Source of the DNA: a virus
Lineage: Duplodnaviria > Heunggongvirae > Uroviricota > Caudoviricetes
Strand: one strand, 5' to 3'
DNA length: 64,000 nt
IMG/VR virus record: IMGVR_UViG_2713896798_000008
Shown: positions 1 to 64,000 of the stretch, piece by piece
Layout of the letters: each line of letters starts with the position of its first letter
Position numbering within the stretch: position 1 is the stretch's first letter
Notes under the pieces: generated by a model
The model's input: only the letters and a program-made list of their open reading frames with translations
Database searches by the model: none
Told to the model about the DNA's origin: nothing
Position numbers and translations under genes: made by a program

Positions 1-345
1 CTCAAAGCGCCGTCCGGTCAGGTGCGGCACACAGCGGAATTTGTGAATGTCACCCTGGCAGACCAGCCACCAGGGCAGTGCGCTTTTTATCTGCAGTCGC
101 CGGTCTGCCTCGCTCAGCCAGGGCAGACCACCGGGATGACTGTGGACCAGTGCCACAATCTCCCCCTGCATCTCTGCCCGCAGCCAGTCTTCCGGGGCAA
201 TACGAAAATACGCCTCCGGCTCTGCAGAGATATTCACGCAGGGCTGGTACCGTTCGCCCTCCGGGGTGCTTATCACGAAGCCGCACGACTCCGCTGGCGC
301 ACACCGCCGGGCATGCGCCAGAATCGCTGATTCAGTCTGTGTCAT
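1..345 (-). CDS. K: Minor tail protein K (N-terminal 115 codons; 3' end lies beyond window start)
   Basis: Reverse-strand translation from ATG at 345 reads MTQTESAILAHARRCAPAESCGF..., matching lambda gpK N-terminus; sits directly downstream of L as in lambda. Confidence 0.8.
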   Translation of the reverse strand, partial: MTQTESAILAHARRCAPAESCGFVISTPEGERYQPCVNISAEPEAYFRIAPEDWLRAEMQGEIVALVHSHPGGLPWLSEADRRLQIKSALPWWLVCQGDIHKFRCVPHLTGRRFE

Positions 346-355
346 AAAACAGGAT

Positions 356-1057
356 TTACTGCGAAAGTTTATTGATGGAAAGGAAACCGCCAAAATTAAC
401 CGCCATGCCGCGCATCTCACACCCGCGCATGCACTTGCTGCATCTGTCCTTACGGATATCGGTGGTGGGATTGTCGAACTCATCTGCCACTGCCGGACCG
501 TTATATCCGCATTCATCTCCCCTGTAATCCCACATACAGGTATTCGCCAGCATAATGCGATCGGGAAACAGCGCCCCGTCCGTCTCCGTCGGTGTGGCCA
601 GCACAAACGAGGCCGTCATGGCCGTCAGCTCTGACATCTGCTCCACCACCCACCGGTCCGTCAGCTCCTGCTCCGGGTCTGCCTCAGGATTGCCTGCCAC
701 AAAGTTCACCGCATCCAGAAAACGCGCATACACCCGACGGCGGACCACCGTGGCCCCCACCAGACTCTGCAGGTCCTCCGCCATACCGGTGACAAGACCG
801 AACAGATTGGACACCGTCAGCGACGGTCTGGCACTGCTGCCCTTCCCGTTCATCTCAAAACCGCTGCCGTCAATCGGGTATGCCTGATATTGCCGCCCCT
901 GCCAGGTGACCGCCTCCCCTTTTTCATTCAGCTCGTTGCAGAAAAAATACCGCTCACCGCCCTGCACCGTCAGGTCAATTTCCCAGAGCACCACCCGCGG
1001 TGACTGTTCTGATTTCACCGACTCGTTCAGACTTTCTTCATGAATATCCTGCATCAC
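356..1057 (-). CDS. L: Minor tail protein L
   Basis: 233-aa ORF, MMQDIHEESLNE...GGFLSINKLSQ, lambda gpL-like throughout; position between M and K. Confidence 0.9.
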   Translation of the reverse strand: MMQDIHEESLNESVKSEQSPRVVLWEIDLTVQGGERYFFCNELNEKGEAVTWQGRQYQAYPIDGSGFEMNGKGSSARPSLTVSNLFGLVTGMAEDLQSLVGATVVRRRVYARFLDAVNFVAGNPEADPEQELTDRWVVEQMSELTAMTASFVLATPTETDGALFPDRIMLANTCMWDYRGDECGYNGPAVADEFDNPTTDIRKDRCSKCMRGCEMRGMAVNFGGFLSINKLSQ

Positions 1058-1063
1058 ACCTCC

Positions 1064-1393
1064 TCAGCTCACCACCTGTTTAAACTCGGCACTGAATTCA
1101 ACCCGCAGCATGCGAACCCGTGATGACCAGGCGGCACAGGTCACCTTTATCTGCCGGTATGCATAAGGCGGTGTCCACAGAAACGCCTTCCAGCCACCGT
1201 GCTCTGCCAGAAACGCCTCCAGATGCCGGGCCTCCTCCCGGGTCACGGAAAGCGTCACACGGTATGTTTTCAGGTCAGCATTCAGCCCTGCCGCCATACG
1301 CTGCGAATAGCCGTCACCAAAACGCACTTCACGCACCGATGGCTGCGAGTTCACCTCCATATCCGGCTTCACTTTCCAGCGAAAGGTTTTCAT
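1064..1393 (-). CDS. M: Minor tail protein M
   Basis: 109-aa ORF with lambda gpM-like sequence and length; synteny H-M-L-K. Confidence 0.9.
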   Translation of the reverse strand: MKTFRWKVKPDMEVNSQPSVREVRFGDGYSQRMAAGLNADLKTYRVTLSVTREEARHLEAFLAEHGGWKAFLWTPPYAYRQIKVTCAAWSSRVRMLRVEFSAEFKQVVS

Positions 1394-3945
1394 CGCCTGC
1401 CTCCGGAAAATACGCCGCCATCACGCATCTGCGCCTGAATCTCATCCTGCGCCCCCTTGCGGGCCATGTCATACACCGCTTTCATCAGCTGCGGCCCTGC
1501 CTGCCCCCTGGTACCGTCGTTCTGAATCACCACGTGATTGTTCTGATTAAAATTAATGCCTTCCGTCCGCCGCATCTGCACCGGACTTCCGGCATCGCCG
1601 ACATAACCACCTTCCGCATAGCCCCGCATCAGGCGGTACAGGTTGCCGACACCAATCCGGCTGGTTGCCTCCTTCGTGAAGACAAACTCCCCGCGATGAA
1701 CAATCCCCGCAGGTTCATATTTACCTCCACTCCCGGTAAAACCCCCACCGGCAAATCCCATAGCTCCGGCCACGCTACTGACAACACCCACCATGGCCTG
1801 CTTCAGAAAAATCTCTGTCAGCATGGAGAGCACCGAACGGGTGAAACCTCGCCAGTCCTGCTCACTGCCGGTCAGCATTGCCGCCATATTCTGTGCAATA
1901 CCGTCAAAGGTCTGCGTGGCTGCACTCCTGACCTGCGAAAAACTGTCCGTCGCACTTTCCGCCCACTCGCCCCAGCCGGACTTCAGCCCGGCCATCCAGC
2001 TTCCACGAAGCTGCTCCTCCGCAGACCAGGTGTTCTTCAGTGCAGATGTGGCCTTCGCCAGCGCATCCGGATTATCACCATACACGTCACGAAGACGCTG
2101 CGATTCCGACTCCCGCTGTGCCTGACGGTCCGTCAGCCCCCGGGCTTTTGCGCTGATTGCAGCCTGCTTCGCACTCTGCTGCTGTTCAAACCGCGCAGCC
2201 TGATTTGCCAGCTCATTCAGCCGTTTCTGGTGCTCCACCTTGTCGCCCAGCTCAGCCAGCTGGCGTTTGTACTCAAGCGTCTCTTTCTCATGGGCCAGCA
2301 GGGATTTTTCCTGCTCAGATAACTGGCGTTTCGTGGCGGCCTCTTTCAGGACCGCATACTGATTTTCCGCTTTCCATAAATCACGGCGCTGCTGGCTGAT
2401 TTTCTCATTCGCACCGCTGTGCTTCTCCAGCGTCCTGAGCTCGGTTTCAAGCGCCAGCAGGGCTGCATGTGCCCGGTCTTCCTGGCGCTCACCGGCAGAC
2501 ACCTTCACACCGGACGGCTTTTTCTGCGTCGACTCATAATCCTTTTTTGCCGACGCCATCAGCGTGTTGTAATCCGCCTGCAGGATTTTCCCGTCTTTCA
2601 GGGCCTGATTCAGCTCCTTCTGGCGGGCGGTATATTTATCCAGCGGCGACAGCATCCGTTCATACGCCTTCTGTGCCTCTCCGGTATACTTCAGCTGTGA
2701 CGCGTCACGCTCAGCCTTATCCCTTGCCGCCAGTTCACCGGCTTTTTCCATATCCGACTGCAGCGTTGCCGCTGCCAGACTCAGACGGGCATTTTCACGG
2801 TCATCCCATGCCCCCTGAAGGTTGGCACGGAAAGAGGAGGTCTTTCCCCGGCGCTGGCTCCGGCTCTGGTACCACTGCCATTTTTTATCCGCCTCATCGA
2901 ATGCCTTCTGCGCACTGGCAAGCATATCCGCTGAGGATTCCGGACGACCAATATCCAGAATGGCATCCCACATCGATTTGAACGCCTTCCCTGTTTTATC
3001 CGCCCAGGTTTCCAGCGTCCCCATGTTTTCTTTCAGGCGACGGGTCTGCTCATCAAAGCCTTTCGTGGCGATATCGTTCGCCGCCTGCAATGCCCCGGCT
3101 TCATCTCCGGAACGCTGCAACTGAGCAACATACGCAATCTGCTCCGCCGTCACGTTACGGAACTGGCGTGCCATCGCCATCAGTCCCGACGTCGGGTCTG
3201 TGGTCAGCTTCCCGAAGGCTTCAGCGACCTTGTCCACCTCCACACCGGATGCAGAAGCAAAACGCGCGACACTCTGGTTGATGGCATCAAACTGTTCACC
3301 ACCACGCACACCGGCATTCACCAGGGCGGCCAGTGACTCACTCGCCTGGTTAAACGTCAGCCCTGCAGCCTGTCCGGCTCTGGAGAGCGTCAGCATGCGA
3401 TCGGCAGTCAGTCCGGACTGATTGCCGGAAAGGACCAGCGTTTTATTAAATTCTGAAAGCGTGGCGTCTCCCCGGTACCAGGCATACGCCAGCGCACCTG
3501 TCGCCACCGCCAGCGAGGTGACCCCGAACATCGGCAGGCTGATCGCTCCGGCAAGCCCCCTGAACATGGGGATCATCCCGCCGAAGGAGTCCTTCACCTG
3601 ACCGCCCTGTTGCAGCAGGATCAGCCAGGGATTCTGACCACCGGCAAGCTGCGTGGCCACGTCGGTGAACTGCATGGGTAGCATACGCATGGCCGCTTTA
3701 TACTGCCCGACGGAAATCCCGGCTTTTTGCGCAGCCAGCGCCTGACGGCTCAGGCCCTGTTCAACGGCAGTGGCCTGTTTATTAAAAGACTGGCTGACAC
3801 GCCCGGCCATCAAATCCGCAAGGTCACTGGTTTCCCCCAGTTCTTTCTTTACCCGTGCAGCCTCTTCAGAAAAACGGGTTGAATCCAGTGTAAGAACAGC
3901 TGTCAGATCGGCAAAATTACCCGCCATAGCGTACACCTCCTGCAA
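1390..3945 (-). CDS. H: Tail tape measure protein H
   Basis: 851-aa ORF, Ala/Gln-rich coiled-coil centre, lambda gpH-like length and position. Confidence 0.9.
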   Translation of the reverse strand: MQEVYAMAGNFADLTAVLTLDSTRFSEEAARVKKELGETSDLADLMAGRVSQSFNKQATAVEQGLSRQALAAQKAGISVGQYKAAMRMLPMQFTDVATQLAGGQNPWLILLQQGGQVKDSFGGMIPMFRGLAGAISLPMFGVTSLAVATGALAYAWYRGDATLSEFNKTLVLSGNQSGLTADRMLTLSRAGQAAGLTFNQASESLAALVNAGVRGGEQFDAINQSVARFASASGVEVDKVAEAFGKLTTDPTSGLMAMARQFRNVTAEQIAYVAQLQRSGDEAGALQAANDIATKGFDEQTRRLKENMGTLETWADKTGKAFKSMWDAILDIGRPESSADMLASAQKAFDEADKKWQWYQSRSQRRGKTSSFRANLQGAWDDRENARLSLAAATLQSDMEKAGELAARDKAERDASQLKYTGEAQKAYERMLSPLDKYTARQKELNQALKDGKILQADYNTLMASAKKDYESTQKKPSGVKVSAGERQEDRAHAALLALETELRTLEKHSGANEKISQQRRDLWKAENQYAVLKEAATKRQLSEQEKSLLAHEKETLEYKRQLAELGDKVEHQKRLNELANQAARFEQQQSAKQAAISAKARGLTDRQAQRESESQRLRDVYGDNPDALAKATSALKNTWSAEEQLRGSWMAGLKSGWGEWAESATDSFSQVRSAATQTFDGIAQNMAAMLTGSEQDWRGFTRSVLSMLTEIFLKQAMVGVVSSVAGAMGFAGGGFTGSGGKYEPAGIVHRGEFVFTKEATSRIGVGNLYRLMRGYAEGGYVGDAGSPVQMRRTEGINFNQNNHVVIQNDGTRGQAGPQLMKAVYDMARKGAQDEIQAQMRDGGVFSGGRR

Positions 3946-4321
3946 TTCCCTCAGACACCATCATCAGCATGGCTTCATCCTCTGTACTGATCCGCATGTC
4001 ATCACTGACCGTAACGATTTCCTTCCCGTCAGCCCCAAAGCGGACACCACCAGAAAGACCTGCCGCTTTCCGCATCAGCATATCGTCCTCATCCGGCATC
4101 TCCGTCTGCTCATCATCACGTCGTGGTGCAAGCAGACTGAAGTCCGAGGGATGCATATCCGGATCGCAAAAAAACAGGCTGAGTACGGCGTACGTCAGCC
4201 CGGAAAAATGCATATCCAGTTGGGTATCGTGAAAATAATGCGTGCGGTAAAAATGTCGCCAGTCGGCATATTCGGTGGATGTCATCCCGGCAAGCATGGC
4301 GCGCCAGTCAGGCCTCCCCAT
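3917..4321 (-). CDS. T: Tail assembly protein T (C-terminal part of G-T frameshift fusion)
   Basis: ORF in -1 frame relative to G, directly downstream of the slippery heptamer; lambda G-T arrangement. Confidence 0.7.
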   Translation of the reverse strand: MGRPDWRAMLAGMTSTEYADWRHFYRTHYFHDTQLDMHFSGLTYAVLSLFFCDPDMHPSDFSLLAPRRDDEQTEMPDEDDMLMRKAAGLSGGVRFGADGKEIVTVSDDMRISTEDEAMLMMVSEGIAGGVRYGG

Positions 4322-4347
4322 CTCACGCGCCAGTCTGAGGGCAAAAT

Positions 4348-4779
4348 TCAGCTCGCCGTCGAAGGCTTTCCCGCAGAAAAATCATCATCAGTCAGCGCGT
4401 TATTTTTCTCCACTTCGGTGATATCCGTATCCACATAAACAGGCCCGCTCATCCCGGACAGACGCAACACCACGTCTTCCGCCCGGGCAATGGCATCAGC
4501 AGGCCAGGTGGTCAGGACTTCCTGCTCAATCTGCATCACGGCCTCATTCATTGACGGTGACTGCGTTTTCTGTGGATGGTTATGCCACAGGGACATCGCC
4601 ACCAGAAACGCGCCGGTTCTGACGAGATCTTCCACGCTTACCTGCAGGTTGCCGCTGGATTCTGCCTGTTCTGCCCGCCGTTTCAGGAGGGCAAGATGCT
4701 CAATACGCTGCAGCGCGGACAGCTCAGAAAGCGTGACGGACACACCGTTATATTCAAATTGTTCTGTTTTCAGAAACAT
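4348..4779 (-). CDS. G: Tail assembly chaperone G
   Basis: 143-aa ORF MFLKTEQFEYNGVSVTLSELSALQRIEHLALLKR..., lambda gpG-like. Confidence 0.85.
   Translation of the reverse strand: MFLKTEQFEYNGVSVTLSELSALQRIEHLALLKRRAEQAESSGNLQVSVEDLVRTGAFLVAMSLWHNHPQKTQSPSMNEAVMQIEQEVLTTWPADAIARAEDVVLRLSGMSGPVYVDTDITEVEKNNALTDDDFSAGKPSTAS
4366..4372 (-). promoter_or_regulatory. Programmed -1 ribosomal frameshift slippery site (GGGAAAG) for G-T fusion
   Basis: Plus strand reads CTTTCCC, i.e. GGGAAAG on the coding strand, a few codons before the G stop, same as lambda. Confidence 0.7.
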
Positions 4780-4798
4780 GCTTTATCATTCCCTCAGC

Positions 4799-5548
4799 TT
4801 AACCCGCTGCACCATCCGTGACGTTAATTTCCGCCACTGCCGCAAACTGACCATTTCCGGTCACCACAGGGATCTGCGCTTTACCGGCCGCAACACCTTT
4901 CACCGTGATCGTATTCCCCTTCACGGTAATGGTCGCAAAATTCTGATTCGCCGACGTGGCGCGGAAGGTTTTATCTGTCGCCCCTTCCGGCTGAACAGCC
5001 ACGGTCAGGGTGATATTCTGACCTTTTGCCACATTGCCCGTTGGTGGCGTAACGGTAATACCGGTAACCGGTGTGATATCCCCCTGATCTTCCGCCAGCG
5101 ACGGACGGCCGATATTGGTGATCTTCACGGTACGGGTGATCACCTCTCTGGCGGTCACCGCTTTACCAATGGCACTCACCCAGCCACGGAACACATCCAC
5201 CGTGCCGTTCGGGAAACGGATTTTGTAGGCCCGGGTCTCACTGCTGTCAAACCAGGCGATCAAATCACGCTGTCCTTGCTCACCCGGTTTCCAGGCCAGC
5301 GTAAAACTGGTGTCACCGGCAGATTTCTGCCCCTGCCCGGTGGATACCCAGTCAGCATCCTCATCATCCAGATAGTTATCATCGTAGGATTCTGCCGTCA
5401 TCTCGCCAGGGGTCAGATCTTTTATCTTTGCCAGGCGCGTCCACTCATCGTCTGACAACGGGTTTGCATAAGCATCACCAGTGCCGGTGTACACCCATAG
5501 TGTGGTGCCGGAACCTTTCACCGGCTCAAGAGGATTTGGTATTGCCAT
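4799..5548 (-). CDS. V: Major tail protein V with C-terminal Ig-like domain
   Basis: 249-aa ORF, lambda gpV-like N-terminal domain, C-terminal repeat [16 protein letters not shown] typical of Big_2-like extension. Confidence 0.9.
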
Positions 5549-5555
5549 ATCGTCC

Positions 5556-5954
5556 TCACATCTCGTAGGTAATTTTCCACAGGAGATCTGCCGATCCCCA
5601 CATCATAAACTCATCATCCCGGCGGTAGTCATACCCCTGAAGATTCATCTTCAGCAGTAACACACTGAGGCCGGGAACCGCTTCCAGCGCAGGAAGAATT
5701 TTCTCTTCCATCCACATATCCAGTGCCGAGTCCGGTTCTTTTGCCCTGAGAAAAACTTCAATATGTAGTGTCGCCTCCCAGGTCCCCTCATCAACGAACT
5801 CGTCAGCCGCAGACGCATCTGTCAGGTAAACAGCAACAGCAGGCAGTTCCTGTTCATCAATAAAAACCGGGCGGCCGTCAAACCAGTTCACCCGCTCAGA
5901 AATATTTGCTTTCAGGGCTGACAGAACTGCCGCCCGTATTTCACGGTGTTTCAT
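5556..5954 (-). CDS. U: Tail terminator protein U
   Basis: 132-aa [14 protein letters not shown]...GYDYRRDD...ITYEM, lambda gpU-like. Confidence 0.85.
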
Positions 5955-5966
5955 ACACCCTCCCTG

Positions 5967-6590
5967 TCATTTTCTTTTCAGCACCAGGCGTAACTGATGC
6001 GTCATGGCTTTCATCATCTGCTCCGGTAATTTTTCCCGGTACATCCTGTCACGCTCACGCTCAAAGGTTTCTGCCAGCGGTTTTGCCGTCGCTATTTTCA
6101 CCACTTCAATTGGCAGGCGGTGACGTTTTGGCCTCCCTTTGCTGTCAATACCGGTAGACAATGAAGCCTGTGGCATACGCTGCATCACATGCCACCGGCC
6201 ATTTGCCAGTCGGGTGATAAACGCATCAGGGATGCGCCGTTTACCCACAATCAGCACACTGCCACCGCCTTTCAGAAATGCGCGCTCACCTTTCTTTCTC
6301 CGCTTGCTTCGGGAAAGCCGCACGCGGGCCTCCCCGAGTTTTATTGCAGGCAGATTACCGGTATTGATGTAAACCTTTGCGTTGACCTTGTCAGCCCGTG
6401 CCCGACTTAAACGGATACGGGCACGGATGAGACGGCGTGGAACCGCCAGTTCACGGGCAACAGAAGAAGCCGTTTTCGCGATGATGGACTCCGCCACACG
6501 GTTAAGCGTGGTGGCTGCCGCACGGGGAACGGCACGGCGATCCAGCGCATCAAGATTTCGCATAGCCTGAGCCATTCCCTTTATCGCCAT
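5967..6590 (-). CDS. Z: Tail completion protein Z family
   Basis: 207-aa basic protein with RRKKG...KGGGSV...GRWHVMQR motifs, position between head-tail connector and U. Confidence 0.75.
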   Translation of the reverse strand: MAIKGMAQAMRNLDALDRRAVPRAAATTLNRVAESIIAKTASSVARELAVPRRLIRARIRLSRARADKVNAKVYINTGNLPAIKLGEARVRLSRSKRRKKGERAFLKGGGSVLIVGKRRIPDAFITRLANGRWHVMQRMPQASLSTGIDSKGRPKRHRLPIEVVKIATAKPLAETFERERDRMYREKLPEQMMKAMTHQLRLVLKRK

Positions 6591-6592
6591 AC

Positions 6593-6874
6593 TTACTCCT
6601 GCTCGAGAAAAATTCTGGTTTTGCCGTTATGAGTGTCATAACGGGTCACCACCAGTAAGCGACCGTCAAACACAACTTCATCATGGCGTGCCGGAACGTA
6701 CTGCTGTGAAAAAACAACCAGAGATAGCAGGCTGCCGGAAAGCGCCCCCATATCGGCAGGCGCTTCATCCGGTATCACGTCATACTTGATCCCGTTAATT
6801 TCCGCCTGTTTGCCCATCACGTGAACAGTCACAGAATCCATCCGACGGCACATACGGCCAAACAGATCAGACAT
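6593..6874 (-). CDS. Head-tail connector protein (FII-like)
   Basis: 93-aa ORF between head and tail modules; family call from position and size only. Confidence 0.5.
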   Translation of the reverse strand: MSDLFGRMCRRMDSVTVHVMGKQAEINGIKYDVIPDEAPADMGALSGSLLSLVVFSQQYVPARHDEVVFDGRLLVVTRYDTHNGKTRIFLEQE

Positions 6875-7193
6875 TGATTTTTACCGCCACAGTGGTGCTG
6901 TTTACAGGGGCATTTTCCCAGGCTACCCCCGCTGCCACCGCACCGTCTGCAGCCAGCTGCACAACCCCGTCCTTCAGATAAACCACCGCGCCGGACTGAA
7001 TATCGTCAGCAGACTGTTTGGGCAGCAGGAACACGCCTTCGGCAAAACCGTCACCGACATCACCGGCAGGAATATCGGTAATGGCCACTGCAACCATACT
7101 GCCCACCACCACCGCAGCACCGCTCAGGATGGTCTGATCTCCGGCATTCACCAGTTCAATGGTGGTACCGTCCTGTACAAAATTTTTAGCCAT
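6867..7193 (-). CDS. Gly/Ala-rich small head protein (DUF2190-like)
   Basis: 108-aa Gly/Ala/Val-rich ORF directly downstream of the capsid gene. Confidence 0.5.
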   Translation of the reverse strand: MAKNFVQDGTTIELVNAGDQTILSGAAVVVGSMVAVAITDIPAGDVGDGFAEGVFLLPKQSADDIQSGAVVYLKDGVVQLAADGAVAAGVAWENAPVNSTTVAVKINV

Positions 7194-7280
7194 AATGCTG
7201 TTTCTCCGGACAGCCCCTGTGGGGCTGTTTTTCAGGCATAAAAAAAGCCCTTTCGGGCAGTGATTGTGATAACGCGGTTA

Positions 7281-9260
7281 TCAGGCCACCGACGAACGCA
7301 CCAGTCCACGCCAGTCTAGCGGTGCCACACCGGCATCAATGCGGATTTTTGTGGCAATGCCGTCAGTGGTGAAACCTTCCTGCTGATCAATGTATGGCGT
7401 GTCCACCCCATCCAGCCAGGCCACTTCAATGGTGTCGGTGCCCTGTGCCGCCGCCAGATACCAGGTTTTCGGATCTGCCGCATCAAGACGCGCTTCTGCA
7501 ATCACCTCAGCAAAGTTCTGGATGGGGTTAATGACACCGGCGTTTGCATCAGCCCCTTTCACACTGGCCGATTTGATGGTCTGGTTCGCCACCGTCTCCA
7601 GTGCCACAGGGACCAGCATGAAGGCCGGGCGGATATTCAGGGCACGATCGCCTTCTTTCTGCAGGCGCATCATCTGACGGGCCGCATCCAGTCCGGAAAC
7701 GGAGATCCCCCCGGTGGCAATATTTTTGTGATCGGCATGGAACAGCGCCTTACCGTCTGACAGTTTCGGGTTATCCGTCAGCACCTTGTAAACCAGGTCA
7801 CCAATCGTTGCCTTCGCCGCACGCCCCATCTTCATCGGCACGTCAACCAGCATATTCAGATCATCATTGATAATGGCCTGGCGGGTGATGGAGAAAATCT
7901 CCCCGTAGGTGGCCAGTGCAATGGTCTCCTTGCGATCTGAGGTGGTGATGTATTTATACTCCGCTCCCTCACGCACCTGACGCAGCGAACCAAAACCGCC
8001 CATGCCCACGCGATATGCAGTTTTGAAGTCTGACAGGCGTCCCTTACGGGTCCACTTCTGGAAGGTTTCTTCTGATTCCTCCCAGCCCTGGATCAGCCCC
8101 TTGTTCGACACATCCAGCAGGATATTGCCAAAATCAGAGGTGCTGTGCGTCAGCGCCAGCCCGACCATCTGCATGGGGTTATAACTGGCCATCCCAATAC
8201 CGCGCTCCGTCAGTGACATGCGAGCCCATTCACGCAGGGTCATCCCGTTATAGACGTTATCCTTCTCGATATTTTCAAATCCGGCACGGGCCAGCATCGC
8301 CTGGCGGATCCCGTCTCCCACAAAATTGCCGTTTCCGGCATAAATATGGGCCGGTGTGTTTTTGTTGGTCGGCGAGGACTCCTTGCCCATTTCATTCAGA
8401 AGGCGCTCGCGGGCCATTTCCAGCGAACAGTCAGGATCGGCCACACACTGCGCCTGAAGCGCCTGATAGCGCCCGCCAAACATGGCAAACAGATCGTTAA
8501 TGCCTGACATGCGGGCTTTCTGCTCAGCCATAACGCGGGCGCGAATGGTCGCCTCATCAGACACTGCCGGTACCGGTGATGGTTCTGTTACCGCCGGTGC
8601 AGGGATTGTCACTGTGGTATCACGCGGGGCACTGTTGCGTGGCGGAGTAATCATGTTTCGGATGGATTCCGGCATCTTTTTAAATTCCTCTGTACGTTTT
8701 GACTGAATACATGCCATTGCCTTAACAGCGGGTGTCACCTGGTCAGCAAATCCGTGTGCCAGACATTCAGCACCGGACATCCAGGTTTCATCCGCCAGCA
8801 TGGCGGCAATTTCATCGGTGGTTTTTCCGGTTTTCTGCGCATAGGCTGGCAACAGTACCGATTCGACTTTATCCAGCAAATCGGCATAACTGCGCATATC
8901 CTCAGCATCCCCGCCACTGAATCCCCATGGCTTATGGATCATCATGAAGGCATTTTCCGGCATAATGACCGTATCACCGGCCATCGCAATCACGGATGCC
9001 ATCGAGGCGGCAACGCCATCCACATACACGGTAATGGTCGCCCCCTGATTTTTCAGGGCATTAAAAATGGCGATGCCTTCAAAGACATCGCCACCCGGTG
9101 AATTGATATGGAGATTAATGTGGGTGATATCACCAAGTGCATTCAGTTCGCTGACAAACTGCTTCGCGGTAACGCCCCAGAAACCAATCTCATCATAAAT
9201 ATAAATATCTGCGTCACCCGGCCCCCCAGCCTGCATCCTGAACCAGGATTTATTCTTCAT
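7281..9260 (-). CDS. Prohead protease (ClpP/S49-like) fused to HK97-fold major capsid protein
   Basis: Start at ATG 9260 (MKNKSWFRMQAGG...) just after the portal stop; N-terminal serine-protease motifs (GVAASMAS, MIHKP), C-terminal capsid-like region; longer track ORF overlaps portal. Confidence 0.8.
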   Translation of the reverse strand: MKNKSWFRMQAGGPGDADIYIYDEIGFWGVTAKQFVSELNALGDITHINLHINSPGGDVFEGIAIFNALKNQGATITVYVDGVAASMASVIAMAGDTVIMPENAFMMIHKPWGFSGGDAEDMRSYADLLDKVESVLLPAYAQKTGKTTDEIAAMLADETWMSGAECLAHGFADQVTPAVKAMACIQSKRTEEFKKMPESIRNMITPPRNSAPRDTTVTIPAPAVTEPSPVPAVSDEATIRARVMAEQKARMSGINDLFAMFGGRYQALQAQCVADPDCSLEMARERLLNEMGKESSPTNKNTPAHIYAGNGNFVGDGIRQAMLARAGFENIEKDNVYNGMTLREWARMSLTERGIGMASYNPMQMVGLALTHSTSDFGNILLDVSNKGLIQGWEESEETFQKWTRKGRLSDFKTAYRVGMGGFGSLRQVREGAEYKYITTSDRKETIALATYGEIFSITRQAIINDDLNMLVDVPMKMGRAAKATIGDLVYKVLTDNPKLSDGKALFHADHKNIATGGISVSGLDAARQMMRLQKEGDRALNIRPAFMLVPVALETVANQTIKSASVKGADANAGVINPIQNFAEVIAEARLDAADPKTWYLAAAQGTDTIEVAWLDGVDTPYIDQQEGFTTDGIATKIRIDAGVAPLDWRGLVRSSVA

Positions 9261-10752
9261 GCTGGCTTTCGGTGTCGCGCTGATGCTGTCGTTCAGTTCC
9301 GGCACTGTTTCCTCCTTTATCGTTGACGGGGTCAGTATCAAAGACCAGCCCCAGTCTGCTGTTTTCATCAATTTCAGCCTTGCGGCGACGTTTGACCTCA
9401 TCCGGATTGCGCCCTCCGGCCCGAACCCAGTCGGATTCTGTCGCTGCACCACCCCGGATCTGAATTCTCCAGGCTTCAGCTTCCTTAACCGGATCGATCC
9501 ACGGCATCACCGGACCGGAATACGTCGCGTTATATAGCGTTTTCATCTCCACATCTGCCGGAATTTTCAGCAGACCTGCCGCAACCACCATATTCAGCCA
9601 TGTCCGGTACACAGGGCGGGTTACCGCGCCAATAAAACAGTCCTGCAGGATCAGATACCCGTCGGTGGACTCGACCAGCTCCTGCCGCTGGGCACTGTAG
9701 GTACCGTTATAGTTACGCGCCGCACTGGAAAAACTCAGACGACTGCCTGCAGCTACTGCACGCAGCTGACCGTTACGAAAGGTTTCAAGATTGGGGTTAG
9801 GACGGTCAGATTTGACCATGCCGATATCCTCGCCCTTGCGCAAATCGTCATAAATAATACCCGGGGTGATATGGACTTCCCGCTCGGTCTCTTTGATCCC
9901 AGGATCTTCATAGTCCTGCCCGTCCCCTTTACGGATATACAGTCCCAGCGCCGCAGCAATACGCGCTGCCGTCAGTTCCGCATCCTCATACTCCTTAAGG
10001 GCACTGATCCGCATCAGCACCCCCGATAACATGGATGAGCCTCGCGTCTGATGCAGACGACGAGTGAACTTCAGGTGGATCATTTTTCCGGCAACGATTT
10101 CTTTCGTATCACTCTGCCGGCCGCTGACCGGATAATTTTTATAAACCAGATATTTTTTCGGTCTTCCCCACTCATCAAGAAAAACCCCCTGATTCAGCCC
10201 GGCGGATTCATCACTGCGCATGGGAACAAAATCCGGCTCCATCGCTTCAAGCCAGAATGGCACTCCCGCCGTCCGTTCCAGACCATTTCCCGCCCCACTG
10301 ACCATCTGCGCAAACACTTCACCATCCCGCAGCCAGGTCCGCAGCAGTAAACGCTCAAGCACGGGACGGGTATACTGCCCTGTCACATCCGGACTGACCG
10401 ACCATTCAGCCCACAACCGGCGGATATCCGCAGCCAGCTCTGCCGCCATTTCCCCGTTTTTTCGTAATGGCTGAGGCTCCACAATAATTCCCCTGGCACC
10501 AATCACCCGCTCTTCAAGCTTGTCAAACACACCAATCACCAGGTCATGATTGATATCCAGAAAACGGGCCTGCTCCCGCAGGGAAACCGCACCGTATTTA
10601 CTGAGCTGATCAGCAGAGCGATTTTCCCGCCGGGCTTTATGTGTCCGGGTCGTTTTCACCGCCTCATAGGCCATGATTAATGCCCTTGAACGCAGTCTGG
10701 CTGCTTTCCATCCGGGGGAAAACACGCCTATCACATCATCGATAATTGCCAT
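9250..10752 (-). CDS. Portal protein
   Basis: 500-aa ORF between terminase and protease/capsid, acidic C-terminal tail. Confidence 0.85.
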   Translation of the reverse strand: MAIIDDVIGVFSPGWKAARLRSRALIMAYEAVKTTRTHKARRENRSADQLSKYGAVSLREQARFLDINHDLVIGVFDKLEERVIGARGIIVEPQPLRKNGEMAAELAADIRRLWAEWSVSPDVTGQYTRPVLERLLLRTWLRDGEVFAQMVSGAGNGLERTAGVPFWLEAMEPDFVPMRSDESAGLNQGVFLDEWGRPKKYLVYKNYPVSGRQSDTKEIVAGKMIHLKFTRRLHQTRGSSMLSGVLMRISALKEYEDAELTAARIAAALGLYIRKGDGQDYEDPGIKETEREVHITPGIIYDDLRKGEDIGMVKSDRPNPNLETFRNGQLRAVAAGSRLSFSSAARNYNGTYSAQRQELVESTDGYLILQDCFIGAVTRPVYRTWLNMVVAAGLLKIPADVEMKTLYNATYSGPVMPWIDPVKEAEAWRIQIRGGAATESDWVRAGGRNPDEVKRRRKAEIDENSRLGLVFDTDPVNDKGGNSAGTERQHQRDTESQHEE

Positions 10753-10988
10753 TAAAACCTCGCCAGTTTAAATCCCGGTTTTCCCCGTCTGCGGTTCTCC
10801 ATCGCGGCAAGCCTGCGTTCCCACTCCTGACGTCCGGCGCGGATCTGAGAAAGGCTTTCCAGCGTCAGTTGCTGCCCGTTGAAGGTGACAGACTTCCCCT
10901 CCAGTACCGCCCTTTCCGCTTCACGGTACCGCTGTATCATTTCTCTGACTTCTTCAGTGCTCACAACCAGCCTCCTGATGTTGTCCAT
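10752..10988 (-). CDS. Head-to-tail joining protein, gpW-like
   Basis: 78-aa ORF ending RRRGKPGFKLARF, resembles lambda gpW C-terminus; between terminase and portal. Confidence 0.65.
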   Translation of the reverse strand: MDNIRRLVVSTEEVREMIQRYREAERAVLEGKSVTFNGQQLTLESLSQIRAGRQEWERRLAAMENRRRGKPGFKLARF

Positions 10989-13084
10989 GGATTATCTTCC
11001 GCACGCTCCGTCCGCAGTTTTTTCTTCCGGCGACGGCGTTTTTCTGCCCCGGCCGTCAGTTCCGGGGATGCCATTTCACCAGAGCACTCCTGCGGGAAGA
11101 CGAGCCACGTTTCCCGCTGAGCCCAGTCCGGTGCGGAGGGCCAGCGGATCTTTTCGTAACCATGCAGAACGGCAAGCGCATCCGCATAAACCAGCAGGTC
11201 AAACGCCTCGTTAGCGCCCCTGCCCGGTTTTCGCCATTTTCCGTCACTGCCGCGTTCTTCATAGGTCAGCTCATCGTAAAACCACCGCCCCAGCCAGTCG
11301 GGAAAGTGGATATAGTTCGGCCCGGGTGTGTCACGCCACAGGGCATTATTTACACGGTCCTTAAACGCATCCGTCTGAACCAGCCACAACGCGACATCGC
11401 CACTGGCTCTGGCCCGGCGGGCACTTCTGCCGGTATTATCCGGAAAGGTCCTGTTAATCAGTCTGTCACGACGAAGACCATCCCCCTTGAACAGATACAC
11501 CCTGTTGCCCAGCCCTTCACTACGGCACCGACGCCAGAAACGATAGGCGTTATCTGTCACCCCGGCTTCCCCTCCCGTATCCACCGCCATGGCCATCAGA
11601 CGCATGCGCACATCCGGATCAGAAGCCAGCGGCCATGTTTTATGGAACACATCCGTCAGCAACAAATCCCAGTCCTCCGGATATGCCGCCGGATCAATCG
11701 GCAGACTTTCACCGTTGGGACTGCAGCGCAGTGAATGCCGGATGTTGTAGCGATCAACAATCCAGCGTTCCCCCTGCTCTCCGTATCCGGTGATCTGCAC
11801 AACAAAACGGCGATTTTTACCGCCCTGGACGTCAACCGTTGCCTCAATAAAACGCACACCATCCGGCACAGATCGCCGGGGAAACGGCTCGGCACGCTGT
11901 TCAAGCAGTTCACTTTTACGCTGTTCCGTGGCTGAACGGGGCAGATAGGGGCGTCCGATATCGGTGTTCACCACCGCCTTCAGGGTCTCTTCACTGCCGG
12001 TTCGCTCATACTCTTCTTCTGCCGCCAGCAGTTTAAAAATCAGTTGTTCCCAGGTCTGAAACGCCGCAGCCGGACCCTCCATCCAGAAACTTGCTATTCT
12101 GGAATTTCGGGGGGTTCCGGTGATACGGCCATCCGCCGCTGCCCGTTCGCCTTCCCGCAGCCAGATCCCCTGGTTATTCAGTTCACGCTTCTGTTCCGGC
12201 GCAATCAGGCCGCGGCAGTGCGGACACATCAGGCGGGCCGCCTGCCCGGCAGCCACAAAATCAGGGTTGTTCCGGTAACCGGTCATGTTATCCATCACCG
12301 GCTGAAAATATTCCCCGCAGTGCGGACACGGCCAGTACCACCGGCGACGATCCCCCCGGTTATACAGGGACAGGATCCCCGTGGTTGGCGGAGCCTCATG
12401 TGCACCACCACAGCGCCATTTGGTATCGGTGATATCCCGCCCCGGTGAACTCTCAACCAGGGTCATCCCGGAGGACATAAAGGTGGTGGTACGCTTTGAG
12501 GCCAGGGTGAAGGCATCCCCTTCCCCGTCCACGTTCTCAGGGAAACGGTCATAATCCGTCAGCGCCACACGACGGTAATCCGAGGAGGAAAATACGGTGA
12601 TCGACGGCCAGCCAATTTTCAGGAATGAGCCGTCAAGAAACATTTTGTCGTGGACGTTGTTGTCATTACGGGAAGGACTGAGACGTTTACTCACTTCCGG
12701 ACTGTGACGAAACGTCCTGGAAAGACGCGTTCTGGAATGCTCACGCGCCTTGGTTTCGGTCATCTGCACCACCAGCATATCCGCCGGATCACAGATGATG
12801 CCGTACACAATCCAGCCATCAATCAGCCCTTCTGTTTTCCCGGTCCGCGCCGGTCCCACAAACACCACCGCGTCATATTCACGGGCTGATAATGTATTAA
12901 TGGGGTCAATCATATAGGGCGTCAGCGATGACTCCCACGGACCGGAAGTATTGGCTCCCCGTGGTACCCGCATATAACGTCTGATGGCTTCCGCTACTGG
13001 TAACCGGCTGGGCGGGCGAAACAGCGAGGCCACTTCGCGCCAGATATCGGATGCGCGGCTATGGCTCTCGTTCACCTGATTCAC
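10961..13084 (-). CDS. Terminase large subunit (lambda gpA family)
   Basis: 707-aa ORF with Walker A (GPARTGKT) and nuclease-domain Cys/His cluster (CPHCG...CPHCRG). Confidence 0.9.
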   Translation of the reverse strand: MNQVNESHSRASDIWREVASLFRPPSRLPVAEAIRRYMRVPRGANTSGPWESSLTPYMIDPINTLSAREYDAVVFVGPARTGKTEGLIDGWIVYGIICDPADMLVVQMTETKAREHSRTRLSRTFRHSPEVSKRLSPSRNDNNVHDKMFLDGSFLKIGWPSITVFSSSDYRRVALTDYDRFPENVDGEGDAFTLASKRTTTFMSSGMTLVESSPGRDITDTKWRCGGAHEAPPTTGILSLYNRGDRRRWYWPCPHCGEYFQPVMDNMTGYRNNPDFVAAGQAARLMCPHCRGLIAPEQKRELNNQGIWLREGERAAADGRITGTPRNSRIASFWMEGPAAAFQTWEQLIFKLLAAEEEYERTGSEETLKAVVNTDIGRPYLPRSATEQRKSELLEQRAEPFPRRSVPDGVRFIEATVDVQGGKNRRFVVQITGYGEQGERWIVDRYNIRHSLRCSPNGESLPIDPAAYPEDWDLLLTDVFHKTWPLASDPDVRMRLMAMAVDTGGEAGVTDNAYRFWRRCRSEGLGNRVYLFKGDGLRRDRLINRTFPDNTGRSARRARASGDVALWLVQTDAFKDRVNNALWRDTPGPNYIHFPDWLGRWFYDELTYEERGSDGKWRKPGRGANEAFDLLVYADALAVLHGYEKIRWPSAPDWAQRETWLVFPQECSGEMASPELTAGAEKRRRRKKKLRTERAEDNPWTTSGGWL

Positions 13085-13557
13085 ATATCGGCCTCATCAC
13101 AACAGTCAATGACTGCCTTTTCCAGTGTGTCGCGGATCTCATCAACCACAATCTGTACTTCATTCAGTTGTGATGCAGTCCACCCTCTGTCCCTCTCCAG
13201 CCGGTCAGGCCAGGTTTCCAGTACCTGAACTATCGCTTTCACCACGACGGAAAACGACCGCCTGACATCACTGACAGGCACAAGCTGAACAGTTTCATGC
13301 TGAAATTTAAGACGCTCGCGCTCGGACTGATACCATGCCTTACGAGCGTGAGGATCCATATCCTCATCTTCTGCTGATGGTGGTTTTTCCAGCAACGAAG
13401 TTATCAAATCCGTCAGGAGATACAGTTTTTTCTTTTCATTACTGCCTGGTGCAAGAGGAACATCTGCCATTCTGGCGGCGACAGTCTGTCGGTGCAGGCC
13501 TGAAAGGGATGCCAGTTGATTAATATTGAACTTCATATTTTTCAGCTCGCCGTCCAT
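13081..13557 (-). CDS. Terminase small subunit (HTH DNA-binding)
   Basis: 158-aa ORF overlapping start of large subunit; N-terminal HTH-like NINQLASLSGLHRQTV. Confidence 0.6.
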   Translation of the reverse strand: MDGELKNMKFNINQLASLSGLHRQTVAARMADVPLAPGSNEKKKLYLLTDLITSLLEKPPSAEDEDMDPHARKAWYQSERERLKFQHETVQLVPVSDVRRSFSVVVKAIVQVLETWPDRLERDRGWTASQLNEVQIVVDEIRDTLEKAVIDCCDEADM

Positions 13558-13744
13558 TCACGCCTCCTCCACAAATACCGCAGAACAGAAGTGACTCTGT
13601 TTTTTTTGTAAAGAAACAGCGCCACGCAAAGATGTCGAACAAAAATTAACCTTAATCATCATCTTTTCAGAACGAATGTGCTTAAAAACAACAAGTTACA
13701 CACATGATGATGATGACGATAAAATCACAAAAATGCGCTTTTTT

Positions 13745-13815
13745 CCGCGCCGACCCGCCCCGTGTTCAGGCCCACCACACCAGGAGGACCCGAAAAATGA
13801 TAATGGTTATCATTT
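13745..13815 (-). other. Putative cos region of prophage A (cosN-like GC-rich core plus cosQ-like TGATAATGGTTATCA palindrome)
   Basis: CCGACCCGCCCC resembles reverse complement of lambda cosN; palindrome parallels lambda right-end sequence also found at 40385-40400. Confidence 0.45.
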
Positions 13816-14019
13816 GTAATGTAGTCCGGTTTCTTCCACCATCACACCGGACCAGCGACTATGAGGGGACAACGCCGCGCTCCGTTAACGCGGTAAACCC
13901 CGGTGTGTATCGTTTTTGATTATCCCCGCACACTCGCGCAGAGGAGTCTCCCTGTCGGGCTGCGGTCTCTGTTAATACGGGAATACGGCGACAATACCGC
14001 GCATGGATAATAAGGTCGC

Positions 14020-14244
14020 TCAACACACTGGCTGTAATGCAGCGGATACCATGCGGCATTTAGCGGCATTCATCGTACACTCAACGGTTAGCTCTTCATT
14101 CGTGGCATTCACCTGAAAGGTCCGGGAGTGTAATTGCGTACATTTACCACTGAACGAACCTTCAACAAGAACACGACCACGCTGCAAAATACGGAACGGA
14201 ATTGTTCCCTGAAAAGGCTTTACGGTTACCAGTAATTTCTTCAT
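14020..14244 (-). CDS. Hypothetical protein downstream of Rz
   Basis: 74-aa ORF from internal Met MKKLLVTV... with GGAGAA Shine-Dalgarno. Confidence 0.35.
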   Translation of the reverse strand: MKKLLVTVKPFQGTIPFRILQRGRVLVEGSFSGKCTQLHSRTFQVNATNEELTVECTMNAAKCRMVSAALQPVC

Positions 14245-14267
14245 GCATTCTCCGGATAACAAAAATA

Positions 14268-14753
14268 CTAGTTAATACACTGAGTGCGGATATATTCCTG
14301 CGCCCCTTCCAGCTGCTTCTGCATCATCATCAACCGTTCTCTGAGGATGAAATAATCCCGTTCAGCGGTGTCTGCCAGTCGGGGGCCGGTTGCATTATCC
14401 ACGCCGGAGGTGCCGGTGGCTTCACGCACGGTACCGTGGCAGGTGGCGTTGATCCGCAGGCGCTTACGACCAGCGGCAACATCAGCACGCAGAGTTTCAT
14501 TTTCAGCTCTCGCATCGGCTAATTCCTTCGAGTATTTTGCATCGAGCGCAGCAACATCACGCTGACGCACCTGCATGTCAGTAATGGTGGCATTCGCCTG
14601 TTCCAGCTCTCTGGCTTTTTTATCGCGCTGCGCTTTGTAGGTGATGGCGTTATCGCGGTAATGATTAACAGCCCATAACAGACAGACGATGATGCAGATA
14701 ACCAGAGCGTAAATAATCGCGGTTACTCTTCTCACTGATCTATCCCCCAACAA
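14268..14753 (-). CDS. Rz: Spanin inner-membrane subunit (Rz)
   Basis: 161-aa ORF, N-terminal TM segment, coiled-coil body, embedded Rz1 in alternate frame. Confidence 0.8.
14330..14515 (-). CDS. Rz1: Spanin outer-membrane lipoprotein subunit (Rz1), embedded in Rz
   Basis: 61-aa ORF with lipobox LVVSAC and proline-rich body, entirely inside Rz. Confidence 0.75.
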
Positions 14754-15265
14754 GCTAATGCGCTTTCCTGGTCACGACGAATAACCTGTCCGTAGCAGTT
14801 ATTTGAACGTGTGCGGCAATCACGCCCACCGTCCTTAATCCACCAGCGAATCGCCTCACACGCTCCCCTGCGATCACCTGCATTAATTCGTTTATAAAAC
14901 GTCGACGGGAAACACTTACCGGGACCAATGTTGTACGGACAGAATGACGCAATCCCCGCTTTCTGGGGTTCGGTCAGTGGCACTTTGATGTTTTTCTCCA
15001 CCCATGCCAGCGCCTTATCACGCTCAATGGCGTTAACCCGGTCGCATTTTTCCTTCGACAGCTTCATGCCAGGAATCACAGGCTTACCATCCACCATGAT
15101 GGCACCTCGGCAGATGGTCCAGATACCCGCACCATCACGGTATGCCGTGGTGTGGTTACCTTCCTTTTCATCCAGAAACTGGTCGAGAATGTCAGGCGCA
15201 GGCGCACCAGCGGCAATCAGCGCCAGAACGGCAGCCGACAGGCCGTATTTGATTTTGGTGTTCAT
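14732..15265 (-). CDS. R: SAR endolysin (phage lysozyme, phage 21 R-type)
   Basis: 177-aa [24 protein letters not shown]... with N-terminal signal-anchor-release segment; 90 percent identical to second copy at 43324-43857. Confidence 0.9.
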
Positions 15266-15307
15266 GGATATTTATCAGGATTTATCGGCAACAGATAACG
15301 AGCCAGC

Positions 15308-15868
15308 TTATATACGTCCTTTAAGATAAGTCAGTCCTGGATGAAACCAGTAAGCCGGCACTTTTTTAAAGGGCGGGTTGTCAAACTCACGAAGAAGAGC
15401 CTCCCGCACAACTGCATCCTTGTCAGCACCACTGGCCAGCGCTTCAATCTCAGCAGCTATCTGCAGATATCCCATGCAACGACCAATGCACTTCATCAGC
15501 CCCTGCTTTTTATTGTTCTTCAGGTAATCAATGGCAAATTCAATGAGCTCCTCACTATGCTGGTGCGATGGCGGTGTTACTTTCCCATTTTCTGAGATGG
15601 TTATTTTCCCAGCATCACCGGATACAACAAAGGATGGCCGGTTACACTCCCATTCCAGCTCACTGAAATTATCATTATGAATACTGAAACACTCTGAGAG
15701 ATTTCTGCTCATCACTTTCCGACAATAATCGTCAAACGCAGCAAACTGCTCATCGCGGCGTTTTTTTTCATCTTCAGAAGGCATCAGCGTCGACAGTTTT
15801 TTATTCAGTTCAGCAATTTCATTTTCCAGACGACTGAAGCGCTGATTCATTTCTTCATGGTTCATCAC
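15308..15868 (-). CDS. Hypothetical 186-aa protein inserted between holin and endolysin
   Basis: Intact ORF abutting holin stop; N-terminal coiled coil (NQRFSRLENEIAELNKKLSTL); no family recognised. Confidence 0.5.
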   Translation of the reverse strand: MMNHEEMNQRFSRLENEIAELNKKLSTLMPSEDEKKRRDEQFAAFDDYCRKVMSRNLSECFSIHNDNFSELEWECNRPSFVVSGDAGKITISENGKVTPPSHQHSEELIEFAIDYLKNNKKQGLMKCIGRCMGYLQIAAEIEALASGADKDAVVREALLREFDNPPFKKVPAYWFHPGLTYLKGRI

Positions 15869-16075
15869 CTAATCTCCCCGGGCAGCCTTGCGACGGTCCT
15901 CTTTAATTTTGAAATACAGGTTAGTCAGATACGTCAGCAGGCCAAACAGCAGACTCCCCAGCACACCTATCGCCACCCACTGGGACGGAGAGACTTTGTC
16001 CAGCAGCTGCAGTAACCAGTATCCCGTCCCCACCGCTGACGTGGTGTATGACACACCTGTTGTGATTTTTTCCAT
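15869..16075 (-). CDS. S: Pinholin (phage 21 S-type class II holin)
   Basis: 68-aa [26 protein letters not shown]...[15 protein letters not shown], two TM segments, S21-like. Confidence 0.85.
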
Positions 16076-16521
16076 CCGATGTATGTCTCCGTCACCGCCG
16101 ACAGAAAATGAAAGTAAAGAAAAACAAAAAAACCGCCAGTGTCACCCACTGACGGCCAACTCCGGGAGCCGTGATTATGGCATTCAGGCTCTGCTAAAAA
16201 TGCCAGATAACATTCCGGCCCCCCCCTAGTTCAGGTTATAAATGACACAATATCTTGACAACATCCGTCACTGTCTGTCAGAAAATATACCGCCAGGCAT
16301 AAGTATCATGTGAAATCCAACTATCCTTTTGAGCCAGCACCTCTCCACCGAAAGTCAGTGCTGGCTGTTTTTTTCCTTAATAAAGCATCTGTAACTGAAA
16401 CAATCCGCATATTGATAATATATTGACAGGCATCATTGCTGTCTGTGAAAAATAAGTCTCTACAAACATATAAGGCCTTTTAGCCAGCGTCTTCTTTCAG
16501 GTCAGCCGCTGGCTTTTTTTA

Positions 16522-18423
16522 TTATGCTGCCGGTGCATTTATCTCCAGCACCAGACTTTCTATCTCAACGCCATACGCTGCATTTTTTGTAACATCCGTC
16601 AGCGTCAGCGCATTCAGCCCCAGTGTCAGACTGTCTTTTATGACCTGGAATGCCGGGCCAGCCACTCCATTCAGTTTCGGAGTAACCGTGGCACTGCCGG
16701 CGGTGAACACCAGCTCCAGCGTCTGCCAGTCGTTACCGTAATCGCCGAACTCCCCCAGCTTCGTGTTTCCGGCTTTCCTGTGATGCATCAGATTCACTCT
16801 GCCGTCAGTGGTCTGAGTGAAGTACGACATCAGGAACGGATTACCGGTACCCGTCATCGCCACACCATCAGGAACGGGAGCATCCGTATACAGATAAATC
16901 CCCAGCCCGAACTGATTGTTGGTCAGTGCGCCTGACAGGCGGAACTTACAGGTCAGTCTGCCGCCCTGTGTCAGCAGGGTAATTGCGTCATCCACCGGAT
17001 GCGTCAGGGACCAGGTTTTATTGCTCTGCTTGGTGATCTTAAATACACCATCTGACAACTGAATTCCGCCATCCTTAATGCTCCAGCCCTGCGCAGCAGC
17101 CTCTCCGGCTGCCGGCAGCAGGGAGATTGTGCGAACGGACGTATCTGCAGACGGACCCGATGGCGTGTTGCCGCCGGGCGAGGGTTTGATTTCCGGTGCC
17201 TTACCACTGATGAAGGCTGAGGTGCGCCCGGCTGCGTTCAGAATAGCGGTTGCCATACGATCCGGAATAATGCTCCTGCGCGCCCATGAACTGAAATGTG
17301 TCGGGCGGTTTGATGATACCTGGTTTCCATTCGTTCTCGATGCCGCACCGTAATATCCTGATGCCGGAATATCCGGATCTTCTGCCGGCGCGTTAGTGGC
17401 GGTATTGACGCCGTTACCGTCTGTCATGAAGGGCACAAAATAAACGCCCTCACTCTCCCTGTTTTTATACCCGCCGTACACGGTGTCGTACTGGGTAGCG
17501 TATGTATTTTTCCAGTAATACGTCGTGTCACCACAAATCCACGGCACATCTGCAGCACTGCCACCATGGCACTGCGCGTTAAACACGGAGAGGTCAGCAC
17601 GAAACTGTGTCAGCATGGCTGTAAACAGCGCAGGTTGCTGTGCGTGGGTGGCGGCGCTCATGTCAAACTCTCCCTGCATCCAGCACACCGCCAGCAACAC
17701 ATTTTTCGGGTTCTTCTGTAATGCAGCTTTGGTGCGCGCAATCAGGTCCTGATATAACGGTTTACCCACACCCCAGCGCGCCGAATCCTGGCTGGCCCCC
17801 GTGTCCGCACTGAATGTCCCCTCCGCGCCCTGGGTAAATGCCGAACCACCACGACAGCATGGTACCAGCAGGATCCCCGCGTTATTCGGGATATACGGGA
17901 GCAGTTTTTTGGCAATATGTAACCCCTGGCCGACACAGCCGTACTGCCCTTTGCTCAGGTCTGCCTTCGGATGATTCAGCGTACTCATATCCTGCACATC
18001 ATGCAGGCAGTGGTCGGCCGGAATAATATCGTTATATCTGCAGGCAGCCCCACCCGGCGTCACTGTACTGCGGCGCGCCAGCTGCTTAATGCGCGGGTCC
18101 GGACGGTCATATGTCTCCGGCAGCGGAAGGCCTTCACCATATGCCATGCCGTTTGACTGCCCCGCCAGAACCACAACAAAGTAATACTCCGGGTCTCTGG
18201 TGGCGCTGATTACTGTGCCTTCTCCATCCGACGGCTTCACCACAACAGGTGTGCTCACATCACCTTCTGCGACAATCGCCTGAATAAGTGCTGCGCCATC
18301 ATCCGTATACGAAGAAAACGGCCCGCCGTATGGCTGCCATCCTTCACGAATTTTTTGAGCAAGCGCATCCGCAAGGTCTGACGGCGACGCCGCCCTGACC
18401 ACGTCATAGTGTTTAAATGCCAT
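16522..18423 (-). CDS. Prophage sialate O-acetylesterase (NanS-p-like, SASA domain)
   Basis: 633-aa ORF with GQSNG esterase motif; position between tRNAs and lysis genes as in EHEC lambdoid prophages. Confidence 0.75.
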   Translation of the reverse strand: MAFKHYDVVRAASPSDLADALAQKIREGWQPYGGPFSSYTDDGAALIQAIVAEGDVSTPVVVKPSDGEGTVISATRDPEYYFVVVLAGQSNGMAYGEGLPLPETYDRPDPRIKQLARRSTVTPGGAACRYNDIIPADHCLHDVQDMSTLNHPKADLSKGQYGCVGQGLHIAKKLLPYIPNNAGILLVPCCRGGSAFTQGAEGTFSADTGASQDSARWGVGKPLYQDLIARTKAALQKNPKNVLLAVCWMQGEFDMSAATHAQQPALFTAMLTQFRADLSVFNAQCHGGSAADVPWICGDTTYYWKNTYATQYDTVYGGYKNRESEGVYFVPFMTDGNGVNTATNAPAEDPDIPASGYYGAASRTNGNQVSSNRPTHFSSWARRSIIPDRMATAILNAAGRTSAFISGKAPEIKPSPGGNTPSGPSADTSVRTISLLPAAGEAAAQGWSIKDGGIQLSDGVFKITKQSNKTWSLTHPVDDAITLLTQGGRLTCKFRLSGALTNNQFGLGIYLYTDAPVPDGVAMTGTGNPFLMSYFTQTTDGRVNLMHHRKAGNTKLGEFGDYGNDWQTLELVFTAGSATVTPKLNGVAGPAFQVIKDSLTLGLNALTLTDVTKNAAYGVEIESLVLEINAPAA

Positions 18424-18953
18424 GAATCCTCCCGGCCGGGATAATGTTGTGAGTCAGATAAGGGGCGGGCTGAAGTCCGGAAGTTACAGGACAATGACAG
18501 AAGGAAGACTACAGCCCGCAATACGAAAAAGGCCGCGCAGTTGCGCAGCCTTATAAACCCTGGTTAAAATCCACACGATAAAAATGACAATGCAAGTATC
18601 TCATGCTGTTGCCCGAACCTACTCGGGCTTTTTTTGCATGTAAAAAGGCTCCTGCGATGAGGAGCCTGGATATATGCCTAATCTCTGTATACAGCATGAT
18701 GCCGGGTGCCTCCCGGTGAATTCTGCAATGACCAGACAGAATCCGCAACTTGCCTATACAATACGCAACCAAACATCTGTCATTATGCCCCGCCGCCCAG
18801 GGGGATTCATCATGCAGGATTTTTTTAACAAACGCTCAGCATGTCAGGCAACAGTCAACTACCTGAATTGTGAGGCATTTAACATTTCACTGTCCGGTGT
18901 CTTTCCTGTAATAAAAAGCCCGCAAAAGAGAGTCAGGGCAGATAAGTGTGGTG

Positions 18954-19030
18954 TGGCGCGTTGTACTGGATTCGAACCAGTGACCGATTGCTTAGAAGGC
19001 AATTGCTCTGTCCGGCTGAGCTAACAACGC
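18954..19030 (-). tRNA. tRNA-Arg (anticodon UCU)
   Basis: Reverse complement folds as cloverleaf: GCGTTGT acceptor, anticodon loop CTTCTAA, T-loop GGTTCGAATCC, 3' GCCA. Confidence 0.85.
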
Positions 19031-19110
19031 AGAATACCGATAATGGACCGCCACCGGGGACTCCGAATCTCGCACAGGGTGACGTTCTTTCCTGATGAGC
19101 TAGTGGCGGT

Positions 19111-19186
19111 TGGTGGCCCTTGCTGGATTTGAACCAGCGACCTGGCGATTATGAGTCACTCGCTCTCACCACTGAGCTAAAGGGCC
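19111..19186 (-). tRNA. tRNA with CAU anticodon (Ile2/Met type, ileZ-like)
   Basis: Reverse complement GGCCCTTTAGCTCAGTGG...CTCATAA...GGTTCAAATCC...CCACCA; resembles E. coli ileX. Confidence 0.8.
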
Positions 19187-19226
19187 GGGCGCAGAATAAT
19201 AACGGTGCGTCACTGATTCTGCAATA

Positions 19227-20285
19227 TCATCCGTTCTGACTGATTAAATCCTGAACTTCCCTGACTGTCTGCTCAAAACGTCCGGTCTCCAGCTCAACAC
19301 CAATCGCCCTACGTCCCAGTGACAGCGCCGCTTTTACCGTTGAACCTGACCCCATGAAGAAATCTGCAACCAGGTCTCCCGGACGACTGCTCGCACTGAT
19401 TATCTGCCGCAGCATTTCTGCCGGTTTTTCGCACGGATGTTTTCCGGGATAGTACTGTACGGGTTTGTGCGTCCACACATCCGTATAAGGAACCGCAGCC
19501 GATACGGAAAAATAACGCCGCAGGGTTTTATACTCTTCCTGCAGGCTGACATATTGTCGGTTCAGTTCACTGTATGTACTGACCAGCTGGTGGTGTGGCC
19601 ATTCCAGTTCACCGCGCTGATGCTTCTCTTCTGCCACCCGGACAAACAGCGCCTGTAATTTCAGATAATCGCTTTCGTTCGGCAACTGCCACTGACTGGC
19701 ACTGAACCAGTGCGACACCATGTTTTTCTTTCCTGTGACATCTGCAATCTGTTTTGCCGTTATCCCCAGGGCAGCGCGCGCATCACGAAAGTAAGCAATC
19801 AGCGGGGCCATCACATGCTGTTTCAGTGCCCTGCCCTTCGCCTCACAGCCATCATCTTTCGGGCGATACGGCCCCTGATAATGTTCCGCGAACAGAATGC
19901 GCTCTGTGGCCGGAAAATACGCCCGCAGGCTTTCCTTGTTACACCCGTTCCAGCGTCCGGACGGCTTTGCCCAGATGATATGGTTCAGTACGTTAAACCG
20001 CTCACGCATCATGATTTCGGTGTCAGATGCCAGGCGATGGCCACAGAACAGGTAAAGACTTCCGGCTGGTTTCAGCACCCGCCAGAACTGCGCAAGGCAC
20101 TGGTCCAGCCACTTCAGGTAATCTTCATCACCCACCCACAGGTTATCCCAGTCCGCGGGTTTCACTTTGAAGTACGGCGGGTCCGTGACTATCAGGTCCA
20201 CAGAATTTTCGGGTAACGACCGCATAAATTCCAGGCAGTCGGCGTTGATTAACTCATAACTGGATATTTTTACAGTATTAAGCAT
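19227..20285 (-). CDS. DNA methyltransferase (beta-class amino-MTase, N6-adenine or N4-cytosine)
   Basis: 352-aa ORF with N-terminal catalytic motif DPPY (VTDPPYFKV) and C-terminal AdoMet motif FFMGSGST. Confidence 0.85.
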   Translation of the reverse strand: MLNTVKISSYELINADCLEFMRSLPENSVDLIVTDPPYFKVKPADWDNLWVGDEDYLKWLDQCLAQFWRVLKPAGSLYLFCGHRLASDTEIMMRERFNVLNHIIWAKPSGRWNGCNKESLRAYFPATERILFAEHYQGPYRPKDDGCEAKGRALKQHVMAPLIAYFRDARAALGITAKQIADVTGKKNMVSHWFSASQWQLPNESDYLKLQALFVRVAEEKHQRGELEWPHHQLVSTYSELNRQYVSLQEEYKTLRRYFSVSAAVPYTDVWTHKPVQYYPGKHPCEKPAEMLRQIISASSRPGDLVADFFMGSGSTVKAALSLGRRAIGVELETGRFEQTVREVQDLISQNG

Positions 20286-20435
20286 GGATCATTAAGCCTG
20301 TCTCTGATAGGCTCATTCTGCTTTTGCGCAAAGCAGTGGGCCTGAGGTTTGCTTGTGATCCAGACGCATGAGCAGATGGCTGGTGAGTGCCCCTAACACC
20401 CACCAGCCGCCCATTTACCACAAATAAAAAAGCCT

Positions 20436-20633
20436 TCAGGACTGAAGGCGTCTGTAACAACCGAACTGATAGTCTGCCAGACCCGCCATAACCAGCTGGG
20501 TCAGTATTAACTGGCAGCGTTCGCGTGAAAGGTAAGTATTCTGCGCAATCTCCCCGACTGTCGCCGGGTCGGTAACGCTTAATTCATTAAACACCACTCT
20601 GGCGGTTTCTGTCATATCCTGCTGTTTTAGCAT
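20436..20633 (-). CDS. Small hypothetical protein, first ORF of late transcript (possible winged-helix)
   Basis: 65-aa ORF from internal Met MLKQQDMTETARV... with AAGGG SD; located just after pR'-tR'. Confidence 0.4.
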   Translation of the reverse strand: MLKQQDMTETARVVFNELSVTDPATVGEIAQNTYLSRERCQLILTQLVMAGLADYQFGCYRRLQS

Positions 20634-20752
20634 GCCTTTTTTCCCTTTTCCGGTTAACGTGACATACCAATAACTCTTGTCGAAAAAGCCAGCAAGCTGA
20701 AAGACCCGTATTCGCAACCACCAGCGCGTTTACTGTACTGACGCGATTTTCG

Positions 20753-20778
20753 GGCATAAAAAAACCGCCTGGCGGCGG
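20753..20778 (-). terminator. tR'-like intrinsic terminator downstream of late promoter
   Basis: CCGCC-GCCA-GGCGG hairpin followed by T-run on transcribed strand. Confidence 0.5.
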
Positions 20779-20833
20779 TTTTTTCTTACTTTGCCATCGC
20801 GTACAAAATCGGCAAAATATCAGATTTACATGA

Positions 20834-20862
20834 AATATATGCTCTTCAGTTCTATTTTGCAA
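20834..20862 (-). promoter_or_regulatory. Putative late promoter pR' (TTGCAA-17-TATATT)
   Basis: Sigma70-like hexamers with 17-bp spacer overlapping the 3' end of the Q-like gene, followed by terminator. Confidence 0.45.
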
Positions 20863-21541
20863 GATATGGTTCTAAATTAAGCGACTGTTGCCGTGATCGT
20901 ACCCGCATTACTGAAATAAGAGCATCCCTGTCCAGCCCCTCTGCACTACCCCGCATAGCCAACCAGTGAGGCCTGTGTGTTGTTGTCCATGTAGATTTAG
21001 CAACTCCCATCAACACCGCCAACGCCTGATGTTCATAGGTCTCACGCCCGACCAGCTCGCTCTTCACATCCTGTACAGCCAGCCAGATCAACCTCTTCAG
21101 GCGTTCCTGCGTTTTCCCCGCTATTTTTCTGGTACCGGATTGAGCCTTAAACTCACTCCATACCCACTGTGTTATGGTGACCTGATCTTCCCAGCAAACA
21201 TTTCCACTGTAGCACCACAGTAACCACGCCTTCTGATGCTCTTCCAGTTCCAGAACGGCACGCCGCCACGATGATGTTGAAAACTCAACCGGACTGACCA
21301 GAGGAATTGACGTCCCCTTCGCCAGCGATTGCTTTCCCGGGATTGGTGGATTATCCCGCGTTATCATTTTTCCAGTCACTTCATCGCGGTACCGGATTTT
21401 TTTTCGCCTGTAACGCCCTGTATCGAACATGGCATTCTCTTGCCAGGCTTCAAGCTGACCTTTTGTTGCCCCACTCAAATCAGCGGTGGCGATAATGAGC
21501 TGCTCACGCACAAACTGTAAATACTGGTTATTCATGCGCAC
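20852..21541 (-). CDS. Putative late-gene antiterminator Q
   Basis: 229-aa ORF immediately upstream of pR'-tR' and downstream of rusA; call from synteny and recalled family resemblance. Confidence 0.55.
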   Translation of the reverse strand: MRMNNQYLQFVREQLIIATADLSGATKGQLEAWQENAMFDTGRYRRKKIRYRDEVTGKMITRDNPPIPGKQSLAKGTSIPLVSPVEFSTSSWRRAVLELEEHQKAWLLWCYSGNVCWEDQVTITQWVWSEFKAQSGTRKIAGKTQERLKRLIWLAVQDVKSELVGRETYEHQALAVLMGVAKSTWTTTHRPHWLAMRGSAEGLDRDALISVMRVRSRQQSLNLEPYLAK

Positions 21542-21891
21542 TCCAGTTCTGTGATTTTTATCCCCAACCGCCCACCAGGAACGAGTTGACCGCGCACAAT
21601 ATTGATTTCATCAAACTGCTCGTCGTCTATGAGTAGTCCGGCATGCGTCAGCGCATCCAGTGGTGCTTTCAGGATATTGTCCAGGTCACGACGGCGCTTA
21701 TCCGGTGGCTCTGCAATAATCTTTATCGCCAGCCTTCCGGACAGGTTTAATTTCAACCGCTGCTGGCGAACAATAAGCGCCACTGCCCGGCGATAACGCT
21801 CCCCGGCTTTTGATACAAAATATGTGCTGCCACGGCGTCGCCAGTAAGTGTTCACTGTCGGCGGATAAGGTAAAACCAAATCTATGAGCAT
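21532..21891 (-). CDS. rusA: Holliday junction resolvase RusA
   Basis: 119-aa ORF MLIDLVLPYPPTVNTYW...RRRDLDN..., RusA-like. Confidence 0.85.
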   Translation of the reverse strand: MLIDLVLPYPPTVNTYWRRRGSTYFVSKAGERYRRAVALIVRQQRLKLNLSGRLAIKIIAEPPDKRRRDLDNILKAPLDALTHAGLLIDDEQFDEINIVRGQLVPGGRLGIKITELECA

Positions 21892-21903
21892 CAGTCACCT
21901 CTT

Positions 21904-22953
21904 TTACCCGAGCACGCCAGTTGCAAAGGCGTGATCAAGAAAACGAAAAATTAACTCAACCTGGGAGCCGTACTTTTTCTCAAACTCCAGCGGGTCAGCA
22001 TGAAGTTCGTTGTGATGTTCCCGGCACAACGGTAGCGTGAAAATATCGTGGGCCTTTGTTCCCATTCCCCCCTGACCATGACCAATCAGGTGATGCGGAT
22101 CGTCAGCTGGCTTACCACAACACGCACACGGCTGTGTCTTTACCCAGCGCGTGTATTTCTCATTAACCCAACGGCGACGTTTAGGCCGCCTCATGAACGA
22201 TTCAGGAGACTCCGGATCAACAGCGATACTGACAACCGTTTTTTTCTGTGGTGGATTTTGTTGCTGGTGGACGTGAAGTGGCAGCGCAATATTTTTTGTG
22301 CGCTGCTTCAGTATGCTGATGGCTGTCTGTTCTCCCGGTACGATGTCACTCTCACGGTATACGGAGCGGATTTTTTCCGCTGGTAATCCCAGCGAACGAC
22401 GCGCTACTGCCTCAGGCAGTGCATCCACCACCTGATTGCAGGCCGCCCACCAGGATAATTCGGCCAGCGATAACTCCCTCTCCTGCGTACCGCTTATTGC
22501 GTGACGGATGACGTCAATCATCCAGGCAACCAGATTCTGCTGAGCAAGTTGATCGAGTGATTCTGATGTCTGGTCGCGCAGCTGGTTGTCACAGTGCCAG
22601 CACAACACCATCGCGCCGGTACCGTAACGGTGAATGACGGTTTCGCTGTGATGATAATCGCCATGTGGCCACTGGCAGGATTTCACTTGACGTAATAACC
22701 AGTCAGACAGTGCACCAGCGCCACCCGCAGCACAAATCACCCGTTCGTTGCTGAAAAATGGCAGTAATGTTTTATCCTCTGCCAGCGGCTGTCGAACGGC
22801 AGGAACGACTCCGGACGGCAGACCGCGCATGTTTTTCGGTTCCGGCTCCACCAATATTCTGCCGTTATGGAATGCTGACATTGATTCACGGCCCGGCTTT
22901 AGGAGCACCATCCCGAGTTCCGGTACCAGAACAGGTCGAAGTAATACCCGCAC
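21904..22953 (-). CDS. DUF968-family protein with C-terminal HNH-like Cys/His motif (YdfU-like)
   Basis: 349-aa ORF; C-terminus CACCGKPADDPHHLIGHG...CREHHNELH; paralog at 47055-48143. Confidence 0.7.
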   Translation of the reverse strand: MRVLLRPVLVPELGMVLLKPGRESMSAFHNGRILVEPEPKNMRGLPSGVVPAVRQPLAEDKTLLPFFSNERVICAAGGAGALSDWLLRQVKSCQWPHGDYHHSETVIHRYGTGAMVLCWHCDNQLRDQTSESLDQLAQQNLVAWMIDVIRHAISGTQERELSLAELSWWAACNQVVDALPEAVARRSLGLPAEKIRSVYRESDIVPGEQTAISILKQRTKNIALPLHVHQQQNPPQKKTVVSIAVDPESPESFMRRPKRRRWVNEKYTRWVKTQPCACCGKPADDPHHLIGHGQGGMGTKAHDIFTLPLCREHHNELHADPLEFEKKYGSQVELIFRFLDHAFATGVLG

Positions 22954-22954
22954 G

Positions 22955-23233
22955 TTACCTCCAGATGCGCTGCTGGAATGTGCGGGACGGACGCGGTGGG
23001 CGTTCGGAATAAGGGAGCCTGACGGAGATTATCCAGTGACGACGATCGAAGCTGAGATCTTTCTGAAACTCGTAACCACGTCTGCGGTAGCACTGAATCA
23101 GCCATTCGGCCTGTTCTTCAGTGCATGGGTCATGCCGGAACCAGTCAGATTTGAATGCATGAGAACGCCGCCCGTGCCTGCTGGCAGGGGCGGCAGAGTT
23201 ATCCGAATTGTAAAATCTGGTATCGTGCGCCAT
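22955..23233 (-). CDS. Conserved small prophage protein (paralog at 48106-48384)
   Basis: Start taken at Met aligning with B copy (MAHDTRFYNSDNS...); shared C-terminus HWIISVRLPYSERPP. Confidence 0.5.
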   Translation of the reverse strand: MAHDTRFYNSDNSAAPASRHGRRSHAFKSDWFRHDPCTEEQAEWLIQCYRRRGYEFQKDLSFDRRHWIISVRLPYSERPPRPSRTFQQRIWR

Positions 23234-23348
23234 CAGTTTTCTCTGCTGACGCAGCAGGTGCCAGTTGTTCAGGCTGGCGTGCGAATTGTAAACCAGAATG
23301 CAAGGAAAAAACAAAACCCGCCGAAGCGGGTTTTCATTGGAAGCACCT

Positions 23349-23834
23349 TTAGTTTTGCTGTTCTATTTTAAGCTTGATAGTTTCATACAAAACAATAGTT
23401 GCGCCTGTTTTACATAATTCCCGGCTGTCATATGCACGAGACCAATAACACAACCAGTTCTCGAGATCTTCTCGAGTATAGGTTTTGCAGGCCAGTCCCT
23501 CTGCCATTTCCACGATTTCATCGCCTGGTGCTGTTAACTCATAGCCATTCAACAACAAGAAGACGTAACCAGCCATCATAGCTGTTCGTTTGTTCGCATT
23601 CGCAAACGGATGATTCTGAATCAGACTTTCAATCAATACCGATGCCAGTACAAACATGTCATTGATCTGTTTATACCATCGAACCATGCTGGGACGGGCC
23701 TGAGAAGAACTTAAGTTATCTGGACTCAGAACACCAACGGGTTCATCTGGCGTCTGTAATTCAATTAGGGAACGATTGATTTCAACAAGATCATCAACCG
23801 TAAGGTAATGCACTCCTTCAACAATCTCAGCCAT
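23349..23834 (-). CDS. Doc/Fic-family toxin-like protein
   Basis: HPFANANKRTA matches the Doc-type Fic motif HxFx(D/N)(A/G)NKR; C-terminal extension; start probably MAEIVEGVHYL. Confidence 0.7.
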   Translation of the reverse strand: MAEIVEGVHYLTVDDLVEINRSLIELQTPDEPVGVLSPDNLSSSQARPSMVRWYKQINDMFVLASVLIESLIQNHPFANANKRTAMMAGYVFLLLNGYELTAPGDEIVEMAEGLACKTYTREDLENWLCYWSRAYDSRELCKTGATIVLYETIKLKIEQQN

Positions 23835-23852
23835 AGAGCACAATACCCATCA

Positions 23853-24032
23853 TTACACTTTTGAAAGTTCTTCCATTGCCTTCTCGTAACGAGAAAAACC
23901 GAAATCGAAAGCATTTTTCACCTGCTCACGATGAGTGCAGTTTTCATCAATCGCCGGGCGAGGGGCTGCCACAACTCGTTTGTCGCGAGGCGGAATATTT
24001 AGCCGTGTGTGTTTCTTGAGTGCGTAGCTCAT
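23853..24032 (-). CDS. Small protein upstream of Doc-like gene (candidate antitoxin)
   Basis: 59-aa ORF from Met with AAGGGAAA SD; stop 10 bp before Doc-like ORF; palindrome TTAGATTAGTCTAA at 24106-24119 upstream. Confidence 0.4.
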   Translation of the reverse strand: MSYALKKHTRLNIPPRDKRVVAAPRPAIDENCTHREQVKNAFDFGFSRYEKAMEELSKV

Positions 24033-24240
24033 CTTGTCGTTTCCCTTGAAGTTCTTTTGGCAAGGCCAACGCACCAACCTGGCGCGTAATTAATGGTGTA
24101 GTACTAAGGTTAGATTAGTCTAATGCGGATAAAAATTTTTAGCTACCAAAACGACACTTTTGGTTCCTCCACCCCAATGTTAAAATAAGCCATCCGCCCC
24201 GCTCTCTTACTGGCGGATTCGTAAGCTATATAAATCAAAG

Positions 24241-24278
24241 ATCCCGGCTCATGTTTGTGTCGGGATCTTTTTTTTACG
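24241..24278 (+). terminator. Intrinsic terminator on plus strand (hairpin plus T8)
   Basis: GATCCCGGC..GTCGGGATC stem followed by TTTTTTTT; flanking genes are minus strand. Confidence 0.45.
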
Positions 24279-24283
24279 GTGAT

Positions 24284-24367
24284 TTATCCCCAGCGGCAAA
24301 TCGAATACACCACCAGCGCCACCGCCATCGCAATTCCTGCCGTTGTGAATGCTTCAGGCCTGGTCAT
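24284..24367 (-). CDS. 27-aa hydrophobic peptide, translationally coupled to upstream nin gene
   Basis: [31 protein letters not shown] start/stop overlap with preceding ORF. Confidence 0.3.
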
Positions 24368-24708
24368 CGTAAAACATCCTCCACGCTTGTCAGTCCGTTT
24401 CGCTCCAGGTAGTCCATCGCCTTATCCGGCAGTTTGCAGTCCGGCTTCGCTTTCCTCAGTTGCCAGGCTAACTGCTTTACCTGCATAGTTAACTCGTCGA
24501 CCAGACGCTGATACCCCACTGGTTTGTATTCATGCAATTTACCGACTGGCTCTGCTGCCAGCGATGCCAGTGCGATTTCCAGAACAGCAATATCCATCTT
24601 ATATGTGCGGATGATGTCATGGTCGATTGTGCTCGGTATGCACAGTCTCTGTGCTTCAATGGTCTCCTCTGCGTGAGCTATTAACTGCTCTCTGGTAAAA
24701 GTAGTCAT
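24364..24708 (-). CDS. Hypothetical nin-region protein
   Basis: 114-aa ORF with GAGGA SD; degenerate copy of this region at 58750-58860. Confidence 0.5.
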
Positions 24709-24711
24709 GTG

Positions 24712-24999
24712 TTAGTCCTCATCCACTTCAACGCCATCTTTCAGCGTGATGCCGTGCCAATCATCAGCCCAACTGGTTAACCCTGGCGCATCAATGCTAG
24801 GCATATAGACTCTTGCAGTGTGGTAGCCCTTATCGTTATCAATGCTGGCAACGTGCTCGCCGTTGTATGCGCTCAGCGTGTCCAGGACGCTATAAAACTT
24901 TCCTCCGGCTGCCCTGAAATCCTTTACAGCCTTCACAAGGCGCTTCCACGCTTTTTCCTGTTCTGGCGTCAGGCCGATTAATTCCTGCAAAGTAGCCAT
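24712..24999 (-). CDS. Hypothetical nin-region protein
   Basis: Start at MATLQELIGL with AAGGAG SD; overlaps stop of upstream gene. Confidence 0.5.
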   Translation of the reverse strand: MATLQELIGLTPEQEKAWKRLVKAVKDFRAAGGKFYSVLDTLSAYNGEHVASIDNDKGYHTARVYMPSIDAPGLTSWADDWHGITLKDGVEVDED

Positions 25000-25001
25000 G
25001 T

Positions 25002-25361
25002 TCACTCTCCTTTGATGCCAATGTTTACAGCCTGGCAGGCCTCTTTGAGCACCCAATCAACGGCATCTTTCCACGCTCCGGTTTCGACTGGCGGATTTTC
25101 ACGCTTAACCTGTTCATAGAAGCGCACTGCTTTAATCAATCCTTCTGGTGTCAGTGGCACAGCCTGGGTCGTAAATAACTCCTGAATTTCATAGTTCGGT
25201 CTGTCGTTGCAATCCTCTTTTGTCGGTACATATTTCCAGTCACCAACCCTCTGCTTCCCCTGAAAGTCTGTAACGTCTTTTTTCACGTAGCGATATCGCC
25301 ATGCCACTGGTTTTGCCTGCCCTGCCGTTTCATGCCCTTCCTGATAATTAATCTCGCTCAT
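25002..25361 (-). CDS. Hypothetical nin-region protein
   Basis: 119-aa ORF in operon context. Confidence 0.5.
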   Translation of the reverse strand: MSEINYQEGHETAGQAKPVAWRYRYVKKDVTDFQGKQRVGDWKYVPTKEDCNDRPNYEIQELFTTQAVPLTPEGLIKAVRFYEQVKRENPPVETGAWKDAVDWVLKEACQAVNIGIKGE

Positions 25362-25534
25362 TCATCGCCCCACTCATCACAATATGCTTCGACCGGAGTT
25401 TTTCCTGCTTCATAGTCATCACGCCATGCTTCAGCATCGGCGGCACTTCCACCGCGTAACTCTGCATAGTCCATTAACAGTTCATGCCATTCTTCAAAAC
25501 TGGCGTTATATTTAGTTGAACCAAAATCAGCCAT
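25358..25534 (-). CDS. Small acidic hypothetical protein (58 aa)
   Basis: MADFGSTKYN...CDEWGDE; ATGA overlap with downstream gene start. Confidence 0.4.
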   Translation of the reverse strand: MADFGSTKYNASFEEWHELLMDYAELRGGSAADAEAWRDDYEAGKTPVEAYCDEWGDE

Positions 25535-25709
25535 TTTGTTCTTCCTCTTCGTCTTTTATTTCGTGATATGAGTAATTGCAGTGGTTAAAGAAAATTTCTT
25601 TTGCTTCGTCATGAATTTCATCAGGTGTTGCGTCATCGTCCACTTCGAATACATCCTCAAAATCTCCACCGGCTATTCCCGTTTCAATAATTATTTTGAA
25701 CTTTCGCAT
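25527..25709 (-). CDS. Small acidic hypothetical protein
   Basis: 60-aa ORF; truncated pseudogene copy present at 59360-59530. Confidence 0.5.
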   Translation of the reverse strand: MRKFKIIIETGIAGGDFEDVFEVDDDATPDEIHDEAKEIFFNHCNYSYHEIKDEEEEQNG

Positions 25710-25856
25710 TTCACTACCGCCCTGCCGGGCGGTCTCCTGATGTTCTGAGGGTGCAGGAATCCCTCCGGTTAAGGATTAAATTTTATTTACAGTGCTGATT
25801 TTAATTATTCAGTTCTGGATTATGCTTTCTCTTTCAACTGCCGTAGTTCCTGGTAA

Positions 25857-26162
25857 TTAATTTCGCTCACTGGTTGCCTCCTGGAAAATAACCGCATGTC
25901 CCAGTTTCTCCGCCAGTGCCAGTTCTGCCTTAGCGCCTGCCGACCGCTGCCAGCCTTTCAGCATATAAACCGCATCCACACAACGAATCATTGCCATGCA
26001 AATATCCATGTAATGTGGCTGAGTCAGCCCGTCCGGAAGTACTGCCGGGTTTAAAACGGTATGCCCTTCCCGTTTCAGCACCTCTTCCGCTTTGTGAAAT
26101 GCCTCGCGGTTAAAATTTTCATATCCCGTCATCGGACCGGCGATATAAACCCTCACCCTCAC
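25857..26162 (-). CDS. DUF4406-like protein (nucleoside 2-deoxyribosyltransferase-like fold)
   Basis: 101-aa ORF MRVRVYIAGPMTGYENFNREAF..., recalled as DUF4406 signature. Confidence 0.5.
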   Translation of the reverse strand: MRVRVYIAGPMTGYENFNREAFHKAEEVLKREGHTVLNPAVLPDGLTQPHYMDICMAMIRCVDAVYMLKGWQRSAGAKAELALAEKLGHAVIFQEATSERN

Positions 26163-26413
26163 TCCTGAACCCTCCTGTCGAAATAAACGTAGTTATTCAC
26201 TGCGCCCAACTTCATCCCAAACTTTTCGGCAATTTCCCGTCGGGGTACACCACGCTGATGCAGTTGCCGCGCCAGCTCAATATCACGCTGTGAACATTTG
26301 GCTGACTGGTGATAATCACCCCGTAACATCATGCTGATACCCAGTTCCCGCGCTTTCGTCCTGACGGCTGACTCACTACGGCCAATCAGATAACCGATGC
26401 TTTCGACTTTCAT
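26159..26413 (-). CDS. Small HTH-like protein
   Basis: Start at internal Met MKVESIGYL... to avoid overlap; HTH-like RREIAEKFGMKLGAVNNYV. Confidence 0.4.
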   Translation of the reverse strand: MKVESIGYLIGRSESAVRTKARELGISMMLRGDYHQSAKCSQRDIELARQLHQRGVPRREIAEKFGMKLGAVNNYVYFDRRVQE

Positions 26414-26472
26414 CGTTCCCGCACACTGCCGGAGTATCAGGATTTCAGCCCAGCGCCACTTCTTCCAGCCAC

Positions 26473-27207
26473 TCACCGCTGCTGCTCTCTGGTGGCGGTA
26501 ATATCCCGGAGAATATCCCTGTGTTTGTTCAGTTCCCGTAGCGCAGCACAGACTCGCTCCCACTTCTGAACATCACTTTTCGCCCGGCGCAGCTCGCGGT
26601 TAGCCACATGCAGCGATGGTAGAATCAGGTCATCTGCTTTCGTTTCGGTGACCGATGGCTGTAACTTCACAATGTCTTCCTCGATTTCTGTTTTCATTTC
26701 TTCCTGTGTCGTCGTTTCCTGGACTGGTAACGCAACTCCTGCTGACTGAGGAAAGGCTTTACCATCCGTTTCCGCTGCGGATGCAGCTTCCGGCTCTGCT
26801 GGTAAATTATCGCCCGGCATGCAGTAACGAAATTTACCGCCCTGATTCACGCGAATCAGACGCCCTTTGCTGATTGCCATCGCCAGCGATGAATTCGCCC
26901 GGCGGGAGGTAATTCCGAACATCAGTGCCAGTTCATCCGCCGTTTGTGAGCCATGTTGTTCAATCGCCTCTGTCAGCATTTGCGCTGTCACTTTCGGTAC
27001 CGGTGACACTGGTTCACTTTCACCAGCCTGAATCAGCCACCACATCGAACCCTTGTTATCCGCTTCACCGCGGCGCTTCAGTTTCCACAGTTCGTTGACC
27101 GCCTCTTCACGGCTGATTCCAAGGCGCGATGCCACTACCTGTGAAGAGGCTTTTTTCAGTGCTTTCAGTGCGTCAAATACGGTTTCCATTAAAACGTCCT
27201 CCGACAA
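26473..27207 (-). CDS. Hypothetical protein following replication genes
   Basis: 244-aa ORF, acidic central linker, possible winged-helix modules. Confidence 0.5.
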
Positions 27208-27210
27208 AAA

Positions 27211-27957
27211 TTACTTCACAACCCTCTGATTGCTGACATTTGGACGCCAGCTATCCCAGTTAAACGTCACCCATCGACCACCGTTCATGGTCATGCGGTC
27301 CATAATCCTCTCACCGAGAAGCGTACTCATTGCGGCATGATTCAGGTTTGTTAACATCCCGACACTGCACAGTGATGCTGTCCGGCGATCAATTATCTGG
27401 TGCAATACCACCTGCTCGTTTTTCGTCTCACGCTGAACGCCTATTTCATCCAGGACCAGCAAATCAACCCCGCAAAGCTCCTGTAAAAATTTTTCCCCGG
27501 ACTGGCCGTTGTCGTAGCTGTCATGCAACACACTCATGACGTCAGACACGGTGACGATAATCACGCTGCTCCCCTTCGCCATCAGCCGGTTGCCCATCGC
27601 CGCTGCAAGGTGATTTTTCCCGGTGCCGGTTTTACCGCTGAACACAAAATTCGTGCACCCGGTCATCAGTTCGTCAGCGATGGATTTTGCCTGGCTCAGC
27701 GCGTGTTTTTGCCCGTCGTTCTGCACCTGATAATTCGCAAACGAGCATTTGCTGTGCAGAGGCTGGATGCCCGAACGATTCAGGATTTTTTCCACCCGCA
27801 ACTGGCGATTCTGGCGGTTAATCTCCTCGCTGCGTTTTCGTCCTTCAGCAAGCTGCCATTCCCGCCACTCCTCCACCGTCCGGTACGGTGGAACCGCCCC
27901 CTGTGGTGCAAGTCTGCGAATACGTTCAAGAACCCCGGCTGCCGCAATGTTTTTCAT
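27211..27957 (-). CDS. DnaC-like replication helicase loader (IstB-like ATPase)
   Basis: Walker A GKTGTGKNHLA and Walker B LLVLDEIG. Confidence 0.85.
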   Translation of the reverse strand: MKNIAAAGVLERIRRLAPQGAVPPYRTVEEWREWQLAEGRKRSEEINRQNRQLRVEKILNRSGIQPLHSKCSFANYQVQNDGQKHALSQAKSIADELMTGCTNFVFSGKTGTGKNHLAAAMGNRLMAKGSSVIIVTVSDVMSVLHDSYDNGQSGEKFLQELCGVDLLVLDEIGVQRETKNEQVVLHQIIDRRTASLCSVGMLTNLNHAAMSTLLGERIMDRMTMNGGRWVTFNWDSWRPNVSNQRVVK

Positions 27958-27963
27958 GCCACG

Positions 27964-28947
27964 TCACCCCCTGAATCCAGGCGGTATTTCAGTGTCCGGT
28001 TCAGAAATGTGATTCACGCAACGATGCTCGGGCGAACGCCCCAGGCGGATAACCAGTTCATCCCATTTTTCCCGGAGTTTTGCCGGACTCATGATGTTTT
28101 TTACCCAGAACGAATCCCGCTGGACACGCCCAAACATTTCACAAATCTGCCGGTGACTACGTCCATCCAGCATACGCATCATGCGCACATCATTCGCCCA
28201 GGTCGTCCAGTTAGGTTCTCGGGGGCGTGACACCTCACCATCATCACTGGCGGCCTGTTCATACAACGCCACAACCCGTCCCCAAATCCACTGCGCACAG
28301 GCGACATCCTCACGGGTACCCCACTGTCGCTTCGGTACATTCCAGGTATGCGCATCCGGGTGTTTCTCCAGAAATCGCTCAACTGGTGATGATTGTTTTT
28401 CGTCCGGCAGTGAAAGGTCCGGACAAGAAGATCTTTTATCTGACGGATCAGGTTTTAATACTGACGGATCGGGGTCAATCATCGCCCCCCTAATCGGCAG
28501 TTTTTTATCAACCGTTGATCCATCAAAATTTGACGGGTCAACCGTTGAGGGGTCAATATTTGACGGGTCAACTATTAACGGGTCATTTTTTGCCGGGCTA
28601 ATTTTTCTTTTCGGTTTATATGACTCACGCGCCGCCGCCGCAGCTGCTTCGAGTTTTTCCACATTAAGCCGATAGATATTGCTTACATTACGCCCACCGA
28701 CCTTACGCTCTTCCTTCGTCAGCCAGCCCTCTTTCGCCAGTTCTGCAATAGCCGATTTCACGGTGGATTCACTTCTTGCACCGATCTGACGCCGGATAGT
28801 TTCAATAGCAGGCCATGACACGCCCTCGTCATTGCTGTAGTCTGCAAGACGGGCCATCACTGCCACCCGGGATAAGATCATGCCGGTGAAGGCGCATCCT
28901 TCCCAGACAAGACCATGAAGCTTGCTGCTCATAAAACCCCCGAACAC
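27964..28947 (-). CDS. Replication initiation protein (lambda O-like) containing ori iterons
   Basis: 327-aa ORF with N-terminal HTH and internal DPSNIDPSTVDPSNFDGSTVD repeats encoded by DNA iterons. Confidence 0.75.
   Translation of the reverse strand: MFGGFMSSKLHGLVWEGCAFTGMILSRVAVMARLADYSNDEGVSWPAIETIRRQIGARSESTVKSAIAELAKEGWLTKEERKVGGRNVSNIYRLNVEKLEAAAAAARESYKPKRKISPAKNDPLIVDPSNIDPSTVDPSNFDGSTVDKKLPIRGAMIDPDPSVLKPDPSDKRSSCPDLSLPDEKQSSPVERFLEKHPDAHTWNVPKRQWGTREDVACAQWIWGRVVALYEQAASDDGEVSRPREPNWTTWANDVRMMRMLDGRSHRQICEMFGRVQRDSFWVKNIMSPAKLREKWDELVIRLGRSPEHRCVNHISEPDTEIPPGFRG
28441..28625. repeat. Replication origin: iterons (TGACGGGTCAAC-like) followed by AT-rich tract
   Basis: At least five related direct repeats at 28441-28600 then ATTTTTCTTTTCGGTTTATA, inside O-like gene as in lambda ori. 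Confidence 0.6.
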
Positions 28948-28954
28948 CGTGCAG

Positions 28955-29380
28955 TTAGTGCATCACCACGGCATTTCCTGCCGGGCCGCCGCGATTCATC
29001 TGGTCATACAAAACAACCGCTGACGCAACAAAATCGTCGACATCTTTCACCAGCCGATCCCGCCGTTCGACGATCTCACGGTAATACTCAGAACTGTGGC
29101 TGCGCATACGGGCCACCAGCAAAGGCGGCATCGCCTTTTCGATCGCTGGTAACAGAGCCTGAATTTTTTCAACAGCATCAGGGGTGTCTTTATCCAGCCA
29201 ACGGAAAATTTTCTGGGTATTACGGGCCAGGGCTTCCGGATGACTGTCGTCGTACAGTTCCGGGAACGTCATCCCCAGCTCGAAATACGCTTTGGTAATT
29301 TTCGCAGCCGGTACTTTTTCGCCGTCCGGATGCGCCCAGGCATTCATCGCCATGCGGATGTGTTCATGCTTGATTTTCAT
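28955..29380 (-). CDS. YdaT-like/CII-like early regulator
   Basis: 141-aa ORF MKIKHEHI..., Rac YdaT-like; position after cro-like gene. Confidence 0.6.
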   Translation of the reverse strand: MKIKHEHIRMAMNAWAHPDGEKVPAAKITKAYFELGMTFPELYDDSHPEALARNTQKIFRWLDKDTPDAVEKIQALLPAIEKAMPPLLVARMRSHSSEYYREIVERRDRLVKDVDDFVASAVVLYDQMNRGGPAGNAVVMH

Positions 29381-29604
29381 GAATCATTTTTCCTTTCGTT
29401 CGAGGTGTTATCCTTCTTTTTGTAAAGTTCTGGGTTCAACGATAATTTTCCCTTGGAGTATGCAACTGCTTCAGCAGCCCTCCCCTTGGGAACTATTTCG
29501 CCGGGACGCTTACGCCACATGTATATAGCTTCTCGGGTTACCCCATAAAAATCAGCGACTCTTTGGACAGAACCAAAAAACTGGACAAGTTCATCAACTC
29601 GCAT
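29377..29604 (-). CDS. Cro-like HTH regulator (YdaS-like)
   Basis: 75-aa ORF divergent from cI with AAGGAGG SD. Confidence 0.65.
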   Translation of the reverse strand: MRVDELVQFFGSVQRVADFYGVTREAIYMWRKRPGEIVPKGRAAEAVAYSKGKLSLNPELYKKKDNTSNERKNDS

Positions 29605-29632
29605 TTCGCCCTCCTTAAAACTAAGTATTTTT

Positions 29633-29660
29633 AGATTAAAGGGTAATTTTTTTTAGGTCA
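29633..29660 (-). promoter_or_regulatory. pR-like promoter (TTGACC-17-TAATCT) with operator palindrome CTAAGTATTTTTAG
   Basis: Hexamers read on minus strand in the cI-cro intergenic region; palindrome at 29621-29634. Confidence 0.45.
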
Positions 29661-29703
29661 ATACAATCTAAAATAATTTATATTCAATTCGCGGGAGAAA
29701 ATA

Positions 29704-30348
29704 ATGGAAAGCCTTGGCATTAGGCTTAAGAAACTCAGAAAAGACAAAGGTCTGACCCAAGTTGAACTTGGCAAGCTTTCTGGCGTAACTGGGGTAACAA
29801 TAGGATACTGGGAGAAAGATCTAAACGAACCAGGTAGCAAAGCTCTTAGTAAATTAGCCCTAGCACTAGGCACTACTGAGTCCTATCTCCTGTATGGAGT
29901 ATCATCACCTGAATCATCCCTTGTGCAGAAAAATCCAGGTATCCAAATCCCATACCTTTCTTGGGGAGAAGCGATTTCTTTCCTAATATTAAAAGGAGAG
30001 AAAACTATGGGAAATGTCGACAGGATCACCACATTCTTTGATGTCAAGGAGGGAGATTTTGCCGTTTCAATGCCTGATGATACTATGCACAATCCATCAG
30101 GGTCCCCAAGCATTCCAGTTGGAGCCACAGTGATCATGAGGCCTAGCGAAAAATATAAAAATGGTAGCATCGTCGCAGTAATAGTCCCAGATCCACTCAC
30201 AAACGAACCATCCATGACTATAAAAAAATTAGTTATTGATGGAAAGCTCGTGTACTTAGCCCCCCTTAACCCACGCTATCAATCATCCTTACTTACACCG
30301 GAATGTAACATCGTTGCTGTAGCAAAAGGTGTTCAGTTCAGCCTCTAG
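29704..30348 (+). CDS. CI-like repressor (HTH_XRE N-domain plus S24 LexA-like peptidase C-domain)
   Basis: 214-aa ORF; HTH LTQVELGKLSGVTGVTIGYWE; C-terminal S24 fold with Ser/Lys dyad context. Confidence 0.85.
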   Translation: MESLGIRLKKLRKDKGLTQVELGKLSGVTGVTIGYWEKDLNEPGSKALSKLALALGTTESYLLYGVSSPESSLVQKNPGIQIPYLSWGEAISFLILKGEKTMGNVDRITTFFDVKEGDFAVSMPDDTMHNPSGSPSIPVGATVIMRPSEKYKNGSIVAVIVPDPLTNEPSMTIKKLVIDGKLVYLAPLNPRYQSSLLTPECNIVAVAKGVQFSL

Positions 30349-30400
30349 CTCCCGCTTTGCCCTGTAATCAGAGGTCGGCTTTGTCGGCCTTTTATCTTAA

Positions 30401-30448
30401 AAATATTTATATTCAACTTGACGGCAAAACTAAATATTCTTATATTCA
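30401..30448 (+). promoter_or_regulatory. pL-like promoter (TTGACG-17-TATATT) overlapped by two operator-like repeats AAATATT(C)TATATTCA
   Basis: -35 at 30418-30423, -10 at 30441-30446; repeat copies at 30401-30416 and 30432-30448, third copy at 29671-29687. Confidence 0.5.
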
Positions 30449-30620
30449 TTACAACCCACCCCGCTTCACAGAATGCAGGGCAATACTTCGAGTTACCCGG
30501 CAGTGGTCAGGGGTTAAGTAGCCAGCCCGAGGCGTATGAACATGACGGCGGGAACACTTTGTATAACAGCGCAGCAGGTTTTTAGTTCCGCGACCCGGCG
30601 TTAAGGGGAAATGAGGTCAA

Positions 30621-30773
30621 CATGGATACCATCGATCTTGGCAACAACGAATCTCTGGTGTGCGGCGTCTTCCCCAATCAGGACGGCACGTTTACCGCGA
30701 TGACGTATACCAAAAGTAAAACGTTTAAAACCGAAGCTGGCGCGCATCGCTGGTTAGCCAGAAACGCCAACTG
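30621..30773 (+). CDS. YdfA-like small protein
   Basis: 50-aa ORF MDTIDLGNNESLVCGVFPNQDGTF... with strong SD; first gene after pL. Confidence 0.45.
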
Positions 30774-30920
30774 ATTAGCGCCAGTAAAAACAGGTTTCCA
30801 CAGGTTAATGTACCCTGAAAAGTCATGGCATAACACGAAAGCGCACGGAGAGGTTTCTTTGCATATAAGTCTTGTCGTTAAATTTCTTCGACCGTGCGCT
30901 TCCGGTTGTGTAGCCAGTGC

Positions 30921-30980
30921 AACCTCGTGGTGTACCCATTGGCGGCATCGGTTTGTTGCTGACTGATGTCCGCCCTTTTT
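30921..30980 (+). ncRNA. dicF: DicF-like small RNA with intrinsic terminator
   Basis: GGCGGCATCGGTTT...CCGCCCTTTTT terminator and downstream TAAAGTGAATTTTGTGATG match recalled K-12 dicF locus; 5' region differs; ends approximate. Confidence 0.5.
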
Positions 30981-31163
30981 AAAGTGAATTTTGTGATGCG
31001 GTGAATGCGGCTATGCGCACGCGGAACAGTTAAAACCGTAAAGTGGTATTTTACGGGGCGCAACGGGCATCCTTCTGTATTCCGACGTTAATTGTTAACT
31101 GGTTAACGTCACCTGGAGGCACCAGGCGCCGCATCAACAAAATTCATTGTTGAGGACGCGATA

Positions 31164-31352
31164 ATGGAAACGTCACTACCAAACGTTAATACGTCTGAAG
31201 GGTGTTTTGATATTGGTATTCTGCTCAGTAACCGGGAGTTTACTGAAGATGCCATTAAGATGAGAAAATATGAGCCTTATCTTCTCAATGATAATTCCAT
31301 ACTTTCCCGAATTGCTCTTCTTGAACTTGGTATTTTCGGAGAACGTCAATGA
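31164..31352 (+). CDS. dicB: Cell division inhibitor DicB-like
   Basis: 62-aa ORF METSLPNVNTSEGCFDIGILLSN.EFTEDAIKMRK, close to K-12 DicB. Confidence 0.7.
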   Translation: METSLPNVNTSEGCFDIGILLSNREFTEDAIKMRKYEPYLLNDNSILSRIALLELGIFGERQ

Positions 31353-31537
31353 CTTCAGCATTTGCACTGATGATGACGGTTTTTCTTATAACGGGTGAAT
31401 CACAGAATGTGATTACCGGAATTTATGCCAGTAAAGAATCCTGCCTCCAGGCAAGAGACGAGCAAAAAATTTCTGGTGAATGCCTCCCGGTAAAAAAAGT
31501 ATCGCTGTACCTGAATAACGAAACACCGGCTGGATAA
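31349..31537 (+). CDS. ydfD: YdfD-like small membrane protein
   Basis: 62-aa ORF with hydrophobic N-terminus, ATGA-coupled to dicB. Confidence 0.6.
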   Translation: MTSAFALMMTVFLITGESQNVITGIYASKESCLQARDEQKISGECLPVKKVSLYLNNETPAG

Positions 31538-31629
31538 CCCTCCAGCCATATTAACACCATACCAACGGATTAAAAATGCCAGCAATGGCAGGGATTTGTT
31601 CACCCTTAAATCTGTAATGAGGTTTATCA

Positions 31630-34092
31630 ATGAGCACTGATAAAGAAGAATTTGCGCTATATTGCGAAGCAAAAAATGACAAAGTCAGAAAACGTCTGGG
31701 AATTAAAGGTGGTTTTTACTGGACTACAGCAAAAAAATTATCTGTTGCCATCTCCCGCTGCATTACCGCAATGGATGACAACGATTATGATGAAGACGAC
31801 TTTAAAAAACCCGTTCGCGTCCATTTACCCGTTGTGAATGACCTTCCACCTGAAGGCGTGTTTGATACCGAATTCTGCAACCGATACGAAAAAGGCGGGG
31901 AAGATGGCATTACAATGGTATTTATCGCGCCCTCTCCCTCCGTGCAGGAGAAACCAGCCAGTACTGACAATACCAACGTCAACGGCGAAGACATGACGGA
32001 GATTGAGGAGAATATGCTCCTGCCGGTTTCTGGTCAGGAGCTGCCCATTCGCTGGCTTGCGCAACACGGCAGCGAAAAACCAGTAACGCACGTTGCACGG
32101 GAAGAACTTCAGGCATTACATATAGCACGGGCGGAAGAACTGCCGGCTGTTACTGCCCTGGCCATTTCTCACAAAACAAAGCTGCTCGACCCGCTGGAGA
32201 TTCGCGACCTTCACAAACTGGTACGCGACACTGACAAAGTTTTCCCTAATCCCGGTAATTCAGACCTGGGACTGATAACTGCTTTTTTCGAGGCATACCT
32301 GGACGCTGACTACACTGATCGGGGTCTGCTGACAAAAGAGTGGATGAAAGGAAATCGTGTTTCGCGTATCACCCGTACGGCTTCCGGTGCAAATGCCGGT
32401 GGCGGGAACAAAACCGATCGCAATCCGAATTTAGTACACACCTTCGATACGCTGGATGTGGAGATTGCAGCAGCCACACTTCCGATGGATTTTAATATTT
32501 ATGAAATTCCGGGCAGCGTTTATCGTCGCGCAAAAGAAATCGTCCTGAAAAGAGAAAGTCCGTTCAAAGAATGGTCCGCAGCACTTCGCGCAACCCCGGG
32601 TATTCTGGACTATTCCCGCGCCGCTATTTTTGCACTTATCCGGAGCGCTCACCCTGAGTTTTATCACTACCCGGGACGCCTTCAGGGGTATATCAACGCC
32701 TACTTAACGGAGACTGATCACGAGAACCCCAGCAAGGAAACTCTCACTGCTGCACGACATACACCGGAAAAAGATATCCTGGAAGAAGTTAACCGCGAAC
32801 TGTCTGCTAAGCAGGAAACAGAAGAAGAAGAAAATGATGAAGAAAAACCGCAACCATCTTGCGCAATGGCAGATGAACAGGCAACGGCTGAAACAGTGGA
32901 ACCGGATGCAACTGAACATCATCAGGACACGCAGCCGCTGGATGCTCAGTCACAGGTAAATTCTGTTGATGCGAAATATCAGAAACTGCGGGCAGAACTC
33001 CATGAAGCCCGGAAAAACATTCCGCCCCAAAATCCTGTCGATGCAGACAAATTACTGGCTGCCTCTCGCGGAGAATTTGTTGAAGGGATTAGCGACCCGA
33101 ATGATCCGAAATGGATTAAGGGGATCCAGACCCGCGATTCTGTGTACCAGAACCAGCAAGAAACGGAACAGAACGACCAGAAAGCGGAACAAAACAGCCC
33201 AAATGCGTTACAAAACGAGCCAGAAACGAAACAGCCTGAACCAGTGGCGCAACAGGAAGTGGAAAAAGTCTGCACCGCCTGCGGTCAGACCGGCGGCGGC
33301 AACTGCCCTGATTGTGGCGCGGTGATGGGCGACGCAACATACCAGGAAATATTCGATGACAAGAACCTGGTTGAAGTTCAGGAAGACGATTCGGAGAAAA
33401 TGGAAGGCGCTGAACATCCACACAAGGAGAATGCTGGCAGCGCTCAGGACCACGCCAGCGATAGTGAAACTGGCGAGACGGCAGATCCCTTAATTACGGT
33501 GAACGGTCATCACGTTATCACATCCACCAGCAGGACGTGTGACCATCTAATGATCGACCTTGAAACCATGGGAAAAAATCCTGATGCCCCGATTATCTCA
33601 ATAGGTGCAATATTTTTCGATCCGCAAACCGGAGATATGGGACCGGAATTTAGTAAGACTATCGATCTGGAAACTGCTGGCGGAGTCATTGATCGGGACA
33701 CCATTAAATGGTGGCTTAAGCAATCACGCGAAGCGCAATCTGCCATTATGACCGATGAAATCCCGTTAGATGATGCACTGTTACAATTGCGGGAATTTAT
33801 CGACGAAAACTCCGGTGAATTTTTTGTTCAGGTCTGGGGAAATGGAGCCAACTTCGACAACACGATTTTGCGCCGTTCATACGAACGGCAGGGGATCCCC
33901 TGCCCGTGGCGTTACTACAACGATCGCGATGTGCGCACAATCGTTGAGCTGGGGAAAGCCATAGACTTCGATGCCAGAACGGCTATTCCATTCGAAGGTG
34001 AGCGCCATAATGCACTTGATGACGCCCGTTACCAGGCAAAATACGTTTCAGTTATCTGGCAAAAACTGATCCCGAGTCAGGCTGATTCTTAA
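31630..34092 (+). CDS. Exonuclease: RecE N-terminal-like region, zinc ribbon, C-terminal DEDDh (DnaQ-like) 3'-5' exonuclease domain
   Basis: 820-aa ORF; N-region resembles RecE non-catalytic part; [16 protein letters not shown] ribbon; C-terminal [21 protein letters not shown] motifs. Confidence 0.7.
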
Positions 34093-34164
34093 TGTTCAAC
34101 TGTCGCCGGTTGTGACTGGTATTCTGCAACCGGCGCTCGTCTGATGTAAGAGATAAAGAAAGCG

Positions 34165-34416
34165 ATGAGCGAAGTAATCATGATTGTCTCTCCCGGCAAA
34201 TGGGTATCCGAAGAGCAGTTAATTGCGCTGAAAGGAATAAAAAAAGGTACGTTAAAAAAGGCCCGGGAAAAATCGTTTATGGAAGGAAGGGAATATAAGC
34301 ATGTCGCTCATGACGGTATGCCATGGGATAACAGTCCATGCTTTTACAACCTGGAAGAAATTGATCGCTGGATTGAGCGCCAGGCATCTGCAAGACCAAG
34401 ACGTCATCTTGCTTGA
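34165..34416 (+). CDS. Excisionase-like protein
   Basis: 83-aa ORF immediately upstream of integrase; identical copy at 62434-62685. Confidence 0.6.
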   Translation: MSEVIMIVSPGKWVSEEQLIALKGIKKGTLKKAREKSFMEGREYKHVAHDGMPWDNSPCFYNLEEIDRWIERQASARPRRHLA

Positions 34417-34435
34417 CTAAAAGCAACACGAACCA

Positions 34436-35731
34436 ATGAGAGAAGCTGAAATGAAATATCCGACAGGCGTGGAAAACCATGGAGGGAAATTACGTATCTG
34501 GTTTGTTTATAAAGGTGTAAGAGTCCGGGAAAATCTTGGGGTTCCTGACACAGCAAAAAACAGGCGCATTGCAGGTGAGCTACGCGCCTCTGTTTGTTAC
34601 GCAATAAAAACTGGCGCTTTCGACTATGCAAAACAGTTTCCCGCCTCACACAATCTGGAAAAATTTGGTGAGGCCCGACAAGATTTAACCATAAAAGAAC
34701 TGGCTGAAAAATTTCTGGCACTGAAAGAAACTGAAGTCGCAAAAACGTCACTCAACACGTACCGTGCCGTCATCAAAAATATTCTGAGCATAATCGGTGA
34801 AAAAAATCTTGCATCATCGATTAATAAAGAAAAATTGCTGGCGGTACGTAAAGAGTTACTGACTGGATACCAGATCCCCAAAAGTAACTATATTGTTACA
34901 CAACCCGGGAGATCGGCTGTTACCGTAAATAATTACATGACAAATCTTTACGCCGTGTTCCAGTTTGGTGTTGATAACGGTTATCTGGCAGACAATCCAT
35001 TTAAGGGGATCTCACCATTAAAGGAGTCGAGAACCATCCCGGATCCACTTTCGCGGGAGGAGTTTATCCGCCTTATTGACGCGTGCAGAAATCAGCAAGC
35101 CAAAAATTTATGGTGTGTTTCCGTTTATACTGGGATTCGCCCTGGTGAACTCTGTGCGCTTGGATGGGAAGATATAGATCTGAAAAATGGAACAATGATA
35201 ATCAGAAGAAATCTGGCAAAAGACCGTTTTACAGTACCAAAAACACAGGCGGGAACCAATCGTGTGATTCACCTTATTAAGCCCGCAATCGACGCTCTCC
35301 GGAGTCAGATGGCACTAACGAGACTGAGCAAAGAGCATATCATCGATGTTCACCTCAGAGAATTCGGCAGAACAGAGAAACAAAAATGTACCTTTGTTTT
35401 TCAACCTGAAGTGTCAGCGAAAGTAAAAAATTATGGCGACCATTTTACCGTTGACTCAATAAGGCAGATGTGGGACGCAGCGGTAAAGCGTGCCGGAATC
35501 CGCCATCGCAAATCGTATCAGTCGAGACACACTTATGCCTGCTGGTCGTTAACAGCAGGAGCTAACCCGGCATTCATTGCAAACCAGATGGGCCATGCAG
35601 ATGCGCAAATGGTGTTTCAGGTGTACGGGAAATGGATGTCAGAAAATAATAATGCGCAGGTAACGCTGTTAAATACACAGTTAAGCGAGTTTGCCCCAAC
35701 CATGCCCCATAACGAAGCGATGAAAAGTTAA
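34436..35731 (+). CDS. Tyrosine integrase (lambda family)
   Basis: 431-aa ORF with catalytic R...HxxR...Y context (RHRKSYQSRHTYACW); about 95 percent identical to copy at 62705-64000. Confidence 0.9.
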   Translation: MREAEMKYPTGVENHGGKLRIWFVYKGVRVRENLGVPDTAKNRRIAGELRASVCYAIKTGAFDYAKQFPASHNLEKFGEARQDLTIKELAEKFLALKETEVAKTSLNTYRAVIKNILSIIGEKNLASSINKEKLLAVRKELLTGYQIPKSNYIVTQPGRSAVTVNNYMTNLYAVFQFGVDNGYLADNPFKGISPLKESRTIPDPLSREEFIRLIDACRNQQAKNLWCVSVYTGIRPGELCALGWEDIDLKNGTMIIRRNLAKDRFTVPKTQAGTNRVIHLIKPAIDALRSQMALTRLSKEHIIDVHLREFGRTEKQKCTFVFQPEVSAKVKNYGDHFTVDSIRQMWDAAVKRAGIRHRKSYQSRHTYACWSLTAGANPAFIANQMGHADAQMVFQVYGKWMSENNNAQVTLLNTQLSEFAPTMPHNEAMKS

Positions 35732-36562
35732 TTTTTTATTTATCAATTAGTTAGATTGAATGACTCTTGAAATCCATAATTCACAGGTGTTTTTTCCCAT
35801 CCTGTGGTTTCCTTGGCGTTTTCTAGGTTTTTTCAGATAGTTGCATTTTTTAAAAAGCATCCTAAGTTCGATCTCAGTGTCTATCTGGGGCCCATTTCTG
35901 TCCCATATATGCCCCAAAAAAACTCCTCAACAGATAAGTAGTTTTTTCATGGAGTTACGCGTAAAATCAATAACGGCTGGAAATCATTCAATACTCGCAC
36001 TATCGAAAAATTTACCAGCCAACCGCAGCACGTTCTTGCATAAGGCGTGTCTGCGGTTTTTCAACTATTCAGATACATCACTCCCATCACATTCATTCCT
36101 CCACATCAAAGGCATATAGGCTATATCACCTTGATATTTTTCTTCTTCAGATAAAAACTGTTATCTATGTATACTTTTAAACCCAATCCGTGTAGAGTCT
36201 CTGCATAAGATAGTTTGCAGTTGCCACTTCAGCTTGCGCCATAAACCGCCTGATTTTTGCCGCCATCTGTTAGCATTCCTGTATACCTGAAACGACAATG
36301 TTTATCTACGAACTTTAAGAACACCCAGGATAAAAATTGTCAACTATATCATATATAACACATTACTAATTCGAGGCTATATGAACAGCATACTGATAAT
36401 CACTTCGCTCCTTATCATATTCAGCATTTTTAGTCATGCTCTAATAAAATTAGGGATTGGCATATCCAATAACCCAGACAAAACCGATGTATAAGTCAAC
36501 ATATCCTGAATCAGACATACAATATCGCAATGAAAATCAATAATATTTTAAGGAATATATTC

Positions 36563-36796
36563 ATGAAATCAAAAGACACCCTAAAGTGGTTCCCTGCGCA
36601 GCTTCCTGAAGTCAGAATTATCCTAGGGGATGCTGTAGTGGAAGTAGCAAAACAGGGAAGACCTATCAATACCAGAACATTGCTTGATTACATTGAAGGA
36701 AACATAAAGAAAAAATCATGGCTGGATAACAAAGAATTATTACAAACAGCGATATCAGTTCTTAAAGACAACCAAAATTTAAATGGTAAAATGTAA
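36563..36796 (+). CDS. ydfK: YdfK/YnaE-like cold-shock-induced prophage protein
   Basis: MKSKDTLKWFPAQLPEV... with AAGGA SD; leftmost gene of Qin-like module. Confidence 0.65.
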   Translation: MKSKDTLKWFPAQLPEVRIILGDAVVEVAKQGRPINTRTLLDYIEGNIKKKSWLDNKELLQTAISVLKDNQNLNGKM

Positions 36797-37112
36797 TATA
36801 ATAAACTTACTTTTTTATCATTTTTCCACTTTAACAACATTTTGCTCCACTTTTCCACGACCAAACAACTTGAAATCTGGTTAAAATAACACGCAACACT
36901 ATTCTTCTTCCTTGAGTCCGCCCGGAACTCGAAAAACAAACCGAGTTAAAGCCATTTTTCACAAAATCGATTTTGGGTCTCACCAAAGTTACGGGGTTGC
37001 ATACGCATTCGTTTATTTTCGAACGTGTACATACAAATATGCACAAAAATAATCAAAATTATTTTCTGAGATGCATTATGATATGAACACCAATTTCGTA
37101 TAGAGTCTCACT

Positions 37113-37703
37113 ATGTCTCGAATTTTTGCTTACTGTCGGATATCAACGCTGGATCAGACCACCGAAAATCAACGCCGGGAAATCGAAAGTGCAGGTTTTA
37201 AAATCAAACCTCAGCAAATAATCGAAGAACACATTAGCGGCTCAGCAGCAACCAGTGAGCGTCCTGGTTTTAACCGGTTGCTTGCTCGCCTGAAATGTGG
37301 TGATCAATTGATTGTGACAAAACTGGATCGCCTTGGTTGTAATGCAATGGATATCAGGAAAACAGTGGAACAACTGACCGAAACAGGTATCAGAGTGCAT
37401 TGCTTAGCATTGGGGGGCATTGACCTGACCAGTCCAACAGGAAAAATGATGATGCACGTAATTTCAGCAGTCGCTGAATTTGAACGAGACCTTTTACTTG
37501 AACGCACTCATTCCGGGATAGTAAGAGCCCGCGGCGCAGGGAAACGTTTTGGTCGACCACCTGTGTTAAATGAAGAACAGAAACAGGTGGTATTCGAACG
37601 AATTAAGTCAGGTGTAAGTATAAGTGCCATTGCCCGGGAATTCAAAACCTCGCGGCAAACCATTTTAAGAGCCAAAGCAAAACTTCAGACACCTGACATA
37701 TAA
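37113..37703 (+). CDS. pin: Serine recombinase, Pin/Gin/Hin DNA invertase family
   Basis: [20 protein letters not shown]... catalytic Ser in RIS, C-terminal HTH. Confidence 0.9.
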
Positions 37704-37800
37704 AAAATAATCTCGGTGTGAGATGCTTTACGTCTTCCAAGCCCCCTTCCTTGCCGTAAATGGAGAGATACATCTAATTATAGAATTTATATGTTTTACC

Positions 37801-38376
37801 CTACGGCAGTGCTGGCCATTCAATATCCGGTGCAGTTGATGTATCAACACGGTTCAGCAACACCCGATACTTTTTCCAGGCTTCCAGCAACAAGGTTTCT
37901 TCCTCCGTTGCGATCTCCAGATCCACAGCATCCTGAAGCGGCGCTATATGCTCACTGGCTATCTGCATCAGGCTGTTTTTTGTTTCTTCCGCCTCCCGGA
38001 TCCGGAACAGTTTTTCTGCTTCCGTATCCTTCACCCAGGCTGTGCCGTTCCACTTCTGATATTCCCCTCCCGGCGATAACCAGGTAACATTTTCCGGTAA
38101 CGGACCGAGTTCAGAAATAAATAACGCGTCGCCGGAAGCCACGTCATAAACCGTTTTACCCCGATGATCTTCAACGAGATGCCACGATGCCTCATCACTG
38201 TTGAAAACAGCCACGAAGCCTGCCGGAATATCTGGCGGTGCAATATCGGTACTGTTTGCTGGCAGACCTGTATGAGGCGGAATATATGCGTCACCTTCAC
38301 CAATAAATTCATTAGTTCCGGCCAGCAGATTATAAATTTTTATGGTCCGTGGTTGTTCACTCATTCTGAATGCCAT
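37801..38376 (-). CDS. Tail fiber assembly protein (Tfa)
   Basis: 191-aa ORF, Tfa-like; adjacent to pin and tail fiber C-terminal fragment. Confidence 0.8.
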
Positions 38377-39955
38377 TACGCAAGCCTCACAATATAGTTA
38401 AATGCGATGTTTTTGACGGTGTTTTCCGCGTTACCAGCAGCGTTAACGGTGATGGTATGTCCATGTGAACCAATCGCAACGGAGTGCGTATGAGCACCAA
38501 TACCGACAGTATGTGCGTGTGCACCTGCGCTTGCAGCAGTACCCGATACAGAGTGCGTATGAGCGCCTGCAGAAGAAGTGTTAACACTGTATTTAGAATA
38601 ATCAGGTGATCCACTTCCCGGAGCACCACTGGAACCACCTGAAACAAATGTCATCGAATGGGTATGTGCACCGGCTGTCCCCATGCATTTACCGCCCGGA
38701 CTGTCAGCCTGTAATTTCCCAGCGCCAGCTGCGTGAAGCGATATGTGGTTTCCGTCGTCCGGGCCGTGCTGACCAACCGCTCACTGCCGTCGTCCGCTGC
38801 CACGGTCAGGCGAAGCATAAAGCTCACCCCCTTCACCACCTTCGGCGTGTCCCAGCGCGCCAGCACCTGGTATTCCCCGCTGTCTGCGGTGACTTCTGCG
38901 GTCAGGTGCTGAACTGCTGGCGGCGTGACACCATTCACCGTGCCGCTCTGGTCACCGTCAAAGTGCGCCCCGTTATCCACGATGGCTTCTTTCTCCGGTA
39001 CATGCTGCACGGCAGTGATGGCATACGTACCGTCATCGTTCTCACGGATACTCACACAGCGGAACAGGCGCTGACGCAGCGTCGGCAGCTTCAGCCCCCA
39101 CACGCTGTACTCGGCAACGCCGTCAGGAACCCGGCTCACTTTCACCTTCACGCCGTCGGTGACGGACTGGACCTCCACGCTCACCGGATTACCCTGCCCG
39201 TCAACCAGGCTTATCAGCGTGGTGCCGGAGGATGGCAGCGTGATTTCACGGTCGAGCGTCAGTGTCCGCGTCTGGCTGTTCACCGCCAGCACGCGCCCGC
39301 CGATGCTGATCCCCGCATAGTCATCATCACAGATTTCAATGACATCACCTGGTACATGGCGAAGCCCTTCGGCACCCACGCTGAAGTCCACGGTCTGCGT
39401 TTCCAGCAGTTCCGTTTTAATCAGCCACAGCCCGGCTCGGTGCGCCTGCCCCCGCCTGGTACAGCCAAAGGCATCCATCTTCGTGACGTTACGACCGTAA
39501 CGGGCAATGGCCTGCGTGTCCTCCACAAGCTCTGTCGCCGTCTCCCAGCCGTTATCCGGGTCAATCCAGTTCACCTCAACGGCATTATGGCGGTCCTTCA
39601 GGGCGCTGAAGCTGTAGCGGAACGGCGCGCCATCATCCGGCATCACCACATTACTGCGGTTATAGGTCCACACCTTATCTGATGGTCGGTCCTGCACGAA
39701 CGTCAGCGTCTGCCCGTTCCATACCGGCATACAGCGCATCGCCGAGCAGAAATCACTGAGAACATCCCACGCCTTACGCTGTGTGGTCAGCCAGGCATTA
39801 CAGGTGATGCGCGGCTCCGTGCCGCCAAAACCGTCCGGCACCGACTGGTCGCAACACTGGCCGATGACATACAGCGCCCATTTATCCACATCTGCCGCAC
39901 CAAGACGTTTACCCATGCCGTAGCGCGGGTGGCTGGAGATCTGTCTCGCTGGCCT
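38376..39955 (-). pseudogene. Tail fiber remnant: lambda J central-domain fragment joined to Stf-type C-terminal GAHTHS-repeat domain, frameshifted near 38651-38684
   Basis: ORF 38651-40018 matches lambda gpJ central region but lacks J N- and C-termini; ORF 38376-38684 carries GAHTHS repeats in another frame. Confidence 0.65.
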
Positions 39956-40166
39956 GCCGCAGTTCTTCAACTTCCCGGCGCAGCTTTTCGTTCTCAATTT
40001 CAGCATCCCTTTCGGCATACCATTTTATGACGGCGGCAGAATCATAAAGCACCTCATTACCCTTGCCACCGCCTCGCAGAACGGGCATTCCCTGTTCCTG
40101 CCAGTTCTGAATGGTACGGATACTCGCACCGAAAATGTCAGCCAGCTGCTTTTTGTTGACTTCCAT
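39909..40166 (-). pseudogene. Nu1 terminase small subunit N-terminal fragment (nohQ-like), fused by deletion to J fragment
   Basis: MEVNKKQLADIFGASIRTIQNWQEQGMPVLRGGGKGNEVLYDSAAVIKWYAERDAEIENEKLRREVEELR matches lambda Nu1 N-terminus then diverges. Confidence 0.8.
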
Positions 40167-40343
40167 TGTTCATTCCACGGACAAAAACAGAGAAAGGAAA
40201 CGACAAAGGCCAAAAAGCCCGCTTTCAGCACCTGTCGTTTCCTTTCTTTTCAGGGGGTATTTTAAATAAAAACATTAAGTTACGACGAAGAAGAACGGAA
40301 ACACCTTAAACCGGAAAATTTTCATAAATAGCGAAAACCCGCG

Positions 40344-40355
40344 AGGTCGCCGCCC
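40344..40355 (-). other. Lambda-type cosN cohesive-end sequence (GGGCGGCGACCT) with flanking cosB/cosQ
   Basis: Plus strand AGGTCGCCGCCC; surrounding 40170-40420 matches reverse complement of lambda genome ends as recalled. Confidence 0.7.
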
Positions 40356-40554
40356 CGTAACCTGTCGGATCACCGGAAAGGACCCGTAAAGTGATAATGA
40401 TTATCATCTACATATCACAACGTGCGTGGAGGCCATCAAACCACGTCAAATAATCAATTATGACGCAGGTATCGTATTAATTGATCTGCATCAACTTAAC
40501 GTAAAAACAACTTCAGACAATACAAATCAGCGACACTGAATACGGGGCAACCTC

Positions 40555-40788
40555 ATGTCAACGAAGAACAGAACCCGCAGAACAACAACCCGCAACATCC
40601 GCTTTCCTAACCAAATGATTGAACAAATTAACATCGCTCTTGAGCAAAAAGGGTCCGGGAATTTCTCAGCCTGGGTCATTGAAGCCTGCCGCCGGAGACT
40701 GTGCTCAGAAAAAAGAGTTTCTTCTGAAGCAAACAAAGAAAAGAGTGACATTACTGAATTGCTCAGAAAACAGGTCAGACCAGATTGA
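40555..40788 (+). CDS. YnfO-like small basic protein
   Basis: 77-aa ORF at Qin-like position next to cos. Confidence 0.5.
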   Translation: MSTKNRTRRTTTRNIRFPNQMIEQINIALEQKGSGNFSAWVIEACRRRLCSEKRVSSEANKEKSDITELLRKQVRPD

Positions 40789-40830
40789 AGCAATTTAGAT
40801 AATCGTGCAGACTACGCCCCCTCATATCAC

Positions 40831-41256
40831 ATGGAAGGTTTATCTATGGATCAGGTAGTCATTTTTAAACAAATATTTGATAAAGTTCGAAACGATTTAA
40901 ACTATCAATGGTTTTATTCTGAGCTAAAACGTCACAATGTCTCACATTACATTTACTATTTAGCCACAGAGAATGTTCATATTGTATTAAAAAATGATAA
41001 TACAGTGTTATTAAAGGGCCTAAAAAACATTGTGTCTGTCAAATTTTCAAAGGATAGGCATCTTATAGAAACGACCTCTAATAAGCTGAAATCCAGAGAG
41101 ATCACATTTCAGGAATACAGAAGAAACCTTGCTAAAGCAGGAGTTTTTCGGTGGGTTACAAATATCCACGAACAAAAAAGATATTACTATACCTTTGATA
41201 ATTCATTACTATTTACTGAAAGCATCCAGAAAACTACACAGATCTTACCACGCTAA
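40831..41256 (+). CDS. ydfO: YdfO-like protein (DUF1398)
   Basis: 141-aa ORF; synteny with Qin ydfO. Confidence 0.6.
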
Positions 41257-41407
41257 ACCATAACGTCCGGCTTCTCTCACTCCTGAGCCGGACTGCATTG
41301 GTTTAATAAAAACCATCAACAATTGTGATTTAGATATTCGGAACCATTCAAATATAACAAAACCCCGTAAAAACGAGGTTTATGGATAAATTTTATTATT
41401 GAATACA

Positions 41408-41581
41408 TCAGATTAAATTAATCTTGACATCATAGCTTTCAAGACCCGTCATTTTTTCCCGTGCGGTAAACTGAATACTGGTAACTTCTTTCCCGGTCTT
41501 TTTCTTAAGTTCAATAATTTTTTTTGTTATATATTCAGAAATATCTGCTTCTGCTTTTGTTTTTAAGTTTTCAATATTCAT
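41408..41581 (-). CDS. gnsB: GnsB/GnsA-family small protein
   Basis: Not in ORF track (57 aa): MNIENLKTKAEADISEYITKKIIELKKKTGKEVTSIQFTAREKMTGLESYDVKINLI. Confidence 0.7.
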   Translation of the reverse strand: MNIENLKTKAEADISEYITKKIIELKKKTGKEVTSIQFTAREKMTGLESYDVKINLI

Positions 41582-41752
41582 CATTTCCTCTTTTAGTCTG
41601 TTATGACTTTCCAGTTACACAGTAAGTCGATTATATGGTGCAAACGTGTAAAAGATAAGATGAAACATCGCAATAATCAACATACGATAGTCTAAATTTT
41701 ACACAAACAGACAAAGAGAATTTTCCTGAATTATCAATGCAATAGCATCAAA

Positions 41753-42025
41753 TCAACTCAAGAGCCTTATTGCTGCTTCCAGAATTTCTTCTGAAGTAAC
41801 ATGTCGATCCGCGGCTACATAAATGACTTTATGATCTCCGGTCAGAGATGGAAACCCTGCGGCCATTACAGTAAGGTGTGTTTTTTCGCCATTTGGATAT
41901 TCACGCATGATGGTGTTAACTCCAGTCATCGCTGGCACTACCACTGCTGGTTCAGAGTTAAAAAAAACTATGATTTTTTTCATGATGTTACCGTAGTATG
42001 TGAGTATCCATCGAATAGACACCAA
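41753..42025 (-). CDS. Hypothetical prophage protein
   Basis: ORF with probable internal start MKKIIVFF; position between gnsB and cspI. Confidence 0.4.
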   Translation of the reverse strand: MVSIRWILTYYGNIMKKIIVFFNSEPAVVVPAMTGVNTIMREYPNGEKTHLTVMAAGFPSLTGDHKVIYVAADRHVTSEEILEAAIRLLS

Positions 42026-42254
42026 GCAAAAAAGCTCCCGAAGGAGCCTTCATTTTCACTTTTTTAAATCCAACGACAGACGGCTGGCATTTAAGTATTG
42101 TGAAATATTATCAAATGTAATCATCATTGATTTACAAAAGATACATTTTGCCCCGAAAGGATTCATGTCAGAAACATCAAAAGATGATGTTCTATACTGG
42201 GAACCATGACAACACGGGCATCTAAAGTGAATATGGTTTGTAATATTGTCTACC

Positions 42255-42467
42255 TCAAAGCGCCACTACATGAACAGCGGCAGGACCTTTAGGTCCGTTC
42301 TCAATACCAAATTCAACTTCCTGATTCTCAGTTAATGTTTTGAAATCGTTGCTCTGAATTGCTGAGAAATGGACAAACACATCTTTGCTGCCATCTTTCG
42401 GCGTGATGAAACCAAAACCTTTTTCAGGGTTAAACCATTTCACTAAACCAGTCATTTTGTTAGACAT
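42255..42467 (-). CDS. cspI: Cold shock protein CspI-like
   Basis: 70-aa CSD protein [21 protein letters not shown]. Confidence 0.85.
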
Positions 42468-42829
42468 AATTATTACCTTTTGAAGAAATTAGCCCTTGGG
42501 CAGAATGGTCCGAAAAAAAATATCAGAGAGAAAAACCAACAAGGAAATCTCAAGAGGTACAAATAATAAAATTATAACAATGACTGCTTCAGATAAATTT
42601 GTAACAAACCAGAACACCATTAACGCATGATTAACCACCCATAGCAAGGATTACTTTTGTAAAGAAAAACACAGCAATGAAAGAATGGCTTTATTTATTA
42701 ATAAAACGTGTCATTCTGATTAAGACCTTTTATCTTACCCTTAAGATTTCAGGAATTTTGGCTCATGGAAGAGTCCTTTTTATTTAAATTTTACATTCCG
42801 CGATGTAAATGTTCCGATTTAATATTACC

Positions 42830-43853
<1,024 letters not shown>

Positions 43854-43857
<4 letters not shown>

Positions 43858-44165
43858 AGATATTTATGATGAGGACGCTCGTGCTTATTGGCAGGATTTT
43901 CAATCTTAAAGGAGTACTGATGCTGCAGATAAGACTCAACTTTTTCTGACAATTTTTCTGCTACTTCCAGGAAGACTTGCCGGACGCTCCTTCTGGCTGC
44001 TGCCTCATAAAACTCCAGCGCAGCTCCTTCAACACGGTCCATGGCGACATCCAGGTCAAAAATTTCACCGTCAAAGCGTTCTTTGTCCTGTAAGGCTACA
44101 GTTACCGTAACTTTATTCTCAAAATTACGGACTCCTTTCACAACCAGTTCATAGTCTTGAGTCAT
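43854..44165 (-). CDS. ydfR: YdfR-like protein between holin and endolysin
   Basis: 103-aa ORF at Qin ydfR position. Confidence 0.65.
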
Positions 44166-44169
44166 TGGA

Positions 44170-44385
44170 TTACTCTCCTCTCGCAGCCTTACGCCTGTCT
44201 TCTTTAATCTTGAAATAAAGATTTGTCAGATACGTCAGCAGGCCAAAAACCAGGCTACCCAGCACACCGATTGCAGCCCACTGTGACGGAGTTACTTTAT
44301 CGAGTAACTGCAATGCCCAGAAACCAGCATTACCCGCCGATGTGCCATAGGCAACACCTGTTGTTAACTTATCCATTGATTTCAT
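44170..44385 (-). CDS. Pinholin S21-type with dual-start motif MKSMDK
   Basis: 71-aa product [18 protein letters not shown]...[13 protein letters not shown]; two Met separated by Lys-Ser. Confidence 0.85.
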
Positions 44386-44604
44386 ATCCTCACCCCGATG
44401 TACACGGATGGTGCAATATGTTTGAAAAGATCGGAGTCTACGGGGTAGTTTTGACAGCACACGTTGTTCTCAACGGCGCTAAAAAAACATACACATTAAA
44501 AATGTGGGTAATTATTTTGAAAGAAAGTCATATATAAAATAATAATACGAGAAATGTTTTCATATTTAGTGTACTGTATACGGCCATTTATACAGGAAAA
44601 GCCT

Positions 44605-44775
44605 ATGTCAGAACGTAAAAACTCAAAATCACGCCGTAATTATCTCGTTAAATGTTCCTGCCCAAACTGCACCCAAGAGTCAGAACACAGTTTTTCAAGA
44701 GTACAAAAAGGTGCCCTTTTGATCTGCCCTCATTGCAACAAAGTATTCCAGACAAATCTTAAAGCTGTAGCCTGA
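44605..44775 (+). CDS. Small C4 zinc-ribbon protein
   Basis: CSCPNC...CPHCNK motif in 56-aa product. Confidence 0.35.
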   Translation: MSERKNSKSRRNYLVKCSCPNCTQESEHSFSRVQKGALLICPHCNKVFQTNLKAVA

Positions 44776-45138
44776 TTGATTTTATTAGTAACAAGTATTT
44801 TTTATATTTTAATAATATATTTAAAGCAGATAATAAAAAACCCGCCTGAGCGGGTTTGAGATTGTGGTGCTTTTTGTGGGAGTCATCCACTTACGCACTT
44901 TGTTTTGCCATGCCAGCAGTTAGCTTCTGCTGTAAAACTATTCATGCAGCAAACCTGCACTTCACCACAATGGTTAGCATACTTTTCCTGATTAAGATTT
45001 TGCCAAATATGCTAGCCATTGTTTCATGTATTGGACCTCCTTACTTTTTATTAAAGAGATCCAATATTCACTACTCTGTCCGTATCTCTACTCAGGCATC
45101 AGCCTTCTTCGTTATCGTATACAGACGAGCGATGAATT

Positions 45139-45354
45139 TTAATCAGTAATGATGACATTTGCTGCTGCAGGACCTTTAGCACCACTCTCTATAGAGAAGG
45201 TAACCTTTTGACCTTCAAATAAGGTTCGATAATTATCATTCTGAATCGCAGAAAAATGCACAAACACATCTTTACTACCATCAACAGGAGAAATAAAGCC
45301 GAAACCTTTATCAGCGTTAAACCATTTTACTAAACCAGTCATTTTATTTGACAT
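45139..45354 (-). CDS. cspB: Cold shock protein CspB-like
   Basis: 71-aa CSD protein. Confidence 0.85.
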
Positions 45355-45654
45355 TCTACATTCCTTAACTTGAGCCTTTCGGCATAAATGGTTTGCATAA
45401 CAGAAACGACTTCGTACTTAATTGGAGAGACTCAAAGAAGGAATAAGTGAATAACACCTGAAATGAGAACTGCTTTAGTAAACTACTTCGTATATCGTCT
45501 GTTCTTCAAACCGACGCAATCATTAACGCATAGTTGAACATATGAAGCAATGTTTATTTTAGACATCCAGCCATCTTCAACCCCATCAAAAAACTATAGC
45601 TTTCTTCAGGAACGTGTGTATAGTGCGCCAAGTTATCAGTATTAAGGAATTTTT

Positions 45655-45867
45655 TTGTCCCGTAAAATGACAGGAATTGTCAAAACCTTTGACGGCAAAA
45701 GCGGCAAGGGTCTTATCACCCCATCCGATGGTCGTATCGATGTCCAGCTTCATGTTTCAGCGCTCAATCTCCGCGATGCAGAAGAAATTACCACCGGATT
45801 ACGCGTGGAATTTTGCCGGATAAATGGTCTGCGTGGCCCTTCAGCTGCCAATGTTTACCTTTCATGA
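45655..45867 (+). CDS. cspF: Cold shock protein CspF-like
   Basis: 70-aa divergent CSD protein [19 protein letters not shown]. Confidence 0.8.
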
Positions 45868-46288
45868 GCTATATTAAAGCTTTAATTTCAGGCCCCATCG
45901 GATCACACATGGAGAGTTTTTATGAATAACCCCGTCTGTCTTGATGACTGGTTGATTGGCTTTAAAAGCTTATGCTGTACTTTGGCCGTAATAGCTCTGC
46001 TAATAATATAATAAGCAGACTCATTGTGTTTAGGGACATTGTACTGGAAGAAAACATTTTAAACATCAGGCAAATAACCAAGTCACCAGCTAAATAATAA
46101 GTTAACAGACATGAGTCCCGGGATGAGATTCAACATTACCATTGCCCCATTTAAAGCACAAAACCCGCTCATCAGCGGGTTTTCTACTTTTTCTTAACGT
46201 CGGGTATACAAAGCCCATCGTTGAAAAAATTTTATCCATATTTTTTGAAAAATGCAAACATCATGTCGCCATCTTCAGCAAAAATCAT

Positions 46289-47071
46289 TTATCTCGTCAC
46301 CTTCCTCAATTGCGCTTCCGCGTATGCTTCTTCCTGCCAGCACTTTGTTACCAGTTTACCAATGACGTCCGCATACCCCTTATACCACTGATAATCGGTC
46401 AGGTCTGGTACCAGCTTCTGGACATGACGTCGTGCCAGCGTGGTCGGTAAACGACTAAACCGGTTTCCATTACAACGCCCACAAATCTTATATACCGGTA
46501 CGCCATGAAACCGGGTTCTTTTTTCATCCAGAACAATCCCTTTACCCTTACACCCTCTGCACGCTGTGCTGGCTTCGCCCTTACCATGGCAATGCTGACA
46601 TAGTTCCTTCACCCATTCTTCCTTGATTACAGATTCCCCGCGTCTGTAGTGTTTCACCACTTCGCGCAATACATTATAAAATCCCGTACCTGAACAATGC
46701 TCACAGCGAGCCTTACTTGCCGCAGACCTGGAGTAATCAGCAAAGGCAAAACTCACGAGGTAAGGAATAATCTGTAACCGGATTTCTTCACTCAATTTGT
46801 TCAATGTCGGGTTATCCAGTGCCATCGCGTAATTTAGCAGGCCTTCAATCGCAAACTGAGGGTCCTGAACACCAACTTTTGCCAGAAATAAGGCCAACCC
46901 AAGTGGTGCTTTCGACTGCACCATCCCCTGCGCTGCCATTACATCCGTAATTGTTAAACAACCGGTGCCTGTCGCTGGAGCGTCATCGCTCAATTTTGGA
47001 GATTTTGGGGAGTAATATTTTGGTAAGGCTTCAAGGTTCATGCTCGTTCTCCACTTACGCCAGTACGCCAA
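46289..47071 (-). CDS. Late antiterminator Q (zinc-finger type, QuuQ-like)
   Basis: Cys clusters CEHCSGTG, CQHCHGKG, CRGCKGKG, CGRCNGN; true start may be Met at 47041. Confidence 0.8.
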   Translation of the reverse strand: MAYWRKWRTSMNLEALPKYYSPKSPKLSDDAPATGTGCLTITDVMAAQGMVQSKAPLGLALFLAKVGVQDPQFAIEGLLNYAMALDNPTLNKLSEEIRLQIIPYLVSFAFADYSRSAASKARCEHCSGTGFYNVLREVVKHYRRGESVIKEEWVKELCQHCHGKGEASTACRGCKGKGIVLDEKRTRFHGVPVYKICGRCNGNRFSRLPTTLARRHVQKLVPDLTDYQWYKGYADVIGKLVTKCWQEEAYAEAQLRKVTR

Positions 47072-48143
47072 TTGCCAGCGCGCGATCGATAAAACGAAAT
47101 ATCAGCTCCAGTTGGGAGCCATACTTATCTTCAAATGCCACTGTATCCGTATGCAGCTCGTTGTGATGCTTTCTGCACAAAGGCAACACAAAGAGATCAT
47201 GTGCTTTTGTTCCCATTCCGCCCTGCCCGTGACCAATCAGATGATGCGGATCGTCGGCTGGCATACCGCAGCAAGCACACGGCTGTGTCTTAACCCAACG
47301 TGTGTATTTCTCCTTAACCCAGCGGCGACGTTTAGGCAGCTTCATGAAAGATTCCGGAGACTCTGGATCAACGGTGATGCTTACCACCGTCTTTTCCTGT
47401 GGTGATTTTTGTTGCTGGTGGGCGTAAGGCAACGGTGCAAGATTTTTTGTGCGTTGTTTCAATATGCTGGTGGCGGTCTGCTCTCCCGGTACGATGTCGC
47501 TTTCGCGGTACACCGAGCAGATTTTTTCCGCTGGTAATCCCAGCGAACGACGCGATACAGCCTCAGGTAGTGCATCCACCACCTGATTGCAGACCGCCCA
47601 CCAGGATAATTCAGCCAAAGATAATTCCCGCTCCTGCGTACCGCTTATTGCGTGACGGATGACGTCAATCACCCATGCTGTCAGATTTTGTTGAGCAAGC
47701 AGCTCCAGTGATTCCGATGTCTGGTCACGCAGTTGGTTGTCGCAGTGCCAGCACAACACCATTGCGCCGGTACCATAACGGTGAATGACTGTTTCAGTGT
47801 GATGGTAATCGCCATTAGGCCACTGGCAGGATGTAACATGACGTAATAGCCAGTCGGACAATGCGCCAACGCCGCCAGCAGCACGAATCACCCGTTCGTT
47901 ACTAAAAAACGGCAGCAATGTTTTGTCTTCCGCCAGCGGCTGGCGAACGGCAGGAACGACTCCGGATGGCAGATTACGCATGCTTTTTGGTTCCGGTTCC
48001 ACCAGCACTCGAGGATTATGAAATATCTGTATGGATTCACGGCCCGGCTTAAGGACCACCAGCCCAAGCTCAGGCACCAGAACAGGTCTAAGTAATACCC
48101 GCACGTTACCTCCAGATCCGTTGCTGGAAAGTGCGGGACGCAC
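47055..48143 (-). CDS. ydfU: DUF968-family protein with HNH-like motif (YdfU-like)
   Basis: Paralog of 21904-22953; start may be downstream GTG aligning with A copy. Confidence 0.7.
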   Translation of the reverse strand: MRPALSSNGSGGNVRVLLRPVLVPELGLVVLKPGRESIQIFHNPRVLVEPEPKSMRNLPSGVVPAVRQPLAEDKTLLPFFSNERVIRAAGGVGALSDWLLRHVTSCQWPNGDYHHTETVIHRYGTGAMVLCWHCDNQLRDQTSESLELLAQQNLTAWVIDVIRHAISGTQERELSLAELSWWAVCNQVVDALPEAVSRRSLGLPAEKICSVYRESDIVPGEQTATSILKQRTKNLAPLPYAHQQQKSPQEKTVVSITVDPESPESFMKLPKRRRWVKEKYTRWVKTQPCACCGMPADDPHHLIGHGQGGMGTKAHDLFVLPLCRKHHNELHTDTVAFEDKYGSQLELIFRFIDRALAIGVLA

Positions 48144-48384
48144 GTGGTGGGCGTTCGGAATAAGGCAGCCTGACAGAGATTATCCAGTGCCGATAGTCGA
48201 GACTGAGAGCTTTCTTAACCTCGAACCCGCGCCTGCGGTAAGAATGAATCAGCCATTCGGCCTGTTCTGCAGTGCATGGAGGGTGCTGGAACCATTCAGA
48301 CTTGAATGCGTGAGAATACCGCCCGTGCGTGCAGGCAAGAACGGGCGAATTATCAGAATTGTAATATTTTGCGTTGCGTGCCAT
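48106..48384 (-). CDS. Conserved small prophage protein (paralog of 22955-23233)
   Basis: 92-aa ORF sharing C-terminus with A copy. Confidence 0.5.
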   Translation of the reverse strand: MARNAKYYNSDNSPVLACTHGRYSHAFKSEWFQHPPCTAEQAEWLIHSYRRRGFEVKKALSLDYRHWIISVRLPYSERPPRASRTFQQRIWR

Positions 48385-48450
48385 CGGTTTTCTCCGGTGG
48401 CACGGTGTTACTCAGCGGGAGTTCAGCCCCGCGCAAGATTGTAGATGAGT

Positions 48451-48702
48451 TTATTCTCCTGAAAAAGCAGAAAAGCCAGCTTTTATTCCGATCTCTTTCA
48501 ATGCCTGTAATGAAGTGACAAACTCACCTTCGCGCAAGATAAATCCGTCCGTGACCCGAGCATCCACAAAATTAATTAACGCAGCCCCATTCTTTCGCAA
48601 ACACATAATGCGGTAATGACTAACAAGATTTCCATTTTCAACGCACACAGCATAGAGGCCATCTTCACAAAAAATTTTACGCAGTTCTTCGATGTTCATC
48701 AT
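48451..48702 (-). CDS. Hypothetical protein
   Basis: 83-aa ORF between rem-like gene and hokD. Confidence 0.4.
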   Translation of the reverse strand: MMNIEELRKIFCEDGLYAVCVENGNLVSHYRIMCLRKNGAALINFVDARVTDGFILREGEFVTSLQALKEIGIKAGFSAFSGE

Positions 48703-48918
48703 CAGAATCCTTCCGGATAATTAGCTCTCCCCTTTAAGGGACCATCCCTCTTATCCCTGCGCGCTACTTAAGTATTTTTGATTCTATTCCGGCACCGTCC
48801 AGAACTTCAAACGCGTTGAAAATAAAAACAAAAACCCGCCGAAGCGGGTTAAGTGCGGGTGCGTTGAGGATGCCTGCCACATCAGAGGTGGCGAGGGATT
48901 TCTCCCCCGCCGGGTCTC

Positions 48919-49074
48919 TTACTCCTCAGGTTCGTAAGCTGTGAAGACAGCGACCTCCGTCTGGCCGGTTCGGATTCGTACCTCGCAGAGGTCTTTCCTC
49001 GTTACCAGTGCCGTCACTATGACGGTTAAACAGATGACGATCAGGGCGATTAACATCGCCTTTTGCTGCTTCAT
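48919..49074 (-). CDS. hokD: Hok-family small membrane toxin (HokD/RelF-like)
   Basis: Not in ORF track (51 aa): MKQQKAMLIALIVICLTVIVTALVTRKDLCEVRIRTGQTEVAVFTAYEPEE. Confidence 0.8.
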   Translation of the reverse strand: MKQQKAMLIALIVICLTVIVTALVTRKDLCEVRIRTGQTEVAVFTAYEPEE

Positions 49075-49145
49075 AGCCTGCTTCTCCTGTCAACGCAAAG
49101 CAGAAGTGTCACCTTCGGTGCGAAACAGAGATGTCATGCTTTGGT

Positions 49146-49433
49146 TCAGAGAATGCGTTTGACCGCCTCGCTATATACTTCCGAGCGTTCTCTTTTCCCA
49201 ACAGAAATCACGAAAACGACAACTTTCTCGTCTATAACCTGGTATACAAGGCGATAGCCTGAAGACCGGAGCTTAATCTTGTAACAATCAGGCATACCAC
49301 GGAGCTTGTTTGCTTCAATCCGGGGTGACTCAAGTACTTCAACCAGCTTCTTTTTCAACTGTTCACGTACCGTCGAGCCCAGCTTTCGCCATTCCTTTAG
49401 TGCCCGCTCGTCAAAATCCAGAAAATACGCCAT
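49146..49433 (-). CDS. relE: RelE mRNA interferase toxin
   Basis: 95-aa ORF, RelE-like. Confidence 0.9.
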   Translation of the reverse strand: MAYFLDFDERALKEWRKLGSTVREQLKKKLVEVLESPRIEANKLRGMPDCYKIKLRSSGYRLVYQVIDEKVVVFVISVGKRERSEVYSEAVKRIL

Positions 49434-49672
49434 CAGAGTTCATCCAGCGTCACACGTACTGGCTTAGGATTACGAAGCCGTTCTTTCACTATCTCCACAA
49501 GTTCAGCATCTTCATCACTCAGGAGTGTCTGTTTGAACGGCAAGCGTTCATTGTCAGCGATATACTCGAGCATGAGACGAAGCGCTTCAGAAGGAGTTAC
49601 ACCCATTTTTTCAAGCGCGGCGTAAGAACGCGCTTTAAGTTCATCGTCAATACGCAGGTTAATGCTACCCAT
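49433..49672 (-). CDS. relB: RelB antitoxin
   Basis: 79-aa ORF overlapping relE start. Confidence 0.9.
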   Translation of the reverse strand: MGSINLRIDDELKARSYAALEKMGVTPSEALRLMLEYIADNERLPFKQTLLSDEDAELVEIVKERLRNPKPVRVTLDEL

Positions 49673-49683
49673 GTCTTACACCT

Positions 49684-49709
49684 CTTGTAATTACAAATGT
49701 CATTACAAG
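49684..49709 (-). promoter_or_regulatory. relBE operator (relO): palindrome TTGTAATTACAA plus adjacent TGTCATTACAAG repeat
   Basis: Perfect 12-bp palindrome at 49685-49696 immediately upstream of relB start. Confidence 0.6.
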
Positions 49710-50154
49710 TATCGCACTACAACATGCTTAGGGCAAGTCACGAAGGAAGTCAGAAAGTAGTCGTAAGAACGGTGATCACTGTCCGCTTTGTGCCAGGAGC
49801 AGCCATTGCTAAGTCCATCCTGTATTGTGCAGGTCAGCTCGTTTTTAAAGAGTCCGGCCATCATCTTACTGGTACAGACACCATATACTTTGTGACGGTC
49901 AGGCTACATATGCACAACTCAACTTATTCATCTATTTTTTGCTTTAGCATGTCAGTGTTGCTTTCTCGTCGGCGGGTGAGCGGTGACCTGACCTGTCGAT
50001 AAAGGAACGTAACACGTTTTATGCAACACCCGCATGCGGCAGAAAATTATTGCCGAACGTTTACCCCTGTCAACAAGCTTTACTTTCTGAGGCGCGCCAG
50101 CCCGCGAGGAAAACAATCTGAACATCAAACAATTAATGACACAAGAAATACGAT

Positions 50155-50181
50155 TAAAGATTTTTTTGTGCATGCCGATAG
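50155..50181 (+). promoter_or_regulatory. Sigma28 (FliA)-type promoter TAAAGATT-N11-GCCGATAG upstream of flxA
   Basis: Matches consensus TAAAGTTT-N11-GCCGATAA with correct spacing, 25 bp upstream of ATG at 50207. Confidence 0.6.
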
Positions 50182-50206
50182 TGCTTTTTTAAAAGGAGAA
50201 ATCTAT

Positions 50207-50248
50207 GTCTGTCACAATTCAGGGAAATACCTCAACCGTTATTTCAAA
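50207..50248 (+). pseudogene. flxA: flxA-like gene 5' fragment, truncated by IS66 insertion
   Basis: ATG with GGAG SD encodes MSVTIQGNTSTVIS then runs into IS terminal repeat GTAAGCG. Confidence 0.5.
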
Positions 50249-50285
50249 GTAAGCGTGCAGCAAGAACCGTATTGACGGGGATGTG

Positions 50286-51824
50286 TTATTCAGTCGGCAG
50301 TGCTACGCGCCAGGGGAGCAGTTCGCCGACCCGGTTTATCGGCCAGTCGGCTATGACGTCAAGGACATAGCGGAGGTAGCTTTCTGGCTCCACTCCGTTC
50401 AGTTTGCACGTCCCGATCAGGCTGTACAGCAGCGCTCCCCGCTCTCCTCCATGATCCGAACCGAAGAACAGGTAGTTTTTGCGGCCCAGACTGACCATCC
50501 GCAACGCATTTTCAGCGATGTTATTGTCCGCCTCAGCCCAGCCATCATCTGCATAGTACGTCAGCGCCGGCCACTGGTTCAGGGCGTATGCGAACGCTTT
50601 CGCCAGTTCTGAGTGTCGCGACAGGGTTTTCATCTTTTCACGCAGCCAGCTTTCCAGGGATTTCAGCAGCGGTTTCGTTTTCAACTGACGTTCGGCAAGG
50701 CGCTGCTCCGCCGTCATTCCCCTTATCTCTGCCTCGATGGCGTACAGTTCGCCGATCCGTTTCAGCGCTTCCTCCGTCAGGGCTGACGGGGTGCGAACGT
50801 GCACATCGTGGATTTTACGGCGGGCGTGAGCCCAACAGGCGGCTTCCGTTATCCGGCCATCCCGGTACAGCTCGTTGAACCCGGCGTATGCATCCGCCTG
50901 CAGTACACCACTGAACCCCGCAAGATGGGTCTGCGGATGGATGCCTTTTCTGTCCGGGCTGTAAGCGAACCACACCGCCGGCGCCAGCGTTGACCCGGCG
51001 TTACGGTCGTCACGAACGTAGGTCCATAACCGCCCGGTCTTCGTTTTCTTATTGCCTGGCAACAGCACCGGGACAGGCGTGTCATCAGCATGGAGCTTAC
51101 CGTCAGTCAGCACATAGTCCTGAAGCGCTTCTTCCAGCGGTGACAGTAGCCGGCAGCATGCATCCACCCAGCCCGACAGCAGTGAACGACTCAGCTCCAC
51201 GCCCTGGCGGCCGTACATTTCAGACTGGCGGTACAGCGGGGTGTGCTCTGCATACTTTGAGATCAGCACGCGGGCCAGCAGCCCCGGTCCTGCGATACCC
51301 CGCTCGATGGGCCGTGAAGGCGCGGGGGCCTGCACGATGGCATCGCACTGAGTACAGGCATGCTTTTCACGTACAGTCCGGATAACCCGGAAGACGCTGC
51401 GCATCAACTCCAGCTGTTCGGCGGCATCCTCACCCAGATAGCTCAGTGAGCCTCCACATTCCGGGCAGCATGACGCTGCCGGCAGCAGCCGTTTTTCATC
51501 GCGGGGGAGTGATTCGGGGAACGGTTTGCGGGTGCGGGTTTGACGCAGCGGGCGCTGCACGGCCGGGTCGTCAACCCGACCGGTAAGGGTATCACTTTCT
51601 TTCTGAAGTGCCTTCAGGTCAGCTTCCATCTGTGCGATACGACGGGAGACTTTTTCGGAGCGGCTGCCGAAGTTCATCCGGCGCAGCTTATCCAGCTGTG
51701 CCTGCAGATGGTCTATTTCGCGTTCACGCTCGTTCAGCTTTTCCAGCAGGGCACGGTTCAGCGCCTCCTGTTCGGCAAGGAGACGTTTCAGTGCATTGAT
51801 ATCGTCAGGAAGTGAGCTGCTCAT
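50286..51824 (-). CDS. IS66-family transposase (TnpC)
   Basis: 512-aa ORF with IS66 transposase features. Confidence 0.85.
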
Positions 51825-51872
51825 ACCGGGTATATTACCAGGCTCATTCAGCGTCGACCAGGATAAAGAGGC

Positions 51873-52220
51873 TTACAACATAGTCAGGGACGTAAGCAGT
51901 CTTTTAGGCTGCCGCCAGTCGATACCTTCAAGGAGCATCGCCAGCTGTGCCGGTGTGAGGAACACTTTGCCATCCCGGGCTGACGGCCAGGCGAAGCGGC
52001 CGCGCTCCAGCCGTTTGGTCAGCAGACACAGTCCATCGCCGGTAGACCAGAGGAGCTTTACCTGACTGCCATTACGCCCACGGAAGATAAAAACGTGACC
52101 TGACATCGGATCGTCTTTCAGCGTCGTCTGCACCTTTGCCGCCAGGCCGTTGAAGCCATTTCTCATATCGGTGATACCGGCAACCAGCCAAATTTTTGTC
52201 CCGGAAGGTAACGGGATCAT
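51873..52220 (-). CDS. IS66 TnpB accessory protein
   Basis: 115-aa ORF MIPLPSGTKIWLVAGITDMRNGFNGLA, IS66 orf2 signature. Confidence 0.85.
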   Translation of the reverse strand: MIPLPSGTKIWLVAGITDMRNGFNGLAAKVQTTLKDDPMSGHVFIFRGRNGSQVKLLWSTGDGLCLLTKRLERGRFAWPSARDGKVFLTPAQLAMLLEGIDWRQPKRLLTSLTML

Positions 52221-52618
52221 CGCTTCAGTTCCTGTATCAGCAGAGTCAGGAGCTTTTCGCTGACATTGCCATTGAAGCGGAGCGTCCCGTGCCGGAACGT
52301 TACCTCACAGCTGATACTGAGGGTTTTCGGGTCCTCTGCGAGCGATTCTGGCTGTTCGGCAGCTGCATCGAGAGTCACAGGAAGTAGCTGGGGGCTCTCT
52401 GAAGAAGGTAATAGCAGCTTTCCCTCGCGCCATTGTTGTCGCCATTTGAACAACAGATTGGCGTTAATGCCATTTTCAAGAGCAAGTTTTGAGATGGATA
52501 TCCCGGGTTCACAGGAGGCAGCAACGAGCTGCTGTTTAAATTCGGGAGGATAATTAGGGCTGCCTTTTCGCCTGCCGGGAGTCACATTTTTCTGCATATC
52601 TGACACTTTGGTTCCCAC
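52217..52618 (-). CDS. IS66 OrfA (HTH accessory protein)
   Basis: 133-aa ORF, overlaps tnpB start. Confidence 0.8.
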   Translation of the reverse strand: MGTKVSDMQKNVTPGRRKGSPNYPPEFKQQLVAASCEPGISISKLALENGINANLLFKWRQQWREGKLLLPSSESPQLLPVTLDAAAEQPESLAEDPKTLSISCEVTFRHGTLRFNGNVSEKLLTLLIQELKR

Positions 52619-52685
52619 TACTTATTTGGTGGACACCACTTTGTCTAATTCGTCAGATTCTGACCAGACGGTTCAGGCTGTACGC

Positions 52686-54248
52686 TTACAGATCAACTTT
52701 CCAGGGCAACAGATCGCGTACCCGGTTTGCCGGCCAGTCCTGGATATGTTCAATGACGTAACGCAGCCACTTTTCTGGCTCCACATTGTTCAGACGGCAT
52801 GTGCCGATCAGCGAGTACAACACCGCCGCATGTTCACCACCGCTGTCGGAACCCGCGAACATCCAGTTTTTCCGGCCTACGGCCACTCCCCGTAAGGCGT
52901 TCTCTGCGATGTTGTTGTCGATTTCCACCCAGCCATTACTGCAGTACACGTTCAGTGCATCCCACTGTTTCAGCAGGTATGCGAACGCTTTTGCCGTATC
53001 TGAGTGACGCGACAGTGTTTTCATCTGTTGCTGTATCCAGTCATACAGTGACTGCATCAGTGGCGCGGCTCTGGCTTTTCTTGCCGCCAGACGCTGTTCT
53101 GCTGAACAGCCCCGGACCTCTGCCTCGATGGCATACAGTTCACCGATACGCTGCAGGGCTTCCGTGGTGATGTAGGTGGGCGCTCTTGCATGCACATCGT
53201 GGATTTTTCTCCGGGCATGAGCCATACACGCGGCTTCCGTTATTCTGCCGGATTCGTATAACGCCCGGTAACCACCGTAAGCATCGGCCTGAAGCACACC
53301 GCTGTAACCGGCCAGGTGATTTTGTGGATGGATACCTTTCCGGTCCGGACTGTACGCGAACCAGACCGCCGGGGGCATCTGTGAACCGGCGTTACGGTCA
53401 TCACGGACGTAGACCCACAGCCGGGCTGTCCGGGTTTTACCGCTGCCCGGCTCCTGGACCGGGACGGGGATATCATCAGCATGGACTTTACCGGGCATCA
53501 GCACATACTGGCGCAGGACGTCATACAGCGGCTCCAGCAGTTCAGCAACAGCACCTGTCCAGCGCCCCAGTGTGGCACGGCTCAGCTCCACTCCCTGACG
53601 ACGGTATATTTCTGACTGGCGGTATAACGGCAGATGGTCTGCATATTTCCCGGTGACAACATGGGCCAGAAGCCCCGCTCCGGCATAACTGCGTGCAATG
53701 GGTTTTGAAGGTACTGGTGCCTGCACGATATGGTCGCACCGGCAACAGGCCTGTTTCGGACGTTGTGTTTCGATAACCTTAAAGGCGCTGCTGATAAGCT
53801 CCAGTTGCTCTGACACATCACATCCCAGAGAACTGAGTTCACCACCACAGGCAGGACAGCATTCCTCTTCCGGCCGGATAACCCGGGTTTCACGGGGAAG
53901 TGAGGCCGGTAACGGTTTACGGGCTGAAGACTGGCGCAGGGCGGATGGCAGTACCGGGTCATATTGCTCACCCAGCGTTTCCGCCATTTCTTCCTGAAGT
54001 GCGCTGATTCGCTCCTGTGCTTCCTGTATCTGCCGTTCGGTTTTTGCACGAAGTTTTTCTGAGCTTTTACCGAACTGCATACGTTGCAGTTTCGCAACCA
54101 GCGCCTTCAGCCGGTTGATTTCGGAAGCATAAGCCGCCACCCGCTGTGAGAGCAGGCGGTTGTATTCAGCCATCTGGCGGATGGTGTCCTGTTGCGTCTG
54201 CAACAGTGCCCGCAGGCGGGCGTTCTCATGAGCAAGTGAGGTGTCCAT
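52686..54248 (-). CDS. IS66-family transposase (TnpC), second element
   Basis: 520-aa ORF, roughly 60 percent identical to copy 1; C-terminus a few residues shorter. Confidence 0.8.
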
Positions 54249-54267
54249 ATCCTCACTTTACAACGGG

Positions 54268-54615
54268 TTATATGCGGATTCCAGCGCGTTCCGTTCGTTT
54301 CGGGTGCTTCCAGTTGATACCTTCAAGAAGCATGGATAACTGAGCCGGAGTAAGGTGCACCTTGCCGTCACGGGTGACTGGCCAGACGAAGCGGCCCCGC
54401 TCCAGGCGTTTGGTGAAGAGGCACAGTCCGTCACTGTCAGCCCACAACACTTTTATCTGGTCACCCCGGCGTCCGCGGAAGATGAACAGGTGTCCGGAGA
54501 ACGGGTCATCCTTCAGGACGTTCTGAACTTTTGATGCCAGGCCGTTAAAGCCATTTCGCATATCGGTGATACCTGCAACCAGCCAGATACGCGAACCTGC
54601 AGGGAGAGATATCAT
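54268..54615 (-). CDS. IS66 TnpB accessory protein, second element
   Basis: 115-aa ORF MISLPAGSRIWLVAGITDMRNGFNGLA. Confidence 0.85.
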   Translation of the reverse strand: MISLPAGSRIWLVAGITDMRNGFNGLASKVQNVLKDDPFSGHLFIFRGRRGDQIKVLWADSDGLCLFTKRLERGRFVWPVTRDGKVHLTPAQLSMLLEGINWKHPKRTERAGIRI

Positions 54616-55292
54616 CAGTGGCTGCTCCCTTTTATTTCGCGGATAAGTGTCTGTAATAACGCCGGCGTCAGTTTACCTTTAAGCCTGAGAGTTCCGGCCG
54701 GCAGAACCAGCTCACAACACAGACTGTCGGACGGTGTATTTATCTGCTCTGGTTCCTGTGCGGGGGCCGGGATTTTATTATCCGGCTCCGGCGTTAACGT
54801 CACGGGAAGCAGTGCCGGCATATTTTTTCCGGAAGGCAGCAGGCCACCTTTCCGGTATTGATGGCGCCAGTTGAAGAGCAGGTTATCGTTGATTCCGTTT
54901 TCCCGGGCGATCTGCGCCACACAGGCTCCGGGCTGTAGTGACTGCTCCACTAAGGCGATTTTAAACTCATAAGGGAAGTTGGGCCGCCGGGGACGTTTTT
55001 TTACCACGGGGGCTTCGGATATAACGGTGCTTTCAGGACGTACGACTGGTACCGTGGAAAATTGTCCGTAAAGGCAGGCATCAAGTTCCTGCTCCGACAT
55101 GCCTGCGGGCAAAGGCCACGAAAGGCCAGCTCTCCGAAAGCGCACGAACATACTACAAACTGTTGATTTTGGTACACTCAGGCGACGCCCGGCCACAACC
55201 CGGGGTAAATGTTCTTCAAAGTGAAGACGTAAAGCTTCAGTGATCCAGGTCCGGTGTTTCATACGATAGTGTCCATTAAAAATGATGGACAT
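54615..55292 (-). CDS. IS66 OrfA-like protein with N-terminal extension (start uncertain)
   Basis: 225-aa track ORF; conserved OrfA core begins near KKRPRRPNFPYEFK. Confidence 0.6.
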   Translation of the reverse strand: MSIIFNGHYRMKHRTWITEALRLHFEEHLPRVVAGRRLSVPKSTVCSMFVRFRRAGLSWPLPAGMSEQELDACLYGQFSTVPVVRPESTVISEAPVVKKRPRRPNFPYEFKIALVEQSLQPGACVAQIARENGINDNLLFNWRHQYRKGGLLPSGKNMPALLPVTLTPEPDNKIPAPAQEPEQINTPSDSLCCELVLPAGTLRLKGKLTPALLQTLIREIKGSSH

Positions 55293-55345
55293 TATTTTTG
55301 TAGAGCCGGAGGAAACAGACCAGACGGTTTAAATGAGCCGGTTAC

Positions 55346-55591
55346 AGACAAATTCAGGTGCTGACTGAAAAGCTTGGGAAAATCTCATCGGAAGAGGGGA
55401 TGACGACACAGCAGAAAAAAGAAATGGCTGCATTGGTACAGAAGCAAATTGAAAGCCTCTGGGCTCAACTGGAGCAGTTGTTAAGGCAGCAGGCAGAGAA
55501 AAAGAATGAAGACGCGACAGTTCAGCCTGATAAAAAAGAAGAGAAAAAAGACGATACAAATACCGCTGGCACCATTGATATTTACGTCTAA
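55346..55591 (+). pseudogene. flxA: flxA-like gene 3' fragment
   Basis: In-frame continuation ...RQIQVLTEKLGKISSEEGMTTQQKKEMAAL... immediately after IS terminus; terminator follows. Confidence 0.5.
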
Positions 55592-55606
55592 GTGACAGCC
55601 GTATTG

Positions 55607-55628
55607 TGGCCCTCATCGGGCCACTTTT
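55607..55628 (+). terminator. Intrinsic terminator after flxA
   Basis: TGGCCC-TCATC-GGGCCA hairpin followed by CTTTT. Confidence 0.5.
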
Positions 55629-56027
55629 CGCCATCAGCCTTTTCTTTAAAGACATATTATCTTTGTATCATTTCTGATAGTTAACATTACAAGATATAAG
55701 TAATGGACGCACTCCCAATTAGTCTATTTAAATCGCCACGAGTTTAACTGACAACCCATGATCAATTATGAATTGCAACTATTTCTGTAGTCACTTTTGT
55801 GGGGACAGTCCACAAAACTGCCAACTTCCGCTTCTTGCTCTTAGCGGACATTAGCATAGGCTATTTACCATAACGCCTCATTACGCGCACCGCCCAGACT
55901 GACTCAGCGCGTTTCTGGCATATCCCCGGTAAAACAAGTAACAAACCACCCGAAAATGAACACCAGAAACGCGACTTAAGGATCTACCCTATGAATGGAT
56001 ATGCACTCAACCGAATCGATCTTGGTT

Positions 56028-57341
56028 TCAATCTTTTTTATCGGGATCAGGCTTCTTTTTAGGTAACTTCGGGGGCTTAACTTGCTGATGACTTTGCGTT
56101 CGGCGCGTAAGCCAGGGATGGTCAGCTTTAGGTTTAACATAGTATTTTGAGCGTAAATCAATACGGGCATTATCCACTCGTTCATGGACACTCTTTTCAT
56201 CATCCAGTGGTATAGGCTCCGGGCCATCAACATACTTTTCCCAGCCCAGCGCTTTCCCGTCATACAGAACGTTAATTTCACCGTCAAAGTTCTCGCATAC
56301 AGTAACAACCGAATGCCTAAGTCGATATCCCCGGCCCTCACTGCGTACCTGAAACGCACTGCTTTTGTACTGGAAAGTGAGATTTTTAGACAGAACGCGC
56401 TTCGCCTGTAGGCTGAAGATATAACCCAGTTCCTCTTCAGAATGGTGCACATCAAGATGAGCATTATCAGTAGTACGAGGCGACGTAGCGAACCGGTTGT
56501 TATAGGCTTCAATAAAGGTCGGCAACCATGCATTTGCTGTTTCAATATCACTGATATTCTGAAGCCGCATTTCTTTGACCAGCCTGTCCTGTAGTGTCTG
56601 ATTGGCGCGCTCTACCCGCCCTTTTGCCTGCGGGCTGTTGGCATGGATTGGCTCGATGCCCAGTGTCTTTATCGCACGAGTGAACTGGGTCAGCTCACCT
56701 TCCCGCTCTGGGTTATTTACCCTGAATATACTGTGTCTATCAGAGTAGAGAGCGAGCGGTACGCCATGATCATTAAGGTAACCCCGGAGGGTTTCCATGT
56801 AAGCCCGGGTTGTTTCAGCAGGCACAAAACGCAACGCCATCAACGCACTGGTGGCATCATCAATGAAAACGATCAGTGTACATCTGGGGCCTCGATTTTC
56901 AAACCAGTCATGAGGTGAGCCATCAATCTGGATCAGTTCACCGTAAGATGGTCGTCGCATGCGGCGTTGATATATACGGGCAATTTTACGACGGCGTTCA
57001 CGCCATAACCCCTCTTCTATCATCCACTTTCTGAGAGTTTCAACGGATAAAGATAAACCGTGTATCTCGCGCAATTTTTCGCACGCAAACGTAGGTCCAA
57101 AATCAGCGTAACGGCCTTTGAGGAGTGAAATTACTGTTGCTCTGAATTCAGTAGAAAAGGAATTATTAGGACGCTTTCCACGTCGGTGGGAAACCAGACC
57201 AGAAGGCCCTTCATTTCTATACCGTTGCACCAGACGTTTAACCTGCCGAATAGAAATGCCAATGCGTGCCGCAGCTTGTTCCTGAATAATCTGAAGTCGG
57301 TGGAGTTCCTTATGACTCATCGTAACAGTCTCTTTGATCAT
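56028..57341 (-). CDS. DDE transposase with integrase-core domain (IS481-like family, single ORF)
   Basis: 437-aa ORF: N-terminal HTH, DDE triad context (IQIDGS, LYSDRHS, SPQAKGRVERAN). Confidence 0.6.
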   Translation of the reverse strand: MIKETVTMSHKELHRLQIIQEQAAARIGISIRQVKRLVQRYRNEGPSGLVSHRRGKRPNNSFSTEFRATVISLLKGRYADFGPTFACEKLREIHGLSLSVETLRKWMIEEGLWRERRRKIARIYQRRMRRPSYGELIQIDGSPHDWFENRGPRCTLIVFIDDATSALMALRFVPAETTRAYMETLRGYLNDHGVPLALYSDRHSIFRVNNPEREGELTQFTRAIKTLGIEPIHANSPQAKGRVERANQTLQDRLVKEMRLQNISDIETANAWLPTFIEAYNNRFATSPRTTDNAHLDVHHSEEELGYIFSLQAKRVLSKNLTFQYKSSAFQVRSEGRGYRLRHSVVTVCENFDGEINVLYDGKALGWEKYVDGPEPIPLDDEKSVHERVDNARIDLRSKYYVKPKADHPWLTRRTQSHQQVKPPKLPKKKPDPDKKD

Positions 57342-57781
57342 GAAAAATCCCCCAGAGAATTGTCTGGGGACATTTTAGAATGGTTCAAAGGGGACATTAC
57401 AGCTTGGTGTTAACAATAGCCTGCTTCTCCGTGCCTTTCGGCACGTAAGAGGCTAACCTACATGTGTCTAGCATGAAATTGGCCTCAGATTAATGTTAAG
57501 CGTCTTGCAGGACGCGTAATGTTAACTGGGGCTTTTCTCTATCTGCCGTTGGTGTCCATGCCCGAGGCAGATAGCCTCAAGCACCCGCAGTCATTCTACT
57601 TAACTAAGATTTCCCCGCAAACCGTTTTTGTCCAGCACAGTAAATATCCAACTAAACCAATGGAGTTCGCTGTATTTACCGCCAGTATTCAATGCACATG
57701 ACCGCCATGAACACCCCTAAAAAAAGGGCATTTATATATCCAAATATTAATATCAAAACATCAACTTTTTCCATATACCTT

Positions 57782-57790
57782 GCTGTGAAG
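57782..57790. repeat. IS1 target-site duplication GCTGTGAAG (left copy)
   Basis: Identical 9-mer at 58559-58567 directly flanking the other IS1 end. Confidence 0.85.
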
Positions 57791-57845
57791 GGTGATGCTG
57801 CCAACTTACTGATTTAGTGTATGATGGTGTTTTTGAGGTGCTCCA

Positions 57846-58121
57846 GTGGCTTCTGTTTCTATCAGCTGTCCCTCCTGTTCAGCTACTGACGGGGTGGTGC
57901 GTAACGGCAAAAGCATCGCCGGACATCAGCGCTATCTCTGCTCTCACTGCCGTAAAACATGGCAACTGCAGTTCACTTACACCGCTTCTCAACCCGGTAC
58001 GCACCAGAAAATCATTGATATGGCCATGAATGGCGTTGGATGCCGGGCAACTGCCCGCATTATGGGCGTTGGCCTCAACACGATTTTACGTCACTTAAAA
58101 AACTCAGGCCGCAGTCGGTAA
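57846..58121 (+). CDS. insA: IS1 InsA
   Basis: 91-aa [26 protein letters not shown]. Confidence 0.9.
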
Positions 58122-58543
58122 CCTCGCGCATACAGCCGGGCAGTGACGTCATCGTCTGCGCGGAAATGGACGAACAGTGGGGCTATGTCGGGGCTAAATC
58201 GCGCCAGCGCTGGCTGTTTTACGCGTATGACAGGCTCCGGAAGACGGTTGTTGCGCACGTATTCGGTGAACGCACTATGGCGACGCTGGGGCGTCTTATG
58301 AGCCTGCTGTCACCCTTTGACGTGGTGATATGGATGACGGATGGCTGGCCGCTGTATGAATCCCGCCTGAAGGGAAAGCTGCACGTAATCAGCAAGCGAT
58401 ATACGCAGCGAATTGAGCGGCATAACCTGAATCTGAGGCAGCACCTGGCACGGCTGGGACGGAAGTCGCTGTCGTTCTCAAAATCGGTGGAGCTGCATGA
58501 CAAAGTCATCGGGCATTATCTGAACATAAAACACTATCAATAA
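58040..58543 (+). CDS. insB: IS1 InsB (expressed as InsAB' by frameshift)
   Basis: 167-aa ORF in -1 frame overlapping insA. Confidence 0.85.
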
Positions 58544-58558
58544 GTTGGAGTCATTACC

Positions 58559-58567
58559 GCTGTGAAG
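58559..58567. repeat. IS1 target-site duplication GCTGTGAAG (right copy)
   Basis: Identical 9-mer at 57782-57790. Confidence 0.85.
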
Positions 58568-58749
58568 ATGATGGGCATACATGATGCGAACAACCAGAAC
58601 GCAACAAACAAAAACTGCAATGCGTTTTTCATTATTCCTCCTACAATCAATGTGCAATTACATTTAAACACACCTCAATTTGGCCGGACATATAAATATC
58701 TAAACCAGAAAAAATCACTTACATAGCGTTACAAACTCTTTAGTCTAAA

Positions 58750-59620
58750 GGTTCATCGTAAAACATTCCCCATACTTATCAGTCCGTTCCGCGCCAGGTA
58801 GCTCATTGCCTTATCTGGCAACCTGTAATCAGGTTTCCGCTTTTTCAGTTGGCTGGTCGTTTAACCGACATAGTTAATCCATTAATCTAGTTGCCGGATG
58901 TTGGTGGATTTTCGCGTTTTAGTTGTTCATAAAAGTGCACAGCTTTAACCAGTTCTTCTGATGTAACTGGGACTGGTGAGGCAGTGAATAAGGCCTGAAT
59001 TTGATAGTTCGGCCTGTCGTTACAATCCTCTTTTTTCGGTACATATTTCCAGTCACCAGACCACTACTTCCCCTGAAAGTCCGTAACGCCTTTTTTCACG
59101 TAGCGATATCGCCATGCCACTGGTTTTGCTTGCCCCGCCGTTTCATGCCCTTCCTGATAATTAATCTCGCTCATTCATCGCCCCACTCATCACAATATGC
59201 TTCGACCGGAGTTTTTCCCGCTTCATAGTCATCACGCTAGGATTCGACATCAGCAGCACTTCCACCGCGTAACTCACCATAGTCCATTAATAGTTCATCC
59301 CGCTCTTCAAAACTGATGTTATATTTAGCTGAACAAAAATCAGCCACTTTGTTCTTCCTCATCGTCTTTTATTTCGTGGTATGAGTAATTGCAGTAGTTA
59401 AAGAAAATTTCTTATGCTCCGTCATGAATTTCCTCAGGTGTTGCGTCATCGTCCACTTCGAATACATCCTCAAAATCTCCACCAGCTATTCCCGTTTCAA
59501 TAATAATTTTGAACTTTCGCATTTCACTACCGCCCTTTCGGGCGGCCTCCTGATGTTCTGAGGGTGCAGAAATCCATCCGGTTAAGGATTAAATTTTATT
59601 TACAGAACTGAATTTAATTA
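58750..59620 (-). pseudogene. Decayed copy of prophage-A nin-region genes (homologous to 24390-25810)
   Basis: Colinear nucleotide similarity with premature stops, e.g. MRKFKIIIETGIAGGDFEDVFEVDDDATPEEIHDGA-stop. Confidence 0.6.
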
Positions 59621-59784
59621 TTCAGATATACGTATCTGTAGCCTTACGAATCTACTCACTGGATGCCTCTTTCATAAAAATAATCCAGTGGGTTTTATCG
59701 TTTTTTCCCTGTTCGTTGACAGATAACAGGTTTTCTGTCTGTCAGTGCCAGAATCTGGCTTACCGGTATTTGCGTTTCATTCCA

Positions 59785-60141
59785 TTAAAAAATCAGAACG
59801 CCGTGCGGCCTCAACACCCGAAAGGCTTCTTTAAATCTCTGTCGCGAATCATCACGCCAGGCATCTTTATTCAGCCGTCCATATTTCTTTCCCATCCAGG
59901 CGTTATCACCAACACTCTCAAGATGCGGAGGGTCTAATACAACCATCGAAAAAGATGCGTCTGCAAATGATAATGCACGAAAATCTGCGATAATGTCAGG
60001 GCTGATAATCAAGCGTCTCCCATTGCGTAATGTGTATCCTTCTTTTCTGATATCGCTGAATATCGCCCGTTCGTCAGACTTATCGAACCAGAACATGCGG
60101 CTGCCACAGCACATATCAAGAATGGTTGCCGGTGCACTCAC
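59785..60141 (-). CDS. Short methyltransferase-like protein (possibly truncated)
   Basis: DMCCGSRMFWF (AdoMet motif I-like) and LDPPH (motif IV-like) in 118 aa. Confidence 0.45.
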   Translation of the reverse strand: MSAPATILDMCCGSRMFWFDKSDERAIFSDIRKEGYTLRNGRRLIISPDIIADFRALSFADASFSMVVLDPPHLESVGDNAWMGKKYGRLNKDAWRDDSRQRFKEAFRVLRPHGVLIF

Positions 60142-60404
60142 TGCGCCACGTCCTGAAAATTACCCTGATAGAAAGCCAGTATGCGCTGCATAACTTCGCT
60201 CTTCCGGCACTCGCGACAGATTATGTTTAGGCGACTGTCGTAGCGACGTATTTCTCCGTCAGGTGATGACCAGATAAGGTCCGGATCAACCACAGCAGGT
60301 TTCTTCACCTTTGCCCTCGAGAGTTTTTTGCGGGCGTTTTGCCAGTCCTTACGCGCCTGTTCAGAGGGGAATAACCCGTATCCGGAGCTTAAGTTGCACG
60401 CCAT
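60138..60404 (-). CDS. Hypothetical protein translationally coupled to MTase-like gene
   Basis: 88-aa ORF with ATGA overlap to downstream gene. Confidence 0.4.
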   Translation of the reverse strand: MACNLSSGYGLFPSEQARKDWQNARKKLSRAKVKKPAVVDPDLIWSSPDGEIRRYDSRLNIICRECRKSEVMQRILAFYQGNFQDVAQ

Positions 60405-60462
60405 TGGGTGGGTTAAGCATAAATGTATTCCTGGTGCTAAATGGCCCGAAATTCAGGCAGAG

Positions 60463-62361
60463 ATGCGCATCTGGAAAAAACGTCGCGAAGGTGAACGCAA
60501 GGAAACCGGAAAATACACGTCTGTTGTTGATCTCGCCCGCGCCAGAGCCAATCAACAGTACACTGAAAATTCAACAGGAAAAATCAGCCCGGTCATTGCT
60601 GCCATTCATCGCGAATACAAGCAGACATGGAAAACACTGGATGACGAACTGGCCTACGCTCTCTGGCCTAGTGATGTGGATGCCGGAAACATTGACGGCA
60701 GCATCCATCGCTGGGCAAAAAAAGAAGTTATCGACAACGACCGCGAAGACTGGAAGCGTATCTCGGCATCAATGCGCAAACAGCCTGATGCCCTTCGCTA
60801 CGACCGCCAAACTATTTTTGGCCTTGTCCGTGAGCGTCCGATCGACATTCACAAAGATCCCGTAGCACTGAACAAATATATCTGCGAATACCTGACGACA
60901 AAGGGCGTGTTTGAGAATGAAGAAACAGACCTGGGCACTGTTGATGTTCTCCAGTCATCAGAAACACAAACTGATGCAGTGGAAACTGAGGTATCTGATA
61001 TCCCAAAAAATGAAACCGCGCCGGAAGCTGAACCATCTGTAGAGCGTGAGGGGCCGTTCTATTTCCTCTTCGCAGATAAGGACGGAGAAAAATACGGTCG
61101 CGCAAACAAACTCTCTGGTCTGGATAAGGCACTGGCTGCTGGCGCCACTGAAATCACAAAAGAAGAATATTTTGCCCGAAAAAATGGCACATACACGGGC
61201 TTACCGCAAAATGTAGATACCGCTGAAGATTCAGAACAACCAGAGCCGATAAAAGTTACCGCTGACGAAGTAAACAAAATTATGCAGGCAGCCAATATCA
61301 GCCAGCCTGACGCCGATAAGTTGCTTGCTGCATCACGTGGTGAATTTGTTGAAGGGATTAGTGACCCGAATGATCCGAAATGGGTTAAGGGGCTCCAGAC
61401 CCGCGATTCTGTGAACCAGAACCAGCATGAATCGGAACGGAACTACCAAAAAGCGGAACAAAACAGTCCAAATGCGTTACAAAACGAGCCAGAAACGAAA
61501 CAGCCTGAACCAGTAGCGCAACAGGAAGTGGAAAAAGTCTGCACCGCCTGCGGTCAGACCGGCGGCGGCAACTGCCCTGATTGTGGCGCGGTGATGGGCG
61601 ACGCAACATACCAAGAAACATTCGATGAAGAGTATCAGGTTGAAGTTCAGGAAGATGATCCGGAGGAAATGGAAGGCGCTGAACATCCACACAAGGAGAA
61701 CACTGGCGGCAATCAGCATCACAATAGCGATAATGAAACTGGCGAGACGGCAGATCACCCAATTAAGGTGAACGGTCATCACGAAATCACATCCACCAGC
61801 AGGACGTGTGACCATCTAATGATCGACCTTGAAACCATGGGAAAAAATCCTGATGCCCCGATCATCTCAATAGGTGCAATATTTTTCGATCCGCAAACCG
61901 GAGATATGGGACCGGAATTTAGTAAGACTATCGATCTGGAAACTGCTGGCGGAGTCATTGATCGGGACACCATTAAATGGTGGCTTAAGCAATCACGCGA
62001 AGCGCAATCTGCCATTATGACCGATGAAATCCCGTTAGATGATGCACTGTTACAATTGCGAGAATTTATCGACGAAAACTCCGGTGAATTTTTTGTTCAG
62101 GTTTGGGGAAATGGAGCCAACTTCGACAACACGATTTTGCGCCGTTCATACGAACGGCAGGGGATCCCCTGCCCGTGGCGTTACTACAACGATCGCGATG
62201 TACGCACAATCGTTGAGCTGGGGAAAGCCATAGACTTCGATGCCAGAACGGCTATTCCATTCGAAGGTGAGCGCCATAATGCACTTGATGACGCCCGTTA
62301 CCAGGCAAAATACGTTTCAGTTATCTGGCAAAAACTGATCCCGAGTCAGGCTGATTCTTAA
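60463..62361 (+). CDS. Exonuclease: distinct N-terminal region plus zinc ribbon and DEDDh 3'-5' exonuclease C-domain shared with 31630-34092
   Basis: Start taken at Met after the minus-strand gene; C-terminal 340 aa nearly identical to prophage A copy. Confidence 0.65.
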   Translation: MRIWKKRREGERKETGKYTSVVDLARARANQQYTENSTGKISPVIAAIHREYKQTWKTLDDELAYALWPSDVDAGNIDGSIHRWAKKEVIDNDREDWKRISASMRKQPDALRYDRQTIFGLVRERPIDIHKDPVALNKYICEYLTTKGVFENEETDLGTVDVLQSSETQTDAVETEVSDIPKNETAPEAEPSVEREGPFYFLFADKDGEKYGRANKLSGLDKALAAGATEITKEEYFARKNGTYTGLPQNVDTAEDSEQPEPIKVTADEVNKIMQAANISQPDADKLLAASRGEFVEGISDPNDPKWVKGLQTRDSVNQNQHESERNYQKAEQNSPNALQNEPETKQPEPVAQQEVEKVCTACGQTGGGNCPDCGAVMGDATYQETFDEEYQVEVQEDDPEEMEGAEHPHKENTGGNQHHNSDNETGETADHPIKVNGHHEITSTSRTCDHLMIDLETMGKNPDAPIISIGAIFFDPQTGDMGPEFSKTIDLETAGGVIDRDTIKWWLKQSREAQSAIMTDEIPLDDALLQLREFIDENSGEFFVQVWGNGANFDNTILRRSYERQGIPCPWRYYNDRDVRTIVELGKAIDFDARTAIPFEGERHNALDDARYQAKYVSVIWQKLIPSQADS

Positions 62362-62433
62362 TGTTCAACTGTCGCCGGTTGTGACTGGTATTCTGCAACC
62401 GGCGCTCGTCTGATGTAAGAGATAAAGAAATCG

Positions 62434-62685
62434 ATGAGCGAAGTAATCATGATTGTCTCTCCCGGCAAATGGGTATCCGAAGAGCAGTTAATTGCGCTGA
62501 AAGGAATAAAAAAAGGTACGTTAAAAAAGGCCCGGGAAAAATCGTTTATGGAAGGAAGGGAATATAAGCATGTCGCTCATGACGGTATGCCATGGGATAA
62601 CAGTCCATGCTTTTACAACCTGGAAGAAATTGATCGCTGGATTGAGCGCCAGGCATCAGCGAGACCAAGACGTCATCTTACTTGA
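62434..62685 (+). CDS. Excisionase-like protein
   Basis: 83-aa ORF, one substitution versus 34165-34416. Confidence 0.6.
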   Translation: MSEVIMIVSPGKWVSEEQLIALKGIKKGTLKKAREKSFMEGREYKHVAHDGMPWDNSPCFYNLEEIDRWIERQASARPRRHLT

Positions 62686-62704
62686 CTAAAAGCCACACTA
62701 ACTA

Positions 62705-64000
62705 ATGAGAGAAGTTGAAATGAAATATCCGACAGGCGTGGAAAACCATGGAGGGAAATTACGTATCTGGTTTGTTTATAAAGACATAAGAGTCAGGGAA
62801 AATCTGGGGGTTCCTGACACAGCAAAAAACAGGCGCGTTGCAGGTGAACTACGCTCCTCTGTTTGTTACGCAATAAAAACTGGTGTTTTCGACTATGCAA
62901 AACAGTTTCCCTCCTCACGCAATCTGGAAAAATTTGGTGAGGCCCGACAAGATTTAACCATAAAAGAACTGGCTGAAAAATTTCTGGCACTGAAAGAAAC
63001 TGAAGTCGCCAAAACATCACTCAACACATACCGTGCCGTCATCAAAAATATCCTGAGCATAATCGGTGAAAAAAATCTTGCCTCATCGATTAATAAAGAA
63101 AAATTACTGGAGGTTCGTAAAGAGTTACTGACTGGATACCAGATCCCCAAAAGTAACTATATTGTTACACAACCAGGGAGATCGGCTGTAACTGTAAATA
63201 ATTACATGACAAATCTTAACGCCGTGTTCCAGTTTGGTGTTGATAACGGTTACCTGGCAGATAATCCGTTTAAGGGGATCTCGCCATTAAAGGAATCAAG
63301 AACCATTCCGGATCCTCTTTCGCGGGAAGAATTTATCCGTCTTATCGATGCGTGCAGAAATCAGCAAGCAAAAAATTTATGGTGTGTTTCTGTTTATACT
63401 GGAGTTCGCCCTGGTGAGCTGTGTGCACTTGGATGGGAGGACATAGATCTGAAAAATGGAACAATGATGATCAGGAGAAATTTAGCAAAAGACCGTTTCA
63501 CGGTACCAAAAACACAGGCGGGAACCAATCGGGTCATTCATCTTATTAAGCCAGCAATCGACGCTCTCCGGAGTCAGATGACATTAACGAGACTGAGCAA
63601 AGAGCATATCATTGATGTTCACCTCAGAGAGTATGGCAGAACAGAAAAACAAAAATGCACCTTTGTTTTTCAACCTGAAGTGTCAGCGAGAGTAAAAAAT
63701 TATGGTGACCATTTTACCGTTGACTCAATAAGGCAGATGTGGGACGCAGCGATAAAACGTGCCGGACTCCGCCATCGAAAATCATATCAGTCGAGACATA
63801 CTTATGCCTGCTGGTCGCTGACAGCTGGTGCTAACCCGGCATTTATAGCAAACCAGATGGGCCATGCAGATGCGCAAATGGTATTTCAGGTATACGGAAA
63901 ATGGATGTCTGAAAACAATAATGCACAGGTAGCTTTGTTAAATACACAGTTAAGCGAGTTTGCCCCAACCATGCCCCATAACGAAGCAATGAAAAATTAA
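62705..64000 (+). CDS. Tyrosine integrase (lambda family), second copy
   Basis: 431-aa ORF ending with TAA at window end; about 95 percent identical to 34436-35731. Confidence 0.9.
   Translation: MREVEMKYPTGVENHGGKLRIWFVYKDIRVRENLGVPDTAKNRRVAGELRSSVCYAIKTGVFDYAKQFPSSRNLEKFGEARQDLTIKELAEKFLALKETEVAKTSLNTYRAVIKNILSIIGEKNLASSINKEKLLEVRKELLTGYQIPKSNYIVTQPGRSAVTVNNYMTNLNAVFQFGVDNGYLADNPFKGISPLKESRTIPDPLSREEFIRLIDACRNQQAKNLWCVSVYTGVRPGELCALGWEDIDLKNGTMMIRRNLAKDRFTVPKTQAGTNRVIHLIKPAIDALRSQMTLTRLSKEHIIDVHLREYGRTEKQKCTFVFQPEVSARVKNYGDHFTVDSIRQMWDAAIKRAGLRHRKSYQSRHTYACWSLTAGANPAFIANQMGHADAQMVFQVYGKWMSENNNAQVALLNTQLSEFAPTMPHNEAMKN

What the first reader, a model, noticed from the sequence alone, without database searches (positions are those of the whole stretch)
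57782..58650. IS1 with perfect 9-bp target duplication inserted into the 3' end of a small hydrophobic peptide gene
GCTGTGAAG flanks both ends of IS1. Removing IS1 and one duplication restores a 31-codon minus-strand ORF with a strong GGAGG Shine-Dalgarno sequence (MKNALQFLFVAFWLFASCMPIIFTAKVYGKS). The insertion replaces only the last six residues. Small membrane peptides of this kind are often type I toxins or membrane-active prophage factors.
Basis: seen in the sequence. Interest (0 to 1): 0.4.

Follow-up and report, generated by a model that had tools for sequence, protein, structure and literature searches.

The report
IS1 splits a prophage small-protein gene
An ordinary IS1 jumping gene has landed in the middle (not the end) of a real but uncharacterised 59-residue membrane-protein gene in a decayed E. 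coli prophage; the true toxin-antitoxin locus is next door, not this gene.

Summary
The IS1 and its 9-bp duplication are real. An intact 768-bp IS1A lies at 57791-58558, flanked by GCTGTGAAG, and many E. coli genomes carry the exact empty site.

Excision restores a 59-codon minus-strand ORF (58632->57676), not 31 codons. IS1 sits at codons 22-25, so the protein loses its second helix and 34 residues, not six.

The 59-aa ORF looks like a genuine gene. A second E. coli lineage encodes a gap-free 59-aa homologue at 39% identity. Only this frame is open in both lineages, and dN/dS is about 0.24. It is predicted to form two helices. It matches no Pfam, NCBIfam, PHROGs or PADLOC family, and PGAP leaves it unannotated.

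It is a discrete AT-rich module just upstream of a hok/sok locus in Qin-type lambdoid prophages. At least six independent IS1 insertions hit this stretch.

I found no antisense RNA, promoter or toxin homology for the ORF. The hok mRNA leader begins 90 nt downstream. Its toxin gene hokD was displaced 8.3 kb by a transposon-like element carrying relBE, which is already known in outline.

Verdict: a routine IS1 knockout of an uncharacterised prophage small membrane protein. Modest interest.

The parts
57782..57790 (.). Left copy of the 9-bp IS1 target-site duplication GCTGTGAAG (equals ORF nt 66-74 on the minus strand)
   Evidence: Exact repeat located. The empty site with a single copy is found in many genomes.
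57791..58558 (+). Intact IS1A, 768 bp. IRL 57791-57813, insA 57846-58121, insB' frame to 58543, IRR 58536-58558. Transposase is on the strand opposite to the small ORF.
   Evidence: 100% identity over 768 bp to IS1A copies. ORFs. PGAP annotates the identical copy in SCPM-O-B-9504 as an IS1A transposase with programmed frameshift.
58559..58567 (.). Right copy of the 9-bp target-site duplication GCTGTGAAG
58559..58632 (-). 5' fragment of the 59-codon small-protein gene (nt 1-74; ATG 58632-58630). It encodes helix 1, MKNALQFLFVAFWLFASCMPIIFTA. As it stands it reads on into IS1 to a stop at 58537-58539, giving a 31-aa product ending VMTPTY.
58637..58641 (-). Shine-Dalgarno GGAGG, 4 nt before the ATG
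   Evidence: Read directly. One polymorphic site (A/G at -6) lies in this stretch among relatives, and E. coli 55989 reads GGGGG here.
57676..57781 (-). 3' fragment of the small-protein gene (nt 75-180). It encodes the loop RYMEKVD, helix 2 and the C-terminal IEYWR, then stop TAA at 57678-57676.
   Evidence: It is in frame with the 5' fragment only after correct excision.
57593..57620 (-). Candidate hok promoter, TTGCGG-16 nt-TAGAAT, 6 nt upstream of the hok mRNA 5' end. It lies downstream of the small ORF stop.
   Evidence: Read. It is my inference and fell below the threshold of the consensus scanner. The stretch is invariant among relatives and served as the search pattern.
57415..57586 (-). 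hok mRNA leader (Rfam RF01794 'sok' model, which is written in hok-sense). It contains a mok ORF truncated to 25 aa (57474-57397). The model's final AUG (hok start) reads AUU here.
   Evidence: Full-length hit, 104 bits against a gathering score of 59. In relatives the same leader runs straight into hokD.
49088..57415 (-). Context, not part of the IS1 event: a transposon-like element inserted exactly at the hok start codon. It has a 15-bp direct repeat GGAGAAGCAGGCTAT (57430-57416 and 49087-49073) and TGT...ACA ends with 22/30 imperfect inverted repeats. It carries an ISNCY/IS1202-type transposase (56298-57341), ydfW, a flxA remnant, ydfV, relB and relE, plus two later IS66-family insertions.
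   Evidence: repeats; P about 1e-5 per random 30-mer. (annotation). (HTH and rve domains).
48919..49074 (-). hokD (relF) coding sequence, the toxin ORF that belongs to the leader at 57586-57416 and is now 8.3 kb away behind relBE
   Evidence: translation MKQQKAMLIALIVICLTVIVTALVTRKDLCEVRIRTGQTEVAVFTAYEPEE. (annotation).

Best explanation
Shown: an intact IS1A transposed into codons 22-25 of a 59-codon gene in a heavily decayed Qin-type lambdoid prophage and made the usual 9-bp duplication. The insertion separates helix 1 from the loop and helix 2. It leaves a 31-aa stub (25 native residues plus 6 IS1-encoded), which is most likely a null allele.

Shown by comparison: the interrupted gene is a real protein-coding gene for a two-helix (hairpin) small membrane protein. 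It is restricted to E. coli and Shigella prophages and prophage remnants. It forms a discrete AT-rich module of about 340 bp between the last gene of the replication/nin-like region and a hok/sok locus. It is present in most, but not all, hok-bearing relatives.

Inferred: the AT-richness makes the stretch a regional hot spot for IS1, which explains the recurrent independent hits without invoking selection.

Inferred, low confidence: the protein is made from the prophage's rightward early transcript and inserts into the inner membrane. There it acts as an accessory ('moron'-type) factor, for example in exclusion of other phages or modulation of a host membrane protein. It is probably not a type I toxin. 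In this window its loss has no evident consequence, because the prophage is already riddled with IS elements and deletions.

The confidence given applies to the structural claims (IS1 event, 59-codon gene, its reality as a coding gene, its context). The functional proposal alone would rate about 0.3.
For: - IS1 identity, ends and duplication.
- Natural empty sites at 100% identity.
- Correct 59-aa restoration. That exact protein occurs on at least 1000 contigs as 'hypothetical protein'.
- Coding evidence:
  - A second lineage (P0037/P0042) is 59 aa, gap-free and 39% identical, at E = 2e-8 against 1.84 billion proteins.
  - Identity by codon position is 58/69/47%, and Nei-Gojobori dN/dS is about 0.24. 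Homology stops about 22 nt past the stop codon.
  - Only the sense frame is open in both lineages.
  - When the same 74 substitutions are placed at random, start, open frame and stop survive in 0.3% of trials. Amino-acid identity reaches the observed value in 0.4%.
- In a sample chosen by the hok promoter rather than by the ORF, 103 of 115 loci have an intact 59-aa ORF with no frameshifts.
- The other 12 lack the whole module.
- GC is 33-39% over the module, against 45-50% nearby.
- AlphaFold2 gives two helices, 2-26 and 28-58, at mean pLDDT 73. Hydropathy shows two hydrophobic blocks in both lineages.
- Independent IS1 insertions lie at ORF nt 66-74, 88-96 and 94-102, and at -121..-112 and -95..-81 upstream. 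Two further read-through products end in IS1 sequence (P0038 and P0048).
- Prophage decay: two IS66-family elements, a truncated ISNCY transposase and fused gene fragments.
Against: - There is no direct evidence of expression. K-12 MG1655 lacks this stretch, which probably keeps the ORF out of published K-12 small-protein work; none of it was consulted here. Sequence-string searches of the paper library found nothing.
- Within the Qin-type lineage all five segregating sites in the ORF are non-synonymous.
- Protein databases hold frameshifted variants at the T7 run. Present-day constraint could therefore be weak.
- The lower polymorphism of the ORF relative to its flanks comes from a sample pre-selected for protein similarity, so it is biased.
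- No promoter or terminator was found for the module, so the 'moron' label is incomplete.
- The functional proposal rests on location and topology alone.
Confidence: 0.8

Rival explanations
1. One reading: a 31-codon peptide gene whose last six codons were replaced by IS1, the peptide being a type I toxin or similar membrane-active factor with a nearby antisense RNA.
For: A small hydrophobic ORF with a strong SD sits in a prophage. A genuine type I locus (the hok leader) is adjacent. The ORF is hit repeatedly by IS1, which could reflect counter-selection of a toxic product.
Against: - The 31-codon reconstruction is a one-base frame slip.
- There are no promoter-like or terminator-like signals on the opposite strand of the ORF.
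- There is no Rfam family over the ORF.
- There is no complementarity to the Sok/hok leader above shuffled controls.
- There are no hits to toxin families in Pfam or NCBIfam.
- The ORF is intact in 103 of 115 unbiased loci, and in a remnant where the neighbouring hok has decayed. That is not what one expects of an unguarded toxin.
- Two transmembrane helices in 59 aa is atypical for known type I toxins (my knowledge).
Confidence: 0.08
2. The 59-codon ORF is not a gene. It is a chance open frame in a T-rich, AT-rich spacer upstream of hok, and IS1 simply hit non-coding DNA.
For: - PGAP never annotates it.
- Some phage records annotate the opposite strand instead, as 'hornerin'.
- No family or function is known.
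- All within-lineage differences are non-synonymous.
- Frameshift variants exist.
- T-rich DNA automatically translates as hydrophobic peptide.
Against: - The gap-free 59-aa homologue at 39% identity has conserved motifs (W13, SC, PII, FG, NAL, E-WR).
- Its flanks cannot be aligned.
- The opposite-strand frame has two stops in lineage 2.
- Random placement of the observed substitutions keeps the ORF in only 0.3% of trials.
- The codon-position pattern and dN/dS of 0.24 fit a coding sequence.
Confidence: 0.1
3. The small protein is a functional partner of the hok/sok module, for example a membrane-level modulator or second effector, and travels with it as one cassette.
For: The ORF lies directly upstream of hok/sok in all lineage-1 loci examined. 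The 39%-diverged lineage 2 ORF is also followed by a fragment of a hok coding sequence, 62 nt at 81% identity. The linkage is therefore old.
Against: - hok/sok of the same type occurs without the module in 12 of 115 loci.
- In lineage 2 the ORF persists intact in over 1000 genomes after hok was destroyed.
- In the window and in K-12-type Qin relatives it persists beside a leader with no toxin ORF.
- Adjacency in a phage mosaic is weak evidence of joint function.
Confidence: 0.1

Closest known systems
IS1 (IS1A) insertion sequences of E. coli
   Same: 768 bp, characteristic imperfect terminal repeats, insA/insB' with programmed frameshift, 9-bp target duplication, preference for AT-rich targets. 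It is 100% identical to IS1A.
   Different: Nothing. This is a standard copy. The exact junction is shared only with three complete genomes, SCPM-O-B-9504, -12142 and -7615.
[quoted passage not shown]
   Same: The neighbouring 172 nt match the Rfam hok-leader/sok model over its full length. In relatives the leader continues into a HokD protein identical to the K-12 one.
   Different: The small ORF is not part of that transcript. It ends 90 nt before the hok mRNA 5' end. It shares no sequence with Hok or Mok and has two predicted helices rather than one. In the window the leader has lost its toxin ORF.
Phage 'morons' and small prophage membrane proteins of the early region (my comparison from general knowledge)
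   Same: It is a discrete presence/absence module between conserved phage genes. It is compositionally distinct (AT-rich), encodes a small hydrophobic product, is dispensable, and is kept in cryptic prophages.
   Different: No promoter or terminator of its own was detected. No homology to any described exclusion, holin or toxin protein was found.
Class II holins and pinholins (two-helix phage membrane proteins; my knowledge)
   Same: About 60-70 aa with two transmembrane helices.
   Different: The ORF lies outside the lysis cassette. It has no charged C-terminal tail (it ends EYWR) and no dual-start motif. It has no PHROGs or Pfam holin hit.

Membership tests
IS1 | Length about 768 bp with about 23-bp imperfect terminal inverted repeats | tested here: met
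   Exactly 768 bp. The ends are GGTGATGCTGCCAACTTACTGAT and GGTAATGACTCCAACTTATTGAT.
IS1 | insA and insB' reading frames joined by a programmed -1 frameshift | tested here: met
   The 91-aa insA and the overlapping 167-aa insB' frame are present. The identical copy is annotated 'programmed frameshift'.
IS1 | 9-bp (sometimes 8-14 bp) target-site duplication and an existing empty site | tested here: met
   GCTGTGAAG on both sides. Empty sites are 767/767 identical.
IS1 | Near-identity to a reference IS1 isoform | tested here: met
   100% over 768 bp to copies annotated IS1A.
Type I toxin-antitoxin (the small ORF as toxin) | Small (<60 aa) hydrophobic membrane peptide | tested here: met
   59 aa, GRAVY 1.27, two hydrophobic blocks. 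Two helices in the AF2 model.
Type I toxin-antitoxin (the small ORF as toxin) | Antisense or divergent small RNA overlapping the toxin mRNA | tested here: not met
   No promoter-like or terminator-like site on the opposite strand. No Rfam hit over the ORF at E <= 1. No complementarity with the Sok/hok leader beyond shuffles. Consensus scans are insensitive, so absence is not proven.
Type I toxin-antitoxin (the small ORF as toxin) | Homology to a described toxin family (Hok, Ldr, Ibs, ShoB, TisB, DinQ, ZorO, Fst and others) | tested here: not met
   No hits in Pfam, NCBIfam or PADLOC at E <= 1, apart from one sub-threshold symporter-subunit match for lineage 2.
Type I toxin-antitoxin (the small ORF as toxin) | Toxicity on expression, relieved by the RNA | not testable with these tools
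   Needs an induction experiment.
hok/sok locus (the neighbouring element) | hok mRNA leader with the tac/ucb/mok-TIR/Sok-target structure | tested here: met
   RF01794 positions 1-157 of 157, 104 bits against a gathering score of 59, at 57586-57415.
hok/sok locus (the neighbouring element) | Contiguous mok and hok reading frames after the leader | tested here: not met
   In the window mok is cut to 25 aa and the hok start reads ATT. hokD lies at 49074-48919 behind the inserted element. The feature is met in relatives.
Phage moron | Discrete insertion between conserved phage genes, present in some relatives and absent in others | tested here: met
   103 loci have the roughly 340-bp module and 12 lack it, with the same flanks in both.
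Phage moron | Composition distinct from the surrounding phage DNA | tested here: met
   GC 33-39% against 45-50%.
Phage moron | Own promoter and terminator allowing expression from the repressed prophage | tested here: not met
   None found by the consensus scans. The scans are strict and also miss the likely hok promoter.
Class II holin / pinholin | Two TM helices plus a charged C-terminal tail, encoded in the lysis cassette | tested here: not met
   Two helices are present. However, the C-terminus is only EYWR, the gene lies between the replication genes and Q, and there is no PHROGs or Pfam holin hit.

The most novel reading that the evidence does not exclude
The 59-aa two-helix protein is an unrecognised membrane effector that has travelled with prophage hok/sok loci since before the two lineages diverged to 39% identity. 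It would be either a second toxin or a membrane-level modulator of Hok. The recurrent IS1 and frameshift hits would then reflect selection against its activity in lysogens, rather than mere AT-richness.
Probability: 0.1. Interest if true: 0.55.

Novelty: new member of a known kind. Interest (0 to 1): 0.25.

Why it matters
Practical value:
- It corrects a mis-reconstructed peptide.
- It identifies the true disrupted gene.
- It flags a conserved small membrane-protein gene that NCBI's pipeline leaves unannotated. The gene is in about 29% (lineage 1) and 19% (lineage 2) of complete E. coli genomes.

K-12 MG1655 has deleted this stretch, so work based on that strain cannot detect the gene. A strain such as ATCC 8739 would allow a simple test of expression and function.

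The locus also shows how one AT-rich 200-bp stretch collects independent IS1 insertions.

The type I toxin that a reader might look for here is the adjacent hok/sok remnant. None of this changes how IS1, prophages or toxin-antitoxin systems are understood.

Tried and rejected
- Family searches with both lineages against Pfam, PHROGs, NCBIfam and PADLOC gave nothing usable.
- A Foldseek search of the AF2 hairpin against BFVD gave only E > 2. That is uninformative, as expected for a 59-aa hairpin.
- I searched for relatives outside E. coli and Shigella in three ways. These were HMMER over 1.84 billion representatives, a profile search and a scan of GTDB species representatives. They found only the two lineages and Shigella flexneri.
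- IMG/VR holds just one lineage-2 locus.
- Literature searches for the peptide strings found no paper.
- A Rfam scan of the lineage-2 locus found no hok leader. Plain blastn then found the hok coding fragment.
- E. coli 55989 first looked like a diverged allele suitable for dN/dS. Its ORF is in fact nearly identical, and only the upstream DNA differs.
- The comparison of polymorphism in the ORF and its flanks was first spoiled by IS1-bearing loci. After cleaning, it still rests on a sample pre-selected for protein similarity, so I do not rely on it.
- I rejected the opposite-strand 83-85-aa ORF, annotated 'hornerin' in two phage records. It has stops in lineage 2.

Full report
**1. The observation**

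Window 57791-58558 is a 768-bp element with the IS1 terminal repeats. It carries insA (57846-58121) and the overlapping insB' frame, which ends at 58543. It is 100% identical over its full length to copies annotated IS1A in many E. coli genomes.

GCTGTGAAG abuts both ends, at 57782-57790 and 58559-58567. I removed the IS1 and one repeat copy and searched 767 bases around the site. Many E. coli chromosomes match 767/767 in a single piece, for example ATCC 8739. The insertion and its duplication are therefore real, and the empty site exists.

The exact junction occurs in only three complete genomes: SCPM-O-B-9504, -12142 and -7615. Their annotation matches the window's layout.

**2. The reconstruction error**

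The restored minus strand reads ...ATC ATC TTC ACA GCA AGG TAT ATG GAA AAA GTT GAT.... KVYGKS* is the +2 frame.

The true restored ORF has 59 codons: MKNALQFLFVAFWLFASCMPIIFTARYMEKVDVLILIFGYINALFLGVFMAVMCIEYWR.
- ATG at 58632-58630.
- GGAGG at 58641-58637.
- Stop at 57678-57676.

The duplication is ORF nt 66-74, so IS1 sits at codons 22-25. It cuts off 34 residues. The present product would be 31 aa: 25 native residues plus VMTPTY read from the IS1 end.

**3. Is the 59-codon ORF a gene?**

The exact protein is on at least 1000 contigs as 'hypothetical protein' or 'membrane protein'. The DNA is in 1567 of 5426 complete E. coli genomes, always at 95% identity or more. PGAP annotates nothing there.

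Near-identical copies say little about selection. The useful result came from the exhaustive HMMER search. It found a second lineage:
- Its sequence is MRKILMYLCISIWIVISCVPIILTSEYLTEASIMALMFGHANALCIGVFISIIYIECWR (P0037/P0042).
- It is also 59 aa, gap-free and 39% identical, at E = 2e-8 over 1.84 billion proteins.
- It is in 1045 of 5426 E. coli genomes and is again unannotated.
- In strain NC101 it lies in a prophage remnant next to ttcA, the Rac attachment region.

Comparison of the two lineages:
- Nucleotide identity is 59% overall, and 58/69/47% at codon positions 1/2/3.
- Nei-Gojobori dN/dS is about 0.24, with dS saturated.
- Alignable DNA ends about 22 nt after the stop codon.
- Only the sense frame is open in both lineages. 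The opposite-strand ORF that two phage records call 'hornerin' has two stops in lineage 2.
- I placed the 74 observed substitutions at random sites. Start, open frame and stop all survived in 0.3% of trials. Amino-acid identity reached the observed value in 0.4% of trials.

I then sampled IMG/VR by a 24-nt hok-promoter pattern, which is independent of the ORF. Of 115 loci, 103 have an intact 59-aa ORF with no frameshifts.

Caveats:
- Within lineage 1 all five segregating ORF sites are non-synonymous, though conservative: A16V, V31I, I37M, Y40H and L44I.
- Databases hold frameshifted variants at a T7 run.

On balance I take the ORF to be a genuine gene, with probability about 0.85-0.9. Its present-day constraint is uncertain.

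**4. What kind of protein**

Hydropathy shows two hydrophobic blocks separated by a charged loop (RYMEKVD) in both lineages. AlphaFold2, run on a nine-sequence alignment, gives helices 2-26 and 28-58 at mean pLDDT 73.

There is no hit in Pfam, PHROGs, NCBIfam or PADLOC. A fold search against viral models gave nothing significant. No relatives were found outside E. coli and Shigella.

**5. Where it sits**

The window is a Qin-type lambdoid prophage. Its gene order on the minus strand is:
- an O-like replication gene;
- a DUF977 gene;
- a methyltransferase gene;
- DUF7167;
- a frameshifted hypothetical gene;
- the small ORF;
- then, after the hok/sok locus and the inserted element described in sections 6 and 8, hokD, rem, ydfU and the Q antiterminator.

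K-12 MG1655 has deleted the stretch between ydfW and ydfX that would hold the ORF. That probably explains why the ORF does not appear in K-12 small-protein work; I did not consult those catalogues.

In intact relatives the order is upstream gene, about 230 nt, small ORF, 88 nt, hok/sok, rem.

Twelve of the 115 promoter-sampled loci lack the whole AT-rich module of about 340 bp. They join the upstream gene to the hok promoter through about 75 nt. The module has 33-39% GC, against 45-50% around it. It therefore behaves as a discrete, dispensable, moron-like cassette. No promoter or terminator of its own was detected.

The lineage-2 ORF is followed, 55 nt after its stop, by a 62-nt fragment that is 81% identical to the middle of the hokD coding sequence. 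The ORF-hok adjacency therefore predates the split of the two lineages. In lineage 2 the ORF has outlived hok.

**6. The type I toxin question**

Rfam's RF01794 ('sok') matches 57586-57415 on the minus strand over its full length, at 104 bits against a gathering score of 59. The model's consensus starts at the hok mRNA 5' end and finishes at the hok SD and AUG. It is therefore written in hok-sense, which I judge from the alignment and from my memory of the R1 hok mRNA.

A plausible promoter, TTGCGG-16-TAGAAT, precedes it at 57620-57593. The small ORF ends 90 nt upstream of this transcript, so it is not part of it.

For the small ORF itself I found:
- no antisense promoter or terminator;
- no RNA family;
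- no complementarity to the hok leader or Sok strand above shuffled controls;
- no toxin homology.

The type I toxin reading of the ORF is not supported. It is also not strictly excluded without experiments.

**7. Recurrent IS1 hits**

Mapping the IS1 junctions in other genomes gives independent insertions at these positions:
- ORF nt 88-96, in E. coli 55989 (TSD ATCAATTTT);
- ORF nt 94-102, in strain MB57;
- -121..-112 upstream, in strain 25-07338, in the opposite orientation;
- -95..-81 upstream, in ETEC4089, an IS1B copy.

Two database proteins are also read-throughs into IS1 ends:
- P0038 reads ...MPII-GDAANLLI.
- P0048, from lineage 2, reads ...IECW-GDAANLLI.

That makes at least six events besides the window's. 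I attribute them to IS1's known preference for AT-rich DNA, which is inference. Counter-selection of the product is a minority alternative.

**8. Side finding: the displaced hokD**

In the window the hok leader ends ...GGAGAAGCAGGCTAT and then reads TGTTAACACC.... In intact relatives the same 15-mer is followed by G AAG CAG..., which is HokD.

The 15-mer recurs at 49087-49073, immediately before the hokD ATG at 49074. The DNA between the two copies, 49088-57415, has these features:
- It has TGT...ACA ends.
- It has 22/30 matching inverted repeats, with P about 1e-5 per random 30-mer.
- It encodes an ISNCY-type transposase with HTH and rve domains.
- It also carries ydfW, flxA, ydfV, relB and relE.

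These traits fit the IS1202 family as described in PMC10132070: TGT/ACA ends, imperfect terminal repeats and a subgroup with TSDs longer than 15 bp.

This explains why hokD (relF) follows relBE and lacks its own mok/sok leader. Integration of relBE into hokD has already been reported (PMC6379469, citing Ramisetty and Santhosh 2016). I did not check whether the repeats and duplication were described there. In this window two IS66-family elements have since inserted into the flxA region.

**9. Verdict**

- The IS1 event is textbook.
- The real disrupted gene is a conserved, unannotated, uncharacterised two-helix small protein of E. coli prophages.
- The toxin-antitoxin element is the neighbour.
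- Interest is modest. The small protein is a reasonable candidate for an expression and function test, but nothing here is surprising to a specialist.

Noticed in passing
window 57415-57586 (minus strand): Full-length Rfam RF01794 'sok' hit. It is really the hok mRNA leader in sense orientation. It has a 25-aa truncated mok (57474-57397) and no hok ORF after it, so it is an orphaned type I TA leader 90 nt downstream of the small ORF.
   Followed up: yes
window 49073-57430: A transposon-like element is bounded by a 15-bp direct repeat (GGAGAAGCAGGCTAT) and 22/30 imperfect inverted repeats with TGT...ACA ends. It is inserted exactly at the hok start codon. It carries an ISNCY/IS1202-type transposase, ydfW, flxA, ydfV and relBE, and it places hokD behind relE. 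relBE integration into hokD is published in outline (PMC6379469). I did not verify whether the repeat and duplication details are.
   Followed up: partly
window about 50200-55650: Two IS66-family elements (ISEc22-like, transposase 50286-51824; ISCro1-like, transposase 52686-54248) are inserted back to back in the flxA region inside the relBE-carrying element. Only a flxA fragment is left (55346-55591).
   Followed up: partly
L091 (E. coli 55989), L093 (MB57), L002 (25-07338), L092 (ETEC4089); proteins P0038, P0048: At least six further independent IS1 insertions lie within or just upstream of the same AT-rich small ORF, one of them in the lineage-2 paralogue. This is a local IS1 hot spot of about 225 bp.
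   Followed up: partly
L086 829-1124; L087 (NC101) about 7100-7450: A 39%-identical 59-aa paralogue of the small ORF sits in a prophage remnant between ttcA and uspF (the Rac attachment region) in about 19% of complete E. coli genomes. PGAP does not annotate it. It is followed by a 62-nt fragment of a hok coding sequence.
   Followed up: partly
L005 3907-4158 and L004 3907-4158 (opposite strand of the small ORF): Two GenBank phage records annotate the antisense 83-aa ORF (one as 'hornerin') instead of the 59-aa gene. That frame has stops in the paralogous lineage and is probably spurious.
   Followed up: yes
L101, L109, L143 and nine other IMG/VR loci: These are variants of the same prophage region in which the whole small-ORF module of about 340 bp is absent. 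The upstream gene is joined to the hok promoter through about 75 nt.
   Followed up: partly
window about 60138-62361: A DUF977 gene fragment abuts a truncated 3'-5' exonuclease gene on the opposite strand. The immunity, dicB and dicF region expected here in Qin-type prophages is missing, so a large deletion or inversion has occurred.
   Followed up: no
window 18576-19186, 37835-38033, 42228-42613, 45123-45515: Other Rfam hits at gathering score: AgvB (18576-18635, +), STnc100 (18636-18844, -), two tRNAs (18957-19030 and 19114-19186, -), IS009 (37835-38033, -) and two cspA-type 5' UTR thermoregulators (42228-42613 and 45123-45515, -). These suggest at least two lambdoid prophage regions in the window.
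   Followed up: no
restored small ORF nt 130-136 (window about 57720-57726): A T7 homopolymer run inside the ORF is the site of several frameshifted database variants (P0019, P0022, P0024, P0025). None appeared in the 103 unbiased IMG/VR loci, so some may be sequencing or assembly errors.
   Followed up: partly
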